Shown here: piece by piece, positions 1 to 39,838 of the stretch | Position numbering within the stretch: the first letter of the stretch is position 1 | How the letters are laid out: each line of letters begins with the position of its first letter | DNA from: a virus | DNA length: 39,838 bases | Reading direction: 5' to 3' (one strand) | IMG/VR virus record: IMGVR_UViG_3300031260_000020 | Coordinates: 1 to 39,838 of that record | Translations under genes and position numbers: made by a program | The notes under the pieces: generated by a model | Databases searched by the model: none | What the model was told of the DNA's origin: nothing | What the model saw: the letters and a program-made list of their open reading frames with translations, nothing else

Positions 1-141
1 AATACCCAGCCAGTCATGATCCCACGCAACACGAAGAGTGTATAGACCCGCAATCAAGAGTGTGGGCCAAGAAAATATTGTCTTGAACACGCCCACGATC
101 AGGCCGCCCCCGGTAACAACTATCTGTGAGAGCAAGCTCCA
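1..141. repeat. Terminal direct repeat, identical to 39698..39838 (junction of a circular or terminally redundant genome)
   Basis: Positions 1-141 (aatacccagccagtcatgatcc...gagagcaagctcca) match the last 141 nt of the window exactly. Confidence 0.9.
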
Positions 142-999
142 AGCTGTACCGGCAACCTTGAGTGTCAGGAACGCAGCACCCACACCAACAACAGCCTTGC
201 CGAACGGCCCGAGTTCTTCGTATCCTGCCTTGATAGTATCTTTCAACGTCTTGAGAATGTCGGTCGGTTTCTCAATCTTCGAGCTGAAGTCTTCCATCCA
301 GCCCGCAGCTTTCTGAATGAGAGGATTGAAAGTCTTGCCCAGGACCTCCCCGACATCTCCGAGTGCAGACCAGAATCTCTTGATTCCCACCTGCGTGGTT
401 TCCGAGAGCTGCTCGGCAAAGCCGTCATACTTCTGAATCACGAGGTCGATTGCTGCGCCGCTCTTCAATTGTTCTTGAGTCAGTTCTCTTAAGAACGGGA
501 GAGCTTCTCCAAGTTCACCCGTCAATCCTGCCTGAGTCTTCGCAAGATTCTTCATTGCAGAGTTCAGGTCCATTCCCGTGACCTGAGATAACAAAGTAGC
601 GGCAAGTGTGGCGTTCTCGATCTTTTCTTCAGCTATCCCGAGAGACAGCCCGAGTGCCCCGAGCGCCTGATACGTTTCATTCCCCACACCTGTGAGGTGT
701 TGAAGGTTTGTTGAGAGCTTAGTTATTCTGTCATATGTACCCTGTGCGTCTCTCGTGAACCTCTGAGCCGCGATGGAGAGTTTCATCATTGCCTGCTCCT
801 GCTGGCCCCAGAGTTCAATAGACTTCTTCAACGTAGCCACAACAGAGACGGTCCCAAAAACACCCATCAGGGTACGACCTATCTGTTTCACTGTATTATC
901 AAACGACGCGGCTTGAGTCTGCATCGTCTTGATTCCGTCTGTGAAAGGTCTGGCGTTCAGACCGACGTCAAAATTCAATCCTTCGAAAGCCATAGTCAT
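1..999 (-). CDS. Tail tape measure protein, N-terminal portion (continues across the junction into 36017..39838)
   Basis: Minus-strand frame is open from ATG at 999-997 (MTMAFEGLNFDVGLNARPF...) to position 1; the repeat places this in frame with the 1271-aa ORF; in-frame stop upstream at 1102-1104. Confidence 0.6.
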   Translation of the reverse strand, partial: MTMAFEGLNFDVGLNARPFTDGIKTMQTQAASFDNTVKQIGRTLMGVFGTVSVVATLKKSIELWGQQEQAMMKLSIAAQRFTRDAQGTYDRITKLSTNLQHLTGVGNETYQALGALGLSLGIAEEKIENATLAATLLSQVTGMDLNSAMKNLAKTQAGLTGELGEALPFLRELTQEQLKSGAAIDLVIQKYDGFAEQLSETTQVGIKRFWSALGDVGEVLGKTFNPLIQKAAGWMEDFSSKIEKPTDILKTLKDTIKAGYEELGPFGKAVVGVGAAFLTLKVAGTAWSLLSQIVVTGGGLIVGVFKTIFSWPTLLIAGLYTLRVAWDHDWLGI

Positions 1000-1021
1000 C
1001 AACTCCAAAAGAAAGAAGCGC

Positions 1022-1290
1022 TCAATCAAGAGCGCTCCCTCTATTCTGGCTTGCCTGTTTTGCCCTCTCCGCTTCGCGCCTTTCAAGCGTCGAGATTCCT
1101 GTTATTCCGTAGAGATAGATCAATTGATCTTCACGATTGAGGTTTCTCCATTCTTCGAGTGTGAGTCCAAACTTCTGTATGCAGAGCATCACTTTCAGAG
1201 CTTCGGGGACGTAGTCTTCTTCATACTCGAATCTGTCCCAGTCGTACCAGTCACGTACCCGGTACTCTAGCTCTTGCTGGGCAAAAAATC
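1022..1290 (-). CDS. Tail assembly chaperone -1 frameshift extension (T part of a G-T fusion)
   Basis: The -1 frame relative to 1267..1833 is open from a slippery run (coding strand GGA TTT TTT G; A6 on plus strand at 1283-1288) to a stop at 1022-1024; translation ...EYRVRDWYDWDRFEYEEDYVPEALKVMLCIQKFGLTLEEWRNLNREDQLIYLYG...; directly upstream of the tape measure gene. Confidence 0.5.
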
Positions 1291-1833
1291 CAGCGCTTTG
1301 ATGTCACTCGCAATCTTGTTCAGCTGATTTGCAGTGAAACCCAGATCCTTGAGTGCCTGTTCAAACTCCTCTATCTTGTCGATTCCAAACTCTTCGACCA
1401 TGTCAAGACAGATCATTATCATCAGAATCGAGATGTCATTTGTCCTCTTCTCCACGGCCTTGAGATATTCGGAGTCTGTTTTGTCGTACACCATTGACCA
1501 GCCGTAGTTTGGATCGTTCTTCGCCTGATCGAGAGTGAGACCCTCCTCCATGAACTCTTTGCCAGTATTCTTGTTGATTAATCTCATGGTTTTCGGAGCC
1601 TCGGGTGCGGGGTACTTCTCGTGATACAGTTTCAGGACAGGATGATCTCCGAGTGGATAGATCTCGATCTCGGGGAACTCTTCTTTCATCTCTCCATTCT
1701 CATCAATTCGGGTAACTTTGATGACCGAGTATCCGTGAGACCTGAAGTATCCCTTCTTCGATTCATCCTTCATCATTTCTTTCAAATTAAGCCTTGACGC
1801 TTTCTGGGCGCTTGTTTTTGGCTTGTTTCCCAA
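1267..1833 (-). CDS. Tail assembly chaperone (gpG-like); true start probably the internal Met near 1776
   Basis: 188-aa ORF immediately upstream of the tape measure gene, ending in a slippery heptamer with an open -1 frame; overlaps the upstream gene if started at 1833. Confidence 0.5.
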   Translation of the reverse strand: MGNKPKTSAQKASRLNLKEMMKDESKKGYFRSHGYSVIKVTRIDENGEMKEEFPEIEIYPLGDHPVLKLYHEKYPAPEAPKTMRLINKNTGKEFMEEGLTLDQAKNDPNYGWSMVYDKTDSEYLKAVEKRTNDISILMIMICLDMVEEFGIDKIEEFEQALKDLGFTANQLNKIASDIKALDFLPSKS

Positions 1834-2872
1834 GTCTGTTCCCTCCTTTTTTGATCTGTTTCCATGCTATCTTCGCGAGCTTCTCCGGGTAGTCTCCCCA
1901 CGCCAGCTCGTCGTTCTCTATCGAGTTGGTTCTCGCCTTGATGGTTTGTGCAAATGTCGCGCACGCGTAGACCTGCTCCCATTGATCGAAGAGCGCCCAT
2001 GCCTGTGCAAGAGCAACCCACGATTCGCGGAGCCAGGGACACTCGGCCACAGACTTTAGCATCCACTCTATGACCTCACCCGCATCGACTGTCTTGTCTT
2101 GCTTGTGTCTCTGCATGAGAGCTTGCGAGATATACCGCATTGAGAGCGCCCGAAGTTGCTCAATGACCATGCGATTCTCGCCTTCCTCAATCTCTTTCGT
2201 GAGGTCAAGGTGTCTCTTGGCCTCTTCGATGGCCTCTTCAAACCTGTTGTGCATCATAAGTTCTCTGGCTCGAAGCCATGAAAGACGTTGATCTGTGGGA
2301 TCTTCGGAGACAGCCTTGTCGATGAGCTTCTGGTACTCTCTCGGTTTTGATAAATCCTGATAATGCCAGCTGTGAATATCCTCGCAATACACTTCGAGCG
2401 TCTCACCACTTCCGTGCCATGCCAAGATTTCGTGAATTGGAGACTCCCAGTGATAACCGTGCCGGACGTGGATCTTCCACTGGTACATTGAAGCCTTTGG
2501 TTTCGTGCACTTCTCATCGAACCAGCTGAACACGAAAGGCCAGCGAACGAGAGTGGCCTGCGGGTACATTTGAAAGATTTTCTCGACCTTCTTTTTCCAG
2601 CCCTTCTCAATCACTTCGTCGAGGTCAATACAGAGACAAACATCATAGTCTTCAGGCACGTTCTCAAGCGAGATGTTTCTGGCTACGTCGAATCGCCATG
2701 GCTCAACCTTAGCATGAAAGACATTGACCCCGCGTTCTTCGAGAAGCCGGACAGTGTCGTCAGTCGATCCGGTGTCGGTAACAAAAACTCCATCCGCTTC
2801 TTGGATAGAGTCATACCATCGAGGCACATTCTTGGCCTCGTTCTTGCATATCGCATACACTGCGACCTTCAA
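1787..2872 (-). CDS. Family-2 glycosyltransferase with helical/TPR-like C-terminal half
   Basis: N-terminus KVAVYAICKNEAKNVPRWYDSIQEADGVFVTDTGSTDDT and CIDLDE (DXD-like) are typical GT-A/GT2 motifs; 361 aa. Confidence 0.65.
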   Translation of the reverse strand: MKVAVYAICKNEAKNVPRWYDSIQEADGVFVTDTGSTDDTVRLLEERGVNVFHAKVEPWRFDVARNISLENVPEDYDVCLCIDLDEVIEKGWKKKVEKIFQMYPQATLVRWPFVFSWFDEKCTKPKASMYQWKIHVRHGYHWESPIHEILAWHGSGETLEVYCEDIHSWHYQDLSKPREYQKLIDKAVSEDPTDQRLSWLRARELMMHNRFEEAIEEAKRHLDLTKEIEEGENRMVIEQLRALSMRYISQALMQRHKQDKTVDAGEVIEWMLKSVAECPWLRESWVALAQAWALFDQWEQVYACATFAQTIKARTNSIENDELAWGDYPEKLAKIAWKQIKKGGNRLGKQAKNKRPESVKA

Positions 2873-2891
2873 GTTATCCCCTCCCTGTGTG

Positions 2892-3344
2892 TTACACGTC
2901 GTCGTTCCTTTCTATCTCGATCAGTGCAACCGTTCCGGTATAGTACGCTGTACCGTCTGGTGCCCTGAGTGCCTGATTGAATTGGCAGCGTTGTTCCCCT
3001 GCCGTGTCCGCAAAGACCACATAGAACCTGCCTTGATACTCCGTGCCGTCATCGTCTTGCATCGGGAACGTGAGAGTCATTGGGTTCGCGACGTTCGGTT
3101 TTGCCTTCAGAAAGTCGTGGAGCTTTGAGACTTCCTTCTGCGTTGCGACTCCGTTTTCATCCCAAGTCAGCAAAAAATACTGAAACGTCGAACCCTGTTC
3201 GGTTTCCCATTTGTCGACTATCTCCCCGCTTTCCGCATCTGTCTCTGTGGGAGCGTTCGGAGAATAAAGCCAGCTTTCGTAGTCTTTCGGTTTGAGCTGG
3301 ATTATCTCTCCTCCATACTCAAGACTAATCATAGAGATCACCAC
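2892..3344 (-). CDS. Hypothetical protein (tail module)
   Basis: 150-aa ORF, protein-like composition, no recognisable motif. Confidence 0.4.
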   Translation of the reverse strand: MVISMISLEYGGEIIQLKPKDYESWLYSPNAPTETDAESGEIVDKWETEQGSTFQYFLLTWDENGVATQKEVSKLHDFLKAKPNVANPMTLTFPMQDDDGTEYQGRFYVVFADTAGEQRCQFNQALRAPDGTAYYTGTVALIEIERNDDV

Positions 3345-4230
3345 ACTTTATGACAATGTTTTCAGTTCCGTTCAGGTAGTCCAGAGAAGCGTCCGGGTCG
3401 ATATGGCAGACTCCAAGATACTCTGTGCTCGAATCGCGAGGGTTTTCTACCTTGAGTCTGAATTTCTTGTCTCTGTATTCTTCGAGAATGTTGTCTTGAG
3501 ATTCGATGAGGTCTTTCCCCACCGAGACCGTGTATGTCTTGTTGCCCGAGACTTTCAAGGGTGCTCCGTCAACATTGAGATACCCTGTTTTCTCTTCGTT
3601 CTCGGTAACCGTCAGGTCAACGAGAGCCGGGACGGTTTCAACCGTTCCCGAGACTTCAAAATATTCAAGTGCAACAACCGGTTCTTGATATTCGACAGCG
3701 AGGTTATACTCAATTTCTATCAGTGCCTTACGCCTCGGGGCGGTAGCAAATGTCACATTGGTAGTCGTAACGGTCACGTCGGTTTCTTCGAGACCATTCA
3801 CATATGCCTTGATGTTTGATGTGCCGCTTGGTGTCTCTGAGAGAGTAAACACCGTAGTGTAACCGTCTCCTTCAAATATGTCCAATTGTTTCTGCTGATT
3901 TAGTTCAACCAGCGCGCCGTCTCTATCCGTGACAAACCCAACTCCAGCACCTATTTCTGTTGTTTGAGGAATGAGGAGCATGTATAGAACTTCATGATCT
4001 CCATCTGCCACGGTTGCCGCGCAGGTAGTCCCCACAACAGTACCGGTCACACCTCCGGTGACTTCACAGTTTCCCTTGCCAGCATACGAAAGTGTTGCAG
4101 TGTTGCTCGCAAAAGTCACTGTCTCCTTATACCAACGTCTCAGCAACTTCCAGCCGTTATCATAGTATATTTCGTCTCTTGCTTCTGAATTCCCGTAAAG
4201 TTCATAATCCAGATACATTGAATCGTTCAT
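3325..4230 (-). CDS. Putative virion structural protein with Ig-like beta-rich C-terminal region (possibly major tail protein)
   Basis: 301 aa; Thr/Val-rich segment YTTVFTLSETPSGTSNIKAYVNGLEETDVTVTTTNVTFATAP resembles Ig-like domains; located in the tail module. Confidence 0.35.
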   Translation of the reverse strand: MNDSMYLDYELYGNSEARDEIYYDNGWKLLRRWYKETVTFASNTATLSYAGKGNCEVTGGVTGTVVGTTCAATVADGDHEVLYMLLIPQTTEIGAGVGFVTDRDGALVELNQQKQLDIFEGDGYTTVFTLSETPSGTSNIKAYVNGLEETDVTVTTTNVTFATAPRRKALIEIEYNLAVEYQEPVVALEYFEVSGTVETVPALVDLTVTENEEKTGYLNVDGAPLKVSGNKTYTVSVGKDLIESQDNILEEYRDKKFRLKVENPRDSSTEYLGVCHIDPDASLDYLNGTENIVIKCGDLYD

Positions 4231-4268
4231 AGATTCACCTCCAGTAGAGGTTCAAGATATTTGCGTCA

Positions 4269-4958
4269 TTATCTTAGAAATTCACTCAGTTCTTTCTCTG
4301 ATGCGTCTTTTCCATATATCCTGTGAAATTCTCTGTGACACTTAGGGCAAAGTAAAATACCGTTACTGGGTTCACACATTAGTTCTGCATAAAATCTAAC
4401 TGGTTTGATGTGGTGAACGTGCATCCTGCTTTTTGAAGTACCACACTTTTGACATCGATAATTGTCTCTTTCTCTAACTGCTTTCAGAAAGTCTTTGAAT
4501 TTCTTTGTTGCTCTAATTCGTTCAAATTTAGAAGAGATTCCGCCTTTCCAATTTGGATGTTCTGCACCTTTTCTTCTTAGCTTTTTAGCAGATTCGGCCG
4601 CCTTTTCTTTTTGCAAACAACCGCAACTTTTAGTCTTCCCATTTTCCAACATCCAATTCATAACTTCAATTTGGTTACCACACTCACAATTGCATATCGA
4701 ATAACCCGTCCTTGAAGAAGGAGCAATAACTGTGAGCCTACCGTATTTTGATCCAACTTCAAGTTCCTTCCCCAGTTTTTGTTTTAATGCACACTTTTGG
4801 CACATATGATGACCGTTTTTCACTAACCTGCTATAAGCAACGATTCTCACTTCTTCACAGACTGGGCATTGAACCTCCACCAACTTGGTTGATGATGGTT
4901 TCAACTCGCTAACTGGTATTTGTCTTCCTCTGTATTTAACAGTTTTCGTCAGTATCAC
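4269..4958 (-). CDS. HNH endonuclease with N-terminal Cys-rich zinc-finger-like region (GTG start)
   Basis: C-terminal motif YRCQKCG...HVHHIKP...NGILLCPKCH is a classic HNH signature; RBS GAAGGAG 8 nt upstream of GTG. Confidence 0.8.
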   Translation of the reverse strand: MILTKTVKYRGRQIPVSELKPSSTKLVEVQCPVCEEVRIVAYSRLVKNGHHMCQKCALKQKLGKELEVGSKYGRLTVIAPSSRTGYSICNCECGNQIEVMNWMLENGKTKSCGCLQKEKAAESAKKLRRKGAEHPNWKGGISSKFERIRATKKFKDFLKAVRERDNYRCQKCGTSKSRMHVHHIKPVRFYAELMCEPSNGILLCPKCHREFHRIYGKDASEKELSEFLR

Positions 4959-5008
4959 CGCATCATCTCCTTCAATATATTATATCACATAATGCGGTAA
5001 GACGAATG

Positions 5009-5078
5009 ATTATTCAGATTCCAATAGAAAGGTCCTGCATTTGAGCTGTTATTCCAATTGCTGCCCTGTTGAAAGCAG
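5009..5078 (-). repeat. DGR-like template repeat (TR), non-coding, between the target gene stop and the HNH gene
   Basis: 70-bp match to 5206..5275; all 13 mismatches fall at TR positions that are A on the coding (minus) strand; in the target frame TR encodes AAT/AAC-rich ...CFQQGSNWNNSSNAGPFYWNLNN. Confidence 0.75.
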
Positions 5079-5145
5079 GCTCCTTCAATCACAGACCAAA
5101 CTTGTATGTTAGTGTACCAAAATTGTTACAAACCGGCGAAAACCA

Positions 5146-6504
5146 TTAAACCGTAGGAACATAGCAGGCGCGCGCCCCGATGCTCCGATACCGATAAGCG
5201 AACGAATAAGCCAGATACCAATAGAAAGGCCCCGCATATGAGCCGTTATACCAATGGCCGCCCCGTAGAAAGCAGTTCGTACTATAACTAGACGGTGCAT
5301 AAAGATGGTCACATACGAACTTGCTTGCAGATGGAACATCTGTTTGGATACTTTTCGGCAGGAACAGACCTTTAGAGTCAGGAACCCAATAAAAATTTTT
5401 CAGGTATCCGTTTGTAACCGGAGGAGAGCACGGTATCTGAGTATAGCCGGCCAGTGTATTGTTGTATGGCCTATCGGGAGCTACATAATAACCATCAGAC
5501 TTTATGCCTCCACCGTCTGTAAACTCCCACATGTCGCCCCACCAGTTTTCCAGCCCGAATAGAGAAACAGCCTCAAGGTTTGTACCGCCTGTGTCCACTG
5601 CTCCGAGTGAAGCCGTCGCACCTGTAAGCTCTGATTCGTTCCCTGTGCCAGATGCTTTTCCTGTTATGCCCTGTCCTATCATCGCCTGCGCATTGAAATT
5701 TGCATATTTGATAAGATAGAGAAGATTAACCATTCCGGCCTGTTTCAAATCAACAAGTCCCCATCCGGTACCCCTGTTCTCTGCCATGGTGCGAAATTCC
5801 GGTAAGGTTTGATTTGATTTTGGCTTTCTTCCCGATACCGAACGCAGCATGTGGTTTGGTAAATCACCAGTAGCTATCAGTATCGGAGTCGAACCGTCTG
5901 ACGGGTCTTCTATCCATGTACTATCTGAGATTCTTTGCACTGTACCTTTATATGCTCCTAAATATATTTCTTCGAGTATTTGCCCGCCAATTACAAAGCA
6001 GTCAAATGGTACAAACCCAGGCAGCGGTTCAGGTGAAAAATACATTCTTACTTTTTCGTCTTCCGGTGAGTAATATGTGAAATAATAGGCTTTCTTGAAC
6101 CTTGATACCACATCGCCGGCCGTGCCATCTTCAATAAATCCTGGATCACCAAAAGATGCGACCCAATTTCCAGCACTATCGAGAGTCATTCTTTCTATGC
6201 TCGCAAATGGTTCGATAAGATTAAAATCGCTAGAACCCATCCCGACGGCTTTTCCTATCCTGGTAAGCACGGGAGAGCTATCACTGAGATCCCATTCCAC
6301 ACCATATGCATCATCTGGGATATTATGAGCTATCAGCTCTCCTATTCTTGCTCCAGTCAAACCGGAATGTTTGCCATAGAAATGAGGAATATAACCGCAC
6401 CGCCCTTTGTTTGTGCGATTCAGCATTCTTGTTTGAACTTCCTGCTCTGTGAGTTCTTCTATGCTGAGACTGATCTTTTTCTTCTGCCATTTTCTGTATG
6501 CCAT
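5146..6504 (-). CDS. DGR-type variable target protein; C-terminal C-type-lectin/FGE-sulfatase-like fold; putative receptor-binding/tail protein
   Basis: C-terminus ENWWGDMWEFTDGGG...FLRGGHWYNGSYAGPFYWY...RSIGARACYV resembles FGE/CLec domains of DGR variable proteins; carries the VR at its 3' end. Confidence 0.7.
   Translation of the reverse strand: MAYRKWQKKKISLSIEELTEQEVQTRMLNRTNKGRCGYIPHFYGKHSGLTGARIGELIAHNIPDDAYGVEWDLSDSSPVLTRIGKAVGMGSSDFNLIEPFASIERMTLDSAGNWVASFGDPGFIEDGTAGDVVSRFKKAYYFTYYSPEDEKVRMYFSPEPLPGFVPFDCFVIGGQILEEIYLGAYKGTVQRISDSTWIEDPSDGSTPILIATGDLPNHMLRSVSGRKPKSNQTLPEFRTMAENRGTGWGLVDLKQAGMVNLLYLIKYANFNAQAMIGQGITGKASGTGNESELTGATASLGAVDTGGTNLEAVSLFGLENWWGDMWEFTDGGGIKSDGYYVAPDRPYNNTLAGYTQIPCSPPVTNGYLKNFYWVPDSKGLFLPKSIQTDVPSASKFVCDHLYAPSSYSTNCFLRGGHWYNGSYAGPFYWYLAYSFAYRYRSIGARACYVPTV
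5206..5275 (-). repeat. DGR-like variable repeat (VR) inside the 3' end of the target gene
   Basis: Encodes ...NCFLRGGHWYNGSYAGPFYWYLAY; differs from TR only where TR has adenine; followed by a GC-only stretch GGGGCGCGCGCC (IMH-like) absent next to TR. Confidence 0.75.
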
Positions 6505-6549
6505 TTTCTGCCTCCCAGTTCAAAGAATGAAGGGGCCGGAGCCCCTCCA

Positions 6550-6786
6550 TCAGAGAGTTTTTTCATCAATTACTTCTTTGGTTCCAAGACTCTTCACGAT
6601 TGCCTCTTTCAGTTCTTCGAGAACAACATTCGTAGCAATACACTGGAGAGTAACCTTGTTGTTCTCAATGAACTTGTCTGATTCGATCGTGATTGGACCT
6701 TTAATTGTGGTTTTTGTAGGATTCTCGAACTTTGCTAACAGTTTGCCATTCCCATCGTACAACTCAATCTCATAAACGATGTTCAT
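6550..6786 (-). CDS. Hypothetical protein
   Basis: 78-aa minus-strand ORF between the putative major tail gene and the DGR target. Confidence 0.3.
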   Translation of the reverse strand: MNIVYEIELYDGNGKLLAKFENPTKTTIKGPITIESDKFIENNKVTLQCIATNVVLEELKEAIVKSLGTKEVIDEKTL

Positions 6787-6794
6787 AACATCAC

Positions 6795-7355
6795 CTACGA
6801 TGTGATGTCGGTTGGGGCGCCCACAATCTGCATCCTGAGAGTAACCTGAGCTTTGTTACTGGTGCTGAAGGTCGCAGAAATCGGTCTGACATATTTATAG
6901 CTCTTTCCAAACGCCTTCGAAGTTCCAGCGTTGTTGAACAAGACTTTCATACCGATTGTGAACCAGCTAGTAGCAAGATTTGCAGATACGGTAGTGCCGT
7001 CGATACTCTTCTTCAAGTATGCAGAGCCATCATTCGTGCTAACAAGCGCGGTGGCTCCGTTGCTCTCTTTGTGATTGTTGAACCATTCGTTCAGAGCATA
7101 CTTGTTAGTTGCTACATCATCATCGTTGATGTCGACTGTTATTGAGAACTCTGGCAGATTGACAGTGTCGTCACCCTCTTCTATGCTGTTGAAAACACCT
7201 TGAGGTGCATAACCTTCGGCCGGAGCATCAACGACAGGTTCGGGCAGTTCCGGAACGTCAGCATACCCGGTGATGGTCTCGGTGAATGGTGTGGTAGGTG
7301 TACCATCAAACAGCGAGATGGTCACATGTTTCTTTCTAAGATATGGTCTTCCCAT
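6795..7355 (-). CDS. Putative major tail (tube) protein
   Basis: 186 aa, follows head-tail joining genes; assigned by position and size only. Confidence 0.4.
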   Translation of the reverse strand: MGRPYLRKKHVTISLFDGTPTTPFTETITGYADVPELPEPVVDAPAEGYAPQGVFNSIEEGDDTVNLPEFSITVDINDDDVATNKYALNEWFNNHKESNGATALVSTNDGSAYLKKSIDGTTVSANLATSWFTIGMKVLFNNAGTSKAFGKSYKYVRPISATFSTSNKAQVTLRMQIVGAPTDITS

Positions 7356-7373
7356 GAGAAGTTCCTCCTTTGT

Positions 7374-7787
7374 TTACTCGATAAATTCATAATACACAGT
7401 GATGGCTCGCACTGCGTAGTTGCTTAATGTTGATTGCTGAGAGAGTTCATATCTGGAGATCTGAAGCTCTCCAAGCTTAACTGTTGGTTTTCCACCTACA
7501 TAATCCATGACAGGAATGCTACTTGAGTCTTCGATTGCCGCTGTGAGAGTGCCGATGATAGTATCAAGCGTACTTACGCTCTTTGAATGTACGAGTAGTT
7601 GAGTAAAGTCGTACTGATACGCTTTTCTATCATCCTGTGCCCTCCCCATCGACGTTTGAAGTTCGATGAAGCTATCCTCAGTCATATTCTCATTCTTTCG
7701 ATCTATGTACCATGTCCCCGAGCTGTACTTTCCTGAAAAGTACATTCTCAGAGACGCTTGAATGTTTCGGTAGAGAGCGGCTGTCAT
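7374..7787 (-). CDS. Putative tail terminator / tail completion protein
   Basis: 137-aa ORF in the canonical position between neck and tail tube genes. Confidence 0.35.
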   Translation of the reverse strand: MTAALYRNIQASLRMYFSGKYSSGTWYIDRKNENMTEDSFIELQTSMGRAQDDRKAYQYDFTQLLVHSKSVSTLDTIIGTLTAAIEDSSSIPVMDYVGGKPTVKLGELQISRYELSQQSTLSNYAVRAITVYYEFIE

Positions 7788-8173
7788 TGCGCCTCCCTCC
7801 TCTTTTTCTCGATCCAGGCTTCGATTCTGGAACGTATGAATTCAGGGGCCTTCCTTCGCCATTCTTCCAGTGTCCTGCGAACGAAGCCCGCACTTGCTGC
7901 CTGACCGTATTCAACATGGAAGATATACTCAGTGTTGTTGAAGATATGGTAGGCCATAGCATTTGCAATTTCTGCGAGATTCCAATTGCCTCTCAAGTTC
8001 CCGGTCACCACGGGCGAGTTGAGCTTCAGGTCCGCAAGTATTGCATTAGCCAAATCACGGATAACAACTTTTGCGCACTCGGGGTCCATCCGTGCCGAGA
8101 GAGTCTGCAGGTATCTGTTCAGTTCATCCACATTGGAGCGAATATGAGCGTCTCGATCGCCATGCTGTTTCAT
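7784..8173 (-). CDS. Putative HK97 gp10-like neck/tail component
   Basis: 129-aa ORF, translationally coupled (4-nt overlaps) within the head-tail joining cluster. Confidence 0.4.
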   Translation of the reverse strand: MKQHGDRDAHIRSNVDELNRYLQTLSARMDPECAKVVIRDLANAILADLKLNSPVVTGNLRGNWNLAEIANAMAYHIFNNTEYIFHVEYGQAASAGFVRRTLEEWRRKAPEFIRSRIEAWIEKKRREAQ

Positions 8174-8508
8174 GTGGGGTTGACTCCGAGAACGAAGTAA
8201 CCCTGCTTGATCTCCAGCACGTCAATACGGTAGTCTGAACTACTGATCTCCAGTATGTCTGATACTGAAACCTGAGCGGTGAGAATAACCCTCAGAGACT
8301 CAAGAGTCAGTTTGCCGTTGCTGCTCGCTATCTGATCCTGTCTCCACGAACCGACATATCCTGTCGTCTCAGTCTCTGTACCATACGTTGTCGTTTGCAA
8401 GCCTGTGAGCGGGTCGATCGTGGTAGTAGGATTTGACTTGATGGTGAACGTGGACTGGGGCAGCTTCCTTATGAAAGCAGGATTGAGACTTGCAAACTTG
8501 CTAAACAT
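8170..8508 (-). CDS. Putative head closure / head-tail adaptor protein (start at internal Met; the 207-aa track ORF is an over-extension)
   Basis: Upstream part of ORF 8170..8793 overlaps the connector gene in another frame; MFSKFASLNPAF... begins at 8508. Confidence 0.4.
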   Translation of the reverse strand: MFSKFASLNPAFIRKLPQSTFTIKSNPTTTIDPLTGLQTTTYGTETETTGYVGSWRQDQIASSNGKLTLESLRVILTAQVSVSDILEISSSDYRIDVLEIKQGYFVLGVNPT

Positions 8509-8809
8509 AGCGGACCCTCCGGTATCTGTTGAGAGTGTCGAGAATCTTCTGAGAATAACTACTCTCGTATGTAACCGAAGCACCTTCGAGACTCTGAGAC
8601 TTAATACCCGAGTTCTCCAGGAGCTGATGATCCACCATGTCACAGGCTGTGAGTTGGAGAGCTGCTGGCAAGTCTTCGTCATCGTCATATCCACAGATAC
8701 CCTTGATCTCGGCTTCAACTGCTGCGATGATTGCTGTGAGTTGAGTGTCTTGAGTTGAGCTTGTGATTCCCCTGAGTGCTTTGTATTGAACAAGTGTCAG
8801 GAGTGCCAT
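8501..8809 (-). CDS. Head-tail connector protein (gp6-like)
   Basis: 102 aa, directly downstream of the capsid gene cluster; size and position typical. Confidence 0.5.
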   Translation of the reverse strand: MALLTLVQYKALRGITSSTQDTQLTAIIAAVEAEIKGICGYDDDEDLPAALQLTACDMVDHQLLENSGIKSQSLEGASVTYESSYSQKILDTLNRYRRVRYV

Positions 8810-8821
8810 TCTAGCACCTCC

Positions 8822-8846
8822 AAAAAAAGGGGGCCGTCTAGGCCCC
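8822..8846 (-). terminator. Rho-independent terminator after the capsid-region genes
   Basis: Minus strand reads GGGGCC-tagac-GGCCCC followed by TTTTTTT. Confidence 0.6.
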
Positions 8847-8850
8847 TTTG

Positions 8851-9360
8851 TCAGTATTCAAACTTGAATAAATACACCCCGGCGCTAGGTACGCCATTCG
8901 TGGCCACTGCATTCCAGGTAATTTTCACCGAAATATAGCCTCCCGATTTGAGAAATTGGAAGGTTTCTAGCGGGCCGATTATGAGACTTGCGGTGTCAGT
9001 GCCAGTCAGGGTTTCGGAGAGAGACCCTTTCGAAGCCCCTCCAAAGTCACCCGGGAGAATTTCGATAACTATACTGGTTGCATAAGCTGTGGGTGAAGCG
9101 TCGGAGAGTTCTGGGTCTATCTTGAACATAATGCCGATCCGCGGCGAGTCATACGCGAAATTGAATGTGCAGGCGTATGTATCTGTCGAGACATTGGTTG
9201 AGGTCGTGGCTACCAGCGTGAGAGTTGCCATATCGCTCAAGTCGAACTCCACGAAATCTCGTCCTGTGACTTCGACCGGGGTGGCTGTGATGGTCGTACC
9301 AAAAGTAAGCCCTCCAACTAGGAGGGCGATAACAACAAATAGCGTTGCAAGTTTTTTCAT
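8851..9360 (-). CDS. Signal-peptide protein of unknown function encoded between capsid and connector genes
   Basis: N-terminus MKKLATLFVVIALLVGGLTFGTTITA is signal-peptide/TM-like; Thr/Ser-rich beta-type body. Confidence 0.5.
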   Translation of the reverse strand: MKKLATLFVVIALLVGGLTFGTTITATPVEVTGRDFVEFDLSDMATLTLVATTSTNVSTDTYACTFNFAYDSPRIGIMFKIDPELSDASPTAYATSIVIEILPGDFGGASKGSLSETLTGTDTASLIIGPLETFQFLKSGGYISVKITWNAVATNGVPSAGVYLFKFEY

Positions 9361-9371
9361 GATATCACCTC

Positions 9372-10214
9372 TTAAGCCTTCGCCACAAGAAGATCGACGA
9401 GGCAGGCTGGCTGGACTACTTTGCGACCGTACACATAGAGCCCTTTAATCGCATCTGCAAACATCTTCTCGACTCTGTATGCCTCGGTCTTGTTGACCTG
9501 ACCAGCAAAACTAATAGCCTCTCTGGTCCCGGCGAGAACGTGGTAGTCTGTGCCTCCGGCATCGATATCGAGGTTGTTCGACCAGAGTACAGAGAATCCG
9601 GCGACTACGGGGACAACTCCTGTGGCCATATAGTTCTGCCACGCCTGCTTGTAATCGTCGTCTTTGAGAAGAACTCCGTGATACCAGGGCGGAATGACTA
9701 TCCATCTACCCTCTCTGGGAACGTTGTGCTCATCCATCTTAACACCAACATCGACTATGAGGTCATAGGGGTTTTCATTTCCCACTGCGTTGCCCACAGA
9801 GTAGGCGGCCCCGGCATTGTCCATCGTTATGCCCGCATCTCCGTGAAGACCTGCGACATCCTGGTCAATCAGGTCCGCAAGAGCGTATGCCGCTCTGGCC
9901 ATAGCTTTATCCATGAGCGTCACGTTCGACTGGGCGGCGTCCACGTCATCGACGTAGAAGTTGTAATAGTGGAGCTGGTCGATGAGCAGGAGCTGTTGGG
10001 CGGAATCGAGCTGGTCAGGATCCGCGATCGCGACGTTTTTAACGTAAGGCTTTACTGTAATGTTGCCTATCTGGTTGATTCTAACTGTATCTCCGGCGGC
10101 TTTAATCTCGCCTTCGTAATCTGTATTCACGAGCTGTTTGAACACGAGATTCTTGTCGAGATGCCGCTGAAGTCTTGTGCTCCATATTTCGGGAATGAAG
10201 TTATCTACTGGCAT
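9372..10214 (-). CDS. Major capsid protein
   Basis: 280 aa, immediately downstream of the scaffold gene; N-terminus MPVDNFIPEIWS... typical of capsid proteins. Confidence 0.65.
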   Translation of the reverse strand: MPVDNFIPEIWSTRLQRHLDKNLVFKQLVNTDYEGEIKAAGDTVRINQIGNITVKPYVKNVAIADPDQLDSAQQLLLIDQLHYYNFYVDDVDAAQSNVTLMDKAMARAAYALADLIDQDVAGLHGDAGITMDNAGAAYSVGNAVGNENPYDLIVDVGVKMDEHNVPREGRWIVIPPWYHGVLLKDDDYKQAWQNYMATGVVPVVAGFSVLWSNNLDIDAGGTDYHVLAGTREAISFAGQVNKTEAYRVEKMFADAIKGLYVYGRKVVQPACLVDLLVAKA

Positions 10215-10229
10215 TTCTGTTCACCTTCC

Positions 10230-10844
10230 TTAAAGTTTAATTTTTCCTTCTTCAAATAGCTTGTTAAATTTGGCCGGGTCTTTCTTGGCCATTTCCCTTG
10301 CCTGTTCCTTAGAAATCATTCCTGGCACGGGTTCGGGATTCGCGGGTTCGCGGCCGTTATTCTTGAGCAGTTGCTCCGTGAGCGTTTTTTTGTAGCTTTC
10401 CAAAACCTGCTCATATGCGGCGAGGGTCTTTTCTGTGCTCTCTTCGTCAGAGCCGATCAGGTTATCCACGATATCAACGGGAAGCTTCTTTTCGGAGAGC
10501 TTCTTGATGGCGAGATTCTTGAGACTTTCTTTTTTTCTGGCCGCTGCCTCCTCATTGAGCCTCTGCTCAAGCTCCCTGATCTTCTTCTGTTCGGGTGTCT
10601 CTTCCGGATTGACTTTCGCGATTTCTTCGTCCACCAGTTTCTTGAGGTTGTTCGCCTTCCAGGTCTCAAGACCCTTCGTATGGAAAGAATCGCGGTAGCT
10701 TTTGAATATGTCGTTCTTCTCGACGAATTCACCCACATTGTCTTTAGTGACGGTCGCCAATGGGTTGAACTTCGATGTGAATTCCTTTACTTCTGGTGCT
10801 TCGATATTCGTTTTGATTAGTTCCAACGCTTCTTTGAGTTCCAT
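10230..10844 (-). CDS. Scaffolding protein
   Basis: 204 aa, Lys/Glu-rich predicted coiled coil, located between head morphogenesis and capsid genes. Confidence 0.6.
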   Translation of the reverse strand: MELKEALELIKTNIEAPEVKEFTSKFNPLATVTKDNVGEFVEKNDIFKSYRDSFHTKGLETWKANNLKKLVDEEIAKVNPEETPEQKKIRELEQRLNEEAAARKKESLKNLAIKKLSEKKLPVDIVDNLIGSDEESTEKTLAAYEQVLESYKKTLTEQLLKNNGREPANPEPVPGMISKEQAREMAKKDPAKFNKLFEEGKIKL

Positions 10845-10967
10845 TTATATATCTCCTGTCCCTCAGAGTGCCACATGCCCTCAGAGTGGTTTGTATTGTT
10901 CATGAAAAAGCCCCAGCGTATAGGCACCGGGGCAGGGAGGTGAGAATGAAGAAAGTACGTGTCTTGT

Positions 10968-11273
10968 TTAGAAAAACTTGTTTATGTTATCTGTTGCTTC
11001 TGAAAGTGATTCAGCAATCTTCTCTGCAAGCTGGTCAATTTCTTTCTCAGCCCCATCTAAGTTCAAAGTTACGCCCAAACAGTTTGGATGCTCCGGTTCT
11101 TTTACTTCCGGTAGCTTGTTCCAGTTGTAGAACACTTCCTTCATTTTCAGATACAGCTCTGCCGAATACTCTGCTCTTCTCTCACCCAGAGCTTTGACTA
11201 TCTCGTGCATTTCATGTGCATTTAGTTCAAGTGTCACCTTTCTCAAACTTACCCCTCCTTCTGTTTCTTCCAT
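10968..11273 (-). CDS. Hypothetical protein
   Basis: 101-aa ORF. Confidence 0.3.
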   Translation of the reverse strand: MEETEGGVSLRKVTLELNAHEMHEIVKALGERRAEYSAELYLKMKEVFYNWNKLPEVKEPEHPNCLGVTLNLDGAEKEIDQLAEKIAESLSEATDNINKFF

Positions 11274-13003
11274 TCGCTGTATGTGATATAGTCGCTTATT
11301 CCTTTACCCTGAATCATTCTCGTTCTAGGTTCGCTGCCTTCAAACACGAATATAGTTGTGCACCGGCAATTGTGTGTTATAATACCTTTGTAGATGTCTT
11401 TGTCATTTGAAGACGCTAAATACCATCCGACTTGAGTTTGGAGGTTATAGATTTGGCCGCTAAAAGGGAAGACGTCAATATCAACGATCTTATCGCTAAA
11501 TATCTTCAAGGCTTTTCTGTCAAAGCCCTTTCCGAGTTTTTTAATATTTCCAGAACCGCTATCATCCCTAGACTCAGAAGAGCAGGTATCAGACCTCGCA
11601 ATAGAAGTGAGGCCATGTATCTCAGAATGGCCCAAACCACTTCTGAAGAAAAAGCTCGCCTTGCCGAAAAGGCTCACGATGCTGTTCGTGGCAAGCCTAA
11701 ATCCTTCAAAGCACTTGCTAAGCAAGCCAAAAAGAGGCAACTTACACATTCTCAAGTGGGCAAAGGAGAATATTTGCTTGCTTCTTGGCTTGAAGAAAGA
11801 GGACTTTCTCCGGTTCTTCAAGAAGCCGTTGGCAAGTACAACATCGACATTTCCTGCTGCCCCGTCGCCGTGGAATTGCTTGTCAACGCCTCGAACCCTT
11901 TTGCTAGGGCAACTGATAGAAAGAAAATTGAATACCTTACCAACCGAAATTGGACGGTTATTTATGTTTGGGTTACTAAAAGACACTTTCTTTCTGAAGA
12001 GGCCGCAGAGTATATCGTCTCCCTTTTTGAGAGAACACATTCCGACCCAACCCTTAGGGGTAGCTATTGGGTGATTAGGGGTAGCGGCGAACTCTATGCC
12101 ACTAGCTGTTCTAATTCTAATTAATGTACCTGAATACTCTCTCTTTGTGGCGGCTTCAATCTTGTTGCTACATATTATGGTGTCTTCGGGAATACAGTTG
12201 ATGTCTTCAGACGCGACTCCGAACATCCCCGGGGCCTTAGTCTTGAGACCTCGAATGTGAAAGTATCCGTCCTTATCTTCGATCTGACCGTCTAGCGCTC
12301 TGTGAGTGTCACGAGTCTTGCTGTCGAGTGTGGCCACCCACATTCTCTTGGCTTCGACCCCTTTCTCCTGCATCTTCTGCATGGCTTCGAGCTGGGCCTC
12401 TTCCTTGCATCTGTGGCTCTCAGTCCATATGATTCTGGTGGCTTTGACATAGTTATTCTCAAGCGCGGCCTTTAACCGATCCGCAGTCTTGAAGTAACTT
12501 TCACCTTTAATGAGACCTTGCGTGACTTCCTGACGGATTCGCCAGAGGATCTCCTGACGGTTCTTTTCAAGAATCTCGGTGAGTGTGAGGCCCGAGACTG
12601 GATTCTGAATAGCCTTCTTGATGTAGTCTTTCGGGAGCTGATACCATCTGAGATTGATTCCTGTCGCCTGTTCTGCGATCCAGCCCATGCGGTTGTAGCC
12701 TTCTGAATAAACCTCAAATAAAAGAGTCTGGACCTCTCTCGCCTGAGTACGTGAGAGTTCTAGAATCGCTGCGTCGAGATCTTTCTGCATCTTTCTCAGA
12801 CGGTCGTACTTCTGCATCTCGGCCAGCGTGAGCTTGCCGCTTCTTGAGAAAGTCTTGTAGTATTTCTCGAGCTGCTCTTTCGTGGCCTTGAGCGATTCGC
12901 GGTAGGCTTTCTCGAGTTCCTTCAACTGGCGCTTCGTGAATCCGTCGTACCATCGCTCGAAGTCGTCGAAAGCGCCCTTAATTGTTAGCGCCATCGCCCT
13001 CAT
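11249..13003 (-). CDS. Head morphogenesis (minor head) protein interrupted by an intein
   Basis: Follows the portal gene; contains Hint-type boundaries: ...SEDIN/CIPEDTIICSN...TPNHPI... and ...DIYKGIITHN/CRCTT. Confidence 0.65.
   Translation of the reverse strand: MRAMALTIKGAFDDFERWYDGFTKRQLKELEKAYRESLKATKEQLEKYYKTFSRSGKLTLAEMQKYDRLRKMQKDLDAAILELSRTQAREVQTLLFEVYSEGYNRMGWIAEQATGINLRWYQLPKDYIKKAIQNPVSGLTLTEILEKNRQEILWRIRQEVTQGLIKGESYFKTADRLKAALENNYVKATRIIWTESHRCKEEAQLEAMQKMQEKGVEAKRMWVATLDSKTRDTHRALDGQIEDKDGYFHIRGLKTKAPGMFGVASEDINCIPEDTIICSNKIEAATKREYSGTLIRIRTASGIEFAATPNHPIATPKGWVGMCSLKKGDDILCGLFRKKVSFSNPNINNRPISVGKVFNFLSISCPSKRVRGVDKQFHGDGAAGNVDVVLANGFLKNRRKSSFFKPRSKQIFSFAHLRMCKLPLFGLLSKCFEGFRLATNSIVSLFGKASFFFRSGLGHSEIHGLTSIARSDTCSSESRDDSGSGNIKKLGKGFDRKALKIFSDKIVDIDVFPFSGQIYNLQTQVGWYLASSNDKDIYKGIITHNCRCTTIFVFEGSEPRTRMIQGKGISDYITYSEWKKQKEG
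11369..12196 (-). mobile_element. Intein (about 276 aa) within the head morphogenesis gene
   Basis: N-terminal Cys then block B TPNHP; C-terminal ITHN followed by Cys+1; central region is low-complexity on the sense strand. Confidence 0.6.
11432..12124 (+). CDS. Antisense ORF inside the intein: HTH plus PD-(D/E)xK (Vsr/DUF559-like) endonuclease-like protein (TTG start)
   Basis: 230 aa with protein-like composition; FNISRTAIIPRLRRAGI (HTH) and GEYLLASWLEERGL...YNIDISCCPVAVELL...NRNWTVIYVW resemble Vsr/DUF559-type nucleases. Confidence 0.4.
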   Translation: MSLEVIDLAAKREDVNINDLIAKYLQGFSVKALSEFFNISRTAIIPRLRRAGIRPRNRSEAMYLRMAQTTSEEKARLAEKAHDAVRGKPKSFKALAKQAKKRQLTHSQVGKGEYLLASWLEERGLSPVLQEAVGKYNIDISCCPVAVELLVNASNPFARATDRKKIEYLTNRNWTVIYVWVTKRHFLSEEAAEYIVSLFERTHSDPTLRGSYWVIRGSGELYATSCSNSN

Positions 13004-14336
13004 CCTCTTCGAGATTTACAGCCGGGTAGTAGTTCATCTGCTTCTCTCTCTGCTCATCCATCATCTTGATGACGGCTTTTGGATCGTCAATGAACGATGC
13101 CAGACCATATAGTATTTCGTCAGGGATGATGCCCTTGAGAGCGGTGAGAACCTGAGCGTCTTTCTCCAGACTGACAGGGAGGTTCCTGGTGAATCTCTGT
13201 GTGACGTGAAGCCAGTCAAGATTGAACGCTGGGGCCGAGGCCAGGACCTTGAACATTCTCTGATTGCTCGCCGAGAACTGTCGCTCTGCCGTAATGCACT
13301 TATTCTCAAGCGACAGGAGCTTGTATTTTCTCGACTCGCCCGATATATCGCTGGTGAATTCTTTGTCGGCGAAGTTGACAGACTTTGAGAATCTGAGAAT
13401 ATTTGCCTCAAGACGATTGAGGTGTGAATCCACGGCCTCGATGTTGATGTTCTTCTCGATGAAGGCCATATCGGAGCCTTCAGGGAGGTTGTAAGCCCCT
13501 GTCCTTAGAGCTTCCTTGATGACTTCCTTTGTGAGTTCCGCGCCGAGAACTTTCATATATGCCAGTCTCCATTGCTCAAGCTCGGAGTCGAGGTCCGACT
13601 CCTTCCTGTCGTATGCGTCGATGAGACTGAGGACCTTCTCGGCGTCACCCAGACGTTCGAGGTTGTTTGGGTATTCGATCAAAGGAACGTAATCAAAGAA
13701 GTGAGTTTGAGGGTTCAGTTTTTCCGTGTCGTCCAGGACGTAGCCATTCTCGGTCTTGATGTAGTATGTCACCTTCTCTTTGTCATACCACTCGACTCGT
13801 CCCCTTGTTTCCGTTGAGCCGTCGGGTTTCACGTACTCCATGTCGTAGTATCTGAGAGCGAACTGGGCCTCGTCGATAGAGCGATCCATTACCCAGATGC
13901 ATTCCCAGGGCCAGATGTTCATAGTGCGGACCTTCGCCTCGGTGTCGACATACAGAAGCCTCGCAGCCGTACCACAGATTGAGGCCAGTTTCACGGTTTC
14001 AGAGTCTAGAAGTTCAAGCCGGTTTCTCAGCTCAAAGTCCTCGAAGTCTTTCGAGTTCGTCTCGTACACTGCCGGGATTCCCATGAAGTACCCAACTTTC
14101 GTGTCAATGATCTCTGAGAAGAAGTCGTTGTTCAGCTTGTTGTTTATCTTCGTGTCATCCGTGACCGAATATGAACGCGTGAATATAGGAACTCCAGCCT
14201 CGGACGTTTTATACCTCTCATACAGGCTCTTCATTGTCTCATGCCTGCCGCTGTTTTCATCTATGAGATCCATGATTATTTGTGATGTCACTTCACCGTT
14301 GATTCTTATCAGTTCGCGAATGGTATCAAGTGTCAT
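12978..14336 (-). CDS. Portal protein
   Basis: 452 aa, directly downstream of large terminase. Confidence 0.7.
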   Translation of the reverse strand: MTLDTIRELIRINGEVTSQIIMDLIDENSGRHETMKSLYERYKTSEAGVPIFTRSYSVTDDTKINNKLNNDFFSEIIDTKVGYFMGIPAVYETNSKDFEDFELRNRLELLDSETVKLASICGTAARLLYVDTEAKVRTMNIWPWECIWVMDRSIDEAQFALRYYDMEYVKPDGSTETRGRVEWYDKEKVTYYIKTENGYVLDDTEKLNPQTHFFDYVPLIEYPNNLERLGDAEKVLSLIDAYDRKESDLDSELEQWRLAYMKVLGAELTKEVIKEALRTGAYNLPEGSDMAFIEKNINIEAVDSHLNRLEANILRFSKSVNFADKEFTSDISGESRKYKLLSLENKCITAERQFSASNQRMFKVLASAPAFNLDWLHVTQRFTRNLPVSLEKDAQVLTALKGIIPDEILYGLASFIDDPKAVIKMMDEQREKQMNYYPAVNLEEDEGDGANN

Positions 14337-14340
14337 AGCA

Positions 14341-15585
14341 TTACCTCCATGCTGAGTATCCGGCTGTGATTTTTCTTGGTCTCGTGAATATTCCGTACCT
14401 GAGAGCGTCCATGCAGTGGTCGTTCTCTTTCAGCGGCTTATCTTCACCACGTTCGGCCGCCTTGTTATCCCAGGCGTAACCATAGAACTCTTTGATCGTT
14501 TCCTTGCAGGAAGAATGAATCTTGATGTGACCTTTATCCAACTTATTGGCCACGGTGCGGATCCCATCAAGAACGTCGTTTTTAGCCTGGGTGACTTTGA
14601 ACCCGTGCTGCTGAAGTTCCACGATGAAAGAAGCCGCCGAGGGATCGACTATGATCTCCGTAGTCCGCTTCTCGAATTCGTTCCTCTGGAGAAAGACTTC
14701 GAGATCTTCTCGATACTGGGTGTCGGTCTTCTGTTTCCCTGTCTCTCTCCCTGAATGGTAGTATTCCGAGAGAATGAAGGTATCTTCTCCAGCGTCGCCC
14801 ATCGCCAGAAAGACCGTGGGATTTCCGGTCCCGTAGTCGCAGGCGACGTACTTTCGACTCAGAGAGCCCGGAAGGCTTGCCACCACGTGTTTCTCCTCTG
14901 AGAACATATCGTAGATGATCCCCTCTGCTATGACCCACTGACCGAGAATGAACCTGCGATACCACATACCCGAGTAAGCTTGTTTCAGTTCTTCCTTGTA
15001 TCTTTCATCCAGGGTGAGGTTGTCCTCGAGGTTGAAGTGCCAGTGACGATAGCCCTTCGTTCCCGCCTGGTCGATATATTCCTTCTTGATGAAATGGTTC
15101 GGATTGTCCGGGTTCGTGGTCCAGATGGCCTTCGCGCCAGGCAGGGACATTCTGTTGATTGCCTGCTTGATGAACGTTTCGTGGTGAAGCGTGGCCTCGT
15201 CTGCGTACCAGCCCGCTATCGTCATTCCTCTGATCGCTTCTTCCGAAGTGACCTTGTCAGCTCCGCGACAATAACAGACTTTATCGCCGGCTCGAGAATG
15301 AAAGATTAACTGCGGACCACCTTTTGGTGACTTCTGATATGTAGCCCTGCGGTCTCCAACAGTTTTAACCAAATCTTTAACCACGTTTCGGTACAGCGAG
15401 TCTGTGGATTCGCCGCTCATGAGAAACTGGTCGTATGGATTCGTGAGAACAAAGTACAACCATGCCACGTTGGCCGCGATTGTCTTTCCCGACCTGACAG
15501 ACCCCTCGAGAATATTGATGAAAGAATCGAAGCCATCTATAACATCAAGCTGTTTTGAGCTGAATGGTTTCCAGTCGCAACTCAT
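14341..15585 (-). CDS. terL: Terminase large subunit
   Basis: Walker A-like GSVRSGKT, Walker B-like WYADEAT, C-terminal nuclease-like ENDHCMDALRY. Confidence 0.85.
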   Translation of the reverse strand: MSCDWKPFSSKQLDVIDGFDSFINILEGSVRSGKTIAANVAWLYFVLTNPYDQFLMSGESTDSLYRNVVKDLVKTVGDRRATYQKSPKGGPQLIFHSRAGDKVCYCRGADKVTSEEAIRGMTIAGWYADEATLHHETFIKQAINRMSLPGAKAIWTTNPDNPNHFIKKEYIDQAGTKGYRHWHFNLEDNLTLDERYKEELKQAYSGMWYRRFILGQWVIAEGIIYDMFSEEKHVVASLPGSLSRKYVACDYGTGNPTVFLAMGDAGEDTFILSEYYHSGRETGKQKTDTQYREDLEVFLQRNEFEKRTTEIIVDPSAASFIVELQQHGFKVTQAKNDVLDGIRTVANKLDKGHIKIHSSCKETIKEFYGYAWDNKAAERGEDKPLKENDHCMDALRYGIFTRPRKITAGYSAWR

Positions 15586-16013
15586 CGTCTGCGACTCTCC
15601 AGGATCGCGTCCGCGAGTTTCAGGAGCGGGTCGTCTTTGCCGTCTGGAGTCTCGAACCCTTCCATCTCGTCTTTCATGGCCTTGAGATAGTCGAGGAGGA
15701 GTTTGTCGTCATTCTCCATGAGTCGCTTTATCTTCGTGCCGATCAGGTTGACACGCGAGGCTTTTGATGCAAAGGGTAGATTGTTCAAACTTGTTTGCAT
15801 TTCCTTCTTAATCTCATTGATTTCATCTTTGTGTGTATATATATAGCTGCTGCAAGTATTTTGGTTGTATTTCACCCCAAACTCATCTAACAATTTTTCG
15901 CAGATAACACGAGCGGGTAAATCCAATGCAGCCCACATCTTAACCATTCCATAGGGGACAGGCTTCTCTCGTTTTTTTGTGGAATTTTGTGGTTTTTCAC
16001 TCATTGGAATCAC
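15582..16013 (-). CDS. Putative terminase small subunit
   Basis: 143-aa ORF overlapping terL start by 4 nt. Confidence 0.45.
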   Translation of the reverse strand: MIPMSEKPQNSTKKREKPVPYGMVKMWAALDLPARVICEKLLDEFGVKYNQNTCSSYIYTHKDEINEIKKEMQTSLNNLPFASKASRVNLIGTKIKRLMENDDKLLLDYLKAMKDEMEGFETPDGKDDPLLKLADAILESRRR

Positions 16014-16101
16014 CTCACTTTCAAAGCCTTCTTTATCAGCTCGACGAGCAATTCGTAGATGGGCTCGTTCACTATGATTTCAGTCTTGGTACGCCCTGAA
16101 C

Positions 16102-16389
16102 CTATCTCAATTTTTCTAATGCACTGCCAGAGTTCGTACATGATTGCTCCTCATCAAGTTCCTTCTCCTGGTTCTCCCTCATCTGTGCGAAGAGTCTGAG
16201 ACACCGCCATGAGCAGAACTCGGCTCCAGACTCCAAGATTTTCCAGTGATGATTCATAGTCTCTACTTTTCCGCAATAGTCGCACCGATGAACCAGCAAA
16301 ATGACCTCCAAATAAAAGGGAGCCCGAAGGCTCCCTGGTGTGGAAGGAAGAAGGTAATGGAAGCGGGCCGAGAAGTCGAATCTCGACAA
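16102..16389 (-). CDS. Hypothetical Cys-containing small protein
   Basis: 95-aa ORF; true start may be internal. Confidence 0.25.
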   Translation of the reverse strand: MSRFDFSARFHYLLPSTPGSLRAPFYLEVILLVHRCDYCGKVETMNHHWKILESGAEFCSWRCLRLFAQMRENQEKELDEEQSCTNSGSALEKLR

Positions 16390-16485
16390 TCGCCTTATGA
16401 GAGCGATCTGCGTCCGCCGCTGCCCGCTTTGAAAAACGGGGCAGTTTCATTGAAGCCCCGCCGACCGAGAAACCCCGATCCATAT

Positions 16486-16845
16486 TTAGACTAGCTTCTT
16501 GATTGTCTTTCCGTTGTCATTACAGAGATATGCTTCACAAAGAGGGTGAATGACTATGACCTCTTCTTCACCGTTTCTTAAGCACCACACTGCTTTTGCC
16601 TCAATTACTTCCTGTTCCTTCTCAACACAGTTCTTTGCATCAACCTTTTCGTATGCCGATGCACAGTCATTAGTAGGCATAAACAAGCGTGATGCTCCGT
16701 AATATTTGCTAACAGCACCGAACGGCTCTTCAGATTTGAAAATTTCTGCTTCCCTATTGACAAAATACATCCCGTCAATAATCTTAACTTCTCTCAAGTT
16801 GTCAAGCACAAACTCTTCAGGGTAATTCAACACCATTAAAATCAT
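16486..16845 (-). CDS. Hypothetical protein
   Basis: 119-aa ORF with GGAGG RBS upstream of ATG at 16845. Confidence 0.4.
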   Translation of the reverse strand: MILMVLNYPEEFVLDNLREVKIIDGMYFVNREAEIFKSEEPFGAVSKYYGASRLFMPTNDCASAYEKVDAKNCVEKEQEVIEAKAVWCLRNGEEEVIVIHPLCEAYLCNDNGKTIKKLV

Positions 16846-16907
16846 CTTTTTTCCTCCTCTCTGTCTAGTTACTGTCTAGTAAGTTACTGGATTTATTGCA
16901 ACACTGA

Positions 16908-16999
16908 TGGGCGCAGCGAGAATCGAACTCGCAAGCAGCACACGATGCTGCTGTAATCTCTCGATTACTACGGTATCGGCCTGGCATACCATTGCGCCC
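16908..16999 (-). tRNA. tRNA-like gene with long variable arm (type II; possibly Ser, anticodon uncertain)
   Basis: Perfect 7-bp acceptor stem GGGCGCA/TGCGCCC, T-arm GCGAG-TTCGATT-CTCGC, extra-arm hairpin AGCAGCA-tcgtg-TGCTGCT; anticodon arm not canonical by hand folding. Confidence 0.45.
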
Positions 17000-17046
17000 G
17001 CATAAACCTACTAAGCCTTATATCTGAGAATTAAGGCTGTGCGAGT

Positions 17047-17087
17047 TAAAAAAAGAGGGACCACGTTATCCAGACGGCCGCCCCTCT
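17047..17087 (-). terminator. Possible terminator downstream of the HNH gene
   Basis: Minus strand AAGAGGG-22 nt-CCCTCTT followed by TTTTT; long loop, so weak. Confidence 0.3.
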
Positions 17088-17139
17088 TAACAGACTCTAA
17101 CAGATACAAGTATAACACAAACAATTAATTAGTTGCAAG

Positions 17140-17670
17140 TCAAGTCCCTTCTTTGTAGATTTTAAGATAGTCCATAGTCAATTCAAATAATCTTTCTACA
17201 TCAACCCTCACATTGCTTCCATCATCCACCAAGAGATCTTCTCCTGTGTCTTGGAAGATTCGCTTGATGTTTCTCCTCACGCCTTCGTAGTCATCAATAA
17301 GTTGGCGGGCAAACCAGATAAATGCCTTCCTAGTATTAGGAGTTAAATTATCACTTGCCCTAATTATTCTATGGCAAAAATAATGACAGTTCGGGCAAAC
17401 AAGCAGGAAATTGTCAAACGTATTCCCTCCGCCTTGAGAATATGGTATGAAGTGATGTGTTTGAAGCATTGTTGAAAATTCTCTTGGAGGTACAAATCCA
17501 CAAATGTCGCATTGTGCTGTTCGAGTTTTCAATCTAAGACTTTTGTAATGTCGGATACTCTTCACGTATATTTTCCTATTTCTTTCGTCTTCCTTTGGTA
17601 TTTCTACGTGTTTGCCTATTTTAATCGACAGAAGCAAATCTTCTACACTCATCCAACAACCTCCTCGCAA
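17140..17670 (-). CDS. HNH endonuclease (terminase-associated)
   Basis: CDICGF...HHFIPYSQGGGNTFDNFLLVCPNCH HNH motif; located upstream of the terminase genes. Confidence 0.8.
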   Translation of the reverse strand: MRGGCWMSVEDLLLSIKIGKHVEIPKEDERNRKIYVKSIRHYKSLRLKTRTAQCDICGFVPPREFSTMLQTHHFIPYSQGGGNTFDNFLLVCPNCHYFCHRIIRASDNLTPNTRKAFIWFARQLIDDYEGVRRNIKRIFQDTGEDLLVDDGSNVRVDVERLFELTMDYLKIYKEGT

Positions 17671-18061
17671 TATCGTCTAGGATTAGCCACGCATTGACGC
17701 GCCAATAATTGGTTTTGTTTTTGCAGCCTTTGGGTGGGGTAAATGTTGCTTGACCGATTTCCTCTAAACTCATTTCCGAAAAGTATCGCCATCTCCAAAG
17801 TTTTCTTTCGTGCTGCCCTAATTTTTCGTAACTCTCATTCATCACATCTAACAATTCCAACGCTCTGACTACAAAGGCATCACGTATCATTATTTGCTCT
17901 CGCTCCTGTATATCTGTTTTTTGGATAACTATACTTCCTGTTTTTATTAACATCGTCTCAACGTAAAGTTCTATGTCGGCTCTGTGTTTCCAAAGTCTGT
18001 GAACATCTTTAGTTGTTGCCTCTCCTGTCAAGAGCCTTGAGATAGAATCCAACGGGACCAT
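17621..18061 (-). CDS. Putative late-gene transcriptional regulator (ArpU/sigma-like), low confidence
   Basis: 146-aa ORF upstream of the packaging module; assigned by position and size. Confidence 0.25.
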   Translation of the reverse strand: MVPLDSISRLLTGEATTKDVHRLWKHRADIELYVETMLIKTGSIVIQKTDIQEREQIMIRDAFVVRALELLDVMNESYEKLGQHERKLWRWRYFSEMSLEEIGQATFTPPKGCKNKTNYWRVNAWLILDDIARRLLDECRRFASVD

Positions 18062-18072
18062 ATAACCTCCCC

Positions 18073-18357
18073 TCAGACTTTAATTGATTTCTTGAACCGC
18101 GCTTCTTTCTGAATCAGTTCCATGTCCTTGCGAAGAGCCTTGTTCTCGACCTTTAGTTTTATAGTTTCGCCCCTCAGCCGTGCATTCTCCATCTCAAGCT
18201 CTTCTCTTGTGCCGATCCCCAGCATTCCACTCAAACAGTACCCAGCCGCGAAAGCCAGCCAGATCAAACCTATTGCGAGTGCTAGATTCATTTTGATACC
18301 TCCTTCACCATTTGTAGACCTTTGTACCATTCCAATTCTCTGCAAGCGCTTTGTCAA
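18073..18357 (-). CDS. Hypothetical membrane/coiled-coil protein
   Basis: N-terminal hydrophobic segment LALAIGLIWLAFAAGYCLSGMLGI then coiled coil. Confidence 0.3.
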   Translation of the reverse strand: MTKRLQRIGMVQRSTNGEGGIKMNLALAIGLIWLAFAAGYCLSGMLGIGTREELEMENARLRGETIKLKVENKALRKDMELIQKEARFKKSIKV

Positions 18358-18745
18358 GCCTTTCTATCCTTTTGGCTTCATCCCTAATCTTCTTGAGCCG
18401 GTTTCCAGCCTCGTTGACAGTCTCGCAAATGCGTCTCCATGTCTCTACACAGACCCATGTACCGACACGAAGAGTTATCTCTCTAGAAAGCGGTGATTGA
18501 CAGTAGGAAAGATCGTATTGACCTACTTTGTCAGCAAGTTCTGTTGGAAACTTGTACTCCTCAGACCTGATAATCAGTACCCCTGATGATCGGATACCAG
18601 GCGACTCAATACGTGACACATACAGGCACAGACCGCCTGAAACATATTCTTCCGGCAAGTATGCTTTCGGCAACGCCTTGAAGCTCTTAATCAAGTAACC
18701 CAGATTGCCATTCAATGGCTTCCTTTCAACCTTGATTTCTATCAT
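18305..18745 (-). CDS. Hypothetical protein
   Basis: 146-aa ORF. Confidence 0.3.
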   Translation of the reverse strand: MIEIKVERKPLNGNLGYLIKSFKALPKAYLPEEYVSGGLCLYVSRIESPGIRSSGVLIIRSEEYKFPTELADKVGQYDLSYCQSPLSREITLRVGTWVCVETWRRICETVNEAGNRLKKIRDEAKRIERLDKALAENWNGTKVYKW

Positions 18746-18757
18746 TTCTCCACCTCC

Positions 18758-18961
18758 TCACTCAAACTCTTCGCAAGCATCATCATCAGCATCAACCTTC
18801 TTATCGTTCAATTCACACCAACCATTATTGAAGTAAGCACATATTTCGCAAGGATAATCACGGTCGTTTCTCTCGTCATCACGAACATAAGCGTAATATG
18901 ATGGCATTTCTAGCACCTCCCTTCGATTCTCTTTGAAATTGATGTGTTTGCGATATTTCAT
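18758..18961 (-). CDS. Hypothetical Cys-rich small protein
   Basis: 67 aa with CEIC...C...C pattern. Confidence 0.3.
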   Translation of the reverse strand: MKYRKHINFKENRREVLEMPSYYAYVRDDERNDRDYPCEICAYFNNGWCELNDKKVDADDDACEEFE

Positions 18962-18974
18962 CTTTTCTCCTCTC

Positions 18975-19826
18975 TCATCTCCTTTCGGTTTGTATAATTG
19001 CTTTTCCGATAATCTCGACTATCTGTGGTACTACCGCATTACCGAGTGCCGCTATTCGTTTACTTGCGTCCATCCTTCTGGGTAGCCCATCATCCACTCT
19101 ACAAAGGCTGGCTGCAATCGGTAACCAGGGGATGTCCCATCGTTCTGAGTCGGTAGGCACGTCTGATCCTCTATCAACAATGCTTTTGATAGTGTTTCCT
19201 CCAAGTTGCTCTTGTTCCGCTGACCTATTGCAACGCTGAACATGGGGTTTACCAGATTTGCTCGAGGAGTAGGGAGCATCTTGCTTATTGTTGTTGCTAA
19301 ACCGTCCCCACTCTTCTTGTTCAACCCCCGTTTGTTGTAGTTTCCCTTCACCACTGCGGTGGGCAACAACCCATACTCTGTCCCGTTTGTGTGGGGCGTT
19401 GACGGCACAAGCTGGAATAATAAACGATTGGCAGGTGTAGCCTTCATTTTCCAGGTCAGATAGCACATCATCGAGTGCCAGGCTGACGATTCCAGCAACG
19501 TTTTCGCCAACAATCCAATTCGGCCTGACAGCCCTGATAACTCGTAGCATTTCAGGCCAGAGATAACGGTCGTCTTCCTTGCTTCTTCGCTTCCCTGCTG
19601 CGGAAAAGGGCTGGCATGGGAATCCCCCGCAAATAAGGTCAACTGGCTCAAGTTCATCACCTCTCAATTCTTTTATGTCTCTGTATCTCTTCACGTCAGG
19701 CCAGTGCTTTTCAAGGACTCGGTTGCAGAAATCGTCTATCTCAACCTGCCATTTGATAGTCATTCCAGCTCTTTCAAGCCCCAAGTCAAAGCCGCCAATG
19801 CCGCTGAAAAGACTGCCGACCGTCAT
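18975..19826 (-). CDS. DNA (cytosine-5)-methyltransferase (orphan); start at internal ATG 19826 with AAAGGAG RBS
   Basis: Motifs FSGIGG (I), GFPCQPFS (IV), GENVAG (VI), QSFIIPACAVNAPHKRDRVW (VIII), LGNAVVPQIV (X). Confidence 0.85.
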   Translation of the reverse strand: MTVGSLFSGIGGFDLGLERAGMTIKWQVEIDDFCNRVLEKHWPDVKRYRDIKELRGDELEPVDLICGGFPCQPFSAAGKRRSKEDDRYLWPEMLRVIRAVRPNWIVGENVAGIVSLALDDVLSDLENEGYTCQSFIIPACAVNAPHKRDRVWVVAHRSGEGKLQQTGVEQEEWGRFSNNNKQDAPYSSSKSGKPHVQRCNRSAEQEQLGGNTIKSIVDRGSDVPTDSERWDIPWLPIAASLCRVDDGLPRRMDASKRIAALGNAVVPQIVEIIGKAIIQTERR

Positions 19827-19968
19827 CTCATCACTCCTTTGGTTTACCTTTCTCAACTTTCTTGATTGTCAGTTTCACTTTGAACGTCTCTTTCGGCGAT
19901 ATCATCAATAAGTTGTCTATTAACCAGCCATTGTCTTGTTCATAGTAAGGAATGCCATACTCATCTAC
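19819..19968. repeat. 150-bp direct repeat, copy A (about 97% identical to 20273..20422)
   Basis: Offset 454 bp; 5 mismatches in 150 bp; spans a small ORF, RBS and start codon of the next gene. Confidence 0.85.
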
Positions 19969-19974
19969 TTGCAC
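19831..19974 (-). CDS. Small ORF, truncated paralog of 20285..20461 (GTG start)
   Basis: Encodes VQVDEYGIPYYEQDNGWLIDNLLMISPKETFKVKLTIKKVEKGKPKE within repeat copy A. Confidence 0.3.
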   Translation of the reverse strand: MQVDEYGIPYYEQDNGWLIDNLLMISPKETFKVKLTIKKVEKGKPKE

Positions 19975-20168
19975 TGCTCATAAGTCTCTTTGTCTTTCCA
20001 GATCTCAATCCGCACAGTTCGGTCAGGGTAATACCAAGTGTCTAAATGGTCTACCTTAACGAAGTAGCCAAGCTCCTCAAGTTTTGCAAGTGCTGCCTGA
20101 TGCGTAGGCCGTTCAAAAGCCTCTTTAATTTTCTTCTGATCCTGCTTGTAAAATCGTTCACTTTTCAC
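19965..20168 (-). CDS. Hypothetical protein
   Basis: 67-aa ORF, GTG start preceded by GGAGG. Confidence 0.35.
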   Translation of the reverse strand: MKSERFYKQDQKKIKEAFERPTHQAALAKLEELGYFVKVDHLDTWYYPDRTVRIEIWKDKETYEQCK

Positions 20169-20280
20169 CCTCCTTCTCCTTCAACTTTCGGATCTTCCTG
20201 AGTTCGTCTTTGATGTCACCTAATTCCACAAATATGAACCACAGGATTGCAACGAAAGGAATCAATGTAAGCACCGTCAT
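20158..20280 (-). CDS. Small predicted membrane protein (40 aa)
   Basis: MTVLTLIPFVAILWFIFVELGDIKDELRKIRKLKEKEGEK; start and RBS lie in repeat copy B. Confidence 0.35.
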   Translation of the reverse strand: MTVLTLIPFVAILWFIFVELGDIKDELRKIRKLKEKEGEK

Positions 20281-20422
20281 CTCATCACTCCTTTGGTTTA
20301 CCTTTCTTAACTTTCTTGATTGTCACTTCCACTTCGAACGTCTCTTTCGGCGATATCATCAATAAGTTGTCTATTAACCAGCCATTGTCTTGTTCATAGT
20401 AAGGAATGCCATACTCATCTAC
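20273..20422. repeat. 150-bp direct repeat, copy B
   Basis: See copy A. Confidence 0.85.
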
Positions 20423-20461
20423 CTTGACAATGTGATCTTCCAGTTCAGGTATCTTCCACAT
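20285..20461 (-). CDS. Small ORF (58 aa), full-length paralog of 19831..19974
   Basis: MWKIPELEDHIVKVDEYGIPYYEQDNGWLIDNLLMISPKETFEVEVTIKKVKKGKPKE; ATG overlaps the RusA stop. Confidence 0.35.
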   Translation of the reverse strand: MWKIPELEDHIVKVDEYGIPYYEQDNGWLIDNLLMISPKETFEVEVTIKKVKKGKPKE

Positions 20462-20815
20462 CTAAGCCTCCGAGAACTCTATCTCGACCCGCGGGTTTCC
20501 TTTGTCGTATGCGACCTCTTGGATTCTGGGCATCACGTAGAAGTCGTTCTCATAGACAAAACCTTCCATTACATCGAGAAGTATTTTGAGCGTGTTGTGA
20601 CTGTCTCGCTTTCTTTTGTCCGGCATGAAGAACCACATATCGGCATATAACCAAGTGTCAGTTGTCTTCTCCCATTCAGCTTGCCGAGTCCACATCTTGG
20701 TTCTCCATGCTGCATTTGAGTACCACTCCCTTGCTGTCTTATCCATGACTCTTTTAGGCCCGATATACATGTGATTCACGCTGGGCGGTACTGGTAGGAT
20801 TAGTCTCATGTTCAC
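20462..20815 (-). CDS. rusA: RusA-like Holliday junction resolvase
   Basis: 117 aa; N-terminus LILPVPPSVNHMY and overall size typical of RusA. Confidence 0.65.
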   Translation of the reverse strand: MNMRLILPVPPSVNHMYIGPKRVMDKTAREWYSNAAWRTKMWTRQAEWEKTTDTWLYADMWFFMPDKRKRDSHNTLKILLDVMEGFVYENDFYVMPRIQEVAYDKGNPRVEIEFSEA

Positions 20816-20818
20816 CTC

Positions 20819-21247
20819 CTAGAATGGTATCTCGTCGCTGTCTGAACCCTCGGTATCGTCTGAACCGAAGAACTCGACGGATTCAGGCTCATCATGACTC
20901 GTTTGTGGCTCACTATGCTTTGCACCTTTCGTCTCCATGAACTTCACGTGAGAGGCGACTACTTCGGGAATTGACCTCTTCTCTCCGTCTTTCTCCCACT
21001 TGTTTATCCTCAGAGAACCTTCAACGAGAACGAGCTTGCCTTTAGTCATGTACTTCTCGACAAACTCTGCGGTTTTCCCGAAAGCAACTATCCTGATGAA
21101 GTCCGTTGTATTCGAATCTTTCGGGCAGTCTCTATCAACTGCGAGATTGAAGTTCGAGACTTGAGTACCGCTTGTGGCAAATTTACTCTCGGGATCGCGG
21201 GTGAGTCTACCTACCAGGATTATTTTGTTGTACGAGATTCCCATCAT
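20819..21247 (-). CDS. ssb: Single-stranded DNA-binding protein
   Basis: OB-fold pattern ...IILVGRLTRDPE...FIRIVAFGKTAEF... and acidic C-terminal tail ending DEIPF. Confidence 0.85.
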   Translation of the reverse strand: MMGISYNKIILVGRLTRDPESKFATSGTQVSNFNLAVDRDCPKDSNTTDFIRIVAFGKTAEFVEKYMTKGKLVLVEGSLRINKWEKDGEKRSIPEVVASHVKFMETKGAKHSEPQTSHDEPESVEFFGSDDTEGSDSDEIPF

Positions 21248-21735
21248 TTCGCCTCCAAGCTGTACTTGCCATTCTTGAGCCCAGTAGAACCAAAACCGTT
21301 ATCTCCCCTGTCTGTCTCGGTTTTCGGTTCTCCTCTCTGAAGGAAGAAAGTAGAGTCAATCCTCGCCACTATGAGTTGAACTATTCTGTCTCCCCGGCTG
21401 AACTTCAGAGTCTCATCCCCAGTGTTCAGCAGAAGCGCCTTAATCTCGCCCCTATATCCTGAATCAATCACTCCCCCGAGAGTCATAAGTCCAAGAGAAG
21501 CAAGACTGCTTCTGTCTTTCAGAAGCCCCACATACCCGAAAGGTATTTCGGCTTTGACTCCTGTGTGAACCACTATCAGCTCTCTGGGCGGTATCTCGAT
21601 GTCTCTATCTGTTTTTAGGTCCACTCCCCCATCATCAAAGTGTTGGTGCTCCGGAACTAATATGTCGTCTGTGAAATATAGAGTCATTTCTCCTTTCCTC
21701 CTAGAATTACCCACTCCGGGTATATTTTTCTGCAA
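21244..21735 (-). CDS. dut: dUTP diphosphatase
   Basis: Motifs GYVGLLKDRSSLA and GVIDSGYRGE. Confidence 0.8.
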   Translation of the reverse strand: MQKNIPGVGNSRRKGEMTLYFTDDILVPEHQHFDDGGVDLKTDRDIEIPPRELIVVHTGVKAEIPFGYVGLLKDRSSLASLGLMTLGGVIDSGYRGEIKALLLNTGDETLKFSRGDRIVQLIVARIDSTFFLQRGEPKTETDRGDNGFGSTGLKNGKYSLEAK

Positions 21736-21830
21736 GCCAAGAACGCGTCTGTGAGTGCAACGTGTTCAATCTCGACCTCTTTCTTTTCCTTGCCTTTCTT
21801 AATCGTGAGTACGAATATCATGTGAACCTC

Positions 21831-22115
21831 CTATAAAGCCATTTTGCGAACGAGTTCGAAATATCTTGTTATCTCCTCAATTTCTTCTACAATCTCCTGT
21901 TCAGGGCCTATCAACTCATTGGGTGCTATCCCCAAGCCTTTAGCCAATCTTCCCAGCATAGTTCTAGAGGGTGTATATTCTCCGTTCTCAAGTTTCCATA
22001 TTGTTTGCTGGGCGGCGCCCGAGCGTTCCGAAAGTTGAATCTGACTGAGCCCTTTTTCTAACCGTATTCTCAATAGTTTATCTGGATTGAAGTTGTACAC
22101 TGCTGTTTGAGCCAT
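21831..22115 (-). CDS. XRE-family HTH transcriptional regulator
   Basis: LRIRLEKGLSQIQLSERSGAAQQTIWKLENGEYTPSRTMLGRLAKGLGI is a canonical Cro/C1-type HTH. Confidence 0.6.
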   Translation of the reverse strand: MAQTAVYNFNPDKLLRIRLEKGLSQIQLSERSGAAQQTIWKLENGEYTPSRTMLGRLAKGLGIAPNELIGPEQEIVEEIEEITRYFELVRKMAL

Positions 22116-22621
22116 TATTCATCTTCTCCATTTACCACCTGCCAAAATCTTCTACCCATTACCTCTTTCCATTCGTCCAACGAAAGATCTTCGGGTTCTT
22201 TTCCAAGTGCTTTTTTCAGTCCTTCGAGAGTACTTTTGTTTTCTTTTTTCAGAACCCATTCCAAACACTTTTTCATAGCGAAGAATTTTCCACAACCCAA
22301 ATACTCATATTCAAGTTGCCCGTCTATTACCTTGGCGCGAGCCGCCATGCCTTTGTATCTGCACGACTTGTACGACAAGCAATGCCACAAGCATTGATCG
22401 AGATACTTATACACATCTTCAAACTGCCATACTTGGCCCCGAGTGATTTTCTTTACCTCCCCGCCCTTAACTCCGAGTTTCTTAAGAGCATCATTGAGAG
22501 CCTTGATGGTTCCGTCTGAGGCTTGTTCCTGCGGTTTTAGTTCCTTAATCATCTTTGTTAGCTTGCTCTCTATACTTTCTCGCGAGCCGTTCAGCGTTTG
22601 CGAGAATGTCGCTATTGTCAT
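22115..22621 (-). CDS. Hypothetical protein (replication module)
   Basis: 168-aa ORF; N-terminus overlaps the upstream gene, so start may be internal. Confidence 0.35.
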   Translation of the reverse strand: MTIATFSQTLNGSRESIESKLTKMIKELKPQEQASDGTIKALNDALKKLGVKGGEVKKITRGQVWQFEDVYKYLDQCLWHCLSYKSCRYKGMAARAKVIDGQLEYEYLGCGKFFAMKKCLEWVLKKENKSTLEGLKKALGKEPEDLSLDEWKEVMGRRFWQVVNGEDE

Positions 22622-23456
22622 TTTCTTCCCCCTTTCGATTGTCGTAGTTGCCTTCCAGGATTTTGAGAAAGTTTTCTTGCTTGGTTATCCACTGAAGATT
22701 AGCTATGAATGGCTTTCTTCCGTTAGTTGGAGTTACTCTTCCCGCTAGAAAGTCTGAGAGTTCTACCCTTTGGAAGAAACTTTCCCAGAACTCGAAGTTT
22801 GGGTATTCTTTCCATCTTGCCCTTAGTTGAGCTTTTCTAGATTCCGAAAGTCCTTTTATACGCGGAAGAGAACAACAGATAGAATGGTATAGATCTACAA
22901 TTTTCTGAAAAGGAACGCGAGAAATTGAGTCAACTTGTTGACGAGAAGAAGATCTTATATCTTTATCTATATCTAGTTCTATATCTAGGTGCGTAACGGT
23001 GACGTCACGTGACGCGTCACATCGTTCGTTGTTTGAACTATTGTTTGGGATGTTTCTTCCGTCTGAGAGCTCCTTCAATCTCTCTCTGTATCTTCTGGTG
23101 CGGAACTTAGTTTGTTCTCGTATTTTTTCCAATCCTTTAGTGTTCTGGTGCTTCTCCCAGTTAAGGACTATGATTCCTTCAGAGTCAATTTCAATCATCT
23201 CGAAGTCTTGCATAGTCTTTAGCCCCAGCTCCACGGTAGATTGTGGGATGTTGGCTATTAGAGAAAGCATCTGAATTGAGTACGGAACATTTGGTTTGAA
23301 GTAAATCAAACCTCCGTCGTTGGTTTTGCCTGCCAGAACAAGTAGAAAAATCCATAGAGTCAATAGGGAATCGCCGTTTGGCATATTGCGAAGGAAGACA
23401 ATCTTCTCATCTGAGAATATATCTGTGTTTATCCGAATCCACTTGACGTCGTTCAA
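22545..23456 (-). CDS. Phage replisome organizer / replication initiation protein
   Basis: N-terminus MNDVKWIRINTDIFSDEKIVFL...LLTLWIFLLVLAGKTNDGGLIY matches the phage replisome-organizer N-terminal pattern. Confidence 0.55.
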   Translation of the reverse strand: MNDVKWIRINTDIFSDEKIVFLRNMPNGDSLLTLWIFLLVLAGKTNDGGLIYFKPNVPYSIQMLSLIANIPQSTVELGLKTMQDFEMIEIDSEGIIVLNWEKHQNTKGLEKIREQTKFRTRRYRERLKELSDGRNIPNNSSNNERCDASRDVTVTHLDIELDIDKDIRSSSRQQVDSISRVPFQKIVDLYHSICCSLPRIKGLSESRKAQLRARWKEYPNFEFWESFFQRVELSDFLAGRVTPTNGRKPFIANLQWITKQENFLKILEGNYDNRKGEENDNSDILANAERLARKYREQANKDD

Positions 23457-23503
23457 ATTATCACTTCCTTAGAAGTAACCGCTCCCTTTCGGGAGCGGTG
23501 TTT

Positions 23504-24361
23504 TCATTCCAATGGTTTCTTTCCTGTGAGAGATTTGCTTTCTATGGGTTCTGACTCTTCTGGCATGACTTCCTCGCCTTGAACCTCGATCCAGTCTGTT
23601 TCGTCTGGGACCTCCGACATATCCTCTTTGATTTCTGTCTTGGTTGTCTCGTCGAGATCCAACTGTCTCATCAGTTCAGGAGAAAGCGGTGCGTACTTGG
23701 AGAGTCTCTTCAAAGCAGTTTTAACCCACATCTCGTCTTCCCATTCAATCCATGGGCCTTGAGTTGGAGTCATAGACTTCTTGCGAATCTTCTCCACTGT
23801 CTCGGGCGGCAGGACAACATACATATGGCCTCCGTCTTTGAAATGAGCGATAGCATAGACGCAAAGCCTCTTGCCCCTGTCGCCTGAGAAGTTTGGAATG
23901 TGTCTCAACTTCTCGTTTATTCCATACTCAAACTCGAACTCGTCGTTCTCATAGACGACATTGGATGTGACGGAGACAACCTCTCCCGAGCGGTACATTA
24001 GATTTACGAATCCCTTGGCCCTTATCTGAAACTGAGCCTCAAGGGATTTTGTCTTGCCGTTGAACCTCGGAATGATGTCACAGAAGCCAAGTGGCCCCGG
24101 TTCGAGTCCCACTTGAGCGGCCATCATCATTGCCCCAAGAAAAGATGGAATAGAACACTCCAAGAGCTTAGGATTTCTTCTCACTTCCGTAAACGCTATC
24201 CTTGCAAACCTGTCTGCATCCATGTGTTTAGGAAGAGCCTTCTGTATCTCTGGTTGCATCCTCTTTAGTAGATCCTGAAGTGTCTTGTACTTGTCGCCAT
24301 TCCCGGTCTGGACCGCCTGTGATTTAGCCTTAACGATTCCTTTTGCCTCTTCTGCCTTCAA
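23504..24361 (-). CDS. recT: RecT-family single-strand annealing protein
   Basis: 285 aa, adjacent to YqaJ-like exonuclease; RecT-like core and acidic C-terminus. Confidence 0.7.
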   Translation of the reverse strand: MKAEEAKGIVKAKSQAVQTGNGDKYKTLQDLLKRMQPEIQKALPKHMDADRFARIAFTEVRRNPKLLECSIPSFLGAMMMAAQVGLEPGPLGFCDIIPRFNGKTKSLEAQFQIRAKGFVNLMYRSGEVVSVTSNVVYENDEFEFEYGINEKLRHIPNFSGDRGKRLCVYAIAHFKDGGHMYVVLPPETVEKIRKKSMTPTQGPWIEWEDEMWVKTALKRLSKYAPLSPELMRQLDLDETTKTEIKEDMSEVPDETDWIEVQGEEVMPEESEPIESKSLTGKKPLE

Positions 24362-24364
24362 ACG

Positions 24365-25297
24365 TTACACCTCCCTGATGCTGAATCTTCTAGATTCTGT
24401 TTCTCTTGAGAACTCTTGATAGATGTTTGGCTGAGAGTTCTTCAACGCCTTTGTGTCAAGCCTTGTAGATGTATAGGATTTCCAGTCAACCCTCCACTTT
24501 TCTACATACCCGGTCTCGTTTTCTCCGAGGAGTTCTTTAAGTCGGTTTTCCTTTTCGGCCTTTTCATCTTCGAGTTCTTTGATGGATTGTTTGAGTTGTA
24601 TAAGTCTTTGAATAGTGTCTGCAGTGTCATAAGGAAGAGAAATAGAGGATTCAGGCACAGCTTTTGGATAAAGGATATTTAGGACCTCTGAACTGTCGTC
24701 CGATCCATCCATAGGTGGTGGGTTCTTATCTTCGACCCTCTTCCAGAACTCAGATTCGAGAGAAATTAGACTTGAAATGAATTCTTCGTCCCTGTCAAAA
24801 TGCTTGTGGATAAACTTGTTGCCGCCTATGAGAGCTGCAATAACTCCCCACTCGTAGCCTGTCACCGCTAGATAATGTTGAAGCTGGCAATAGGCTTCAG
24901 GCGGCACTTCGTCATCTTTCCACTCTTCCTTTCTGAATTCAGAGACATTCTTGCACTCAAGAACTCCAGGGCCTCTGTCTTTTGCGTAAATGATTCTGTC
25001 AACGTTGGCAATCATCCAGTCGTGGTCCGGATGAATCAGGATGTAGTTTCTTCTCTCAACGTAGTTACCCGAACGATCCGAGTATTCCTTCGCTACGAGG
25101 TCTTCCATCTTGTTGCCCCAATACATGGCCTCGTTCTGCTCTTCATCCTGAAACTCACCTATCTTTTCGAGATAAACCCTGATAGGAGACTTCCACTTAT
25201 TCAGGCCAATAATGGCCGCTGCGTCTGAACCTCCAATTCCCTTTCTCCGTTGCTCTTTCCATTCTTCGTATGACATTTTCTTGGTTGAGATTTTCAT
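24365..25297 (-). CDS. YqaJ/lambda-exonuclease-like recombination exonuclease
   Basis: N-terminus ...EEWKEQRRKGIGGSDAAAIIGLNKWKSP... typical of the YqaJ family. Confidence 0.7.
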   Translation of the reverse strand: MKISTKKMSYEEWKEQRRKGIGGSDAAAIIGLNKWKSPIRVYLEKIGEFQDEEQNEAMYWGNKMEDLVAKEYSDRSGNYVERRNYILIHPDHDWMIANVDRIIYAKDRGPGVLECKNVSEFRKEEWKDDEVPPEAYCQLQHYLAVTGYEWGVIAALIGGNKFIHKHFDRDEEFISSLISLESEFWKRVEDKNPPPMDGSDDSSEVLNILYPKAVPESSISLPYDTADTIQRLIQLKQSIKELEDEKAEKENRLKELLGENETGYVEKWRVDWKSYTSTRLDTKALKNSQPNIYQEFSRETESRRFSIREV

Positions 25298-25363
25298 ACA
25301 GTCATCTCCTTGTGCTATAATTTCTTTGAAGTCTTACTAGGCCGCTCTGGGAAGCGGTCTTTT

Positions 25364-25540
25364 TCATACATGAATGTGCGGTCGATAAATGCTCTCCAAG
25401 TCCTCAACTTCTTCAGCTTTCATCGAAATCAGTTCCATGTAGGTTGCTTTCTCCGCGGGGTCTTCGGTCTCCTTTTTTCTCTCTATGAGGTCCTGAATCT
25501 CTTCTCGAAGTTCTTCAATCTCCTGCCAGATTGTCTTCAT
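25364..25540 (-). CDS. Small coiled-coil ORF (58 aa) not in the ORF track
   Basis: MKTIWQEIEELREEIQDLIERKKETEDPAEKATYMELISMKAEEVEDLESIYRPHIHV; ATG overlaps the stop of the upstream gene. Confidence 0.3.
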   Translation of the reverse strand: MKTIWQEIEELREEIQDLIERKKETEDPAEKATYMELISMKAEEVEDLESIYRPHIHV

Positions 25541-25737
25541 ACCGCAACAGGCTTCCCGCTAGTGCGATAGAGATTACTGTTTATATACCAGTGAACTCTG
25601 ATTCCTTCGCCCACCGCTTTGCGGTAAGCTGCCATAGCTTCCTGCGTAGAGTACCCATCGTAGAGTGGATACTCGTAGCTGATCACCTCGTGATGTGGCC
25701 TCTTTACCTCGTCCTGCCAGTCAAATGTTCCTCTCAT
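25537..25737 (-). CDS. Hypothetical early protein
   Basis: 66-aa ORF. Confidence 0.3.
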   Translation of the reverse strand: MRGTFDWQDEVKRPHHEVISYEYPLYDGYSTQEAMAAYRKAVGEGIRVHWYINSNLYRTSGKPVAV

Positions 25738-25919
25738 TCTTCTTCCTCCTCAACTGCTATGGATATGAGCCTTTCGTCTCTAAGCACCGCCACTGTTTCT
25801 CCAACAATCTCGTCAACAATCTTCCGAAGGATGGTCGTTGAACCATCAGTTTCAAACTTATACATTCCGGCCACTTTCTCTTGAAGTTGCGCCATAGTCA
25901 TAATGTTTTCTCCTCCCAT
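25734..25919 (-). CDS. Hypothetical early protein
   Basis: 61-aa ORF, 4-nt overlap with downstream gene. Confidence 0.3.
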   Translation of the reverse strand: MGGENIMTMAQLQEKVAGMYKFETDGSTTILRKIVDEIVGETVAVLRDERLISIAVEEEEE

Positions 25920-26129
25920 TCAGATTTCAAAACTCACCTCCAAAAGCGGCGGCGGAGCCACATGCCCCAACCGCCTTTGTCCAATATTTATCGAGCTGTT
26001 GTTTTTGTCCGAGAGCTCATCACGAACTCGGACTACTAAGAGTGAAGGTTTCACCTGCCTTTCATTTGAATTTAGGAATCTGTTGATTCCTCTCAACTAC
26101 CAGCCATCAAGACTGGTAGTAAACAAGAA

Positions 26130-26411
26130 TCAGCCGTCACCATACACAGTGATGGAGTTCTTAACATTTTCGGGGTTTCTTGGTATCCAGCCAATCCATT
26201 CAGCGCCGTCATAGCAAACCTTGAAGTAAATCCAATCTTTTGTATAGGCGCATATCGGCTCGCCTTCTACACCGCCATACTTATCTTTGCTCTTATAAGA
26301 GTCTTCCCAAAGGTGTACAACTGGTTTATAAAACACCGCCTCAAGGTCTTCTGGTGATTCGTTGTTTATTGTTAGTGCATATAGTAGTTCCCTCTTTGTG
26401 TTTGTTGGCAT
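26130..26411 (-). CDS. Hypothetical early protein
   Basis: 93-aa ORF. Confidence 0.3.
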   Translation of the reverse strand: MPTNTKRELLYALTINNESPEDLEAVFYKPVVHLWEDSYKSKDKYGGVEGEPICAYTKDWIYFKVCYDGAEWIGWIPRNPENVKNSITVYGDG

Positions 26412-26422
26412 CTTTCACCTCC

Positions 26423-26746
26423 TTAATGCTCGTCATCCTTTACCAAAAACCTCTGAAATTTCACTGTCTTCCACAGTTCCGCTCTTCGAGATCGGAAGAT
26501 TTCACTTTGCCTTTCGTGATATTGGATTGCCAAATAGAGTGCTTGCCGCTCTGTCAACAACTGATTTTGAGTTCTAGTCCTGCCACCTTCAAGATAGTAT
26601 TCAATCTTGGTGTCTTTATTCATGATGACTTGCAGCACTTCTAAACCCTTCACTTCGCCTTGCTCCGCTGTATCATACTCATAAACGGTGTCTCCTGGAA
26701 TAAATTTCATTCTTACATCTTTCATCTCACACCTCCTAGTCATCAA
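26423..26746 (-). CDS. Hypothetical early protein
   Basis: 107-aa ORF. Confidence 0.3.
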   Translation of the reverse strand: MMTRRCEMKDVRMKFIPGDTVYEYDTAEQGEVKGLEVLQVIMNKDTKIEYYLEGGRTRTQNQLLTERQALYLAIQYHERQSEIFRSRRAELWKTVKFQRFLVKDDEH

Positions 26747-27110
26747 CTATCGTTTCACGCTTTGCCAGTTCGTCTGCTAGGCTTTCAACTATTTCAATTG
26801 GAATGCAACCAGCAATGTTGCCAAACGAAAAATACTTATCAAAGTTTTCTATACCCAAATCGCTTGGCAAAAAGAAGTATTTATCGTTGGGTTTTTCTTT
26901 TGTATAGTTGACATTCACAATACCAACTTCAACGTGCGAACAATCAGATAGTTTCAACCAATCCATTCTCGGTATAGAGCAGTGAGTCTCACTTGCCTGA
27001 ACAGACAGAATCACTTTCTTATCCCCAATCTTGAAAATTGTTCCCTTTCTTAACCACCCTGGGCGGCCACCGTAGGGCGAGTTATCTACCCATTCATCCC
27101 TTAGTTTCAT
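26736..27110 (-). CDS. Hypothetical early protein
   Basis: 124-aa ORF. Confidence 0.3.
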   Translation of the reverse strand: MKLRDEWVDNSPYGGRPGWLRKGTIFKIGDKKVILSVQASETHCSIPRMDWLKLSDCSHVEVGIVNVNYTKEKPNDKYFFLPSDLGIENFDKYFSFGNIAGCIPIEIVESLADELAKRETIVDD

Positions 27111-27219
27111 CTCACACCTCCTTATTTACTTCACGATACTTAACATTTATGTTTAGTTGCGTGTAGTCAAAAAGGCTGGCGGCTCGCACCGCCAGTAAGG
27201 GGGGTTCCAGTAGCGAAAA

Positions 27220-27558
27220 TCAGTTTTCTTTTCTGAGCATGCTATCAAGACCAGACACTATTCCTTTGAGCCGCTCTTCTGTGAACAGCTTGATATTTCC
27301 GGCCTTGAAATCAGGCTTGATTTTGTACTGATTTATTAGTCTCCGCAACAGGTCAGGATCATATTTATATTTCCTGCCAAATTCCGGGATGCTAATATAA
27401 GTCTTGCTTTCTACCATCTCTATCACTCCTTTAAAAAGTTTTGTCTCTCCACAACTCAAAGTTCTGAAGAAAGAAAACTTCTGACACACAGCCTCCGAGA
27501 TCTGCTTCTCTGCACCTGGATTCCACGGGCGGCTCTCTTTAGCTATGCTGGTTGTCAA
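27220..27558 (-). CDS. Hypothetical early protein
   Basis: 112-aa ORF, first gene after the intergenic control region. Confidence 0.3.
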   Translation of the reverse strand: MTTSIAKESRPWNPGAEKQISEAVCQKFSFFRTLSCGETKLFKGVIEMVESKTYISIPEFGRKYKYDPDLLRRLINQYKIKPDFKAGNIKLFTEERLKGIVSGLDSMLRKEN

Positions 27559-27776
27559 AGATCGTTACGAGTCCATTCTACTCATTTTCTGGCACCGCAC
27601 GCAACATCGATGGGAGTCGATTATACCAACATAGAGTTATTGAGAGACGATTAGAGCATCTATGCTGTGTCATGCGTAACTTTCCACTATTCTCAAAACA
27701 TGAAAAGCTACTCATCGATACCCAAAATGCTAGGTTAAACTATATTCCGATGGAAGTATCCAAAATTAGTCGTTAT

Positions 27777-27852
27777 TTGCCCCACCATTGAAAGTTTTTA
27801 TTTGTTGGGGTGAGATTACACGTTGAGATATGAAAACTTTCAATGTGGGCAA
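27777..27852. promoter_or_regulatory. Long imperfect inverted repeat in the largest intergenic region (candidate operator, origin or structured RNA)
   Basis: Arms TTGCCCCACCATTGAAAGTTTT (27777-27798) and AAAACTTTCAATGTGGGCAA (27833-27852) separated by 34 nt. Confidence 0.4.
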
Positions 27853-27862
27853 TCCTGCGGGG

Positions 27863-27892
27863 CAAAAAAAAGAAACCTCCCCGAAGGGAGGC
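27863..27892 (-). terminator. Rho-independent terminator
   Basis: Minus strand CCTCCC-ttcg-GGGAGG followed by TTTCTTTTTTTT, just after the stop of gene 27910..28320. Confidence 0.65.
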
Positions 27893-27909
27893 TAGGAAGT
27901 CCGAGATCC

Positions 27910-28320
27910 TTAGCCATTCGAGACAAAGAATAATCTGAAATCTCTGTTCTTTGCTTCATCCCTAATGACTTCAAGAATGAACGAACCCGACAAGGGCGTT
28001 TCTTCCTTTTCCCATACTTTTACAATTCCCTTCTTGGTTATTTCGTGAAACCTTGAATACCTTTCTGGAGCGTTTGGTGCCTTCTCAAACCTTTCCTGAA
28101 ACCACGGCTCAACCTTTAGATTCTCAATGGCTTCGAGTTCGCCTTCGTAGATAACTTTGTCTAATAGTTCTTCCTTTGCTCTCTCGTTGAATCTCATCTT
28201 CCACACCTCCGCAAGTATTATTTCTTCAAGATGTTCTTTCATTGTTTTCTCCTTCTTTGCCAACCAGACTTTGTATTCTTTTGCCAATTCATCTGAGATT
28301 CTGAAAAGGAGCTGGGCCAT
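27910..28320 (-). CDS. Hypothetical protein
   Basis: 136-aa ORF. Confidence 0.35.
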   Translation of the reverse strand: MAQLLFRISDELAKEYKVWLAKKEKTMKEHLEEIILAEVWKMRFNERAKEELLDKVIYEGELEAIENLKVEPWFQERFEKAPNAPERYSRFHEITKKGIVKVWEKEETPLSGSFILEVIRDEAKNRDFRLFFVSNG

Positions 28321-28322
28321 TT

Positions 28323-28838
28323 TTAGCGCCTCCTTCTAATGACTCTGAGAACTTTCTCAATACTTGCAACTGGGTATCCATCAAGGCCCTCATCCGTTTG
28401 GATGCCTTCGAAAATTACAATGTCAAAATCTGTACCGTTATAACCCATCTGGCCACCGAATTGTTCATCCGTTCTTTCTTCAATTAGCTCTCTTAGTTCA
28501 TCGTCTGAGAGTCCGAGTTCTTCGTCAGTTACTTCCACATTGAAGCAATTTACTCCACCATAATAAACGTCGTAATCCCATTCTTCCGGGCCTTCATCTG
28601 ACTCTTCAAAATGTTCTCGAATGATAACAACGGTCTCTCTTTCATGTTCCTCCAAGAATGCTTCTATATCTTCAATTTCGTCTGCATTCACAACAATGTC
28701 TCCGGTAGGTTCATTGTATCCTTCGATTCTGTCAATGCTTCTTGTCGCTTCGTTATTCTCGTTTGCATATCTCACAAATCTTTGTTTCATCTCTTCCCCT
28801 CCTTCCAAAGAACGGGGTGGTTGCCCCGCTCTTAGCAC
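28323..28838 (-). CDS. Highly acidic hypothetical protein (start probably internal Met)
   Basis: Asp/Glu-rich throughout (...EIEDIEAFLEEHERE...EESDEGPEEWDYD...DEELGLSDDELRELIEERTDEQ...). Confidence 0.35.
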   Translation of the reverse strand: MLRAGQPPRSLEGGEEMKQRFVRYANENNEATRSIDRIEGYNEPTGDIVVNADEIEDIEAFLEEHERETVVIIREHFEESDEGPEEWDYDVYYGGVNCFNVEVTDEELGLSDDELRELIEERTDEQFGGQMGYNGTDFDIVIFEGIQTDEGLDGYPVASIEKVLRVIRRRR

Positions 28839-29077
28839 TGATAACCTCTTGCTCTCAAGTCTATGTAGTTTCCTTCTCTTCCAACGATTCTCGGGGTGTT
28901 CCCCTGATAGAACTCGATTGCTGCTATTGCCAAATCTGCTAAGAAGTAATGCACTCTAAAAAGTCCTGTTTTGTTTGGTGCTTCTTTCCAATTCTCGTTA
29001 TTCTCTTTGATTTTGTTGAACATCTTTCTCAGTTCTTCTTCGGTGTAACCTTTGTAAACCTCTTCTCTCTTTATCAT
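28832..29077 (-). CDS. Hypothetical protein
   Basis: 81-aa ORF. Confidence 0.3.
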   Translation of the reverse strand: MIKREEVYKGYTEEELRKMFNKIKENNENWKEAPNKTGLFRVHYFLADLAIAAIEFYQGNTPRIVGREGNYIDLRARGYQC

Positions 29078-29184
29078 TTTGTTCCCCTCCTTTGTCTTTC
29101 TTGATAAGAGTATAGCATGATATAAAGATAACTACAATAAACATACAGTAAACTATATGTAACGAATAGATACATATAATAGGC

Positions 29185-29215
29185 AAAAAGAAAAGCCCCC
29201 GGCTTTCACCGAGGG
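29185..29215 (-). terminator. Probable Rho-independent terminator at the end of the late/lysis transcript
   Basis: Minus strand CCCTCGG-tgaaag-CCGGGGG (7-bp stem, one G-U) followed by CTTTTCTTTTT. Confidence 0.45.
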
Positions 29216-29240
29216 CGGGTGTTACACCAGGAGGGGGTAA

Positions 29241-29561
29241 CTATCTAACGAACAATGCTTTTGCTATTTCGGCTTCAGGAGCGTCAGGCTCAAGACCGGC
29301 GGCTGCTGAATCGTCCTTGAAGAGTTCATCGACAAACTTGTCAATGGTTATGTTGATCGCGATGATGACGATTCTTTCGAGAAGATATTCGAGAAAGTCG
29401 ATCTTGAAGTCGATTGCCTTCTCGACCAGTTCGGCCAGCTTCTTCTTAACCATTTCTTTTACTTCTTCGTGGTTGAACCCTGCATCTTTTAACAGTTTTG
29501 CGCCCTGTTTCAAAATGTTCAGTATCTTTTCAAACATCTTTATTCCTCCTTCATAAGCCAC
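29241..29561 (-). CDS. Hypothetical protein
   Basis: 106-aa ORF downstream of the endolysin. Confidence 0.3.
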   Translation of the reverse strand: MAYEGGIKMFEKILNILKQGAKLLKDAGFNHEEVKEMVKKKLAELVEKAIDFKIDFLEYLLERIVIIAINITIDKFVDELFKDDSAAAGLEPDAPEAEIAKALFVR

Positions 29562-30074
29562 TCAACGGCTTTTGGATTTTGCCTCCCAGTCAGGGAACGA
29601 TTCGTAAATGCTTATTAGTTTCTTTGCATAGTCTGGATCAGTCGCATAACCGGCTTTGTGGATCGCGTCGAAATATAGCAACGGCTCGTGTCTCAAGAGC
29701 CACGCTCTGTGGTATCTCTCGTCCTGAGAGATCTTGACAATGTAGGCCAGCATCGATTGTAGCGGGGAAGTGAAGGTTTCGAATGTATGAGTCTCTATCA
29801 CCCACTCACCGTTGAATTCAGTAGTCGTTGCTTCTATCGACCCCGGAAGCCAGGGAACGTCTTTGATACCGAACAAATTGTTTGCCACAATGTGTCTTCC
29901 CCATCCGGTCTCAAGTGCAGCCTGCACGAGCAAGACCACAGGCGGGAAGTCACAGGCGAGACCAACTAGGATAGCGTCGTCTCGGTATTTTTCTATGAAA
30001 TCCATCTTCACACTCATCGGCACATCAACCTCCATCGTTGAAACTTGAGCGGCAAGGAGAGTCATGAGAAGCAC
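29562..30074 (-). CDS. Endolysin: mannosyl-glycoprotein endo-beta-N-acetylglucosaminidase domain protein
   Basis: ...LLVQAALETGWGRHIVANNLFGIK... matches the glucosaminidase (FlgJ-type) core motif; hydrophobic N-terminus. Confidence 0.7.
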   Translation of the reverse strand: MLLMTLLAAQVSTMEVDVPMSVKMDFIEKYRDDAILVGLACDFPPVVLLVQAALETGWGRHIVANNLFGIKDVPWLPGSIEATTTEFNGEWVIETHTFETFTSPLQSMLAYIVKISQDERYHRAWLLRHEPLLYFDAIHKAGYATDPDYAKKLISIYESFPDWEAKSKSR

Positions 30075-30086
30075 TACGAAAAAACT

Positions 30087-30380
30087 TCATCCCCCTCCTC
30101 CACCAAACAAGCTCATCACCCAAGTCATTACCGCGCTGGAAGAGACGATAGCAACAATCAGCTTCCAAAGAAGCCGCCCGTTCCTTGCATCTATCGCCTT
30201 CTCTACTTTTTCTTCTACCAGGCCGTTGTGCAAGTCGTCTGAAAGCGTATCAATCTTGTCGCCTAGCTTGCCAACGTCTTTTTGAACATCGTCCATCTTT
30301 GTGAGCAGGACTGTTCTATCAGTTTTCAACTGCTCAATATCGTGTGCATATTTGCATTCTTCGCCCATAGCGCACCTCAC
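30087..30380 (-). CDS. Hypothetical protein with C-terminal transmembrane segment (holin-like?)
   Basis: C-terminus LLWKLIVAIVSSSAVMTWVMSLFGGGGG. Confidence 0.3.
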   Translation of the reverse strand: MRCAMGEECKYAHDIEQLKTDRTVLLTKMDDVQKDVGKLGDKIDTLSDDLHNGLVEEKVEKAIDARNGRLLWKLIVAIVSSSAVMTWVMSLFGGGGG

Positions 30381-31189
30381 ATCGATCTTTCCAAGATTTC
30401 TATACCTTTGTATGTACCATCGAACCTCATGAGATACTCAAGTTGCGGACTCGGTCTCATGAATGACTCTTGCGCATAGTTTGAGTAGTTCTGAAATGCA
30501 GAGAGAATCACGTTTCGAACCTCTCTGGCATACACAGTCTTGCGTTGCGGGTCGTAGACGAGACGGGATGAAGGTATCAGGTTCGGATCATGCACATGCC
30601 CCATGATACTGAAGTCGCAATTCTCCATGATGTCTCCCAAAGCAGCGGCCTTGTTCGCCTTCGCACCCTTCGTGCGTCCCCCGCCGTATCCATGAGCGAT
30701 GAGACCTACGTAACTATTCATCCTGCTGTACGACTTTGATACTTGGTTTTTCCTGTACTGGCCGACTCTCAGATGAAGAACCCCAAGACCTCTCACGAAA
30801 GGCACTTCGAGAATGTTTGCCAGAGCTTCGGCCATATTGAAGCCTGTTTTCTTCTCCATGCCTCTTTCGTGATTCCCATCCATGATGAGCAGAATGTTGT
30901 CTCGAATCGGTTTGAAGAGATTTGCCACAGTCACGAGTGCAACGTTGAGATCGTCTCCTTGCTGTTCCTTGAGAAGCCACGAGAAGAAGAGCTTGTCAAA
31001 CGTGTCGCCTATCAACAATGTTAGATAGTTGTTCTCTTTGATTTCGGCTATTTTTCGTTCTATGAGGCTGTGGTTTGAATACCTTGAATCCCAGTGCAAG
31101 TCTCCGAGAGGCAGGAGATAGATTTCCTTTGCTTCCGGGAATGAGCGTTGAACCACTTTGACATCGACGGGAGTATGAACGTGTGACAT
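30377..31189 (-). CDS. Calcineurin-like metallophosphoesterase
   Basis: Motifs GDLHWD, IGDTFD, DGNHE and GHVHD in canonical order. Confidence 0.75.
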   Translation of the reverse strand: MSHVHTPVDVKVVQRSFPEAKEIYLLPLGDLHWDSRYSNHSLIERKIAEIKENNYLTLLIGDTFDKLFFSWLLKEQQGDDLNVALVTVANLFKPIRDNILLIMDGNHERGMEKKTGFNMAEALANILEVPFVRGLGVLHLRVGQYRKNQVSKSYSRMNSYVGLIAHGYGGGRTKGAKANKAAALGDIMENCDFSIMGHVHDPNLIPSSRLVYDPQRKTVYAREVRNVILSAFQNYSNYAQESFMRPSPQLEYLMRFDGTYKGIEILERSM

Positions 31190-31192
31190 TCA

Positions 31193-31417
31193 TTAAAGCC
31201 CACCCAAGTATTTCAGAATTAGCATCACGAGAAAAGCACCCGAAGCAGTAGCTACGAAGTCCAGGAACTCAGCCGTTCCATGTTCAATATCCCAGAACTC
31301 TTTGATGAGGCCGACCAAACCGGCAACCAGAAAGCCAAGTAATGGTATCTTCGTGAGATATCCGACCACCACAGAAACGAGCGCTCCGGCCATAAAGTGC
31401 AGAATTTTGTCTGTCAT
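31193..31417 (-). CDS. Putative holin (small membrane protein with two hydrophobic helices)
   Basis: 74 aa: HFMAGALVSVVVGYL and LGFLVAGLVGLI plus ASGAFLVMLILKYL. Confidence 0.4.
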   Translation of the reverse strand: MTDKILHFMAGALVSVVVGYLTKIPLLGFLVAGLVGLIKEFWDIEHGTAEFLDFVATASGAFLVMLILKYLGGL

Positions 31418-31430
31418 AGTTTACCTCCGA

Positions 31431-31904
31431 TTATTCAAGTTCAATCACAAATGATGGCTCCCAAGCAGGCGGTGAGCAATCTGACAACTCAATCGCCTGA
31501 AGTTCCCAGTAGTTTGCATCCCATTGGTTGCCTGTTTTTATTGTTGAATACCAATAGAAAATCGGGTATGTCAGAGAGAGGATCGGGCCGTAGATAGCGT
31601 GCTGAACGTAGTGCACATATTCATGATTGAGAACATGGTTGAGAACGGTTTCCTGCTCATGATGGTAGATATCCGGGCTGACTACGATGAAAGGACCAAA
31701 GTTGAATGCCCCATATGGCGTGTTCGCAACGACCATGATCGGATCGAAGAACCATGAATAGGCCCATGACACCGCATATACGGTTATGACGGTTCCAACG
31801 GCGTATTTGACGGCTGGCGGGATCTCCTCAAAGAACTCCACGATATTTGCAATAGACACAGAACTGATGACAATTACAAGCACGATTGCAAGCAGTTTTT
31901 TCAT
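31431..31904 (-). CDS. Membrane-anchored protein with HExxH zinc-metallopeptidase-like motif
   Basis: N-terminal TM MKKLLAIVLVIVISSVSI; motif LNHEYVHYVQH; GGAGGT RBS before ATG. Confidence 0.4.
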   Translation of the reverse strand: MKKLLAIVLVIVISSVSIANIVEFFEEIPPAVKYAVGTVITVYAVSWAYSWFFDPIMVVANTPYGAFNFGPFIVVSPDIYHHEQETVLNHVLNHEYVHYVQHAIYGPILSLTYPIFYWYSTIKTGNQWDANYWELQAIELSDCSPPAWEPSFVIELE

Positions 31905-31918
31905 TTTTGACCTCCATG

Positions 31919-31940
31919 AAAAAAAGACCCCGAAGGGTCT
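31919..31940 (-). terminator. Rho-independent terminator between tail and lysis modules
   Basis: Minus strand AGACCC-ttcg-GGGTCT followed by TTTTTTT. Confidence 0.6.
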
Positions 31941-31943
31941 CTC

Positions 31944-32120
31944 TTATGTGTGATGTTGTTCCTTAGATTTTTTTTCTTCCAATTCGGCAATTCTTTGCTC
32001 TTTTGCTTTATACTCCGCAACTGCTTGCTGCATTGCTTTGTCAAGACTTTCAAGCGCAAGGTTTGTCGTTCCAATGATTGCCATTTTCGCGTTTCCAAAT
32101 GCACGAATGAGTTCTTCCAT
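31944..32120 (-). CDS. Small coiled-coil ORF (58 aa) downstream of the tail fibre gene
   Basis: AGGAGG RBS then ATG; MEELIRAFGNAKMAIIGTTNLALESLDKAMQQAVAEYKAKEQRIAELEEKKSKEQHHT; stop immediately precedes the terminator. Confidence 0.3.
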   Translation of the reverse strand: MEELIRAFGNAKMAIIGTTNLALESLDKAMQQAVAEYKAKEQRIAELEEKKSKEQHHT

Positions 32121-32131
32121 TTTTTACCTCC

Positions 32132-35100
32132 TTATAATGTATATCTATCTAGTGCTACCCAGTATGAGTATGTGCCACTATCATGCGGAGTCTTGAAATA
32201 CAGAACGTACTGCGGCCCAACACCAGCTGTTTTCAACCAAATCCAGATATTTGAGTTCGGGCAATCTTCCGCATCTGTCCAATCCGTCCAGCTCGAAGGA
32301 TATTTGTTTGTTGCGGTTGTTTTTGTGCCGTACCACGTGGGAATACCGAACTTTATGTAATCAGCGAATGAAACAAAACCATTTATGTCGAAGCTCCCGT
32401 TGTCATAGTAGTACCATGACTGGTACGGGGTCGTGCTTCCTGCTTTCCAGATCATTTCTACATAATCAGAGTAGCTGGTGGCGTTCGCATGAGTCGCAAC
32501 TGAAAAAAGGGCTTCCCCTTCCAACGTTTCTCCGTTGTAGAAAAGCGATTCAAGAGTCACGTAGGCCGTGTTCTCATTAGTAATGGTTCCATATCCAAAA
32601 TTGAGAAACTTCTTGCCTGTCGAGGCCCATTGCATGGCTACCCAGCCTGCATTGGAACTGTAACCGCCGTCAACCATATCAATCTTTCCATCTTCAAAGT
32701 GGATTGCGTTATCTCCATACCCGAGCACTATGTCGCCCTTGATGTTTAGCTTCTCCCCATTCCAAGCGAGATAGTTCGGGTCAATCCCTGCGCCAACTAC
32801 TGACAATTTCCATCCAGCAGCATCAAAGAGTTTTATGCTGCCGATACTCGCATAACTTGCGGTAACCGCTAGAATTTTCAGGCGATAATAGAAGTAAGCT
32901 CCTGGAGAGGATATGCTGAAATCGGTCGCCTTCCATCCAGTCCAAGCGGAAATGCCTGACTGAGTATCGAGATCTGTCCAGTTAGTTCCGTCATTCGAAC
33001 CTTGAATTACCCACCCAGTAGCACAGTTCGAGGAACTCGCACTATATATGTTATAGCTGGCTAGAGTCTTTCTGATAGGCAATTTGATCTGCGACCAGTT
33101 GTTTACATAGTGATTGATTACTGATGACGTACTTTCTCTGAAAAGGTACCACGCATTGCTTCCACCCCAGTTGTTTGAAACCACATATCCGCTGGGCGTA
33201 GTGTTTGAAGTCATGAATGGATGAATCCTCTCTCCGAGACTCTTACCCATCCAAAGTCCTTCATCCATGAATAGCCCGGAATTGATCCGGAAATACCCAT
33301 TCTCAGAGACATAGATTCCATCACCAGTCAACCCAGCAGGGCCAACCCCTTTTCCTATCTGAATGTTAGAACCGACAACGATTTTCCTACCAACAGACAA
33401 ATCGAGCGTAGCTTCTAACTTATTAGCCGTTACTGAACCAGCGAGGATTTTGCCTGCGGTTATAGCATCCGTCGCTATATGGTTTGCTACTATCTTTCCA
33501 AACCAAGCACTATTGCCCACTATCTCGTCAACATCCATATGAAGAGTTTTAATTTCACCCGCTAAAATCATTCTTGCAATAATGGTATCATCAGTAATTT
33601 GACCGCTAGCAATATAACCAGCAATATCTGAAAAGTCAAGATTAGTAAGTCTGGTATCTAAGTCTGAAAGCTCACTCGAGATACTCGAACAGGTTACCCC
33701 AGTCGAAGTGGTCACCCAAGAAGTCGATTCGTTCCCATAGATGTCATATGCTTTCACCCGGTATTTGTAGTACGTCCCGGCAGTTACGTTTTTATCTATA
33801 AATTCCTTTGATTGCACAATCGCGATTTCTACCCAGCTAGAATATGGAGAAGGAGCACGTTCAACTACATAATGCGAGAAATCAGAAGGCTTTGAATGAT
33901 TCCAGTACACATATACTATATCAAAACCTCCCGCAGCAGAGATGCTTGTCAGGTTCGCGGGAATAGTTGTATCTTGAGCGCTCGTAATACTTTGAGAAGA
34001 TGTCCAGGAGGACTCAAAACCCTCTATGTCTTTTGCCTTTACTTTCACATAGACGGTTACTCCAGCCTTGACCTCTATAACGAGACTCGTTTCTGAAGTA
34101 AGCCCCGAATTATACCAGTTGACTCCGTCATAACTCCAGGCAACTTCATATCCCTTTATATCGGTTTCAGTGTTCGCAGACCAAGTGGCCTTTACATACG
34201 TCTTGCCATCAGAGAAGAATGTTGAAAGGGCAAGCCCTGTCGGTGTTGCAGGAGCCGAACCATCACCGAACGCCGGTTCATATGGAATGTTCGTACCCGG
34301 CCCAGTCGTCGATCCGGGAGGTGGCGTATACACAAATGCAGATGCTCTGTCGCTTCTGAGGGTGACTGTCATATTTCTGTTCCGATAGTCTATATCTATT
34401 TCTCGCACCCATGCTCTGTGTGAAAGTCCAGTCGAAGCGTCCACAATGTTTACCTTATTTCCAACACTCCAGCCCAGACCTAATGAGAAGTCTGCAAGCG
34501 GCACAACGATTTCAAACTTGTCATTGCCGTTTTCATAGAGCCACTTTGCAAGACTCGAAGCCCATACCCTGGAAGATATGAGATCGTTTGATACTTCTCT
34601 CTCAACATTGAACGATCCGGCATCATAGATCACTTCGAGATAGTTCTCGACAACCGGCTTGCCTTCAATCACGAGCTTTGTAACGTTCTTGTCTGCCCCG
34701 GCACTGTTGTCTATTTGAAGATACATGAAATCAGGGTACTTCAGAACGCCGGTATCGAAGTTCGCATCGTACACGGTCTGATTGAGAGTCAAGCCAGAGT
34801 CAAACTCTTTGGCAGCGTTGACCGTAGCATAGTCATCAACGTCGATCGCGGGAGAGTCAAACTTTGCACGCCATTGATCGTCAGCGATAACGTTGCCGTT
34901 CTCGTCTTTGCCGGTTGGTAGCCCATCAGGCGTGACAGTACCGGCCCAAGTAAAGATAGGCTCTTTCGAAGTCTTGACACTGCGATTCTTTGACTTAACT
35001 ATGACTCGCTCGCCCTCGCTAGGCAGCCATTGCAGTGAGTCTATATCTTTCAACTTCGAGACTGTGATCGTGCCGACTGTGGACGTTGACCAGCTGGCCG

Positions 35101-35668
35101 CAAACCCTGCCCGAAATTGGAGGACTCCCGACTCGTCGAACCACATAGACCCGCCGCACGAATCGACGATCTCCTGGAGCCTGTCTGTGAGTTTGTCTTT
35201 GATGGAGTATAGCGCATAGCCCACGATTGCCTGAGTCGTGCCAACTCCGGTAGCAACAACTATACTGTCAAGATTGCGGCTGCCTAAGCCTATCCCACCG
35301 CAAGTCTCCACGAGCCAGATCAGTATTGCATCGGCCGTCGAACCGATGAACATTTTGTCCTGACACTTGAGCTTTTGAAGTTGTTTCATTTTGTCAAACG
35401 CCTGTACATGAACAGTCCTGCCGTTTCTCGTGAGAGTTGGCTTTTCTGCGTAGCCTGTGAACTGCTTGACTGAATTTATCCATACTTCCACGAGCTGACC
35501 TTCGATGTCAAGGTTTGAGATAGTGTACGCAAGATTTGTGTTATCAATATCGAAGCTGCACTCGTTCGGAGAAATCTTTCCATGTAATACGTCATTTTTA
35601 TGGACTATCGGCCCAGAAACTATCCGGGCCGAAATATCCACGCTGTTGAGGTTGACCTGAAAGCTCAT
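32132..35668 (-). CDS. Tail fibre / host-specificity protein (about 1178 aa from internal ATG overlapping the upstream stop)
   Basis: Large beta-rich protein directly after the tape measure and distal tail genes; fibronectin-III-like repeats (...TWSANTETDIKGYEVAWSYDGVNWYNSG...; ...YYKYRVKAYDIYGNES...). Confidence 0.6.
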   Translation of the reverse strand: MSFQVNLNSVDISARIVSGPIVHKNDVLHGKISPNECSFDIDNTNLAYTISNLDIEGQLVEVWINSVKQFTGYAEKPTLTRNGRTVHVQAFDKMKQLQKLKCQDKMFIGSTADAILIWLVETCGGIGLGSRNLDSIVVATGVGTTQAIVGYALYSIKDKLTDRLQEIVDSCGGSMWFDESGVLQFRAGFAASWSTSTVGTITVSKLKDIDSLQWLPSEGERVIVKSKNRSVKTSKEPIFTWAGTVTPDGLPTGKDENGNVIADDQWRAKFDSPAIDVDDYATVNAAKEFDSGLTLNQTVYDANFDTGVLKYPDFMYLQIDNSAGADKNVTKLVIEGKPVVENYLEVIYDAGSFNVEREVSNDLISSRVWASSLAKWLYENGNDKFEIVVPLADFSLGLGWSVGNKVNIVDASTGLSHRAWVREIDIDYRNRNMTVTLRSDRASAFVYTPPPGSTTGPGTNIPYEPAFGDGSAPATPTGLALSTFFSDGKTYVKATWSANTETDIKGYEVAWSYDGVNWYNSGLTSETSLVIEVKAGVTVYVKVKAKDIEGFESSWTSSQSITSAQDTTIPANLTSISAAGGFDIVYVYWNHSKPSDFSHYVVERAPSPYSSWVEIAIVQSKEFIDKNVTAGTYYKYRVKAYDIYGNESTSWVTTSTGVTCSSISSELSDLDTRLTNLDFSDIAGYIASGQITDDTIIARMILAGEIKTLHMDVDEIVGNSAWFGKIVANHIATDAITAGKILAGSVTANKLEATLDLSVGRKIVVGSNIQIGKGVGPAGLTGDGIYVSENGYFRINSGLFMDEGLWMGKSLGERIHPFMTSNTTPSGYVVSNNWGGSNAWYLFRESTSSVINHYVNNWSQIKLPIRKTLASYNIYSASSSNCATGWVIQGSNDGTNWTDLDTQSGISAWTGWKATDFSISSPGAYFYYRLKILAVTASYASIGSIKLFDAAGWKLSVVGAGIDPNYLAWNGEKLNIKGDIVLGYGDNAIHFEDGKIDMVDGGYSSNAGWVAMQWASTGKKFLNFGYGTITNENTAYVTLESLFYNGETLEGEALFSVATHANATSYSDYVEMIWKAGSTTPYQSWYYYDNGSFDINGFVSFADYIKFGIPTWYGTKTTATNKYPSSWTDWTDAEDCPNSNIWIWLKTAGVGPQYVLYFKTPHDSGTYSYWVALDRYTL

Positions 35669-36012
35669 GTAGTCACCTCCAGAAACTCGAGCGTTTCTTC
35701 GTACATTGCCACACCCTTGATCCACTTCTCTTTGTACTCGTACGTGCCGATCAGCTTCACATTTACGGCAGACTCGGAGTCTATCTTCAGAGTAGCCGCG
35801 GTCTGCCTGTATGATTCCAGCGTGGTTCTGTCCGACTCGGTGAAGAAGAGAGGTATTTTGTATCTCTTCACCGTGCCGTCACAATAGTGATATGCCGAAC
35901 CGTCTGGTGCAATGTTCACGACCTCGACAGGCTCGACCACTCTGGTTCTGTATGGGTGTTTATATTTCTTCGGATAAACTGTGAAACTGAGAGAACCTAT
36001 GTAAACTGTCAT
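35665..36012 (-). CDS. Hypothetical tail protein (distal tail region)
   Basis: 115-aa ORF between the tape measure and tail fibre genes, translationally coupled (ATGA overlap). Confidence 0.3.
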   Translation of the reverse strand: MTVYIGSLSFTVYPKKYKHPYRTRVVEPVEVVNIAPDGSAYHYCDGTVKRYKIPLFFTESDRTTLESYRQTAATLKIDSESAVNVKLIGTYEYKEKWIKGVAMYEETLEFLEVTT

Positions 36013-36016
36013 TCTA

Positions 36017-39000
36017 TCACCCTACCTGAAGTTCTACGCCGCGATCGCGCAGGTTCTTGTATATGAGATCTGCGAATCTTCGGGCGCTCTCGTCATCTTC
36101 TGTGAGAATGTCATTGCCTCTGAACTCGAAGTGGTAGTTGTTTGTGATGTGCTGGCTCGATCCAGCTTGAAAAGTCTGCCCTGTCGAGGATTGTGGCAGC
36201 TCGTAATCTTCCATTCTTTCTGAGATCGAGCGGCCCATGTTTGCCCGCTGATCTTCCGACAACAACGGACTGAATAGACCTCCAATGAACGGAAGTCCGC
36301 TGAGCCAGACAAAGATACCGTCCACAAACAGCACAAGCTGGTCCGCAACGAAAGAGATCGTGGCTCCGAGCCAGCCCAAGGCCTTGAAGAACGGCTGGAG
36401 AATGAGGAGACCCGCACCGAAGAGATTGAATGTCGACGCAAAGACTCTCCCTATACTGATGAGCGCGTCTCCGAGCGGTTTCAAGAGATTGATGATCGGG
36501 CCCAGTATCTCCATCACGCCTGTGAGTATTGTGGTGATCGGGTTGAGCAACATATTGATTGCTTCAAGATTGACAACTTGATTTAGGAGACCCACGGCAA
36601 ACAGTTCACCGGCCGTGGCGAGATTCCCCATCACATCTGTGAGTCCTTCCATGCCTGGTCTCAGGTTTGCGAACACAGAGACCAGCTCGCCTGTATTTTC
36701 GTCTACCTTGAATATCTCCGAAGAGTCACCCACTATCGAACTGCGCTCAATTTTCTTTTTGAGATCATTTAGGGAGTTCCCCAAGTCGCGAGAAATGTTT
36801 CTGAGATAGACTACTCTCTCTGTGTATTCCCCCAATTCTATTTCTCCATTTGTGAATTGTTTTTCTAAGTCACTCATCGCACTATCAAGGAAACTCATTT
36901 GTCGAGATATTCTTTTTATCTCGGTTTCTCCAAAGACGTCGGAAATTGAAGACAAGCGGTCCCGGGTTTCGGCAATTGAAAGGAAGAAACCTTCAAACAC
37001 ATCGTCTGATGGCTTCTCTAACTCCTGAAATTGACTCGTGAGTTTGTCTAATTCGGTAAAAGGTGCGTCAATGTCAAGACCAATTGTTTTAAGCAAGTCT
37101 CCGAGTGCGTTCTTAATCATCCCGAAGTCTTTCTTCGCAGTCTCGGCATAGTCTCCAACTGCACTCGTGAGAGTGTTGAGAATTATATCCCACCATGTAA
37201 GCTGGCCGCCACCAACACTGCCCACATCTATCTGTGTTGCCGTGCCTGTGGCAAATCCTTTGATCTGTTTCTTGAGCCCGGCCAACCCACCAGCCGAGAG
37301 CCCCTGTGCATTGATTGCTTTCAGGAATGGCAACCACTTCTCCGTTGACTTTGCATTGACTACGAACTCGCCATCACTCAACATTGCTGGTATCAGATCA
37401 TCAGTCGGACTGCCTGCACCGGATATGTAACCGCCGCTTGCCATGCCAGCGGTGACCGGCAATCTTTGCCAGAGAAGATCTCTGATTCCAGACAATCTGT
37501 TGGCAATTGCATTTAGATAACTGTTCGCGGCCTGTGCTTCCACGAAGAGATTTTCAAGAGTTATGACTGTTTCTTTCTGAGTAACTGCTTGTTCTTCTGC
37601 GGCTGTGCCCATAACGTCAAACGTCTTTGGATCTCCAACGAAAGATTTTGCAATAACTTCTGGAGTATTCTCAACAAAGAAGTTGACCGCATCGGCGACC
37701 TCGGCAATGTGGGCGAGAAGCTCATCGTTCAGGCTAGACCAATCACCGTTGATTAGATTCTCAAACTCAACCATGAAGTTTGTGAGTAATATCTTAGTAG
37801 CGTCTGGAAGAGTTGAGAGATCCTCACCGCCCGCAATCCAGTTTTGAGTGTTCCCAAAGCCACGGTTCCATGCAATGATCGCATCTCTGAGAGAACCGAA
37901 AGAGTCCATAAGCCAATCAAGCGTTTTCTCAGCTGCAAGAGTGGAGTAAACAGTGTCAGTTGCGGCGGTCTCATAATCCCAGTTTGTGGGGAACCATTTC
38001 TTAGCCTGTTCTATTCCAATAGGCTCGAACTGGAACGCCCCTCTTCCTTCCCCACCTTTTGCACCTATGAGATACTTCGATTCTGCATATGCAAGAGAAG
38101 CAACTACCGTCGGATCAAGCAATGATTGATTGAGTGCATTTATAAGATCAAAGGTCAATTTTTCCATTGCCGGTGTGATTATCGTGGTCGGATCAGAGGA
38201 TATGCCCGAGTAAGCATCTAATTGTTTCGCAGTTGCTATCATTCTATCTATCATGTCGGTAATTTCTTTAGAAAGCGGCGTTGTGCGGATTTCCATACCC
38301 GAGATTGGAAATCCCGCCATTGCGTACATTCCCTCTAGTTCAGGGTATGCCATGCTTTCTTTCTTGAACCTAATAGATTCACCACCACCGGCTGGCACAA
38401 AATTCTCGAACCCACCAGATCCACCACCACCACCACCAGATGGTTTCTTTACTCCGAGACCTAGCAACTCTTGAAGCCAACCGAAGCTGAAAAAAGATTT
38501 GATTCCTTCGAATAACTGATTACCTATTTCAAGCCCGGCCTCATAGATTGTAAGAGCTGTATTTTTCACAGCTTCCCAAACCCAAGCCCCAAAGTCAAGC
38601 ATCTTGTCAAACGGCCACTTTAACCCGGCAAGAATCGTCATGCCTATATATATACCTGAAGCATTGAGCTGATCCAGGAATGTTTCTGTCTTAAGGCCTG
38701 CAATAGTATCTGTGTAGAAGTCACCGAGCGTGTCTTTTAACCATTGATCCCATGAGTCACCAATTCCGGCATCAACAAGCCAATTGCCAAATTCCTTTCC
38801 AGTCTCCCATCCGGCAACAACGAGTGAGACTCCAAGCCCGAGTGTACCACTTTTCGTAATCATCCAAGTAGCAGCTCCGGCTTCAAGCGCCTTCACGGCA
38901 GAATTGACCAGCCCATTAGAAGAAACATCATCACCCAGGATTACATCGCTTATGAGCGCCAGCCCTACCGCAAGTCTCCATGAACCACCGAGAAACTTTG

Positions 39001-39838
39001 TAATCCCGATGACTGCAAGTATACCTAGTGCGTTGTCTATCCAGGACTGATCGAAGTTGTCAACGAATCCACTCACAAGGAACTTCGCTGGGATCTCGAA
39101 TATCTCTTGCGCAAGCTCGACGCCAAGATCAAATTTCTTCGAGATTGATTCAGTCTCTCCGATTTCTTTGATTGTTGCGCTCATCTTCTCAAGTGCCGAG
39201 TTCGTAGTATCAAGATATTTCTGAGAGTCACCACCCAGAAGCCCCGTGAACCCAGCTCCAATCGTGGCAATACTGTTATAGACTTCTTCAGCTAGAAGCT
39301 GAATAGTATTAAGCAAGCCCTTTGTATCTTCGACTTCTGACTTGAATTTCTCAGTCAAGCCAAGCGTCAAGATAGATGCGGTGATTCCAATCACAGGACT
39401 CCCGGTTGCAAGGGTAATAAGGCCACCCCAAGTAATGACGCTGAGAAGTTTTCCTTTGAAAGTCTCAGCTTCATTCTCTCCGAACACTATCTTCGCCGGT
39501 ATCTGAAGAATGTTTGAGCCAAGATCCACAAGCCCCTGCATGAATTCTTTAACATCTGTGGCTTTGGTGAGTTCTTCCCATGAAGCCTTGACGTCACCGA
39601 ACGCCTTCTTTGTATTCTCTCCAAAGTCATCAACATTGATGCCCATACTCTTGAGAACACCATTAATAGCTTCACCAGCTTGTGATACTGTGCCTCTAAT
39701 ACCCAGCCAGTCATGATCCCACGCAACACGAAGAGTGTATAGACCCGCAATCAAGAGTGTGGGCCAAGAAAATATTGTCTTGAACACGCCCACGATCAGG
39801 CCGCCCCCGGTAACAACTATCTGTGAGAGCAAGCTCCA
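36017..39838 (-). CDS. Tail tape measure protein, C-terminal 1271 aa; N-terminus continues at 1..999 across the junction; contains a lytic-transglycosylase-like segment and a Gly-rich linker
   Basis: Frame open to the window edge; segment LAYAESKYLIGAKGGEGRGAFQFEPIG...AWNRGFGN resembles SLT-domain motifs (near 37800-38100); GGGGGSGG linker near 38400; largest gene, after the chaperone frameshift site. Confidence 0.8.
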   Translation of the reverse strand, partial: WSLLSQIVVTGGGLIVGVFKTIFSWPTLLIAGLYTLRVAWDHDWLGIRGTVSQAGEAINGVLKSMGINVDDFGENTKKAFGDVKASWEELTKATDVKEFMQGLVDLGSNILQIPAKIVFGENEAETFKGKLLSVITWGGLITLATGSPVIGITASILTLGLTEKFKSEVEDTKGLLNTIQLLAEEVYNSIATIGAGFTGLLGGDSQKYLDTTNSALEKMSATIKEIGETESISKKFDLGVELAQEIFEIPAKFLVSGFVDNFDQSWIDNALGILAVIGITKFLGGSWRLAVGLALISDVILGDDVSSNGLVNSAVKALEAGAATWMITKSGTLGLGVSLVVAGWETGKEFGNWLVDAGIGDSWDQWLKDTLGDFYTDTIAGLKTETFLDQLNASGIYIGMTILAGLKWPFDKMLDFGAWVWEAVKNTALTIYEAGLEIGNQLFEGIKSFFSFGWLQELLGLGVKKPSGGGGGGSGGFENFVPAGGGESIRFKKESMAYPELEGMYAMAGFPISGMEIRTTPLSKEITDMIDRMIATAKQLDAYSGISSDPTTIITPAMEKLTFDLINALNQSLLDPTVVASLAYAESKYLIGAKGGEGRGAFQFEPIGIEQAKKWFPTNWDYETAATDTVYSTLAAEKTLDWLMDSFGSLRDAIIAWNRGFGNTQNWIAGGEDLSTLPDATKILLTNFMVEFENLINGDWSSLNDELLAHIAEVADAVNFFVENTPEVIAKSFVGDPKTFDVMGTAAEEQAVTQKETVITLENLFVEAQAANSYLNAIANRLSGIRDLLWQRLPVTAGMASGGYISGAGSPTDDLIPAMLSDGEFVVNAKSTEKWLPFLKAINAQGLSAGGLAGLKKQIKGFATGTATQIDVGSVGGGQLTWWDIILNTLTSAVGDYAETAKKDFGMIKNALGDLLKTIGLDIDAPFTELDKLTSQFQELEKPSDDVFEGFFLSIAETRDRLSSISDVFGETEIKRISRQMSFLDSAMSDLEKQFTNGEIELGEYTERVVYLRNISRDLGNSLNDLKKKIERSSIVGDSSEIFKVDENTGELVSVFANLRPGMEGLTDVMGNLATAGELFAVGLLNQVVNLEAINMLLNPITTILTGVMEILGPIINLLKPLGDALISIGRVFASTFNLFGAGLLILQPFFKALGWLGATISFVADQLVLFVDGIFVWLSGLPFIGGLFSPLLSEDQRANMGRSISERMEDYELPQSSTGQTFQAGSSQHITNNYHFEFRGNDILTEDDESARRFADLIYKNLRDRGVELQVG
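39698..39838. repeat. Second copy of the 141-bp terminal repeat
   Basis: Identical to 1..141; implies a unit genome length of about 39697 bp. Confidence 0.9.

Follow-up and report, generated by a model that had tools for sequence, protein, structure and literature searches.

A TPR-bearing family-2 glycosyltransferase encoded in the tail operon of a phage genome and its possible role in tail-fibre glycosylation

Introduction

Several characterised glycosyltransferases (GTs) act on proteins or peptides and are encoded by bacteria or by their mobile elements. SgtA of C. difficile is a Mn2+- and UDP-GlcNAc-dependent O-GlcNAc transferase that targets Thr/Ser residues of BclA3, a collagen-like protein of the spore exosporium (PMC7157674). 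It is soluble, and sgtA adjoins the gene for its protein substrate. GmaR, the flagellin O-GlcNAc transferase of Listeria monocytogenes, has a GT domain of ~180 aa followed by TPR (PMC9638930). It carries an extra antirepressor domain and has a total length of 637 aa. Structures are available for SunS and ThuS (PDB 7msn, 7msp, 7msk), which are glycocin S/O-glycosyltransferases, SunS being borne by the SPbeta prophage. The TarS/TarP and Gtr-type enzymes, whose targets are surface polymers of the host, also have a GT-A catalytic fold, and some of them are phage- or prophage-derived. Finally, mycobacteriophage GT genes located in the structural operon have reportedly been linked to virion glycosylation, as Freeman et al. 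are said to have described in 2023. The glycans of these virions are reportedly carried by the capsid and the tail tube.

Here, we analysed a stretch of viral DNA of 39,838 nucleotides (IMG/VR record IMGVR_UViG_3300031260_000020, hereafter the window). A preliminary description, made by reading the sequence, had placed in it a 361-aa GT2-like protein with a helical C-terminal half, whose gene has structural genes on one side and the tail chaperone and tape measure genes on the other. It proposed that the protein could glycosylate virion proteins or modify host surface receptors.

Results

A family-2 glycosyltransferase with a TPR-like domain

Profile searches and structure prediction confirm that this ORF encodes a family-2 glycosyltransferase with a GT-A fold. 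The ORF has exactly the length and position described, lies on the minus strand and starts with a TTG codon (2872-2870). Pfam family PF00535 matches aa 8-111 with 31.4 bits (gathering cut-off 23.3), and PHROG 13126 matches aa 1-343 with E=5e-80; the PHROGs category of this family is 'moron, auxiliary metabolic gene and host takeover'. The NCBIfam search of the GT and its neighbours gave no usable family. The family assignment is far beyond chance, since there are more than 1000 homologues at E<=1e-3, the best of them with 91% identity. By itself, the GT gene is readily recognised as belonging to a large family for which annotation exists.

Both motifs read in the preliminary description were located. 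The nucleotide-binding motif DTGSTDDT spans aa 33-40 (nt 2753-2776). The second motif, DLDE, spans aa 83-86 and contains the DxD motif D83-L-D85 (nt 2618-2626). Residues D33, D38, D83 and D85, as well as H147, E148, H170 and D173, do not vary among 47 homologues, whose identities go down to 37%. The AlphaFold2 (AF2) model of the GT (pLDDT 90.5, pTM 0.86) consists of an alpha/beta N-terminal domain, an all-helical segment at aa 180-343, which agrees with the helical C-terminal half noted before, and a disordered tail (aa 345-361). The helical segment is TPR-like: there are weak Pfam matches to TPR_14 and TPR_19 in the GT, and TPR Pfam domains are present in its homologues. No transmembrane segment was found in the GT, where the Kyte-Doolittle maximum is 0.61 over 19 residues. 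A Foldseek search of the PDB with the model gave more than 290 matches at E<=1e-3, mostly to GT-A enzymes. The GT2-like identity is thus upheld by PF00535 above its cut-off, a conserved DxD, a confident GT-A model and top structural matches to SunS and ThuS; the GT-A fold, on which this identity had been made to depend, was recovered by both profile search and structure prediction.

Comparison with described glycosyltransferases

SgtA is the nearest characterised homologue of the GT, and SunS and ThuS are its nearest solved structures. The latter two are the top Foldseek matches (E ~4e-15, TM 0.6-0.65) and cover both domains, with an identity to the GT of only 15-17%. They are ahead of TarS by eight orders of magnitude (TarS 3e-7; TarS/TarP E ~1e-6), and the structural matches of TarS and TarP cover only the catalytic domain. 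The GT further differs from the TarS/TarP and Gtr-type enzymes in lacking a trimerisation domain, membrane segments and a GtrA-like partner. When PDB sequences were searched, the matches were SunS and GmaR. The similarity to SunS covers aa 8-230 and aligns the DxD with the DAD of SunS. GmaR resembles the GT by the succession of a GT domain and TPR and by its protein acceptor, but its sequence similarity is weak (E=2e-3) and its antirepressor domain has no counterpart in the GT.

Among the best 120 of more than 7,900 relatives of a Peptostreptococcales homologue there was no named C. difficile protein. The C. difficile sgtA sequence was recovered by exact match of the published primers in metagenome contigs. 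The alignment of the GT family with SgtA by hhalign extends over 334 columns, the TPR half among them, with a probability of 99.75 and E=2.4e-27. In pairwise BLASTP the two proteins have 28% identity in the GT domain (E=3e-18), and 21% over the profile alignment; the score of the GT is 71 bits with SgtA and 30 bits with SunS. Their lengths are almost the same (358 aa for SgtA, 361 aa for the GT), both have the GT-A domain followed by the TPR, and both contain the motifs KNE, DTGSTD, ARN, DxD and PIHE, with DLD of the GT aligned with DAD of SgtA. The genomic context adds to the resemblance, since bacterial relatives with 40% identity to the GT pair with genes for BclA-like GPT collagen proteins. 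On the other hand, the GT belongs to a phage, where its gene is part of a tail operon, its donor and acceptor are predicted, and the window genome has no collagen-like acceptor. The identity in the GT domain, just 28%, shows that SgtA and the GT are not orthologues.

As in mycobacteriophages, the GT gene is inside the virion structural operon. The host phylum is probably different, and the window GT is TPR-bearing and belongs to a fibre/receptor-binding cassette. A tblastn search of 50,697 phage records gave 69 matches of the GT at E<=1e-5, with no Mycobacterium phage in the organism counts, and thus detected no similarity in sequence to the mycobacteriophage GTs.

The late tail operon

The two ends of the window are an identical repeat of 141 nt, from which it follows that the genome is circular and complete. 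Megablast of positions 1-12000 found no match among the 50,697 phage records. Neither integrase nor repressor was found among the ORFs scanned in the window, and a role of the GT in lysogenic conversion is therefore unlikely.

The computed gene order (Table 1) bears out the location first described for the gene. A head-tail connector, an HK97 gp10-like protein, the putative major tail protein and the fibre genes are encoded upstream of the GT, and the chaperone gene lies 10 nt downstream. Neighbouring genes are on the same strand, with spacers of 19 nt and 10 nt. The chaperone gene has a slippery site, T_TTT_TTG, at 1282-1288, from which the -1 frame runs on to 1022; this predicted frameshift layout is the signature of G/GT-type tail chaperones. 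PHROG matches for the tape measure protein (TMP) were obtained with the ORF at 36017..39832. The putative major tail protein, p186, has no family match in Pfam or PHROGs. Promoter- and terminator-like sites are no more frequent than expected from shuffled sequence and are missing on either side of the GT, and we therefore rejected the idea that the gene forms its own transcription unit. Such a layout indicates joint transcription and translation of the GT and the late tail genes.

Table 1. Features of the window around the glycosyltransferase gene, ordered by position.
Feature	Coordinates	Strand	Basis or remark
Tape measure protein, N-terminal part	1..993	-	across the circular junction into 36017..39838
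Tail assembly chaperone	1267..1776 (frameshift product 1022..1776)	-	slippery heptamer, computed frameshift reading
GT gene (361 aa; TTG start)	1787..2872	-	ORF, PF00535, phrog_13126, AF2, Foldseek, hhalign
TPR-like all-helical domain, aa 180-343	1844..2335	-	AF2 helices; presumed acceptor-binding module
GT-A catalytic domain, aa 1-175	2348..2872	-	AF2 secondary structure, invariant residues
GT ribosome-binding site GGGAGGGG (GGAGG)	2878..2885	-	5 nt upstream of TTG; sequence reading
p150 (145-150 aa)	2892..3344	-	synteny; always encoded immediately upstream of GT; lineage-restricted
p301, all-beta virion-type protein, three domains	3325..4230	-	172 relatives, AF2 model
HNH endonuclease gene	4269..4958	-	PF01844
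DGR template repeat (TR) remnant	5003..5078	-	direct repeat D3
p452, tail protein	5146..6504	-	phrog_5302 'tail protein' E=6e-71
Terminator-like hairpin	6529-6547		after p78
p78	6550..6786	-	after p186
p186, putative major tail protein	6795..7355	-	gene order only, after HK97 gp10-like protein and p137

A conserved fibre cassette next to a decayed retroelement

All relatives with sufficient sequence retain the succession of fibre, p150, GT, chaperone and TMP genes, including those that differ in their receptor-binding protein (RBP), reverse transcriptase (RT) or HNH genes. The homologues of p150 form a single cluster among 5.8 billion proteins, and we regard this protein as a candidate acceptor, adaptor or fibre chaperone. 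The AF2 model of p301 (pLDDT 79.6, pTM 0.35) has three beta domains. In relatives, p301-type sequences are the C-terminal module of fibre-like proteins of 400-1000 aa, and in one of them (L169) a fusion protein has the N-terminus of p452 in front of p301. We regard p301 as another candidate acceptor. Its matches to tail-tube/Hcp proteins are weak (best E=8e-4, others 1e-3 or weaker), and we did not assign it as a tube protein.

In this lineage the fibre-p150-GT cassette comes after a decayed diversity-generating retroelement (DGR). The C-terminus of p452 is C-type-lectin-like, matches TaqVP (5vf4) and holds the DGR variable region (VR, ~5200-5275). The VR and TR share a 64-nt core in which 10 of the 10 mismatches are at TR adenines (P=6e-7). 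We presume that p452 is the receptor-binding protein. There is no RT-like ORF in the window, nor in the actinophage-type loci. The HNH gene is missing from five relatives (L005, L006, L172, L173 and L178), and two others (L007 and L179) carry an RT at its place; the comparison indicates that the HNH gene is a mobile insertion at the position of the DGR reverse transcriptase of relatives.

Neighbourhoods of the homologues

There are at least 565 loci with GT homologues in IMG/VR. Phage homologues often adjoin genes for GPT-type collagen-like, RCC1-like or other fibre proteins. A collagen-like gene is near the GT in 34 of the 71 bacterial loci and in about 25 of the 46 viral ones. All 37 collagen-like ORFs of the bacterial loci (862 ORFs in total) are within four genes of the GT, 22 of them at position -1 and 10 at -2, and BclA_C domains are present. 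Viral collagen-like ORFs lie no more than ~11 genes away from the GT and, with few exceptions, upstream of it; they are mostly of the GPT/GAT type, in which position Y of ~50-80% of the triplets is Thr or Ser. In the clade closest to the GT (41-53% identity), the gene directly upstream encodes an RCC1-repeat tail protein. The few annotations adjacent to jumbo-phage homologues are non-structural, the best match being beside a WhiB regulator and a tryptophan halogenase, and these homologues appear to be outside the structural genes.

None of these partners was found in the window. It has no collagen-like or RCC1-like protein in its whole length and no GXT or GXS run in any minus-strand frame, and the structural proteins encoded near the GT contain no conspicuous Ser/Thr-rich linker. 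BLAST comparison of the neighbours of the GT in the window with those of its distant homologues revealed no protein in common.

Discussion

Our preferred reading, to which we give a probability of about 0.5, is that the GT acts in the cytoplasm and glycosylates Ser/Thr residues of a tail-fibre protein. Our analysis establishes fold and motifs as well as homology and synteny, and from these we infer an activity of the following kind. The protein would be a soluble, DxD metal-dependent GT-A enzyme fused to a TPR-like acceptor-binding domain, the predicted architecture being that of the cytoplasmic protein/peptide glycosyltransferases SgtA, GmaR, SunS and ThuS. Because sugar-nucleotide genes are absent, the donor would be a common UDP-sugar of the host, most likely UDP-GlcNAc or UDP-Glc by analogy with SgtA, GmaR and SunS. 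The sugar would be placed, prior to assembly, on Ser/Thr (possibly Cys) residues of a tail-fibre protein or an accessory protein of the phage, and the likeliest acceptors would be the members of its own cassette, p301, p150 or the DGR-type receptor-binding protein p452. The modification may affect fibre stability, shield the fibre from proteases or antibodies, or tune receptor binding.

Of the two functions put forward in the preliminary description, our results favour the predicted glycosylation of a virion protein over modification of a host receptor, because the GT is soluble, has a TPR domain and full-length homology to SgtA, and is embedded in a conserved fibre cassette. During infection, the enzyme could instead modify a host protein or surface structure (collagen-like/BclA-type, S-layer, flagellin or other), and the masking of receptors would result in superinfection exclusion or in progeny not sticking to debris. 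Phage-encoded receptor-modifying glycosyltransferases are an established concept, and such a target would fit with the BclA-like host proteins that pair with the 40%-identical bacterial homologues, with the bacterial surface proteins that are the substrates of SgtA and GmaR, and with the absence from the window of the collagen-like and RCC1-like partners found elsewhere. We nevertheless consider a host target unlikely. The GT is a late gene set tightly between fibre and chaperone genes, without a promoter or terminator of its own, in a phage where the lack of integrase and repressor speaks against lysogenic conversion; the fibre-p150-GT cassette is conserved across relatives, and in many other phages the partner of the GT is the phage's own fibre gene. 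Tail-fibre regions are hot spots for accessory 'moron' genes, and the adjacency of the GT to fibre genes is thus by itself no proof of a role in the virion. The GT could be such a hitch-hiker with no role in the virion, acting inside the cell in a TarS/TarP-like manner on a small molecule, on wall teichoic acid or on another polymer. Its GT-A domain does match TarS/TarP, the PHROGs category of its family includes moron, and it is encoded in a variable island after the major tail protein gene, where modules were swapped and an HNH gene was inserted. However, the TarS/TarP matches are catalytic-only, with no trimerisation domain, and full-length matches are just with TPR-bearing protein/peptide GTs. 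The GT is also retained while other genes of the island change, and has no independent transcription signal. We thus hold this possibility to be quite improbable.

Other functions fit the data poorly. If the GT were catalytically inactive, it could serve through its TPR domain, a module of the protein-binding kind, as a fibre-assembly chaperone or as a minor structural component, and its gene does adjoin those of chaperones; yet the nucleotide- and metal-binding residues are all invariant among the 47 homologues and common to the active SgtA, which makes a loss of catalysis very improbable. The structural proximity to ThuS and to SunS of the SPbeta prophage might also point to a SunS-like glycocin bacteriocin system, in which the GT would glycosylate a small secreted Cys-containing peptide. 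We give almost no credit to this idea: no peptidase-C39/ABC exporter or thiol-disulfide oxidoreductase was present among the ORFs scanned, no precursor peptide was found, every ORF of at least 250 aa has another assignment, the small ORF after the chaperone is its -1 frameshift extension, and SgtA is closer in sequence than SunS. Glycosylation of DNA was considered and rejected, given that there is no hydroxymethylase among the ORFs scanned and that the fold and the TPR domain are unfitting; to our knowledge, none of the known DNA glucosyltransferases fits this combination.

Modification of tail fibres by the GT would be a plausible extension, by analogy, of the virion glycosylation known in mycobacteriophages. 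If true, virion glycosylation would reach beyond these phages to phages probably of Bacillota, and from the capsid and tail tube, reportedly the sites in mycobacteriophages, to the receptor-binding apparatus, with consequences for host range, for fibre stability and for the immune visibility of therapeutic phages. More tentatively, SgtA-like TPR GTs might constitute a widespread and so far undescribed phage O-glycosylation system for tail fibres and receptor-binding proteins, the GT genes typically coming directly after those of GPT-type collagen-like, RCC1-like or other fibres. In the window phage, the enzyme would act on a fibre cassette that includes a DGR-diversified RBP, and glycosylation would be a component of host recognition in phages of Gram-positive bacteria. 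We hold this wider proposal to be less likely than not. The occurrence of the same GT family beside BclA-like collagen in bacteria and beside GPT collagen-like fibres in phages provides a testable annotation rule, which would cover hundreds of phage and bacterial genes at present labelled 'beta-1,4-glycosyltransferase' or 'TPR repeat-containing glycosyltransferase'.

A soluble family-2 glycosyltransferase with a TPR-like half

The preliminary description of a 361-aa GT2-like protein with a helical C-terminal half was confirmed in every detail. ORF calling recovered the glycosyltransferase (GT) frame, which starts at a TTG codon with GGGAGGGG five bases 5' of it (read from the sequence), and the protein has both quoted motifs (DTGSTDDT at aa 33, DLDE at aa 83). 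A profile search and a structure prediction had been proposed as checks, and both support the GT2 identity. PF00535 (Glycos_transf_2) scores 31.4 bits in the Pfam search, above the gathering cut-off of 23.3 bits, and the AlphaFold2 model, run on a 47-sequence alignment, is confident (pLDDT 90.5, pTM 0.86). In it, aa 1-175 fold as an alpha/beta domain and aa 180-343 as an all-helical one, and the tail is disordered. Residues D33, D38, D83, D85, H147, E148, H170, D173, K176 and R178 are invariant in this alignment. The catalytic domain is of the GT-A family-2 kind, with nucleotide- and metal-binding residues intact. The protein is soluble: no hydrophobic segment was found in it (maximum Kyte-Doolittle over 19 residues of 0.61). 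In Pfam its C-terminal half gives only faint TPR matches, and the whole protein falls in phrog_13126, 'beta-1,4-glycosyltransferase' (PHROGs, E=5e-80). Of the defining features of GT2/GT-A enzymes and of TPR-bearing protein glycosyltransferases, those that can be checked computationally are present.

A sequence search of the PDB retrieved SunS (E=4e-6 over aa 8-230, the DLD of GT aligning with the SunS DAD) and GmaR (E=2e-3). Foldseek of the model against the PDB placed SunS and ThuS on top (E about 4e-15, TM 0.6-0.65, both domains covered), the next tier (TarS, TarP, hyaluronan and cellulose synthases, SpsA) starting at 3e-7 and matching the catalytic domain only. The acceptors of SunS and ThuS are peptides. 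GmaR, which adds GlcNAc to flagellin, consists of a GT domain of about 180 aa and TPR repeats (PMC9638930). In the 358-aa SgtA of C. difficile, four TPRs come after a GT-A domain; the enzyme requires Mn2+ and UDP-GlcNAc and places beta-O-GlcNAc on Thr/Ser in the GPT collagen repeats of BclA3, whose gene adjoins sgtA (PMC7157674). We recovered the SgtA sequence by matching its published cloning primers (PMC7157674) against metagenome contigs. They had exact matches in nine, and in one of these, L190, a 358-aa ORF agrees with the primers in both terminal residue sets and is followed by a gene for a 684-aa GPT collagen-like protein. GT aligns with this SgtA pairwise at 28% identity over 235 residues (71 bits, E=3e-18), and the 47-sequence GT profile aligns with it by hhalign over 334 columns that take in the entire TPR half (probability 99.75, E=2.4e-27). 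Together, these alignments make SgtA the closest experimentally characterised homologue; judged by sequence, it is closer to GT than SunS, yet not an orthologue. The TPR-like domain of GT is homologous to that of SgtA.

Late-operon setting and a swappable fibre island

The two ends of the window are identical 141-nt direct repeats (1-141 and 39698-39838), so it represents a complete genome, either circular or terminally redundant, whose junction is spanned by the tape measure gene. Nearly all genes are on the minus strand. In downstream order, one finds the large terminase, an SPP1-type portal and a Mu-F-like protein with an intein-like insert; a scaffold-like ORF, the major capsid protein, a gp6-like connector and an HK97 gp10-like protein; and then p137, p186, p78, p452, an HNH endonuclease, p301, p150 and GT. 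The putative major tail protein, p186, is assigned by position only, and p452 matches phrog_5302 'tail protein' (PHROGs). The ORF downstream of GT holds a T_TTT_TTG slippery heptamer, and its -1 frame adds 86 codons, reaching 1022, which is the classical signature of a tail assembly chaperone pair. The location claimed for GT, between structural genes and the chaperone and tape measure genes, thus holds. No promoter- or terminator-like sites were found flanking GT, nor was the region enriched in them, so that the gene looks like part of the late operon in which it is embedded rather than an independent unit. Neither integrase nor repressor was found in the window. A terminator-like GC-rich hairpin between the putative major-tail-protein block and the fibre genes may be a transcriptional attenuator.

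Features of the window and of related loci
Feature	Record	Position	Strand	Remark
Tape measure ORF	window	start 993, across junction into 36017..39838	-	
Tail assembly chaperone ORF, 169 aa	window	1267..1776	-	begins ten bases past GT stop
Slippery heptamer	window	1282-1288		inside chaperone ORF
GT ORF, 361 aa	window	1787..2872	-	
p150	window	2892..3344	-	
p301	window	3325..4230	-	
HNH endonuclease	window	4269-4958	-	abuts truncated TR, sits where DGR RT expected
TR-like copy	window	5003-5078 (aligned core 5015-5078)	-	intergenic
p452	window	5146..6504	-	
VR copy	window	5200-5275 (aligned core 5212-5275)	-	inside C-terminus of p452
Terminator-like hairpin	window	6529-6547	-	directly 3' of p78
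p169	window	8851-9360	-	right after major capsid protein gene
Mu-F-like head morphogenesis protein, 584 aa	window	11249-13003	-	weak intein-splicing match over aa 274-524
230-aa ORF	window	11432-12124	+	inside intein-like insert, opposite strand, no Pfam match
Two tRNA genes (Met-CAT, Ser-CGA) and second HNH endonuclease	window	16358-16428, 16908-16999, 17140-17670		just upstream of terminase genes
150-nt direct repeat	window	19819-19968 and 20273-20422		97% identity, 454 nt apart; early/replication region, adjoining C5-cytosine methylase gene
RCC1-repeat beta-propeller gene	L002	1823-3040		upstream of GT
RCC1-repeat beta-propeller gene	L166	3234-4418		upstream of GT
RCC1-repeat beta-propeller gene	L008	517-1686		upstream of GT
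RCC1-repeat beta-propeller gene	P0006 locus			upstream of GT
p452/p301-like fusion, 700 aa	L169	1659-3761		
SgtA ORF, 358 aa	L190	2004-3080		

Contigs with 70-94% identical GTs retain the order p137, p186, p78, fibre or receptor-binding protein (RBP) gene(s), p301, p150, GT, chaperone and tape measure, and the RBP part is the variable portion. With such variation between constant flanks, what separates the major-tail-protein gene from the chaperone genes is a swappable fibre island, of which p150 and GT are the constant end; the linkage of GT to fibre genes is conserved. More distant relatives (p186 at 72% identity) have a different fibre island past p186. Contig L169 encodes a single protein that starts with the first residues of p452 (MAYRKWQKKK.SLSIEELT) and ends in 240 residues equal to p301, which points to modular shuffling of a common virion-attachment N-terminus among fibre proteins. 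A three-domain beta protein with only weak, tail-tube/Hcp-like fold matches, p301 is also found in longer proteins, where it forms the C-terminal module, and p150 has one homologue cluster among 5.8 billion proteins.

The fibre genes lie beside a decayed diversity-generating retroelement (DGR). Its template repeat (TR)-like copy and the variable region (VR) copy are 84% identical, and at each of the 10 mismatched positions the intergenic copy, read on the coding strand, has an adenine (hypergeometric P=6e-7); the TR reads ...QQGSNWNNSSNAGPFYWNL and its p452 counterpart ...LRGGHWYNGSYAGPFYWYL. At its C-terminus, p452 matches TaqVP, a DGR variable protein of CLec fold (PDB 5vf4). There is no reverse transcriptase (RT) in the window, hence the DGR is a remnant or depends on an RT supplied in trans. 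Relatives L007 and L179 have an intact DGR with variable protein, Asn-rich TR and RT (334 aa, IGNYTSQ and YMDD motifs, RVT_1 match), in the window and L001 an HNH endonuclease occupies the expected RT position, and L005, L006, L172, L173 and L178 have neither. The HNH gene of the window looks like a mobile insertion that replaced the RT or came after its loss.

The 4.6-kb contig L086 (JAHFZE010000110.1), with a 93% identical GT, is binned in an archaeal Methanomethylovorans MAG, probably by mis-binning. The window phage encodes a peptidoglycan glucosaminidase, a replisome-organiser (Phage_rep_org_N) and RecT, and the last two are typical of Gram-positive phages.

Collagen-like and RCC1-repeat neighbours across the family

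The family is very large: searching with the window protein gave more than 1,000 matches, and searching with a bacterial member more than 7,900. Among the matches listed, Bacillota account for almost all relatives at 36-43% identity; Lacrimispora, Hungatella, Flavonifractor and Brevibacillus are among them, as are many gut Bacilli and Clostridia. We called ORFs in 71 bacterial loci (862 in total) and found a collagen-like ORF in 34 of them. All 37 collagen-like ORFs lie within four genes of GT (22 at -1, 10 at -2) and nearly always share its strand, and those inspected are BclA-like with GPT/GAT repeats. Collagen ranks first among Pfam families of the three neighbours on either side (13/120; BclA_C in 5). 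Other bacterial loci have tandem GT paralogues within sugar-nucleotide clusters. In Bacillota genomes (L087-L165), the pairing is of a BclA-like GPT collagen-like gene with a GT relative directly downstream.

At least 565 IMG/VR loci contain a GT relative. Over the three genes upstream of GT in 35 viral loci, Collagen again heads the Pfam families (13/104). Mtd_N and additional GT2/TPR proteins come next, and the phage tail Collar domain ranks further down. Roughly 25 of 46 viral loci have a collagen-like ORF within about 11 genes, nearly always upstream; in about half of the IMG/VR loci (L004-L083), then, GPT/GAT collagen-like tail-fibre genes are neighbours of GT. Most of these ORFs have Thr or Ser, nearly always Thr, at the Y position of about 50-80% of triplets, which is the acceptor type of SgtA. 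The clade nearest the window GT (41-53% identity) has a different partner: in P0004 (53%), P0006 (46%), P0007 (44%) and L008 (41%) an RCC1-repeat protein is encoded immediately upstream, where stop and start overlap or are 2 to about 10 nt apart, in temperate-phage tail or late modules. It may be a second partner or acceptor class.

Candidate acceptors and alternative roles

We give about even odds to GT being a cytoplasmic Ser/Thr glycosyltransferase of a virion fibre protein, which it would modify ahead of assembly. The donor would be a host UDP-sugar, as no sugar-nucleotide genes were found in the window genome. Since acceptor genes lie directly upstream elsewhere, p150 or p301 would be the first candidate acceptors, then p452 and p186. 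In contrast to the SgtA/BclA pair, GT has no adjacent collagen-like acceptor gene; there is no collagen-like ORF anywhere in the window and no GXT or GXS run in any of its minus-strand frames, and the structural proteins near GT have no conspicuous Ser/Thr-rich linker. Outside the island, p169 has a hydrophobic N-terminal segment, MKKLATLFVVIALLVGGLTFG, and the highest Ser+Thr content among 15 proteins tabulated (22.5%); it could be an alternative acceptor, or else a decoration protein.

Beside the conserved fibre linkage, a host protein or surface structure as the target of GT seems unlikely, and an accessory enzyme without relation to the virion is less probable still. That GT, with its intact catalytic residues, would serve as a non-catalytic chaperone is very improbable. 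We give least credence to membership of a glycocin system, to which the SunS and ThuS matches might lead: the cluster features of such systems are missing around GT, with precursor, exporter and oxidoreductase genes absent among the ORFs scanned. Mycobacteriophage virion glycosylation is similar in gene placement only, and the organism counts for 69 GT tblastn matches include no Mycobacterium phage.

Glycosylation of a fibre protein keeps its place as our main reading. In the literature searched, no publication was found that connects this GT family with collagen-like fibres or tail fibres of phages. The window GT joins an already known kind of enzyme, and the family-level association with collagen-like and fibre genes is a more interesting by-product than the gene itself.

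Follow-up and report, generated by a model that had tools for sequence, protein, structure and literature searches.

An HNH endonuclease gene in the reverse transcriptase slot of a DGR remnant in a complete phage genome

The window, that is, the whole stretch of 39,838 nucleotides analyzed here (IMG/VR record IMGVR_UViG_3300031260_000020, positions 1 to 39,838), shows an exact 141-bp overlap between its two ends and therefore represents a complete, circularly assembled phage genome of ~39.7 kb. Nearly all of its genes are carried on the minus strand, and its gene content comprises a terminase, a portal protein, a MuF-like protein, a scaffold and a capsid protein, tail genes, lysis genes, and a RecT/YqaJ replication module. 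The tape measure gene spans both window ends.

The locus under study is read on the minus strand, where a DGR target gene with its VR is followed by a TR remnant, an HNH cassette, and the last 12 codons of a reverse transcriptase (RT) gene. The target gene (6504..5146) encodes a 452-aa phage tail protein (PHROG 5302, tail protein, 5.6e-71) with the VR at its C-terminal end, and the entire VR (5275..5167) lies within the final 43 codons. The VR portion at 5275..5206 is still matched by the TR remnant, with mismatches at A only, and the 3' portion (5205..5167), which includes the GC-rich IMH-like GGGGCGCGCGCC at 5178..5167, is unmatched in the window TR. Between the target stop codon and the TR lies a non-coding spacer of 67 nt (5145..5079) that is conserved among relatives. 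The TR remnant (5078..5009) represents, as judged by its collinearity with the TR of the related locus L027, the 5' 70 nt of a TR of originally ~111-124 nt, and it is followed by a 21-nt junction segment (CATTCGTCTTACCGCATTATG, 5008..4988). The HNH cassette (4987..4267), a block that has no counterpart in close relatives, consists of an extended -10-like element seen in the sequence (TGATATAAT, 4987..4979), an RBS (AAGGAG, 4972..4967, 8 nt upstream of the start codon), and the HNH endonuclease ORF of 229 aa (4958..4269, with a GTG start at 4958..4956). The RT gene remnant (4265..4227), recognized by alignment to the 3' end of the L027 RT gene, comprises the last 12 codons, RKYLEPLLEVNL, and the stop codon; it begins 3 nt past the HNH stop and runs into the ATG of a 301-aa gene (4230..3325), the conserved right-hand neighbor of the DGR slot. 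A preliminary description of this DNA had reported a 229-aa HNH ORF with its own RBS and GTG start at 50 nt past the end of the TR, and our analysis confirms each of these points, the distance from the TR end at 5009 being exactly 50 nt.

In the canonical phage DGR, of the Bordetella phage BPP-1 type, the order is target gene with VR, in some cases avd, then TR and RT. The window shares with these systems a tail-protein target with a 3' VR, adenine-specific mismatches, and a GC-rich IMH-like element, and differs from them in that it has no RT, in that its TR is 70 nt long and lacks IMH* and spacer, and in that an HNH gene fills the RT slot. It also differs from avd-bearing DGRs, since the window lineage has no Avd, for which the 67-nt spacer separating target gene and TR is too short.

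The TR and VR form a real pair. Over the 70 nt at TR 5078..5009 and VR 5275..5206, 13 mismatches were found, all of which fall on the 23 TR adenines, and none of the 47 non-A TR positions is mismatched. The probability that all 13 would fall on A by chance is 2.4e-8; a chance duplication, which would have removed the basis for an orphan TR, is thus ruled out. VR-to-VR differences among relatives likewise lie mainly at TR-A positions. The window TR is non-coding and adenine rich (its translation reads CFQQGSNWNNSSNAGPFYWNLNN) and is collinear with the L027 TR as far as CTGAATAAT. The match in register with the VR ends at 5009 (position 70), and the VR goes on for 39 nt to GGGGCGCGCGCC. This IMH-like element is identical in the VR of all relatives but one, namely L002, which has GGAGCGCGCGCC, and its IMH*-like partner, GGAGCACGCACC, is present only in the full TR of L027. 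No IMH* was found at the 3' end of the window TR, the 3' third of which is missing. The idea of an orphan TR put forward earlier is therefore borne out, with the addition that this TR is also truncated. When compared with the VR or with the L027 TR, the adjoining 21-nt segment shows indels and non-A mismatches and is out of register. The same segment is common to the window, to the related loci L005/L001/L030, and to L034, a locus with unrelated flanks, and it may represent the cassette's left end or, alternatively, a scrambled piece of TR. The block formed by spacer, TR remnant, and this segment (5145..4988) is 92-97% identical among TR-bearing relatives, versus 76-87% for the flanking coding DNA.

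The searches for an RT covered the complete genome. No YxDD motif in an RT context was detected in any of the six frames; a Pfam scan of all ORFs of at least 270 aa, overlapping shadow ORFs excluded, gave other assignments or no match, and no RT; and a tblastn search of the window with the DGR RT of locus L008 returned nothing below E = 0.5. Nor was an RT remnant found inside the HNH ORF at 4269..4958, where all tblastn hits had E > 0.5 and where the preliminary description had suggested looking for one; it is directly after the HNH stop that the last 12 RT codons are found, RKYLEPLLEVNL aligning to the final 12 codons of the L027 RT (RKYLEPLMEVKL). Within this remnant lie the downstream gene's RBS (GGAGGTG) and its ATGA start/stop overlap, and the remnant is retained in all RT-less relatives as well as in L034. 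The 12 codons have probably survived because the ribosome-binding site of the next gene lies there. Two DGR features, an A-specific TR/VR pair and a VR at the 3' end of the target gene, are thus found in the window, and two others, an RT encoded with the TR and an IMH/IMH* match, are absent. Since the complete genome contains only a 12-codon RT remnant, we regard the locus as a DGR remnant and not as a DGR.

Relatives of the locus were recovered by scans with the target protein and with the exact TR word. The most informative of these, L027, contains in order the target C terminus, the same spacer, a full TR, a spacer of ~120 nt, an intact RT gene of 334 aa, and the downstream gene, which codes for 302 aa and has 93% nt identity to its window homologue. 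The L027 TR is about 111-124 nt long and ends in GGAGCACGCACC; over 111 nt it differs from its VR at 21 A sites and at no non-A site. The RT is of the DGR type, with the motifs IGNYTSQ and YMDD, and matches RVT_1 (7e-17) and a PHROG RT family (1.6e-115). It fills exactly the interval that is taken by the HNH cassette in the window. L027 is hence a sister allele in which target-TR-RT corresponds to target-TR-HNH of the window, with the same gene downstream, and this synteny, along with the 12-codon remnant, supports the earlier proposal that the HNH gene sits in the RT slot and that the RT was replaced or displaced. The order target, TR, RT was also found in the more distant loci L008/L024 and L026; target homologues are 83-87% identical to that of the window in the relatives and 27% identical in the canonical DGR locus L008. 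Neither a blastn search of positions 3300-7400 against GenBank phages, which gave no match, nor a profile built from the target alignment and run against viral contigs added loci to those already found. L029, which shares the TR motif, was rejected as a relative, as it belongs to an unrelated AT-rich phage.

The HNH cassette is absent in L027, L005/L001/L030, L021, L004, L002, and L003, all of which have conserved flanks; its place is taken by 58, about 16, 5, or 0 bp or by the RT gene. L005/L001/L030 contain the same TR stump and 21-nt segment as the window, followed by 58 bp with a terminator-like hairpin, and have neither RT nor HNH. In L004, 22 nt of the TR are kept, and RT and HNH are both absent; L002 and L003 have no TR, RT, or HNH. 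In L021, which also lacks RT and HNH, a longer, clean TR is fused directly to the RT remnant, and there is no cassette scar. The RT is thus kept in one of the seven alleles of this phage group. Identity of the downstream 301-aa gene to that of the window ranges from 93% in L027 through 90-91% in L004 and L002 to 75-76% in L005, L021, and L003 at the nt level, a spread that points to mosaicism across the DGR slot.

The HNH ORF itself matches Pfam families PF01844 (31.1 bits; cutoff, 21.4) and PF13391 (26.9 bits; cutoff, 21) and many PHROG HNH families, and 1023 homologues were found. The protein is composed of an N-terminal zinc ribbon, a CxCxCG...SCGC module, and a C-terminal HNH domain. In 14 homologues, C169, C172, H182, H183, N199, C204, C207, H208, and H212 are invariant, a set that covers the catalytic and zinc residues, including two CxxC pairs. 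The comparison of the window gene with its copy in L034 gave a dN/dS of 0.084 at a dS of 0.59, showing that the protein is maintained by purifying selection. A TGnTATAAT sequence precedes the HNH gene in L034, L035, and L039 as well; the element TGATATAAT was not called in a promoter/terminator consensus scan because it has no -35 hexamer. A second HNH ORF is present in the window genome at 17670..17140, upstream of the packaging genes.

The GC content of the cassette is 38%, versus 46% for the genome. The closest homologue of the HNH protein, P0001 (89% aa identity), is encoded on contig L034, and the two loci share a block that extends from ~5040 to ~4257 and includes the 3' part of the TR, the HNH gene, and the start of the RT remnant. 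Within this block they are 80-95% identical, whereas identity in the flanks is 30-55%, which is the random level; the target proteins share 32% identity, and the genes downstream are not related to each other. The L034 TR, read by eye against its own VR, shows A-only mismatches plus one C/T. This pattern suggests that the block recombined into a different DGR, and the cassette was probably acquired by transfer as a foreign and mobile element. Two features of free-standing homing endonuclease genes, presence/absence polymorphism at one site and a gene more conserved than its flanks, are accordingly observed here.

L034 also bears on the history of the alleles that lack both genes. Between the HNH stop and the RT remnant it carries a 58-bp terminator segment, and the same segment occurs alone in L005; the L005/L001/L030 and L004 alleles are for this reason best read as derivatives of a cassette allele. 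The L004 junction, TTTGCCAACG, coincides with the end of the 58-bp segment. Most simply, the L005-type allele would be the HNH allele minus the ORF, and short ATAATG-like repeats flank the lost ORF; the sequences are nevertheless compatible either with a former HNH allele or with an empty site that the HNH gene later entered. The comparison with L034 further suggests that the window allele lost the 58-bp segment, which is flanked by ACGYAAA repeats. An initial explanation, independent deletions at a hotspot on the right-hand side, was largely dropped, as L034 shows the L005, L004, and window junctions nested in one cassette allele.

The association of this cassette with DGR parts might be a coincidence, the RT having been lost by ordinary deletion, a frequent event among these phages, and a generic HNH gene having later entered a dispensable scar without any specificity for DGRs. 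Free-standing HNH genes are indeed very common in phages, and the window genome has a second one; annotated examples are present in Staphylococcus, Bacillus, and Vibrio phages. Alleles free of both RT and HNH exist (L005/L001/L030, L021, L004, L002, and L003), and L021, with its lack of a cassette scar, resembles a clean deletion. We consider L021 probably to be an independent RT deletion, which indicates that RT loss does not always need an HNH gene, and the relation of RT loss to HNH is ambiguous for L002 and L003. Most relatives without RT and HNH, on the other hand, bear scars derived from the cassette: both sequences that border the HNH gene of L034, the 21-nt segment and the 58-bp terminator, recur in the L005-type and L004 alleles. 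The junction common to the window and L034 despite unrelated flanks also argues against coincidence. It is from these shared scars that we infer the HNH gene to be the likely cause of RT loss in the lineage of the window itself.

The same arrangement recurs in unrelated phages outside this group. Informative HNH relatives were obtained from a protein database and contig look-ups, with contexts sampled for ~15 of the >1000 homologues. Seven HNH lineages, namely, the window and six others whose homologues are 39-89% identical, have a truncated TR and no RT. Apart from L034, these include L035 (70% HNH identity to the window; TR/VR mismatches, read by eye, all at A), L039/L040 (45%; 9 of 9 mismatches at A, and a target without detectable similarity to that of the window), L041 (46%, HNH inverted; 5 of 5 at A), L153 (44%; 10 of 12 at A), and L045/L046 (40%; 10 of 12 at A), in which an Avd gene (NCBIfam DivGenRetAVD, 2.2e-19) lies upstream of the TR; in these five, no RT is present in the available sequence. 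Two or three further lineages of the clade adjoin an intact or partial DGR RT. In L044 and L154, both in AT-rich DNA and with a mixed TR/VR mismatch spectrum, an inverted HNH gene separates the target gene end from an intact TR-RT, and L149 has, 1.4 kb upstream, an RT of which the contig start leaves only the C-terminal half. Replacement of the RT is therefore frequent but not obligatory. Clade members L036/37, L043, and L151/152 showed no DGR sign, and the flanks of L038 and L047 were short. Where relatives of the HNH gene occupy this position, they accompany DGR parts and do not occur independently of them. As a control, 64 loci with similarity to the HNH domain only were inspected, and none of them had an A- or T-specific repeat within 1.5 kb; likewise, no such repeat was seen near distant homologues of full-length-like extent with 26-33% identity. 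A coincidence would have to account for this difference between the seven lineages with truncated TR and no RT, plus the two or three beside an RT, and 0 of 64 control loci. A genome-contig profile search with the HNH alignment yielded only distant relatives in the HNH domain alone and hence neither a clue to the host nor a prophage copy, and when viral contigs were scanned with the HNH protein as a single sequence, only 44% matches over the motif were returned.

A second allele series was found around L046. L123 contains target, avd, full TR, RT, and a 198-aa gene, with a target 87% identical to that of L046, and has the BPP-1-type order with avd, just as L027, L008, and L026 have it without. 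L046 has an HNH gene where L123 has the RT, and in L124 avd, TR, and RT are all lost, so that RT-bearing, HNH-bearing, and empty alleles are all represented. In L046, the TR is cut just past the run of Asn codons, before the IMH-like part, and ~45 nt of the RT 3' end are kept with the RBS of the next gene. The series is independent of that of the window and has equivalent endpoints. That the same replacement, with equivalent endpoints, arose independently in an unrelated Avd-type DGR speaks further against coincidence, which we judge to be an unlikely explanation overall.

A different possibility is that the window contains a working DGR without an RT of its own, which would be served in trans by an RT from the host or a co-resident element, the HNH protein being an accessory nuclease that might, for instance, nick the VR/IMH to prime cDNA integration in the manner of the En domain of group II introns. 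This would fit the restriction of TR/VR differences to adenines, the 47 non-A positions showing no drift. It would also fit the strong purifying selection on the HNH gene and its position, which is beside the TR in nearly all DGR-linked cases. The coexistence of HNH and intact RT in L044 and L154 and a weak profile match to the HNH domain in a maturase RT chain from a group II intron (6me0, E 1.8e-3) point in the same direction, as does position 36, where the window TR and VR both have A and the other TRs and VRs have G. However, the last signal comes from a single synonymous site and is equally well explained by ancestral polymorphism. The comparison of TRs and VRs for concerted changes, a possible sign of retrohoming after RT loss, also showed derived non-A states (GGGTGGC and GCGTG) shared by the TR and VR of L021, but this allele probably lost its RT independently. 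The structure of the locus is difficult to reconcile with function in trans: the window TR has lost its 3' third, IMH*, and the whole TR-RT spacer seen in L027, and work on BPP-1 reportedly established that cDNA priming requires this spacer. No RT is encoded in the complete genome, two lineages have RT and HNH as alternative alleles, and the orientation of the HNH gene to the TR varies, being inverted in L041, L044, and L154. Furthermore, L005 and L030 do not differ in their VR, although the rest of these contigs diverges by ~1%; the L001 VR is the same but adds little because L001 is almost identical to L005 throughout. We therefore hold an RT acting in trans to be quite improbable.

The explanation that we favor, and consider probable, is that the HNH protein belongs to a clade of homing endonucleases specialized on DGR cassettes and that the cassette in the window took the RT slot. 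The ancestral order would have been that of L027, namely, target with VR, TR, spacer, RT, and next gene. On RT-bearing DGR alleles, the predicted nuclease would cut within or close to the TR 3' end or the RT, and repair from an HNH-bearing genome would copy the cassette in and delete the RT. In the window, the cassette would have replaced the 3' third of the TR, including IMH*, the spacer, and all of the RT but the last 12 codons. Later in a homing endonuclease cycle, the HNH ORF would be lost and the TR eroded further. With the 3' third of the TR, the spacer, and the RT lost, the DGR is presumed dead; its VR would be frozen in the last mutagenized state, and the TR stump would be a recent fossil. 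The identical VRs of L005 and L030 support such freezing, with which the loss of IMH* and spacer agrees. Equivalent junctions in two independent replacements are in line with the predicted site-specific cleavage and copying, and lend it indirect support. The broader proposal seems to us about evenly balanced: members of the clade, defined by at least 39% aa identity, would be DGR-specialized homing endonucleases with a recognition site in the 3' part of the TR and the start of the spacer/RT, the one DGR sequence that has to remain constant, would spread across unrelated phages by turning RT-bearing DGRs into silenced target-TR-HNH loci without RT, and would be a major cause of DGR decay.

Should an HNH lineage specifically invade the TR/RT junction, this would constitute a new ecological niche for homing endonucleases, that of a selfish element that parasitizes and silences targeted hypermutation, and it would possibly provide a nuclease that recognizes template-repeat DNA. 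It would also offer a concrete mechanism for the patchy distribution of DGRs and their frequent loss among close phage relatives, as well as natural pairs of "on" and "frozen" receptor-binding proteins. To our knowledge, no natural system other than DGRs carries out targeted protein hypermutation in prokaryotes or their viruses. Because surveys detect DGRs by their RT, they largely miss remnants that lack one, and with them the forces behind DGR destruction. A practical lesson for annotation is that finding a clean adenine-specific TR/VR pair is not enough to call a DGR active. Homing endonucleases of the HNH type and the decay of DGRs are both already known; in the literature on DGRs with a homing endonuclease, an HNH gene, or an orphan TR, we found no description of such a niche, that is, of a TR-tied clade that replaces the RT.

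Free-standing HNH homing endonucleases of phages include T4 mobE and those of the I-HmuI type in SPO1/SP82. The gene in the window resembles this class in that it is small, intergenic, and low in GC, has its own expression signals, and encodes an intact HNH motif, and also in its presence or absence among near-identical genomes and in the shared block with discordant flanks. It differs in its neighborhood, as the known genes lie beside or inside DNA-metabolism or structural genes, whereas the clade of the window is tied to TRs, with the RT removed. Group II intron RTs with a C-terminal HNH (En) domain are likewise retroelement proteins that pair HNH and RT; unlike in that fusion, the HNH of the window is a stand-alone 229-aa ORF in a genome without an RT.

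The closest solved structure identified by profile is the HNH endonuclease of the thermophilic phage GVE2 (PDB 5h0m; positions 112-209, E 2.5e-5). Its HNH core aligns with that of the window protein, but the match is remote and the N-terminal zinc-ribbon and CxCxCG modules fall outside the alignment; 5h0m is described in the literature as a nicking HNH of the packaging type and is not known to be linked to DGRs. Among the PHROG matches is one, confined to the HNH domain, with a family that bears the annotation terminase small subunit, which raises the question of whether the protein might be the packaging HNH that partners the terminase of cos-type phages, located in the tail module only by chance. 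We regard this as extremely improbable: the HNH gene is missing from all close relatives and is thus not essential, it lies ~10 kb from the terminase gene (15585..14341), and the HNH ORF upstream of the packaging genes is a different one.

The slot that follows the template repeat (TR) of the diversity-generating retroelement (DGR), which holds the HNH cassette in the window and an intact reverse transcriptase (RT) gene in the close relative L027, is flanked by sequences with different affinities. The downstream gene (3325-4230) is nearest to its counterparts in L027, L004, and L002 (90 to 93%), with L005 distant (76%), whereas the target C terminus (5146-5406) is nearest to that of L005 (84%), with L027 distant (77%). 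Since the nearest relatives are thus opposite on either side, the slot appears, as judged from these identities, to be a recombination boundary. A non-coding block (4988-5145) reaches from the target stop codon to the TR remnant and consists of a spacer (5079-5145) and the TR. Among the TR-bearing relatives this block shows 92 to 97% identity, compared to 76 to 87% for the flanking coding DNA, which suggests a conserved cis element, namely, the 5' part of the DGR RNA or a target-recognition structure.

In the close relative L021 (1975-2062), the derived non-adenine states GGGTGGC and GCGTG are common to the TR and the variable repeat (VR) and are missing from the other TRs and VRs. The sharing of these states indicates that TR-to-VR transfer went on after the split of the TR lineages. 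The loss of the RT in L021 was probably an independent event.

Homologues of the HNH protein in the slot, proposed to be homing endonucleases tied to DGRs, were found in other phages. (i) In L044 (837-3976) and L154 (921-4205), an inverted HNH gene of this clade is bordered on one side by the 3' end of the target gene and on the other by an intact TR-RT. (ii) In L149, a clade HNH gene has on either side a copy of a 405-nt paralogous repeat (599-1003 and 2616-3020; 74% identity), and the identical HNH protein is encoded on three contigs of ~45 kb that differ in their upstream genes. A VR/TR pair of the FYWNLNN type, as in the window, is present in L029 (IMGVR_UViG_3300031867_000163, 5700-7470); no RT was found in the 7.5 kb of this locus examined. 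The L029 phage is AT-rich, long open reading frames (ORFs) are almost absent under genetic code 11, and it may use stop-codon recoding.

The window contains a second HNH ORF (17140-17670, minus strand, 176 amino acids; Pfam HNH, 1.5e-9), which is unrelated to that in the DGR slot. The gene for the terminase large subunit (15585..14341) follows ~1.6 kb downstream of this second ORF, which is probably of the packaging-associated type. The MuF-like head protein (11249-13003, minus strand, 584 amino acids) carries an insertion at residues 274 to 524 that matches Pfam Intein_splicing below the cutoff (E value, 1e-4); this insertion may be an intein and hence a further selfish element of the genome.

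Positions 1-141 and 39698-39838 form an exact 141-bp terminal overlap, which shows the window to be a complete phage genome, either circularly assembled or terminally redundant. The tape-measure gene spans the window ends. Between this gene and the DGR slot, inside the tail module, a family 2 glycosyltransferase gene (1787-2872, minus strand; PHROG beta-1,4-glycosyltransferase, 5e-80) is kept in all relatives.

Follow-up and report, generated by a model that had tools for sequence, protein, structure and literature searches.

A likely decayed diversity-generating retroelement at a phage tail-protein gene, with an HNH endonuclease gene in the position of the reverse transcriptase

Organization of the genome and of the locus

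The window analyzed here is the whole 39,838-nucleotide stretch of IMG/VR record IMGVR_UViG_3300031260_000020. Its first 141 bases are identical to its last (1-141 = 39698-39838, a 141-bp terminal overlap), and it is a complete circular genome of ~39.7 kb, in which all recognisable genes lie on the minus strand. A region of ~1.1 kb (142-1100) that seems to be free of ORFs was considered as a possible hidden RNA or reverse transcriptase (RT) and was ruled out, as it corresponds to the N-terminus of the tape-measure gene, which has 1593 codons and spans the circular junction. Positions 1-12000 gave no megablast match among GenBank phages, Rfam models at the gathering threshold did not match anywhere in the window, and a scan of 4150-5350 for promoters and terminators yielded nothing beyond the expectation from shuffled sequence.

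The features of the locus, which carries parts of a diversity-generating retroelement (DGR) with a template repeat (TR) and a variable repeat (VR), are the following:

5146..6504, minus strand: DGR target gene, encoding a 452-aa tail protein with a predicted C-terminal C-type-lectin-like variable domain
5159..5275, minus strand: VR, full length 117 nt, as defined by alignment to the 117-nt TR of sibling contig L020
5167..5178, minus strand: IMH-like GC stretch GGGGCGCGCGCC at the 3' end of VR
5009..5078, minus strand: TR remnant, the 5' 70 nt of a former 117-nt TR, as defined by repeat search and alignment
4267..5007, minus strand: inserted cassette with an HNH ORF (4269-4958), which takes the place of the RT together with its spacer and the 3' part of TR
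4228..4266, minus strand: fossil of the 3' end of the RT gene, reading RKYLEPLLEVNL and a stop, and overlapping the start of the downstream gene with its ribosome-binding site
3325..4230, minus strand: conserved 301-aa gene, directly after the RT in intact siblings, without family match

Adenine-specific differences between the two repeats

Read on the minus strand, which is the coding one, TR (5078..5009) and VR (5275..5206) can be aligned along 70 nt with 13 mismatches and no gap. All 13 fall on adenines of TR, which make up 23 of its 70 positions, and none of the 47 non-A positions differs; the chance of all mismatches falling on A is P = 2.4e-8 (hypergeometric). The same pair was recovered independently by repeat search, and no third copy of the repeat was found in the window. 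VR covers residues 411-449 of the 452-aa target and lies within the last 45 codons of its ORF. Both the ungapped, A-only match and the location of VR inside the 3' end of gene 5146..6504 had been put forward in a first-pass annotation made from the sequence alone, and are confirmed by these analyses.

The same bias is observed between lineages: in eight close sibling lineages, VR is variable at 24 of 27 sites that are A in TR, versus 9 of 70 non-A sites, and nearly every one of 34 sibling proteins carries a VR of its own.

The target protein and its predicted fold

The target protein matches PHROG 5302 ('tail protein') with an E value of 5.6e-71. An AlphaFold2 model built on a 41-sequence alignment had a mean pLDDT of 84, and its best Foldseek matches in the PDB were TaqVP (5vf4, E 2.6e-12), five Mtd variants (1yu0-1yu4) and TvpA (2y3c), followed by FGE-like sulfoxide synthases. 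In this model the target folds like known DGR variable proteins, and the C-terminal C-type-lectin-like fold that had been proposed to hold VR is thus supported by structure prediction.

Close relatives of the target (81-89% identity) are present on many metagenomic phage contigs. Two distant homologues, in L008 (27% identity) and L018 (36%), are each followed directly by a TR and an RT. In GTDB genomes, where 61 homologous loci were informative, mostly in prophages of Clostridia, an RT of the same clade was located just downstream in 41, and the remaining 20 had neither RT nor TR. The family is a real DGR target family. One target homologue was binned into a Synergistaceae MAG.

An intact cassette at the same locus in sibling phages

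Contig L020 (ENA ERZ773285, 16.8 kb), whose target is 82% identical to that of the window, carries a complete DGR at the same locus:

2623-3981: target gene of this complete-DGR sibling
~3852-3968: VR, 117 nt
4049-4165: TR, 117 nt, with 20 mismatches to its own VR, 19 of them at A
4285-5289: RT, 334 aa, with RVT_1 and PHROG 1423 matches and the motif IGNYTSQ

The RT of L020 is followed by genes for 302-aa and 146-aa proteins, a glycosyltransferase, a 188-aa protein and the tape-measure protein, as in the window. By blastn, L020 1646-4118 aligns to window 7472-5009, and L020 5250-9518 to window 4266-1 with 91.5% identity. The segment between them, L020 4119-5249, has no counterpart in the window; it is made up of 47 nt at the 3' end of TR, the spacer that separates TR from RT, and RT codons 1-322.

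The comparison with L020 also redefines the repeats. The TR of the window is 94% identical to positions 1-70 of the L020 TR, and of the 117 positions the similarity extends to the 70th, where it stops abruptly. In the window VR, the remaining 47 nt, at the 3' side, can also be aligned to the L020 TR, most of the substitutions again being at A, and over the full 117 nt there are 22 mismatches, 18 of which are at TR adenines. Thus, the segments first annotated as TR (5009..5078) and VR (5206..5275) are a real repeat and its real partner, but the former is a 3'-truncated remnant of a 117-nt TR, a truncation that had been missed, and the true VR is longer (117 nt, 5275..5159).

At its 3' end VR has GGGGCGCGCGCC; at the corresponding place the intact L020 TR has GGAGCACGCACC. 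This fits the type of difference seen between an IMH and an IMH*, and makes GGGGCGCGCGCC, at 5178..5167, a candidate IMH; the GC-only, IMH-like stretch that had been described after VR is located here. It is unchanged in 9 of 10 distinct sibling VRs, the exception being L002, which has GGAGCGCGCGCC. A hairpin or cruciform after VR, like that of BPP-1, was considered and rejected, since the DNA fold of 5180..5079 was no better than that of shuffled sequence (z +1.65).

Intact cassettes are not limited to L020. A second RT-bearing sibling lineage, P0087, includes 16 contigs, eight of which were examined (L102-L109), and complete cassettes were identified in L020 and in L104-L109. The RT clusters P0087, P0088 and P0089 have 25, 8 and 2 member sequences, respectively. 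At least one sample (ERZ773285), from which L020 with its intact DGR came, also yielded a contig with a more distant, RT-less target homologue. We also searched for the TR type of the window by exact scans for a 26-nt TR segment in viral, metagenome and GTDB genome collections; these returned only RT-less siblings from the viral and metagenome collections and nothing from the GTDB genomes, and thus no intact copy of a window-type TR, with its A at positions 20, 32, 37 and 46, was found.

Absence of a reverse transcriptase and its fossil 3' end

No RVT family was detected by Pfam among the 18 largest ORFs of the window, nor among 140 six-frame stop-to-stop fragments of at least 80 aa, which matched 24 families, all with ordinary phage functions. 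Three related DGR RTs (from L008, L018 and L020, mutually 50-57% identical) were employed as tblastn and phmmer queries against all six frames, and were also combined into an HMM that was run unfiltered; the only match was of 12 residues, at 4265..4230. No remnant of the L020 spacer, TR 3' end or RT DNA was found elsewhere in the window. The profile searches bear out the initial observation that the genome has no RT, and since the genome is circular and complete, this absence applies to the genome as a whole.

The initial report of no avd-like gene also holds, in that no Avd family appeared among the hits of the general Pfam scan (18 large ORFs and 140 six-frame fragments). In the intact sibling L020, only ~300 nt separate target and RT, with no ORF between them. 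According to PMC5758913, Avd is not universal among DGRs.

The 12-residue match joins residues 323-334 of the L020 RT to 4265..4230 (tblastn, 83% identity). Window 4266..4228 reads RKYLEPLLEVNL followed by a stop, and the L020 RT ends in RKYLEPLMEVKL followed by a stop. These terminal residues recur in distant DGR RTs (as VKYIDPI in L018), indicating that 4266..4228 is truly a fossil of the RT. The following gene has its start codon and ribosome-binding site within it, which is probably why the fossil was retained.

An HNH cassette in the position of the reverse transcriptase

In place of L020 4119-5249, the window has 741 nt of unrelated sequence (4267-5007). Within it, ORF 4269-4958 encodes an HNH endonuclease (Pfam HNH, E 2.7e-7, residues 169-212), which also matches several PHROG HNH endonuclease families, and which is preceded by TGATATAAT (noted by eye only) and GAAGGAG. 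That an HNH gene occupies the position of the RT had escaped the first-pass annotation, and became visible by comparison with L020.

The cassette is present in the window and in L021, and absent from L001, L002, L003, L004, L005, L010, L019 and L020. Between the window and L021 it is 93-99% identical, versus 65-89% for the adjacent target gene. In the TR remnant of L021, the 3' half matches that of the window, and the 5' half differs from L021's own VR at three non-A sites, a disagreement that shows recombination at the locus. Taken together, the higher conservation of the cassette than of its flanks and the mosaic TR of L021 indicate that the HNH cassette probably moved horizontally and recently, with co-conversion of flanking sequence. 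Free-standing homing endonuclease genes are known to behave in this manner. A search of IMG/VR for relatives of the HNH gene gave only partial matches of 44% and no other close copy, so that the case for its mobility is made by the window and L021. That the HNH gene belongs to a mobile homing-endonuclease cassette, which would have displaced the RT by recombination between co-infecting relatives, is in our view an evenly balanced proposition; we infer that homing of the HNH gene may have caused the loss of the RT.

A series of alleles among siblings

The alleles of the locus can be arranged in five classes. An intact cassette is present in L020 and the P0087 lineage. The window and L021 have a 70-nt TR followed by the HNH cassette, and L001, L005 and L010 have a 70-nt TR followed by a 58-nt, terminator-like filler. 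L004 retains a TR stub of 23 nt, and L002, L003 and L019 have no TR. Each allele without an RT picks up again at one and the same point of the RT fossil, ACGCAAATATC, and there is thus one right-hand boundary. The possibility that the 58-nt filler of L001 derives from the HNH cassette was ruled out.

Probable decay of the element and the state of its variable repeat

We propose that the locus is very probably the remnant of a decayed DGR, with a frozen VR and with its RT replaced by an HNH-bearing insert. The parts kept where relatives have a complete cassette are VR, 70 nt of TR and 12 RT codons. Among the features of a functional DGR, A-confined differences between TR and VR and a VR at the 3' end of a C-type-lectin-type target are present here; an RT, a full TR with IMH* and spacer, and Avd are absent. 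The ancestral element would have been arranged as target gene-VR(+IMH)-TR(117 nt)-spacer-RT, without avd, and would have diversified the C-terminal, lectin-like tip of the tail protein. From this genome, RT codons 1-322, the spacer before them and the 3'-most 47 nt of TR have been removed, and a 0.74-kb unrelated insert carrying a free-standing HNH gene now stands there instead. In the absence of the RT, of the TR 3' end with IMH* and of the spacer, mutagenic retrohoming should no longer be possible, and VR would thus have remained frozen since the loss.

The last writing of VR can be placed tentatively by two positions at which TRs are polymorphic. At positions 20 and 37 the window VR has C and A, its own TR type has A at both, and the L020 TR type has G at both; the TR of the P0087 lineage has G at position 37. 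The window VR therefore fits its own TR type at both positions, which suggests that it was last written from the TR of its own lineage, before the loss.

Comparisons between siblings bear on whether RT-less VRs are static. Thirteen contigs, drawn from JGI, Logan and ENA, encode one and the same target protein of the RT-less L001/L005 type, and L001, L005 and L010, from three samples, share a single VR. L001 and L010 differ at 23 positions, all in one 170-nt patch, and are otherwise identical, including around VR, so that this pair has little power as a test of VR freezing. The TR-less P0074 and P0081 differ at six residues outside VR and at none inside, whereas the RT-bearing P0060 and P0068 show 0 of 410 differences outside VR and three inside, with identical TRs; P0068 and P0071, of an RT-bearing lineage, share one VR. 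The contrast between static RT-less and varying RT-bearing VRs is suggestive, and not decisive. Compared as proteins only, P0073, P0077 and P0080, from the 90% cluster of the TR-less L003, have 7-13 residue differences in VR and 0-1 elsewhere, and P0059, P0077 and P0080, again at the protein level only, are actively varying target variants.

The non-A sites of VR diverge by 0-9% between siblings, versus 15-24% for the 600 nt of the target upstream (pairs with L019 reach ~44% upstream, in an ungapped comparison that is unreliable), and in L002, which has no TR, VR matches the TR consensus at every non-A site. Such values leave two readings, recent losses or a continuing refreshment of VRs. The single right-hand boundary could reflect one old loss followed by continued diversification at A sites. 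For the pattern of VRs and junctions as a whole, recent repeated losses, recombination that shuffles VRs and junctions, and refreshment in trans are all possible accounts.

Alternative explanations

Could the two repeats be an ordinary duplication, whose bias towards A arose by chance or from a mutational process unrelated to DGRs? The repeat is indeed small, but a chance of 2.4e-8 for the A-only pattern, the canonical DGR with RT at the homologous position in siblings and the clustering of cross-lineage variation at TR-A sites already contradict this reading, and we give it practically no weight. It is also very improbable that an RT is present and was missed, with a sequence too diverged to be recognized by the profiles or within a protein that lacks annotation. 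ORFs without family match do exist (for example 3325-4230, 2892-3344 and 1267-1833); however, in intact siblings they follow the RT in an unchanged order and are thus not replacements of it. Moreover, the orthologous RT of a sibling with flanks 82-91% identical in DNA matches only the 12-codon fossil, and Pfam RVT models match no six-frame fragment of at least 80 aa.

A further alternative is that the cassette is still active, with RT and full TR RNA from a co-infecting sibling, a resident prophage or the host rewriting the window VR, which still has its IMH-like end, by means of mutagenised cDNA. Phages without an RT would in that case be free-riders on the DGR of their siblings. The first-pass annotation had offered service by an RT in trans and recent decay as two options, and it is the decayed branch that gains, from the L020 RT at the position of the HNH gene and the 12 RT codons left, whereas no positive evidence was obtained for the other. 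There are nonetheless observations with which rewriting in trans would agree. VR and its IMH-like end are intact in the window, RT-bearing siblings are common (25, 8 and 2 sequences in P0087, P0088 and P0089), and at least one sample, ERZ773285, gave both the intact L020 and a contig with a distant RT-less target homologue. In the Bordetella phage system, avd-TR-brt supplied in trans works experimentally, as cited in PMC5758913. In addition, non-A sites of VR have diverged far less than the target gene has elsewhere, even in the TR-less L002, and the VRs of all RT-less alleles are very different in spite of their common right boundary. Recombination at the locus, as seen in L021, can however account for shared junctions with different VRs, and the L001/L005-type protein is identical on 13 contigs, with one VR in L001, L005 and L010 from three samples. 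The window VR (C20, A37) fits its own TR type and not that of L020, nor G37 of the P0087 TR, and no intact window-type TR was found in the viral, genome and metagenome collections. It is because of these last two points that we regard rewriting in trans as unlikely; the window's own TR, having no 3' end or spacer, is itself unlikely to be usable as a template. An extension of the same idea, in which the DGR is a shared good, most genomes, having lost the RT and often TR, keep VR and IMH to be rewritten by co-infecting RT-bearing siblings, and the HNH gene spreads by specifically displacing the RT, would account for near-identical non-A sites of VR despite ~20% target divergence and for the single right boundary, but we hold it to be similarly improbable. 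If service in trans did occur, it would change how DGR activity and the evolution of host range are deduced from single genomes.

Comparison with known systems

Incomplete DGR cassettes have been described in crAss-like phages. In genus I of AlphacrAssvirinae (Morozova et al. 2020), cassettes have the avd-less order TG-VR(IMH)-TR(IMH*)-RT, and in the crAss-like clade 16% are complete and 73% incomplete, with VR in 80 genomes and TR in only 30, according to PMC7290462. Complete cassettes beside fragments were also noted in a later paper (PMC12386605). On the basis of these two sources, an RT-less phage DGR remnant is of a known kind. The locus described here resembles the crAss-like DGRs in the gene order of its intact siblings, in having a tail protein with a CLec domain as target, in the lack of avd and in the mixture of complete and fragmentary cassettes. 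It differs in that the 39.7-kb phage has a tape-measure gene and is apparently siphovirus-like, in that its lineage probably comes from anaerobic digester or bioreactor communities, and in that the RT is gone save for its last 12 codons, with an HNH gene in place. What is particular to the window is the base-level reconstruction, the fossil RT end and the HNH gene exactly at the RT position. In the passages of the DGR literature that were consulted, no mention was found of an HNH gene replacing a DGR RT, and in text consulted from a paper that mentions both DGRs and homing endonucleases the two are not linked.

Search pipelines that start from the RT are blind to DGR remnants of this type. The locus and its siblings provide a base-resolved series of DGR loss, from the intact cassette to the HNH gene or short filler, to the TR stub and to the absence of TR, in which the traffic of homing endonucleases is one possible route of loss. 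An A-only TR/VR signature can outlast its enzyme, and is thus not evidence of current hypermutation.

With the DGR of Bordetella phage BPP-1 (mtd-avd-TR-brt), the locus shares A-specific transfer from TR to VR into the CLec fold of a tail receptor-binding protein and a GC-rich IMH (here a candidate) at the 3' end of VR, and Mtd is among the structural matches. It differs from BPP-1 in that the lineage has no avd and no significant hairpin or cruciform downstream of VR, and in that the window has no RT, IMH* or spacer, so that the mechanism cannot run. Thermus aquaticus TaqVP (5vf4), the best structural match, likewise has its VR in the ligand-binding face of a CLec fold, but sequence identity is only 17-18%, and TaqVP is a cellular protein and not a phage tail protein.

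The HNH gene resembles the free-standing HNH genes of Staphylococcus and Bacillus phages in being a small ORF between conserved genes, in its presence/absence polymorphism in close relatives and in its higher conservation than that of its flanks. It differs from annotated phage HNH genes in sequence, with only 25-30% identity, and in that it replaces the RT of a retroelement. Among the other genes of this phage are those for RecT and a YqaJ-like exonuclease, which could support the recombination by which such a cassette moves.

A common right-hand junction in RT-less alleles

All sibling loci that lack a reverse transcriptase (RT) gene (L001-L005, L010, L019 and L021), as well as the window at position 4266, resume at one identical base of the RT 3' end (ACGCAAATATC). 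The left-hand junctions of these same alleles differ and fall into five types. The shared right-hand base could reflect one ancestral loss of the RT, a hot spot of cleavage or recombination, or selection on the translation signals of the downstream gene.

Many contigs of RT-bearing siblings (L102, L103, L107, L109 and L110-L115) begin inside or shortly before the VR/TR region, at points 20-450 nt upstream of the RT. In RT-less genomes this region is assembled straight through. Such contig starts would be expected if assembly were broken by VR microdiversity or by the TR/VR repeat.

Remoter target homologues (67-69% identity) are found in L014/L015 and in L017, and their 3' ends are VR-like, with the same IMH-like stretch as in the window. 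Neither TR nor RT was found near the homologue in these loci. In L014/L015 (contigs of 125-161 kb), it is surrounded by large tail-fibre-like genes.

Genome ends and other genes

The window carries an exact terminal direct repeat of 141 bp (1-141 = 39698-39838). An exact repeat of this length is typical of a circular contig produced by a k=141 assembler, and therefore indicates that the genome, of approximately 39.7 kb, is complete in the window. Further features are as follows:

36020-39838 on into 1-1101, minus strand: tape-measure gene containing an SLT lytic transglycosylase domain; its length from stop to stop is 1593 codons
1787-2872, minus strand: family-2 glycosyltransferase (PHROG 13126, E 5e-80)
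11249-13003, minus strand: Mu-F-like head protein, 584 aa, with a candidate intein inside
17140-17670, minus strand: a second gene for an HNH endonuclease, unrelated to the first (Pfam HNH, E 1.5e-9)

The first 1.1 kb of the window apparently lacks ORFs because the tape-measure gene crosses the junction and spans both window ends. The glycosyltransferase gene, which is kept in all siblings, lies within the tail gene module, with the DGR target on one side and the tape-measure gene on the other.

Residues 274-524 of the head protein match Pfam Intein_splicing (E 9.9e-5, with a score under the gathering threshold), and its sibling in L017 has only 227 aa; the protein appears to be split by an intein. 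The second HNH gene and the terminase large subunit gene (14341-15585) share a strand, with the HNH gene lying approximately 1.6 kb upstream.

Follow-up and report, generated by a model that had tools for sequence, protein, structure and literature searches.

It has long been asked how inteins came to be associated with homing endonucleases. Endonuclease genes located antisense within an intein were described for the LAGLIDADG family (Synechocystis DnaX and others; Gorbalenya, 1998; Gogarten et al., 2002, both as cited in 10.1101/2025.01.02.630785). More recently, Gosselin, Arsenault and Gogarten (bioRxiv 10.1101/2025.01.02.630785) listed 'VSR -1 ORF' inteins in MuF-like minor capsid proteins of actinobacteriophages, with Vivi2, Angelicage, Affeca, Fosterous and Sejanus named in the supplement of the preprint, and stated that several groups of VSR-type inteins seem to have been inherited vertically. 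In fractured genes, as described by Dassa et al. (2009; PMC2677866), the two halves of a split intein flank a free-standing gene for a Vsr-like homing endonuclease. I-Bth0305I, the EDxHD prototype, is encoded by a group I intron that interrupts recA in Bacillus phage 0305phi8-36 (Taylor et al., 2011; PMC3239194; PDB 3R3P).

Here, a viral DNA of 39,838 nucleotides (IMG/VR record IMGVR_UViG_3300031260_000020, positions 1 to 39,838; the window) was analyzed. Its minor head gene on the minus strand contains an intein, and a nuclease ORF lies on the opposite strand of that intein. The locus is read as a mobile class-1 intein that sits in a minor head protein of the MuF type and has the gene for its homing endonuclease on the opposite strand, and a probability of about 0.8 is assigned to this reading. 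An earlier note on the same DNA had called the arrangement unusual. It is indeed rare, but antisense LAGLIDADG genes had already been reported in 1998-2002, and the architecture itself is not new, as it was first described in 2025 for the MuF inteins of related phages in the preprint.

In tblastn comparisons, the window nuclease was 33-40% identical over >90% of its length to sequences in Vivi2, Angelicage, Affeca, Fosterous and Sejanus, with E-values down to 7e-36, and in Vivi2 and Sejanus the matching stretch runs antisense to the gene annotated as MuF. The window and the 'VSR -1 ORF' inteins of the preprint have in common the MuF host protein, a contiguous class-1 intein, the -1 frame and a homologous nuclease. 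The HN|CRC insertion site is shared with Sejanus, in which it was verified, as distinct from Vivi2 and its relatives. Unlike the phages listed in the preprint, the window phage is not an actinobacteriophage. The stop-avoidance statistics given below and the spread beyond actinobacteriophages appear to be additions to the preprint, the main text of which, by term search, does not discuss start codons, ribosome-binding sites or stop-codon avoidance.

The antisense LAGLIDADG inteins, compared by their description in the preprint, also consist of a contiguous intein with an endonuclease gene on the complementary strand, but the nuclease family (LAGLIDADG versus Vsr-like) and the host genes are different. 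Fractured genes, described mainly from phage loci, share with the window a Vsr-related gene with its own expression signals at the endonuclease position of the intein. However, their host gene and intein are divided over two genes and require trans-splicing, whereas the sense frame of the window is continuous, with 0 stops. The intein is therefore in one piece, with the nuclease read from the complementary strand; two separately translated genes, as in a fractured gene or split intein, were found neither in the window nor in its embedded relatives. I-Bth0305I resembles the window nuclease in its N-terminal DNA-binding region and C-terminal Vsr-like nuclease domain, and the conserved Glu and Asp of both correspond to E25 and D51 of Vsr. 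It differs in being intron-encoded and containing NUMOD motifs, whereas the window nuclease is intein-associated and contains an HTH, and no significant direct sequence match between the two was found.

The intein in the minor head gene

The minor head ORF matched PHROG 115 'minor head protein' (E = 5e-53) and, with residues 156-270, the Pfam family Phage_Mu_F (E = 7e-14). The protein P0034, from a 39,838-bp JGI contig, is identical to it. The following features were assigned on the minus strand.

11249..13003, minus: MuF / SPP1 gp7-type minor head (head morphogenesis) gene, 584-aa precursor including the intein (ORF list, Pfam, PHROG)
12197..13003, minus: N-extein, residues 1-269, ending in ...GVASEDIN (alignment A3 with intein-free homologs)
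11369..12196, minus: class-1 intein, 276 aa (Cys1 ... His-Asn), residues 270-545, located before the conserved MuF CRC motif
11993..12196, minus: Hint N-terminal lobe, intein residues 1-68 (10-residue-block mean pLDDT 69-90)
12179..12196, minus: block A, CIPEDT, in the Hint N-terminal lobe
12068..12082, minus: block B, TPNHP, in the Hint N-terminal lobe
11513..11992, minus: sense-strand linker, intein residues 69-228, about 160 aa (pLDDT mostly <50)
11369..11512, minus: Hint C-terminal lobe, intein residues 229-276 (10-residue-block mean pLDDT 66-90)
11435..11452, minus: block F, IYNLQT, in the Hint C-terminal lobe
11369..11386, minus: block G, GIITHN, in the Hint C-terminal lobe
11249..11368, minus: C-extein CRCTTIFVFEGSEP..., 39 aa plus stop (alignment, coordinates)

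The intein boundaries proposed in the earlier note for the 584-aa ORF, a Cys after SEDIN, a TPNHP block and ITHN followed by Cys, were all found in place. Cys1 is Cys270 of the precursor (12194..12196), directly after SEDIN, and Cys+1 of the C-extein (CRC) is located at 11366..11368. As that note had anticipated, intein-free homologs could be used to define the extein junction: P0035 (63% identity in the N-extein), P0044 and six further proteins run straight over the ...EDIN|CRC... junction in the alignment. Every embedded copy is inserted at the identical HN|CRC site, and Cys1, the T, N and H of block B, the terminal His-Asn and Cys+1 are invariant across alignment A4. The Hint fold of class-1 inteins was found in the predicted intein model.

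Of the HMM searches that had been suggested for the two translations, the one for the sense ORF identified Phage_Mu_F, but Intein_splicing (PF14890) and all Pfam hits of the plus-strand ORF stayed below threshold. PF14890 reached 22.6 bits (E = 1e-4) in the head ORF, under its gathering score of 35.8, which is a matter of detection threshold rather than of a defining intein property. The homologs P0036-P0038 have a precomputed PF14890 hit.

This low PF14890 score, and the terminus Ser-Asn in place of His-Asn in the relative L093, would fit an insert that does not splice but is tolerated by MuF or processed by a protease, the sense frame then being kept open only for the 39-aa C-terminal segment or against polarity on downstream genes. 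Such an insert is considered very unlikely. The splicing residues are present and invariant across A4, the model contains a Hint fold, and in the alignment the minus frame is the more conserved frame across the Hint lobes. Furthermore, EDIN|CRC is the most conserved MuF motif, and the 276-aa insert, which splits it, would disrupt it if unspliced. By sequence comparison, the insert is confirmed as a class-1 intein with boundaries exact to the base.

The earlier note had assigned about 276 aa to the intein interior; its description as open holds, but 276 aa is the length of the entire intein, and the unstructured interior measures about 160 aa. The linker is S/F/K/G-rich and is predicted to be unstructured, its low pLDDT having been obtained with a 9-sequence alignment. 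It breaks up the PF14890 match in the head ORF.

The antisense nuclease gene

On the plus strand, the following features of the putative homing endonuclease were assigned.

11453..12124, plus: putative homing-endonuclease gene, 223 aa from TTG 11453, codon-aligned antisense to the intein frame
11432..12124, plus: longest form of the nuclease ORF, 230 aa from TTG 11432 (ORF list; intact)
11480..11746, plus: N-terminal helical DNA-binding region, with an HTH at residues ~17-50 and further helices to ~105 (predicted secondary structure)
11750..12109, plus: Vsr-like (DUF559-fold) nuclease domain, with the C-terminal beta-hairpin YWVIRGSGEL at its end
11768..11770, plus: conserved residue E113
11840..11842, plus: conserved residue N137
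11846..11848, plus: conserved residue D139
11873..11875, plus: conserved residue E148

All Pfam and PHROG hits of the nuclease ORF were sub-threshold, including Pfam MTES_1575 (E = 0.013, 16 bits versus a cut-off of 38.2), and a single-sequence PDB search gave no significant match, so that a fold search and a profile search were needed. In the fold search, the AlphaFold model (pLDDT 92.5, pTM 0.74) was identified as an intact Vsr-type alpha/beta nuclease fold. The profile of the 32-sequence alignment A1 matched the HTH-repeat protein 2lvs_A (E = 1e-7), resolvase/transposase HTH domains and, at a more modest level, 3hrl_A (E = 0.0024). N137, D139, A146 and E148 are invariant in the 32 nuclease homologs, and E113 is nearly so. 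Homologs were counted in 33 called proteins, in 125 phage records and in at least 244 stretches of IMG/VR. Together with fold and profile evidence, they support a real protein with an HTH and a Vsr-like nuclease domain, as the earlier note had proposed; a lack of homologs, which it had named jointly with a lack of expression as a refutation, was not observed.

The composite EDxHD motif (Glu...Asp...x...His...Asp) is incomplete in the nuclease homologs: downstream of E148 they lack a conserved His, and conservation of the distal Asp (D162) is only partial; the EDxHD His of I-Bth0305I, H213, has no conserved counterpart in the family. The nuclease is therefore classified as a Vsr-fold relative and not as a strict EDxHD member. 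Because the His general base of Vsr/EDxHD proteins is not conserved, its catalytic mechanism, and even its activity, is uncertain.

Candidate expression signals were located upstream of the nuclease gene.

11440..11444, plus: Shine-Dalgarno GGAGG, antisense of the block F Asn-Leu-Gln codons (AAC CTC CAA)
11373..11383, plus: candidate extended -10 promoter TGTGTTATAAT (TRTG-n-TATAAT), antisense of block G Ile-Ile-Thr-His (ATT ATA ACA CAC)

The 230-aa ORF of the earlier note, starting at TTG 11432, exists and is intact. The start is, however, likely to be TTG 11453, judged from the position of this codon 8 nt after GGAGG and from P0001, a protein 98% identical to the nuclease ORF that was called at 223 aa. 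The block F Leu codon is CTC, which creates GGAG, in 30 of 35 non-redundant loci (background 0.23). Block F His is encoded by CAT in 22 and by CAC in two of 24 loci and gives ATG or GTG on the other strand; in other loci that were read, the start lies two codons downstream of the block F His position. The start codon of the window nuclease, TTG, is of a weaker type. TATAAT occurs at the identical place in block G in 10 non-redundant loci, two of them with a GC content of 0.60-0.66, and may function as a -10 element. It was identified by reading the sequence and comparing loci, outside the consensus promoter scan, which requires a -35 match and detected no plus-strand -35/-10 pair, with only weak terminator-like hairpins.

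Two reading frames on one stretch

In both ORFs the low end of the codons falls at 2 mod 3, which makes them exactly codon-aligned antisense frames (frame -1). As a consequence, the nuclease gene must avoid TTA, CTA and TCA, and the linker is bound likewise. From the window's own Leu/Ser codon usage, the plus ORF should contain 7.8 of these codons, but 0 were observed (P = 1.6e-4). Likewise, the plus frame contains 0 stops where 8.8 are expected (P = 5e-5), and the other two antisense frames of the window contain 29 and 7.

The claim of the earlier note that the sense frame is kept open across the nuclease gene was upheld in 62 non-redundant embedded loci (GC 0.36-0.70), in which ~287 antisense-stop codons were expected and 0 observed, although these loci are related by descent and pooled probabilities therefore overstate independence. 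For any single high-GC locus, an open antisense frame is not surprising (P(0) = 0.1-0.8). The codon-aligned antisense frame was without stops in 85 of 88 fetched loci and in the window, compared with 3-35 stops in the two remaining antisense frames. Through the entire insert, the sense frame is unbroken in the window and every embedded relative. A built-in control is provided by a free-standing copy of the nuclease, which lost the avoidance and has 13 antisense-stop codons in 179 codons.

Substitutions were counted in 26 close pairs over plus-ORF residues 28-186, a range slightly wider than the linker (11513..11992). The 1148 single-base differences are distributed over plus codon positions 1, 2 and 3 as 133, 49 and 966, corresponding to 940 synonymous and 208 non-synonymous changes in the plus frame versus 168 synonymous and 980 non-synonymous changes in the sense frame. 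The mean BLOSUM score of the alignment interior (residues 23-189) was higher in the plus frame (1.72) than in the sense frame (0.62). By these sequence measures, purifying selection acts on the plus frame of the interior, while the sense frame is only held open.

Long antisense ORFs arise by chance in high-GC genomes, and the plus ORF could be such a 'shadow' ORF opposite a true but degenerate in-frame endonuclease domain, especially as the sense interior can be aligned among relatives (phrog_15127, E = 1e-28) and contains the motif FHGDG..NVDVV. FHGDG and NVDVV were rejected as functional motifs, since they are exact antisense images of PVAVEL and YNIDI of the nuclease; their high third-position identity follows from two-fold degenerate codons. 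While the plus-strand protein is modeled with high confidence as a nuclease, the sense interior has a pLDDT mostly <50, and the alignable portion of intein-endonuclease structures was restricted to Hint. A known endonuclease fold in the sense interior, which according to the earlier note would have overturned its interpretation, was not found. Furthermore, the plus frame stays open even where the GC content falls to 0.36; against an expectation of 356 stops across the loci, 1 was found. The shadow-ORF explanation is already contradicted by the third-position changes, the folds and the free-standing homologs with a closed antisense frame, and has next to no probability left.

The two genes also meet within the Hint lobes. 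The final 44 nuclease codons cover Hint residues 25-68 antisense, with the C-terminal hairpin of the nuclease on block B, and together with the -10 element, the ribosome-binding site and the start codon they overlap Hint blocks G, F and B. On the evidence of the sequences, intein and nuclease are a real double-coding arrangement, far beyond chance, and they rank among the cleaner natural examples of two genes coding over a long antisense overlap.

Distribution and mobility

The IMG/VR stretches with nuclease homologs were retrieved with a 10-sequence subset (A2) of alignment A1, and the best 80 of the 244 were examined, so that split and free-standing forms may be under-sampled. A narrow-pattern search of genome contigs yielded 3 loci. 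Free-standing nuclease homologs were found at L005, L006 and L069, and one free-standing copy is located 33 bp from the insertion site, adjoining an intein-less MuF gene. A free-standing copy beside an element-free site is typical of homing endonuclease genes. P0015 (L007) was rejected as a free-standing gene, as it lies antisense inside a 649-aa MuF-plus-intein ORF that had been broken up by the gene caller.

With PK2, a Jerseyvirus, as the query, the MuF gene was found in 348 phage records, almost all of Salmonella phages, and 58 of these contain the intein. In most of the other MuF records sampled, the match fell into two pieces, with 816 bp of the PK2 query missing and exteins ~90% identical. 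The intein carriers among the Salmonella Jerseyviruses include PK2 and NBSal007, and SETP13 is an intein-free relative. For window positions 9000..15000, megablast against the phage collection found no nucleotide-level relative; a direct comparison of intein-plus and intein-minus alleles is therefore not available for the window's own phage lineage. The window has a GC content of 46%, and its portal is similar to portals from phages of Bacillus and Staphylococcus. Judged by sequence, its intein is a new member of the antisense Vsr-type MuF inteins, in a Bacillota-type phage.

The plus-strand protein might be real and selected and yet not, or no longer, be the homing enzyme of the intein; housed in the intein, it could act as a regulator that binds DNA, or as a nuclease directed at competing phages or at the DNA of the host. 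The lack of conservation of the His general base, the apparent vertical inheritance of several VSR-type intein groups (10.1101/2025.01.02.630785) and the lack of a close intein-free relative of the window phage in the phage collection are in line with this. On the other hand, the acidic residues E113, D139 and E148 vary little or not at all, the nuclease fold is preserved, all embedded copies occupy a single HN|CRC site, and presence and absence of the intein are polymorphic among Salmonella phages with closely similar exteins. The free-standing copy 33 bp from that same site also argues for homing, and a role other than homing is considered unlikely.

Proposed mechanism

For the mobile intein with its own antisense endonuclease, we infer expression, cleavage, splicing and homing from the sequence, that is, from conserved residues together with what is known of the families. 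Late MuF mRNA would be translated straight through the insert, and the Hint lobes (68 and 48 aa) would fold together around the ~160-aa structureless linker. Splicing via Cys1, the T-x-x-H of block B, the terminal His-Asn and Cys+1 would restore the ...EDIN-CRC... MuF protein. In place of a canonical in-frame endonuclease domain, the other strand would be read to give the 223-aa HTH and Vsr-like nuclease, presumably from its own signals on the antisense of blocks G and F (TGnTATAAT -10, GGAGG and TTG start). In a mixed infection, the nuclease would be expected to cut an intein-less MuF gene near the sequence coding for EDIN|CRC, and recombinational repair would then copy intein and nuclease gene into the cut allele.

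An intein that keeps its frame open for a separate nuclease gene on the opposite strand represents a state between a mini-intein with a nearby free-standing gene and the canonical fused intein, and the window shows that this state is not confined to actinobacteriophages. A more far-reaching and rather doubtful proposal is that nuclease gene and Hint are overprinted as an inseparable two-strand element across MuF genes, in phages of at least four bacterial phyla, that the antisense orientation itself is adaptive, and that free-standing copies (e.g., L005) are escapees from inteins and not their ancestors. If true, a host-type promoter could express the nuclease early, before late MuF transcription runs against it, and the direction assumed in current models would be reversed for the free-standing copies.

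Since 58 intein-carrying phage records and many intein-free relatives are available in an easy host, splicing, antisense expression and homing can be tested directly. Most phage records label the MuF ORF only, and standard gene callers miss these antisense nuclease genes.

An intein and an antisense nuclease gene in the MuF gene

The features of the locus are as follows.
11249..13003, minus strand: MuF minor head ORF, 584 aa (ORF listing)
11369..12196, minus strand: intein, 276 aa, MuF residues 270-545
12068..12082, minus strand: intein block B, TPNHP
11435..11452, minus strand: intein block F, IYNLQT
11432..12124, plus strand: intact ORF, 230 aa
11440..11444, plus strand: predicted ribosome-binding site, GGAGG
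11453, plus strand: predicted TTG start of the nuclease gene

The MuF protein belongs to minor head/head morphogenesis families (phrog_115, E = 5e-53, PHROGs), and Phage_Mu_F covers its residues 156-270 (E = 7e-14, Pfam scan). The interval 11369-12196, proposed as an intein in an earlier note, is the exact intein span, and the boundaries named there are present: a first Cys directly after ...SEDIN, TPNHP, and a terminal GIITHN followed by CRC of the C-extein. Because MuF homologues align across EDIN/CRC, the position of the junction is fixed. In the MuF alignment the comparison with intein-free homologues defines this extein junction, since ...EDIN/CRC... runs through without insert in P0035 (N-extein 63% identical), in P0044 of Bacillus gobiensis and in six further proteins; in P0036, P0037 and P0061 a homologous insert occupies this site. 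The contiguous intein carries all catalytic residues.

An AlphaFold model from a 9-sequence alignment was confident at intein residues 1-68 and 229-276, and pLDDT was mostly <50 for residues 69-228. The interior is S/F/K/G/L/R-rich in the sense frame (the minus-strand MuF/intein frame), as expected because it is the antisense of an ordinary gene, and its motifs QFHGDG and NVDVV are antisense images of the nuclease motifs PVAVEL and YNIDI.

The plus-strand ORF reported in the earlier note is present and intact. It has 33 called protein homologues (E down to 1e-141), some labelled very-short-patch-repair endonuclease by their source, and relatives were found by tblastn in 125 phage records and further in 244 IMG/VR stretches, the best 80 of which were examined. 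In an alignment of 32 nuclease homologues the N-terminus is HTH-like, N137, D139, A146 and E148 (YNIDI...PVAVEL) are invariant, and the C-terminal DPS..G.YRVIRGSGEL is conserved. Homologues, substitution pattern, translation signals and free-standing copies identify the plus ORF as a gene, and it encodes a selected, folded Vsr-like protein antisense to the intein.

Several variants were observed among the relatives. One IMG/VR contig (L009, UViG 3300023207_000496, 5.3 kb) encodes a nuclease identical in translation to that of the window. The N-terminal HTH module is duplicated in several homologues, e.g. P0010, P0015 and P0018, most of which also belong to the six with a C-terminal extension; this extension with a conserved, zinc-ribbon-like CHCGCG occurs in P0015 (L007 4001..5017), P0010, P0011, P0018, P0020 and P0024; in L007 (GC 0.70) it is matched by a ~45-aa extra segment of the Hint N-lobe right after block A. 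In a Nitrospinia MAG contig (L093, JAJDAT010000029.1) the element is embedded in a 1109-aa open frame resembling a portal-MuF fusion, and the intein ends in Ser-Ser-Asn/Cys, not His-Asn/Cys. Fusion to a PF03496 ADP-ribosyltransferase is common among MuF homologues with or without intein (P0038, P0054, P0075, P0080, P0082, P0084, P0088, P0089, P0091 and the MuF of locus L091).

Selection and stop-codon avoidance in the two frames

Single-base differences in the interior were counted in 26 close pairs with 80-98.5% nucleotide identity. The counts at plus-codon positions 1/2/3 were 133/49/966. For the plus frame this means 940 synonymous and 208 non-synonymous changes, for the sense frame 168 and 980. 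Mean column BLOSUM of the interior over 62 non-redundant loci was 1.72 for the plus frame vs 0.62 for the sense frame. In the end regions, where the nuclease ORF overlaps the Hint lobes, the minus frame is more conserved than the plus frame, and hardly any change falls on a second codon position (2/357 single-base changes).

In both ORFs the low end of the codons lies at 2 mod 3, therefore the frames are exactly codon-aligned antisense, and TTA, CTA and TCA in the plus ORF are stops in the sense frame and vice versa. Over the nuclease match, the codon-aligned antisense frame contained no stop in the window and in 85 of 88 fetched loci and stayed open for ~300-1300 aa, or shorter where a contig end cuts it; the other two antisense frames held 3-35 stops each. 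The same pattern was seen in three prophage-type loci from Bacteroidota, Streptosporangiaceae and Nitrospinia assemblies.

Expected stop counts, from the Leu/Ser codon usage of each locus itself, and observed counts
TTA/CTA/TCA in the plus ORF, 62 non-redundant embedded loci, GC 0.36-0.70: expected 287, observed 0 (a probability pooled over loci is not a true P value, because of shared ancestry)
TTA/CTA/TCA in the plus ORF, window alone: expected 7.8, observed 0, P = 1.6e-4
Plus-frame stops, all embedded representatives (sense Leu/Ser usage): expected 356, observed 1, upstream of the real start

Since synonymous sites are saturated among the loci, the absence of stops must be maintained continuously. 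The two frames thus mutually avoid stop codons, and the sense frame is kept open, as the earlier note had it.

A control is provided by L005, L006 and L069, in which the nuclease gene is a separate ORF (3990..4750 in L005), at a distance of 33 bp from where the intein normally sits. It is convergent to an intein-less MuF gene (...GCDFG/CRCSAIWVLD, then stop), overlapping its 3' end and stop codon by 4 nt. This free-standing form has 13 TTA/CTA/TCA codons in 179, whereas L039, L090 and L089, its nearest relatives (58-48% identity; the median in the family is 32%), are embedded and have none. In a rough midpoint-rooted neighbour-joining tree the free-standing copy is nested inside a clade of embedded copies, which hints that free-standing copies may have escaped from inteins rather than invaded them, on a tree too crude to settle the direction. 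A promoter-like TTGACA-17 nt-TATACT ends 6 nt upstream of the ATG of the L005-type gene, whose mRNA may therefore be leaderless.

Predicted expression signals overlap the Hint blocks

The nuclease ORF extends beyond the linker into the Hint-coding parts. Its last 44 codons (residues 187-230), with a beta-hairpin that was modelled confidently, lie opposite the codons for intein residues 25-68 and thus opposite block B, where TPNHP reads WVIRG on the nuclease strand. The ribosome-binding site, the start and the first ~20 codons lie opposite the C-terminal Hint lobe. There, AAC-CTC-CAA of the block F motif (H)VYNLQT reads GGAGG on the plus strand; the Leu codon is CTC in 30/35 loci vs a background share of 0.23. 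The block F His that lies two codons on has the codon CAT in 22/24 cases and CAC in 2/24, giving a plus-strand ATG or GTG 7-8 nt after GGAGG; in those of the loci read that lack this His, a start codon is present another two codons downstream. The TTG at 11453 agrees with the 223-aa call of P0001 (98% identical). Judged from these patterns, the predicted translation signals of the nuclease gene are conserved.

Upstream of this start, the block G codons ATT ATA ACA CAC read TGTGTTATAAT on the plus strand (11373..11383). TGTGTTATAAT is a candidate TRTG-type extended -10 element with a putative promoter function. TATAAT recurs at this position in 10 non-redundant loci; two of them have a GC content of 0.60-0.66, at which ATA codons are seldom used. 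A consensus scan that needs a -35 match listed no promoter on the plus strand.

Proposed mobility and relation to known systems

MuF would be translated through the insert and then spliced, while the nuclease would be expressed from its own signals and would cut intein-less MuF alleles near EDIN/CRC; repair would then copy the element into the cut allele. With phage PK2, a Jerseyvirus, as query, the intein was found in 58 of 348 phage records with a PK2-type MuF gene, almost all Salmonella phages. Most other records sampled gave a two-piece match that leaves out 816 bp of the query, with exteins ~90% identical. Salmonella phages (L002, 2141..4000, and the records above) are thus polymorphic for the intein, and this is the main indirect support for the proposed mobility. 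Several Salmonella-phage records annotate the MuF ORF only, sometimes as 'NAD+--asparagine ADP-ribosyltransferase'.

With its sense frame running on without a break, the element is not a fractured gene as defined by Dassa et al. (2009). It shares with I-Bth0305I the Vsr fold of the nuclease, but the full EDxHD motif is absent because no His is conserved in the homologues. Antisense LAGLIDADG or VSR-like endonucleases in actinobacteriophage inteins, with minor capsid (MuF-like) proteins among the hosts, are described by Gosselin, Arsenault and Gogarten (bioRxiv 10.1101/2025.01.02.630785). The genes that a table of this preprint lists as 'minor capsid, MuF-like ... VSR -1 ORF' (Vivi2 gp14, Angelicage gp15, Affeca gp15, Fosterous gp12, Sejanus gp8) match the window at 33-40% identity (tblastn), which makes the window a new member of this group. 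The window phage has a GC content of 46% and a portal closest to those of Bacillus and Staphylococcus phages (42-43% identity). Four points were not found in the main text of the preprint: a spread outside actinobacteriophages, quantitative stop avoidance with a free-standing control, a nuclease gene that overlaps Hint blocks B, F and G together with its expression signals, and a free-standing copy nested among embedded ones. The earlier reading of an intein with a nuclease on the opposite strand and an open sense frame is supported. The kind is known from the 2025 preprint and earlier antisense LAGLIDADG cases; this instance and several anatomical details are new.

Other features of the window

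On the minus strand, tRNA-Met (CAT, 16358..16428) and tRNA-Ser (CGA, 16908..16999) are located some 2 kb past the portal gene (12978..14336). A strong terminator-like hairpin (10910..10933, minus strand; 9 pairs, 7 of them G-C, then TTTTT) is located between a small ORF downstream of MuF (10968..11273) and a 204-aa ORF (10230..10844).

Follow-up and report, generated by a model that had tools for sequence, protein, structure and literature searches.

A 150-nt direct repeat in a RecT-encoding phage genome as the probable scar of phage-to-phage recombination behind a small conserved gene

For the lambdoid phages, Susskind and Botstein are said to have framed the ideas of modular evolution and of a 'linker sequence', and Hendrix and colleagues reportedly argued that illegitimate joins can fall at any position and that the junctions surviving selection are those at gene boundaries. 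The module boundaries of mosaic temperate phages have been attributed to relaxed homologous recombination by the Rad52-like recombinases Red-beta, RecT and Erf (De Paepe et al. 2014, PMC3945230). In T4-type phages, PeSL regulatory cassettes have been described (Arbiol et al. 2010, PMC2839356; Comeau et al. 2014, PMC4122927). Here, we analyzed a window of 39,838 nt (the whole stretch of DNA under study), which is a complete 39.7-kb genome of a RecT-encoding, siphovirus-like phage whose relevant genes all lie on the minus strand. Its biggest internal repeat duplicates most of a 58-aa ORFan gene, p58, together with the start of whichever gene follows. We consider it probable (about 0.68) that this repeat is the scar of phage-to-phage recombination that inserted a cassette of the type found in a related metagenomic locus (L008) behind p58, by one homologous exchange and one non-homologous rejoin.

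The features of the locus are as follows.

18975..19826, minus strand: C5 cytosine DNA methyltransferase, the second cassette (PF00145, E = 1.6e-46; ATG at 19826)
19819..19968, minus strand: repeat copy A, the same p58 segment as in copy B, lacking codons 1-13, with the stop, the Shine-Dalgarno sequence and the ATGACGGT that starts the methyltransferase
19831..19974, minus strand: truncated p58, a 47-aa ORF whose only possible start is a GTG overlapping the end of p67
19965..20168, minus strand: p67, remnant of a 127-aa gene, its TAG stop supplied by copy A
19968..19969, minus strand: non-homologous joint, L008-type ...GAGCAGTGCAA joined to p58 codon 14 (GTAGATGAG...)
20126..20127, minus strand: site of a 172-nt deletion relative to L008 (L008 positions 570-741 missing), which shifts the frame of the 127-aa gene
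20158..20280, minus strand: p40, 40 aa with a hydrophobic N-terminus, first gene of the putatively inserted cassette, its start overlapping copy B
20273..20422, minus strand: repeat copy B, p58 codons 14-58, TGA stop, Shine-Dalgarno sequence and the ATGACGGT that starts p40
20285..20461, minus strand: p58, the intact 58-aa ORFan 'hinge' gene, containing most of copy B
20462-20815, minus strand: RusA-like resolvase, part of the p58 left module (Pfam/PHROG scans)
20819-21247, minus strand: SSB, part of the p58 left module (Pfam/PHROG scans)
23504-24361, minus strand: RecT-family annealing protein (PF03837, 2e-44)
24365-25297, minus strand: YqaJ/RecE-like exonuclease (PF09588, 4.7e-44)

A repeat search and base-by-base comparison delimited two copies of 150 nt each at a spacing of 454 nt, the only two in the 39.8-kb window. 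An earlier note on this DNA had described near-identical 150-bp repeats of ~97% identity with five mismatches; the length and identity hold (97.3%), and the mismatches number four (19854, 19872, 19875 and 19881). All four fall inside one 28-nt patch with an exact run on either side, 87 nt and 35 nt long, and homology breaks off sharply on both sides of the repeat. Because the longest exact run spans 87 nt, as against 13–17 nt in shuffled genomes (20 mononucleotide shuffles), a chance origin is excluded. Each copy comprises the 3' three-quarters of p58 with its stop codon, the ribosome-binding site (RBS) and the opening 8 nt of whichever gene follows. Both end in ...AAAGGAGTGATGAGATGACGGT, which holds the Shine-Dalgarno sequence, the TGA stop, the ATG start and five further nt, and p40 and the methyltransferase therefore both start Met-Thr-Val. 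The content of the copies was read correctly in the earlier note: a small 58-aa ORF and a 47-aa truncated paralog, one per copy and on the minus strand, each followed by the RBS and start of the next gene (the methyltransferase for copy A, the 40-aa protein for copy B).

In length and identity the pair resembles the TR/VR pairs of diversity-generating retroelements (DGRs), and all four mismatches are non-synonymous, with charge changes (K to E, K to E, L to V, E to K) and no synonymous change among them, as might also be expected of maintained, diverging paralogs. Such a functional pair is nevertheless scarcely credible. From copy A to copy B the coding strand changes A to G, A to G, C to G and G to A, a pattern that is not adenine-specific and not confined to template adenines; the ORFs tested include no reverse transcriptase, and only 304 nt separate the repeats; the repeat does not end at the stop codon but continues over the RBS and into the gene that follows; the two alleles of the patch also occur in single-copy genomes; and in the second copy 13 codons are missing and no start is convincing. 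A DGR reading of the pair is thus already contradicted.

Other mechanisms were examined and rejected. Slippage or unequal crossing-over would give a simple tandem duplication with the whole unit present twice, whereas here the repeat covers only 150 of 454 nt and the 304-nt spacer has no second copy in the window. The insert, which encodes only p40 and a gene remnant, has no inverted repeats at its flanks, and the duplication measures 150 nt against the 2–15 bp expected of a transposable element or MITE. An integron-like site-specific cassette system was discarded, with no integrase among the ORFs scanned and no inverted repeat or significant structure in the repeat (fold z-scores of –0.29 and +0.71). 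A regulatory or RNA element was likewise set aside: the segment 18900-21300 yielded no site resembling a promoter or a terminator, and Rfam gave no match.

The related loci place p58 at the center of the variation. Across 36 related metagenomic loci, p58 is single-copy in each, has two kinds of left neighbor and at least five kinds of right neighbor, and these occur in mixed combinations. Homology among the relatives stops at the ATG of the next gene, ahead of five unrelated genes. Two relatives, L007 and L008, share an identical p58 allele with different neighbors, and a third (L118) contains a second, independent non-homologous breakpoint within p58. The best explanation is that p58 is a small conserved crossover hub of this phage group, where modules vary on the left and accessory cassettes interchange on the right, each joined at the same p58-stop/RBS/ATG junction. 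The gene shows a pN/pS of 0.16 over 20 alleles. Its AlphaFold2 model reaches a pLDDT of 55.5, a deep profile search of 1.84 billion proteins returned three cluster representatives only (one spurious, a eukaryotic repeat protein), and a prophage/host search of 185,579 species genomes found no match. Pfam and PHROG scans gave no match for p58, p40, p67, the 127-aa gene or p156, and for p168 a PHROG of unknown function as the sole match.

This arrangement recalls the Rad52-recombinase mosaics (PMC3945230) in three respects: a short conserved unit, here p58 with RBS and ATG, separates modules that can be exchanged; the same hinge allele is seen beside differing neighbors; and the window encodes RecT, an exonuclease and RusA (Rap-like), gene classes shown or discussed for those systems. 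RecT and the YqaJ/RecE-like exonuclease (23504..25297), judged by sequence, represent the phage's own putative short-homology recombination system. The locus differs from those mosaics in that a partial duplication of the hinge stacks two alternative right-hand cassettes, and in that dependence on the recombinase is read here from the genes.

Both single-cassette arrangements occur in nature, in L007 and L008, which come from other samples. The order in L008 is RusA, p58, p40, 127-aa gene, 65-aa gene and MazG; in L007 it is UvrD-helicase, p94, p58 and methyltransferase, with the same p58-to-methyltransferase junction (GGAGTGATGAGATGACGGTCGG). Along stretches of 146 nt and 158 nt the window cassette matches L008 at 100%, with this homology ending exactly at the boundary of copy A, and p40 is 100% identical in amino acids to the gene after p58 in L008. 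The C-terminal 53 aa of p67 are likewise 100% those of L008, its N-terminus being in another frame owing to the 172-nt deletion; a homologue search with p67 returned the window's own protein alone, and L006 carries a full-length homologue (124 aa) of the 127-aa gene. For annotation, the 47-aa and 67-aa ORFs are best treated as probable remnants. Neighboring segments of the window have differing closest relatives: L003 for RusA (98.9%), L033 and L037 for dUTPase and SSB (91–93%), L008 for the cassette (100%) and L007 for the methyltransferase (91%).

The methyltransferase has a history of its own. Isolated phages match the window at this gene only, at ~70–74% nucleotide identity, and the nearest methyltransferases (P0012, P0014, P0018 and 80 IMG/VR loci) have unrelated genes upstream, so the methyltransferase is itself a wandering cassette. 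A nested +1 ORF also sits inside it. L007 is the sole p58-methyltransferase adjacency found, with another left module and the 91% figure applying at the nucleotide level; no other p58-methyltransferase or p58-p40 junctions were found in IMG/VR.

Within the repeat, identity is distributed in three parts. Copies A and B agree at 100% over the 87-nt 5' part, for which none of 32 other loci exceeds 92% identity. In copy B the patch (20308-20335) matches L007 and L008 at 100%, whereas in copy A (19854-19881) it matches, also at 100%, the allele common to most relatives. Both patch alleles, P0001 and P0002, circulate in nature and were seen in single-copy genomes. In the 3' 35 nt, both window copies are one base off L008 (GGT vs GGG), and the donor was therefore L008-like and not L008 itself. 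These patterns separate the two parts of the duplication claim made earlier. The copies are indeed recent relatives, as their shared 87-nt allele indicates; a simple duplication is countered by the unique spacer, the L008 identity of the copy B patch and the non-homologous joint.

That joint, at 19968/19969, is abrupt. Identity to L008 is 100% up to 19969 and is followed by p58 codon 14, with a microhomology of 0–3 nt depending on register. Its position inside two genes, not at a gene boundary, suggests a recent event that has not yet been trimmed. Exact searches for a junction 22-mer and 25-mer found neither in IMG/VR or JGI metagenome contigs, look-ups of the exact p58, p67 and methyltransferase proteins gave no match, and the whole arrangement was found in this one metagenomic contig only. 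Such a singleton could be an assembly artefact, a chimeric join of co-occurring strains at their shared p58 sequence, and p58 varies between strains and forms a branch point, with several metagenomic contigs broken there (L031, L033, L034 and L037); metagenomic assemblies can be expected to break at this region or to be confused by it. We regard an artefact as highly improbable here. A de Bruijn mis-join needs a shared k-mer, and since 0–3 nt of homology is too little for one, the joint is predicted to be present in the reads. The 87-nt run is also shorter than the 141-nt terminal overlap of the contig (which equals the assembler's k-mer size if the overlap reflects k), and the four mismatches tell the copies apart.

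We propose the following course for the insertion, inferring the order of its steps. The ancestor was most likely RusA-p58-methyltransferase, a recipient that, with the hybrid p58 allele, was not found. It would have taken up DNA of an L008-type phage (p58-p40-127-aa gene). At one end, homologous exchange may have occurred within p58, between the 87-nt 5' part and the 28-nt patch; at the other, the 3' end of the 127-aa gene would have been rejoined non-homologously to p58 codon 14, either by break-and-join or through a template switch during replication. The result is the order p58 - p40 - gene remnant - truncated p58 - methyltransferase. Since an RBS and start codon lie within the duplicated 150 nt, translation can still begin at p40 as well as at the methyltransferase, at the latter in its native context because copy A was retained, and this is probably why the recombinant survived. 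On the evidence of gene content and the literature, the phage's RecT/exonuclease pair probably helped the insertion; Rad52-like phage recombinases, two RecT proteins included, drive mosaicism on short, diverged homologies (PMC3945230). Insertion is one order of events that the sequence would allow, a two-phage cross followed by gene conversion another, and the 172-nt deletion may have come at any stage.

A single non-homologous crossover between co-infecting phages, RusA-p58-p40-127-aa gene... and ...p58-methyltransferase..., would need one illegitimate event only, in which the 127-aa gene is joined at its end to p58 codon 14. Each of the parental arrangements is found in nature, and the four mismatches would simply be the two natural alleles P0001 and P0002. 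We think this unlikely, given that the hybrid 87-nt 5' allele is present in both copies and in 0 of 32 other loci: an unobserved allele would have to be shared by both parents, or the 5' parts of p58 would have to be homogenised later by an extra gene conversion.

The joint and the allele pattern also bear on the idea that p40 and the remnant form a homology-flanked mobile cassette like PeSL, excised as a 454-bp mini-circle and reintegrated behind p58. Campbell-type integration of a circle with one 150-nt copy would give exactly repeat-cassette-repeat, mini-circles of ~400–1400 bp have been demonstrated for PeSL in T4-type phages (PMC2839356), and the p58-stop/RBS/ATG junction is common to five different downstream genes. 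However, the circle's own joint, between the end of the 127-aa gene and p58 codon 14, needs a prior illegitimate event and was found nowhere else in IMG/VR or JGI metagenome contigs; the flanked cassette occurs in only 1 of 37 genomes or loci; the 5' part of copy A should hold the donor allele, yet both copies hold the same lineage-specific one; and the repeat lacks promoter and terminator elements. A mobile cassette of this kind therefore seems very unlikely to us. The PeSL likeness itself goes some way: small ORFan genes of a variable region lie between direct repeats that bring expression signals (Shine-Dalgarno, ATG), recombination at the repeats would delete or insert ORFans, and a mini-circle is conceivable here. 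It ends where the repeat proves to be mostly coding sequence of a conserved gene, present in two copies and not dispersed, with no promoter or stem-loop terminator in the unit, and where the genome is that of a RecT-encoding, siphovirus-like phage and not of a T4-type myovirus. A broader version, in which the p58 3' end with stop, RBS and ATG serves as a portable recombination adapter, and a cassette between two adapters moves as a 454-bp circle excised by RecT and inserts behind p58 in any relative, is quite unlikely. If true, it would be for siphoviruses what the PeSL mini-circles are for T4-type phages, only based on coding sequence and not on promoter and terminator.

With insertion by one homologous and one non-homologous step as the favored reading, the two copies may now be a substrate for single-strand annealing by the RecT/exonuclease pair, by which 454 bp would be lost and p58 would come to lie directly before the methyltransferase. 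Such instability, also suggested in the earlier note, is plausible: at 87 and 35 nt, the exact runs are longer than the shortest pairing quoted for Red-beta (23–27 bp) and RecA (31–34 bp) (PMC3945230), the phage carries the RecT and exonuclease genes, and the predicted product, p58 followed directly by the methyltransferase, occurs naturally in L007. No variant of the same genome lacking the 454 bp was found.

The joint at 19968/19969 and the 172-nt deletion, both made without significant homology, agree with the model ascribed to Hendrix and colleagues, as do the truncated p58 and p67 left as junk at the joint and the independent p58 breakpoint of L118; the window differs from that model in that its joint lies inside two genes and not at a gene boundary. 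The locus is a clear but ordinary case of phage mosaicism and reveals no new mechanism. Its value lies in what has been preserved. Mosaicism is usually inferred from clean module boundaries, whereas here the single-cassette forms, the hub gene and an untrimmed joint are all visible, the last still showing its shortened hub gene, a gene remnant put out of frame and a junction made without homology. As a simple substrate supplied by nature, the locus would also allow RecT-dependent deletion to be measured. With the joint and both forms in view, accessory genes such as orphan methyltransferases, MazG and small membrane proteins can thus be stacked, not just swapped, behind one conserved junction.

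An exact direct overlap of 141 nt joins the two ends of the window (39,838 nt; 1-141 = 39698-39838), so the phage genome it represents is complete, measures 39,697 bp and was either assembled as a circle or is terminally redundant; the length of the overlap suggests an assembler k-mer of 141. A repeat search and base-by-base comparison recovered the pair of direct repeats described in the earlier note, copy A (19819-19968) and copy B (20273-20422), 150 nt each and 454 nt apart, with four mismatches (19854, 19872, 19875 and 19881) rather than the five counted there. The pair is the largest internal repeat in the genome. Similarity between the copies ends abruptly on both sides, and their longest exact run is 87 nt, compared with 13-17 nt in shuffled genomes. 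All genes around the repeat, assigned by ORF calling and Pfam/PHROG scans, lie on the minus strand, in this order of transcription:

21244-21735, minus: dUTPase
20819-21247, minus: SSB
20462-20815, minus: RusA-like resolvase
20285-20461, minus: p58, a 58-aa ORFan
20158-20280, minus: p40, 40 aa with a hydrophobic N-terminus
19965-20168, minus: p67, a 67-aa ORF
19831-19974, minus: 47-aa copy of p58, GTG-initiated, without the first 13 codons
18975-19826, minus: C5 cytosine methyltransferase (MTase), start at 19826
18758-18961, minus: p67b, a small Cys-rich protein

Each repeat copy comprises p58 codons 14-58, the TGA stop codon and AAAGGAGTGATGAGATGACGGT, and thus carries a Shine-Dalgarno sequence, the start codon and five more nucleotides of the next gene. 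That gene is p40 behind copy B and the MTase behind copy A, and both proteins begin Met-Thr-Val. Because the duplicated segment holds the ribosome-binding site (RBS) and start codon, p40 and the MTase both keep a native translation initiation region, which is likely why the recombinant was viable. The truncated p58 (47 aa), if translated, would begin at its sole start codon, a GTG overlapping the p67 stop codon.

Both single-cassette arrangements exist separately in related metagenomic loci. L007 has the order helicase-p94-p58-MTase, and its p58/MTase junction is that of copy A; in L008 the order is RusA-p58-p40-127-aa gene-65-aa gene-MazG. Read along the minus strand, the window and L008 are almost identical in sequence from midway through p58 copy B onwards, with a GGT/GGG change as the sole difference inside the repeat and 100% identity over the 146 nt that span the remainder of p40 and the beginning of the 127-aa gene. 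At 20126/20127 (minus), inside the 127-aa gene behind p40, 172 nt of L008 (570-741) are absent from the window, with no obvious microhomology at the deletion site; beyond it, identity is again 100% over 158 nt, to 19969. At the 19968/19969 joint, L008 reads ...TGCAA/AAAGGGAGG and the window ...TGCAA/GTAGATGAG, with essentially no homology between the partners. In the window, p58 thus resumes at codon 14 with GTAGATGAG, and p67 meets its TAG stop at the first codon past the joint. Since both L008 and the more distant L006 have the 127-aa gene in full length, p67 is a frameshifted, 3'-truncated remnant, at whose start an alternative-frame GTG (20168) covers the first 14 codons. The window arrangement was found in no other sample, as an assembly artefact would also predict; an artefact is nevertheless unlikely, since a mis-join in the assembly graph requires a shared k-mer, which the joint lacks, and the 87-nt exact run is shorter than the contig's 141-nt terminal overlap.

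The allele pattern of the two copies limits the possible histories. All differences fall within a 28-nt patch (20308-20335 versus 19854-19881, minus; FEVEVTIKKVKKG and FKVKLTIKKVEKG), and all four are non-synonymous (K/E, K/E, L/V and E/K; none synonymous), the four substitutions changing charge; this could reflect selection on a p58 surface. The patch of copy B is 100% identical to the L007/L008 allele (protein P0001), that of copy A to the allele of nearly all other relatives, and both also circulate in single-copy genomes. Over the repeat's 87-nt 5' part, the two window copies are the same; this stretch combines two common allele types, and its identity to 32 other loci does not exceed 92%. 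A single allele of the window lineage is therefore the ancestor of both copies. The earlier note had read the pair as a recent duplication, yet a simple tandem duplication is ruled out because the 304-nt spacer is unique. The simplest history compatible with these sequences would be the uptake of an L008-type cassette by a RusA-p58-MTase ancestor, through one homologous exchange within p58, at a point separating the 87-nt part from the patch, and one non-homologous rejoining that led from the 127-aa gene's end back to codon 14 of p58. Breakage and joining, or two template switches in the course of replication, would have the same outcome. As a close variant of this cassette uptake, two phages may instead have crossed, with gene conversion afterwards.

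We searched IMG/VR, ENA and JGI metagenomes for p58 and obtained 36 related loci, each with exactly one copy (blastn, word size 7). The family is tiny in a profile search and has no match in Pfam or PHROG. With a pN/pS of 0.16 across 20 distinct alleles, the p58 sequence is conserved as a protein; p58 is a genuine gene and serves as a recombination hub. On its left lies RusA in some loci and a UvrD-type helicase with a 94-aa protein in others. Its right neighbour is most commonly a 146-156-aa gene, and otherwise p67b, a 'MATYKR' gene followed by p168, a 'MKYRENV' gene, the MTase (L007) or p40 (L008), with left and right types mixed in various combinations. Before five unrelated downstream genes, homology stops at ...AAAGGAGTGATGAGATG, precisely at the next gene's start codon. 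The identical allele P0001 occurs at L007 2063-2239 and L008 235-411, two samples apparently from one ENA study judging by accession numbers, with all neighbours different (helicase and p94/MTase versus RusA/p40), which is direct evidence for p58 as the exchange point. In L118 (1466-1633; JGI Ga0209407_1032978; protein P0009), with the backbone RusA-p58-p67b, the first 19 codons of p58 have given way to the RBS and opening 16 codons from an HTH-regulator gene; this foreign segment is 94.6% identical to L006 370-425 over 56 nt, making L118 an independent illegitimate (non-homologous) breakpoint inside p58. Four contigs (L031, L033, L034 and L037) end inside p58, two of them matching the window at 100% identity until they break off, as expected of a strain-variable branch point.

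The phage encodes a RecT-family protein, a YqaJ/RecE-like exonuclease, SSB and RusA as recombination genes, the first two located as follows:

23504-24361, minus: RecT-family annealing protein
24365-25297, minus: YqaJ/RecE-like exonuclease

Rad52-like recombinases, including RecT proteins, drive mosaicism on short, diverged homologies in lambdoid phages, with minimal efficient pairing segments of 23-27 bp for Red-beta and 31-34 bp for RecA (PMC3945230). The exact runs in the repeat (87 and 35 nt) exceed both, so the loss of the intervening 454 bp that the earlier note had proposed is plausible by single-strand annealing. The predicted product, an intact p58 directly before the MTase, is the arrangement present in L007.

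Neither sigma-70-like promoters nor terminator-like sites were found in 18900-21300, the RNA fold of the repeat was not significant (z = -0.29 and +0.71), and the window had no Rfam family match; the regulatory PeSL cassettes of T4-type phages (PMC2839356) are therefore an analogy only, the sole likeness being direct repeats with expression signals around small ORFans. A diversity-generating retroelement was rejected: the mismatches are not adenine-specific, no reverse transcriptase occurs among the ORFs scanned, and the repeat extends into the next gene. Neither inverted repeats nor a transposase emerged from the repeat search and Pfam/PHROG scans. A role of the p58-3'/RBS/ATG segment as a portable adapter for cassette circles driven by homology appears improbable.

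Elsewhere in the genome, a further direct repeat (5015-5078 versus 5212-5275; 64 nt, 84% identity) was detected. The C-terminal 'AGPFYW' motif region of a tail protein gene (5146-6504, minus) recurs in a 35-aa ORF (4985-5092, minus), which separates that gene from one for an HNH endonuclease (4269-4958, minus). This is another partial 3'-end duplication, adjoining a possible homing endonuclease. Two tRNA genes lie in the interval that separates another HNH endonuclease (17140-17670) from the terminase region:

16358-16428, minus: tRNA-Met (CAT)
16908-16999, minus: tRNA-Ser (CGA)

One possibly spurious ORF, of 109 aa (16154-16483), overlaps tRNA-Met.

Within the MTase gene (18975-19826, minus), a 202-aa ORF (19052-19660, minus) is open in the +1 frame, as also in L006 (1364-1939) and L038-L117. 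It matches the 'DNA methyltransferase' PHROG phrog_1008 (3e-33), and the main frame matches phrog_363. Homologues, always in the +1 frame, were present in 80/80 diverse IMG/VR MTase homologues (39-63% main-frame identity; E 1e-16 to 1e-62). In shuffles of synonymous codons that keep the MTase protein (200 per gene, 65 genes), the median +1 open stretch was ~97 codons versus 211 observed, and in 39/65 genes 0/200 shuffles reached the observed length; the +2 frame resembled the shuffles, with no excess. Both nested CDSs are annotated as methyltransferases in Paenibacillus phage Likha, the pair is not discussed in the paper on the Likha group, and literature searches gave no description of such an ORF. 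It may be a conserved overlapping gene, a candidate that merits study of its own.

The repeat locus works like the module exchange of temperate phages by Rad52-like recombinases, with the addition of a classical illegitimate join. As a recent and well-resolved case it clearly illustrates a known process and does not constitute an element of a new kind. Its hinge gene p58 marks a point at which assemblies of mixed phage populations break.

Follow-up and report, generated by a model that had tools for sequence, protein, structure and literature searches.

Why does a phage lysis cassette encode a metallophosphoesterase (MPE) and a membrane-associated protein with an HExxH motif? Phage lysis is usually described as the work of a holin and an endolysin, to which spanins or LysB are added where needed. 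In the window, by which we mean the whole 39,838-nucleotide stretch of viral DNA analyzed here, the two proteins are encoded between the tail fibre gene and the endolysin gene, and their ORFs lie where the initial annotation had placed them. Both are embedded in the lysis region, as it had stated, and both families recur beside the lysis genes of distant phages. We propose that the interval opens the late lysis cassette of a ~39.7-kb siphovirus and supplies its first three genes. Within it, the HExxH protein would act as a membrane-surface peptidase that assists or times lysis and the MPE would act as a late phosphodiesterase. This is the explanation that best fits the locus as a whole, and we give it an even chance of being right. 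The finding is descriptive: gene order, motifs, folds, conservation, synteny and the presence or absence of genes are observed, and from these we infer topology, ligands, substrates, timing and partnership.

Organization of the lysis region

The phage genome is complete, and nucleotides 1-141 are identical to the final 141 nucleotides. The genome encodes terminase, portal, major capsid, tape-measure, RecE/RecT and DnaD-like proteins. No integrase or lysogeny gene occurs among the ORFs scanned in the genome, and the phage is apparently a virulent siphovirus. Every gene of the interval, that is, those for the tail fibre, the 58-aa protein, the HExxH protein, the 74-aa protein, the MPE, the XhlA-like protein and the endolysin, is carried by the minus strand.

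The upstream boundary of the region is formed by a tail fibre or distal tail protein of 1197 aa (positions 32132..35725, minus strand), which matches a virion structural protein family (phrog_32822, 9.7e-40) and a tail protein family (phrog_17517, 2.5e-14) and gives weak F5/8 type C and fn3 matches in Pfam. Directly after the fibre gene comes a 58-aa coiled-coil ORF (31944..32120, minus strand) with an AAGGAGG ribosome-binding site 5' of its ATG. This ORF has no family match, and its homologues occupy the same position, at 60-94% identity, in the related loci L003/L023, L018/L025, L024 and L093. An intrinsic-terminator-like hairpin (31918..31940, minus strand; AGACCC-UUCG-GGGUCU followed by T8) then separates the tail genes from the HExxH gene. 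The hairpin was read from the sequence, and its palindromic stem was also reported by a scan. L024 has a hairpin in the same place, but a non-homologous one, and L023 has none at the tail/HExxH junction, where the genes overlap. The HExxH gene comes first after the terminator hairpin and heads the lysis cassette both here and in two distant lineages.

At the other end of the cassette, the endolysin (29562..30074, minus strand) consists of a single Glucosaminidase domain (PF01832, 1.9e-22; phrog_3513 endolysin, 8.9e-34) and has no signal peptide. A transmembrane (TM) segment in this protein was considered and rejected, the hydrophobic stretch at residues 33-55 being an internal helix of the catalytic domain and not a signal. 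The last gene of the cassette is a 106-aa ORF (29241..29561, minus strand) that is 90-99% identical in L024 and L025 and has no family match. A strong terminator follows it (29216-29195, minus strand; nine pairs, seven of them GC, and a T-run). At the DNA level, the region has no match among 50,697 phage records.

In the PBSX/SPbeta-type cassettes of Bacillus phages (XepA-XhlA-XhlB-XlyA), the stretch from the tail-fibre genes to the endolysin contains accessory genes of unclear role and the XhlA coiled-coil/TM protein. The window shares this arrangement of accessory genes and a coiled-coil/TM protein between fibre and endolysin; unlike those cassettes, it has neither a XepA nor a XhlB homologue that could be detected.

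Small membrane proteins of the cassette

The initial annotation had counted two small holin-like proteins in the region. Both exist, carry TM segments and occupy a cassette position adjacent to the endolysin, but neither has a significant match to a holin family in Pfam, PHROG or NCBIfam. The first, of 74 aa (31193..31417, minus strand), contains three hydrophobic segments (residues 2-22, ~24-42 and 49-74). Its homologues directly follow the HExxH gene in L016, L017, L018, L021/L026, L022, L023 and L024, and the 74-aa gene is a near-constant companion of the HExxH gene. Similarity of the 74-aa protein to YfiM is weak (E 0.049), as is that of its L019 relative to VanZ (E 0.003).

The second protein (30087..30380, minus strand) has 97 aa when read from a GTG and combines a coiled coil with a C-terminal TM segment at residues 68-93. 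The more likely start is an ATG at 30368 that has a GAGGTG site ahead of it and gives 93 aa. The 97-aa protein is 30% identical (E 4e-12) to gp43 of Marinitoga phage MPV1 ('Holin-like protein, hemolysin, phrog_1193'), and MPV1 is its sole match in the 50,697 phage records. Pfam XhlA (PF10779) does not match the window protein, and the L019 equivalent scores 24.6 bits against a threshold of 34.7. Our label "XhlA-like" therefore denotes a putative relationship, drawn from the 30% identity to an annotated gene and from shared architecture and position, not from a Pfam match.

A rare zincin-like HExxH protein

The HExxH protein (157 aa; 31431..31904, minus strand) is predicted to be a minimal zincin-like protein that is exported or membrane-tethered. 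Its HEYVH motif occupies residues 94-98. The motif alone means little, since the window, read in six frames (79,672 positions), contains HExxH five times. Across 27 family members with a mean column identity of 19%, E95 never varies, and conservation at H94, H98, Q101 and E134 reaches 90% or more. The structural model (pLDDT 90) resembles zincin peptidases over a predicted zincin-like domain of ~100 aa, in which E134 is the likely third zinc ligand.

To which peptidase family does the protein belong? No Pfam family scores above threshold. SprT-like (PF10263) reaches 18.4 bits against a threshold of 25.6, and the third His of HExxHxxxxxH is missing; the candidate H102, at +4, is not conserved and is Tyr or Arg in some homologues. 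The metzincin pattern HExxHxxGxxH is likewise absent, given that the sequence reads HEYVHYVQHA and has no Gly at +3 past the second His. The HExxHxxQ spelling resembles the motif of eCIS_core/DUF4157 (PF13699); membership of that family is not supported, its profile giving hits in 3 of the 27 members with a best E of 0.12. The family comprises only 29 clusters among 1.84 billion representatives. A tblastn search in phages and a search of PDB sequences returned nothing, no relatives were found in 185,579 species genomes, and NCBIfam yielded nothing for either this protein or the MPE. A ~100-aa catalytic unit, with a three-stranded sheet, the HExxH helix and a next helix bearing a conserved Glu, appears in the model to be common to the HExxH protein, to the minigluzincins (proabylysin and projannalysin) and to other minimal zincins (SprT/Spartan, the ArdC protease domain, the VgrG2b effector domain and M48/M56). 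A putative metallopeptidase had been annotated here from the motif, to be abandoned if profile searches did not confirm it. That test went half against the assignment, with no zincin Pfam family above threshold, whereas the conserved residues and the predicted fold back the motif. Sequence comparison and structural modelling together suggest that the HExxH protein is a member of a rare, undescribed small zincin-like family.

Topology and proposed role of the HExxH protein

On which side of the membrane would the catalytic domain lie? The N-terminus of the protein contains a strong signal-peptide-like helix 1 and a weakly hydrophobic helix 2, with mean Kyte-Doolittle values of 2.77 and 1.16, respectively. 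A lipoprotein-type signal with a lipobox-like Cys is present in 15 of 22 close homologues; in the window copy, Ser replaces this Cys and the site reads SIA|N. Variants that lack helix 1 start exactly at the conserved 'IEFFxxxP', the segment expected after signal-peptide cleavage. The TM anchor of the initial annotation would more probably be a signal peptide of the Sec or lipoprotein type with a weakly hydrophobic helix behind it.

We propose that a Sec-type signal exports the 157-aa protein, which would remain at the membrane as a minimal gluzincin-type zinc peptidase. Two of the zinc ligands, as well as the catalytic Glu, would come from the HExxH helix, and the zinc site would be completed by E134 of the helix that follows. 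At the membrane surface, the enzyme would cleave an envelope or lysis-machinery protein or peptide, probably together with the 74-aa membrane protein, and would in this way assist or time lysis.

The topology is ambiguous, given that the catalytic domain would be cytoplasmic if helix 2 spans the membrane. The N terminus would then lie outside after cleavage and the C terminus inside, and the protein could set lysis timing as an HtpX/BlaR1-like juxtamembrane protease. Such a protease would process a membrane protein, whether its 74-aa partner, a host protein, or else a holin or antiholin. We regard this arrangement as unlikely. Helix 2 is only weakly hydrophobic (Kyte-Doolittle ~0.9-1.4), and the lipobox-like Cys of 15 of the 22 close homologues argues against a cytoplasmic domain, bacterial lipoproteins normally being wholly extracytoplasmic. 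Furthermore, the single-helix variants carry Lys/Arg before helix 2 and an acidic residue after it, a pattern that favours an N-in, C-out orientation.

The genomic context of distant family members bears on the proposed surface peptidase. In L019 and L097 (23-25% identity), the HExxH gene lies one or two genes upstream of an XhlA-/holin-like gene and an SLT endolysin; a clear lysis context was not seen for the distant homologue L094, and no lysis gene was identifiable in L096. A functional analogue is available in Listeria, where a secreted zinc protease derived from a phage, together with its partner protein, sensitizes the bacterium to phage lysis (PMC8235301). Like the window protein, this Mtz/Tim pair involves a phage-associated HExxH zinc protease that is membrane-bound or secreted and is encoded beside a small partner protein. 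Mtz/Tim differs in belonging to the metzincin clan, in having a TIMP-like lipoprotein as the partner and in residing in a cI/cro-like remnant locus, and its sequence is unrelated to the HExxH protein of the window. Apart from this analogue, our literature search returned no paper in which a lysis cassette includes an MPE or an HExxH protein.

The metallophosphoesterase

The MPE (270 aa; 30377..31189, minus strand) is encoded between the 74-aa and XhlA-like genes. The initial annotation had identified a calcineurin-like phosphoesterase from the motifs GDLHWD (residue 29), GDTFD (61), GNHE (105) and GHVH (197) and had named PF00149 as the profile by which to check it. The identification is borne out: the motifs are present and invariant, and the Metallophos profile scores above its cut-off, although marginally (22.7 versus 21.5 bits) and over the N-terminal half only. 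In addition, phrog_7339 covers the full length of the protein (2.5e-26). D30, H32, D62, N106, H107, H166, H198 and H200 show no substitution in the homologues compared (16-18 sequences, with identities as low as 23% in the set of 18). The protein has all five superfamily motifs (DxH, GD, GNH[DE], H and GHxH) and the beta-sandwich MPE fold; no signal peptide or TM segment was found in it. Judged by its motifs, the 270-aa protein is a catalytically intact calcineurin-like two-metal MPE. The signature set of PPP Ser/Thr phosphatases of the lambda PP type (GDxHG, GDxVDRG and GNHE) is not present, and PADLOC defence-system models give no meaningful match.

By sequence and model comparison, the MPE is closest to the nuclease branch of the superfamily (PolD-DP1 and Mre11/SbcD), with LpxH close behind, and the top true MPE match of its family profile among PDB sequences is DP1. 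Identity to Mre11/SbcD and PolD DP1 is 15-21%. Unlike these proteins, the window MPE has no recognized capping or DNA-binding domain, and it sits in a lysis cassette, whereas they belong to a replication or repair module. No Rad50/SbcC-type ATPase partner is evident, since the genome's ORF list, which is partially annotated, holds no ORF of more than 600 aa besides the tape-measure and fibre proteins. The UDP-2,3-diacylglucosamine pyrophosphatase LpxH is 15% identical, and its lipid-binding lid was not identified in the window MPE.

The PHROG 7339 'DNA repair exonuclease' family, represented by gp42 of Marinitoga phage MPV1 (Marpi_0340), shares the five metal-binding motifs, the fold and a length of ~255-270 aa. 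MPV1 gp42 also shares the place of the window MPE between the tail fibre gene and the XhlA-like and wall-hydrolase genes. The window MPE is only 23-27% identical to the Marinitoga proteins, and the name 'exonuclease' is itself an annotation by similarity. Group-1 Thermotogota proviruses have few genes in common, and 'DNA repair exonuclease Marpi_0340' of MPV1 is recorded as one of them (preprint, doi 10.1101/2020.11.07.368316).

Neighbourhoods and proposed role of the MPE

The MPE gene adjoins a coiled-coil/TM gene and a wall hydrolase gene in the window clade. The same neighbourhood occurs in L019 (28% identity, SLT lysin) and in the Marinitoga phages MPV1 and MCV2 (23-26% identity), and it is kept in reversed order in a Mesoaciditoga/Athalassotoga-like clade. 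The MPEs of all these groups cluster together in a rough NJ tree, which suggests that the window MPE belongs to a subfamily that travels with an XhlA-like lysis gene. An inseparable unit of the MPE and the 97-aa XhlA-like gene is weakened as an idea by L026, in which the MPE is followed by another coiled-coil/TM family; in L023, which lacks an MPE, that family directly follows the 74-aa gene. A lysis link of the whole MPE family is rejected by the downstream neighbours of 58 non-redundant loci (53 viral contigs), which are mostly terminase, portal, helicase, HNH, methylase and HTH genes. The wider relatives (25-30% identity) adjoin terminase, helicase, methylase and RusA genes, not lysis genes. 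At the position that it occupies in the window, the MPE is absent from the relatives L003/L004/L005/L023, L022, L017 and L020. A core lysis function for the MPE does not stand: it is an accessory insert, missing from close relatives whose cassette is otherwise identical.

We propose that the 270-aa MPE is cytoplasmic, is expressed with the lysis genes and hydrolyzes a phosphodiester substrate, most likely nucleic acid, at the end of infection, and that it would be dispensable for the core lysis pathway. Alternatively, the MPE might itself be an accessory lysis enzyme that goes to the membrane, or is let out through it, along with the XhlA-like protein and cuts an envelope phosphodiester or pyrophosphate. 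The mycobacteriophage enzyme LysB, which removes an extra envelope layer, provides an analogy. Targets of such an activity would be an envelope lipid, precursor or polymer, cleaved in the manner of LpxH, sphingomyelinase or glycerophosphodiesterase. This alternative appears doubtful to us in view of the dispensability of the MPE in close relatives, the DNA-metabolism neighbourhoods of the wider family and the nucleases that are its nearest relatives by sequence and fold; moreover, neither a lipid-binding cap nor a membrane segment is recognized.

A more far-reaching proposal joins all four genes. The HExxH and 74-aa proteins would form a new Sec-exported proteolytic lysis module that sets off or finishes lysis by cutting a protein of the envelope or of the lysis machinery, and the MPE and the XhlA-like protein would form a second, phosphodiester-cleaving accessory for unusual (Thermotogota-like) envelopes. 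We consider this speculative and distinctly unlikely; if it were true, lysis here would involve enzymes of two classes that have not previously been listed as lysis proteins.

Could the MPE instead serve counter-defence? It might degrade the cyclic or linear nucleotide signals of CBASS, Pycsar, type III CRISPR or Thoeris, the fibre-lysis junction being merely tolerant of insertions. We find this very improbable. We found no link between the MPE and anti-signalling enzymes already known, counter-defence genes are not usually located in late operons, and the place beside the XhlA-like gene is kept over ~25% identity, beyond what a neutral insertion site would lead one to expect. The host-takeover role that the initial annotation had offered is likewise unsupported.

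Irrespective of these alternatives, two extra catalytic proteins recur in the lysis cassettes of phages that share only ~25% identity and whose wall hydrolases are non-homologous (a glucosaminidase, SLT or a C92-like peptidase). The MPE is an enzyme of a known kind; the small zincin-like HExxH family, as delineated by conservation and modelling, appears to be undescribed, and its definition would close a gap in how proteases are classified. Action of either enzyme on the envelope would mean a new enzymatic step in lysis and a possible source of new enzymes directed at cell walls or membranes. A late nuclease role for the MPE, as we favour, or a signal-degrading one would account for a gene that is among the few shared across Thermotogota viruses.

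Fibre exchange and host range

Relative to the window, a single block has been exchanged in L024, running from the fibre C-terminus through the 58-aa gene to the HExxH gene: DNA homology ends at 34110 and resumes at 31428, three bases beyond the HExxH stop codon. Although this block swap would fit an HExxH protein that co-evolves with the receptor-binding end of the fibre as a superinfection-exclusion or progeny-protection factor like T5 Llp or Cor, we reject such a role as extremely improbable because HExxH identity and fibre C-terminus identity are uncorrelated (Spearman -0.08, 36 locus pairs), and because 40-86% HExxH identity persists between phages with unrelated fibre ends and lysogeny genes were not found among the ORFs scanned.

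Which host does the phage infect? The named organisms with relatives are limited to Mesoaciditoga lauensis, an Athalassotoga MAG and the Marinitoga phages, and Thermotogota as the host is only a lead. The MPE matches five MAG contigs whose phylum assignments disagree with one another (WWE3, Bacteroidales, Izemoplasmatales and Phycisphaerae), and the portal protein is of the SPP1 type, closest to those of Bacillus and Staphylococcus phages.

Organization of the late cassette

Two predicted, catalytically intact metalloenzymes, a calcineurin-like metallophosphoesterase (MPE) and a zincin-like protein with an HExxH motif, are encoded in a late cassette that is bounded by terminator-like hairpins. 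Each enzyme family recurs beside lysis genes in deeply diverged lineages. The first and last 141 nt of the window are 100% identical (1-141 versus 39698-39838), an assembly overlap indicating that this tailed-phage genome is complete, ~39.7 kb long and circular or circularly permuted; the tape-measure gene spans the end-to-start junction. Every recognized gene lies on the minus strand. PHROG scans identified head and packaging genes (terminase large subunit, SPP1-type portal, SPP1 gp7-like minor head protein and major head protein), genes for a tail protein and the tape-measure protein, DNA-metabolism genes (RecE/RecT, DnaD-like replication organizer, DNA methyltransferase and dUTPase), HNH endonucleases and a glycosyltransferase, and found neither an integrase nor a repressor among the ORFs scanned. 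The 361-residue glycosyltransferase (1787-2872, minus strand; phrog_13126, 5e-80) and a 229-residue HNH endonuclease (4269-4958, minus strand) lie among structural and tail genes, and a further HNH gene occupies 17140-17670. Two tRNA genes, tRNA-Met(CAT) and tRNA-Ser(CGA), are found at 16358-16428 and 16908-16999 on the minus strand. A DNA-level search of the region against 50,697 phage records returned zero matches.

On the minus strand, the 1197-residue tail fibre (35725-32132; phrog_32822, phrog_17517) is followed by a 58-residue coiled-coil ORF (32120-31944), the 157-residue HExxH protein (31904-31431; start preceded by a GGAGG site), a 74-residue membrane protein (31417-31193), the 270-residue MPE (31189-30377), a coiled-coil protein with a C-terminal TM segment (30380-30087; 97 residues from GTG, more probably 93 from an ATG behind a GAGGTG site), a 170-residue Glucosaminidase endolysin (30074-29562; PF01832, 1.9e-22) and a 106-residue ORF (29561-29241). 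A strong terminator (29216-29195, minus strand) ends the cassette. Both metalloenzyme genes lie in the lysis region, as the initial annotation had observed, and its coordinates and motif positions were confirmed (GDLHWD at residue 29, GDTFD at 61, GNHE at 105 and GHVH at 197 of MPE; HEYVH at 94 of the HExxH protein). A terminator-like hairpin (AGACCC-UUCG-GGGUCU, then T8; 31940-31918, minus strand) separates the 58-residue gene from the HExxH gene and may attenuate transcription from the tail into the lysis genes. Among loci on related contigs, L024 has a non-homologous hairpin at the same place (5262-5293); L023 has none, and its two genes overlap.

The two small membrane proteins, initially described as holin-like, are putative holins at most. 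The 74-residue protein has three hydrophobic segments and only weak similarity to YfiM, and its relative in L019 is weakly similar to VanZ. The 97-residue protein shows XhlA architecture, does not match PF10779, and is homologous to a holin-like gene of Marinitoga phage MPV1 (30% identity, E 4e-12), its only match in the phage collection. In a close relative, L025 (= L018), the gene of this family is just 36% identical to that of the window, and the Glucosaminidase endolysin (6976-7560) is lengthened at its N terminus by a hydrophobic stretch (signal or SAR-like) that is absent from the window's enzyme.

The metallophosphoesterase

MPE is, by sequence, a new member of a known phage family, and its function is a predicted one. 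The calcineurin-like assignment was upheld: Pfam Metallophos is barely passed (22.7 bits, cut-off 21.5), in the N-terminal half alone, and the metal ligands D30, H32, D62, N106, H107, H166, H198 and H200 are all invariant in alignments down to 23% identity, in which the Gly-rich basic loop HGYGGGRTKGAKANK is likewise conserved. The full length matches phrog_7339 (2.5e-26), a family annotated as 'DNA repair exonuclease', and the top true MPE match for the family profile among PDB sequences is DP1. Given the invariant ligands and nuclease-side relatives, MPE is predicted to be an active phosphodiesterase that uses two metals and stands closest to the nuclease branch. The fold by itself does not define the substrate. 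Nucleic acid appears most likely because of the closest relatives; an LpxH-like action on an envelope or lipid substrate is less likely, and the degradation of nucleotide signals less likely still.

MPE matches in annotated phages are confined to the Marinitoga phages MPV1, MCV1 and MCV2, one Bacillus phage and one Moorella phage. The MPV1 and MCV2 copies are preceded by the fibre gene and a small ORF, and genes for a 'holin-like protein, hemolysin' and for a lytic transglycosylase follow immediately. This position was previously recorded in Thermotogota viruses under a different name, and a preprint (doi 10.1101/2020.11.07.368316) reports the MPV1 gene as one of few conserved across Group-1 Thermotogota proviruses. 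A clade at 39-43% identity, to which Mesoaciditoga lauensis and an Athalassotoga MAG each contribute a protein, has a coiled coil and TM gene immediately upstream of MPE; in L013 and L091, a C92-like peptidase precedes that coiled coil and TM gene. In L019, the HExxH gene is followed by MPE (334 residues, 28% identity), an XhlA-like gene (phrog_1193; 24.6 bits for Pfam XhlA) and an SLT lysin that bears a signal peptide. The lysis-adjacent lineages cluster in one group of a rough neighbour-joining tree.

Two observations run counter to this pattern. Members of the wider family (25-30% identity) adjoin terminase, portal, helicase, HNH, methylase and RusA genes, and MPE is missing from close relatives of the window's phage (L003/L004/L005/L023, L022, L017 and L020), in which the order is fibre, HExxH, 74-residue gene, coiled coil and TM gene, and lysin. 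This makes MPE an accessory gene, placed as an insertion between the 74-residue gene and the coiled coil and TM gene, and at this site it occurs with either of two unrelated coiled coil and TM families. We propose that MPE, which has neither a signal peptide nor a TM segment, would be produced in the cytoplasm together with the XhlA-like protein and would hydrolyse a phosphodiester substrate late, at the end of infection.

Downstream of MPE, the 40%-identity clade carries a very acidic ORF of 66-72 residues (L013 8354-8563; L091 5140-5340; L010 8934-9152), which overlaps the MPE end in L013 and L091, has no counterpart in the window and recalls nuclease inhibitors or DNA mimics. Just upstream of the L019 cassette, a 335-residue reverse-transcriptase-like ORF (4515-5522), called by eye from the translation, could be part of a diversity-generating retroelement near tail genes.

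The HExxH protein

The HExxH family is rare: a 5.8-billion-sequence collection gave 40 matches, all metagenomic, and 1.84 billion representatives gave 29 clusters, with no member in 185,579 species genomes and no match among annotated phages or PDB sequences. Across 27 aligned members (mean column identity 19%), E95 is invariant, conservation of H94, H98, Q101 and E134 is 90% or more, and the family motif is HExxHxxQ...GP...NxxE. The proposal of a putative metallopeptidase is thus borne out by conserved motif residues but not by a Pfam family match, as nothing exceeds threshold (SprT-like, 18.4 bits, cut-off 25.6) and the 27 members give only scattered weak matches to eCIS_core, M78, M48, M50 and DUF5700. 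The variability of H102 rules out the SprT and metzincin forms of the motif. Likenesses to M1 aminopeptidases, CapP, BepA, Spartan and BlaR1, and to SprT, IrrE and M48-like viral proteins in BFVD, have modest scores and are consistent with a minimal gluzincin. This small, undescribed family appears to use a known catalytic design in an unusual way, being exported and linked to lysis.

Helix 1 is strongly hydrophobic (Kyte-Doolittle mean 2.77) and ends with small residues at -3 and -1 (SIA|N); in 15 of 22 close homologues its end is lipobox-like ([VIA][IGS][GAS]C), with Ser at the Cys place in the window's protein. Shorter family members without helix 1 start exactly at the conserved 'IEFFxxxP' segment, the would-be mature N terminus. 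With a mean of 1.16, helix 2 is weakly hydrophobic, and Gly, Ala, Ser, Thr and aromatic residues are abundant in it. These features somewhat favour export, with an extracytoplasmic putative catalytic domain, over the cytoplasmic alternative; we infer that a lipid anchor, a signal anchor or helix 2 holds the protein at the membrane. If helix 2 spans the membrane, the catalytic domain would instead be cytoplasmic, and a cytoplasm-facing regulatory protease is a less likely reading.

In the window's relatives, the HExxH gene always lies behind the fibre and a small ORF. A homologue of the 74-residue protein is present in nine of ten loci; it immediately follows the HExxH gene in eight of them, whereas in L019 it lies four genes downstream. 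The distant members in L019 and L097 (23% identity) retain the lysis context; in L097, the order is HExxH, an 86-residue holin/hemolysin-like protein, an SLT endolysin and a weak Rz-like match. No lysis gene was recognised in L096, and a lysis context is not clear in L094. We propose that the exported HExxH protein would be pre-positioned at the membrane and cleave a protein of the envelope or of the lysis machinery, with the 74-residue protein as its probable partner. A functional precedent comes from Listeria, in which a phage-derived metzincin and a partner protein make cells more sensitive to phage lysis (PMC8235301). Of the roles suggested initially for the two enzymes, that of accessory lysis factors is plausible and agrees with gene position, function being a matter of inference; no support for host takeover was found for either.

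In the recombinant L024, the fibre C-terminus, the 58-residue gene and the HExxH gene were swapped as a single block: DNA homology to the window (87%) continues until 34110, is lost over the block and returns at 91% from 31428, a sharp mosaic boundary three bases past the HExxH stop codon. This swap suggested a receptor-matched role, which was rejected because HExxH identity and fibre-end identity are uncorrelated (Spearman -0.08, 36 locus pairs). In L094, two tandem HExxH-family paralogues (2279-3087) lie downstream of a PhoH-like ATPase identified by eye only; in the first, the motif has degenerated to VEYGK, with loss of the catalytic His residues.
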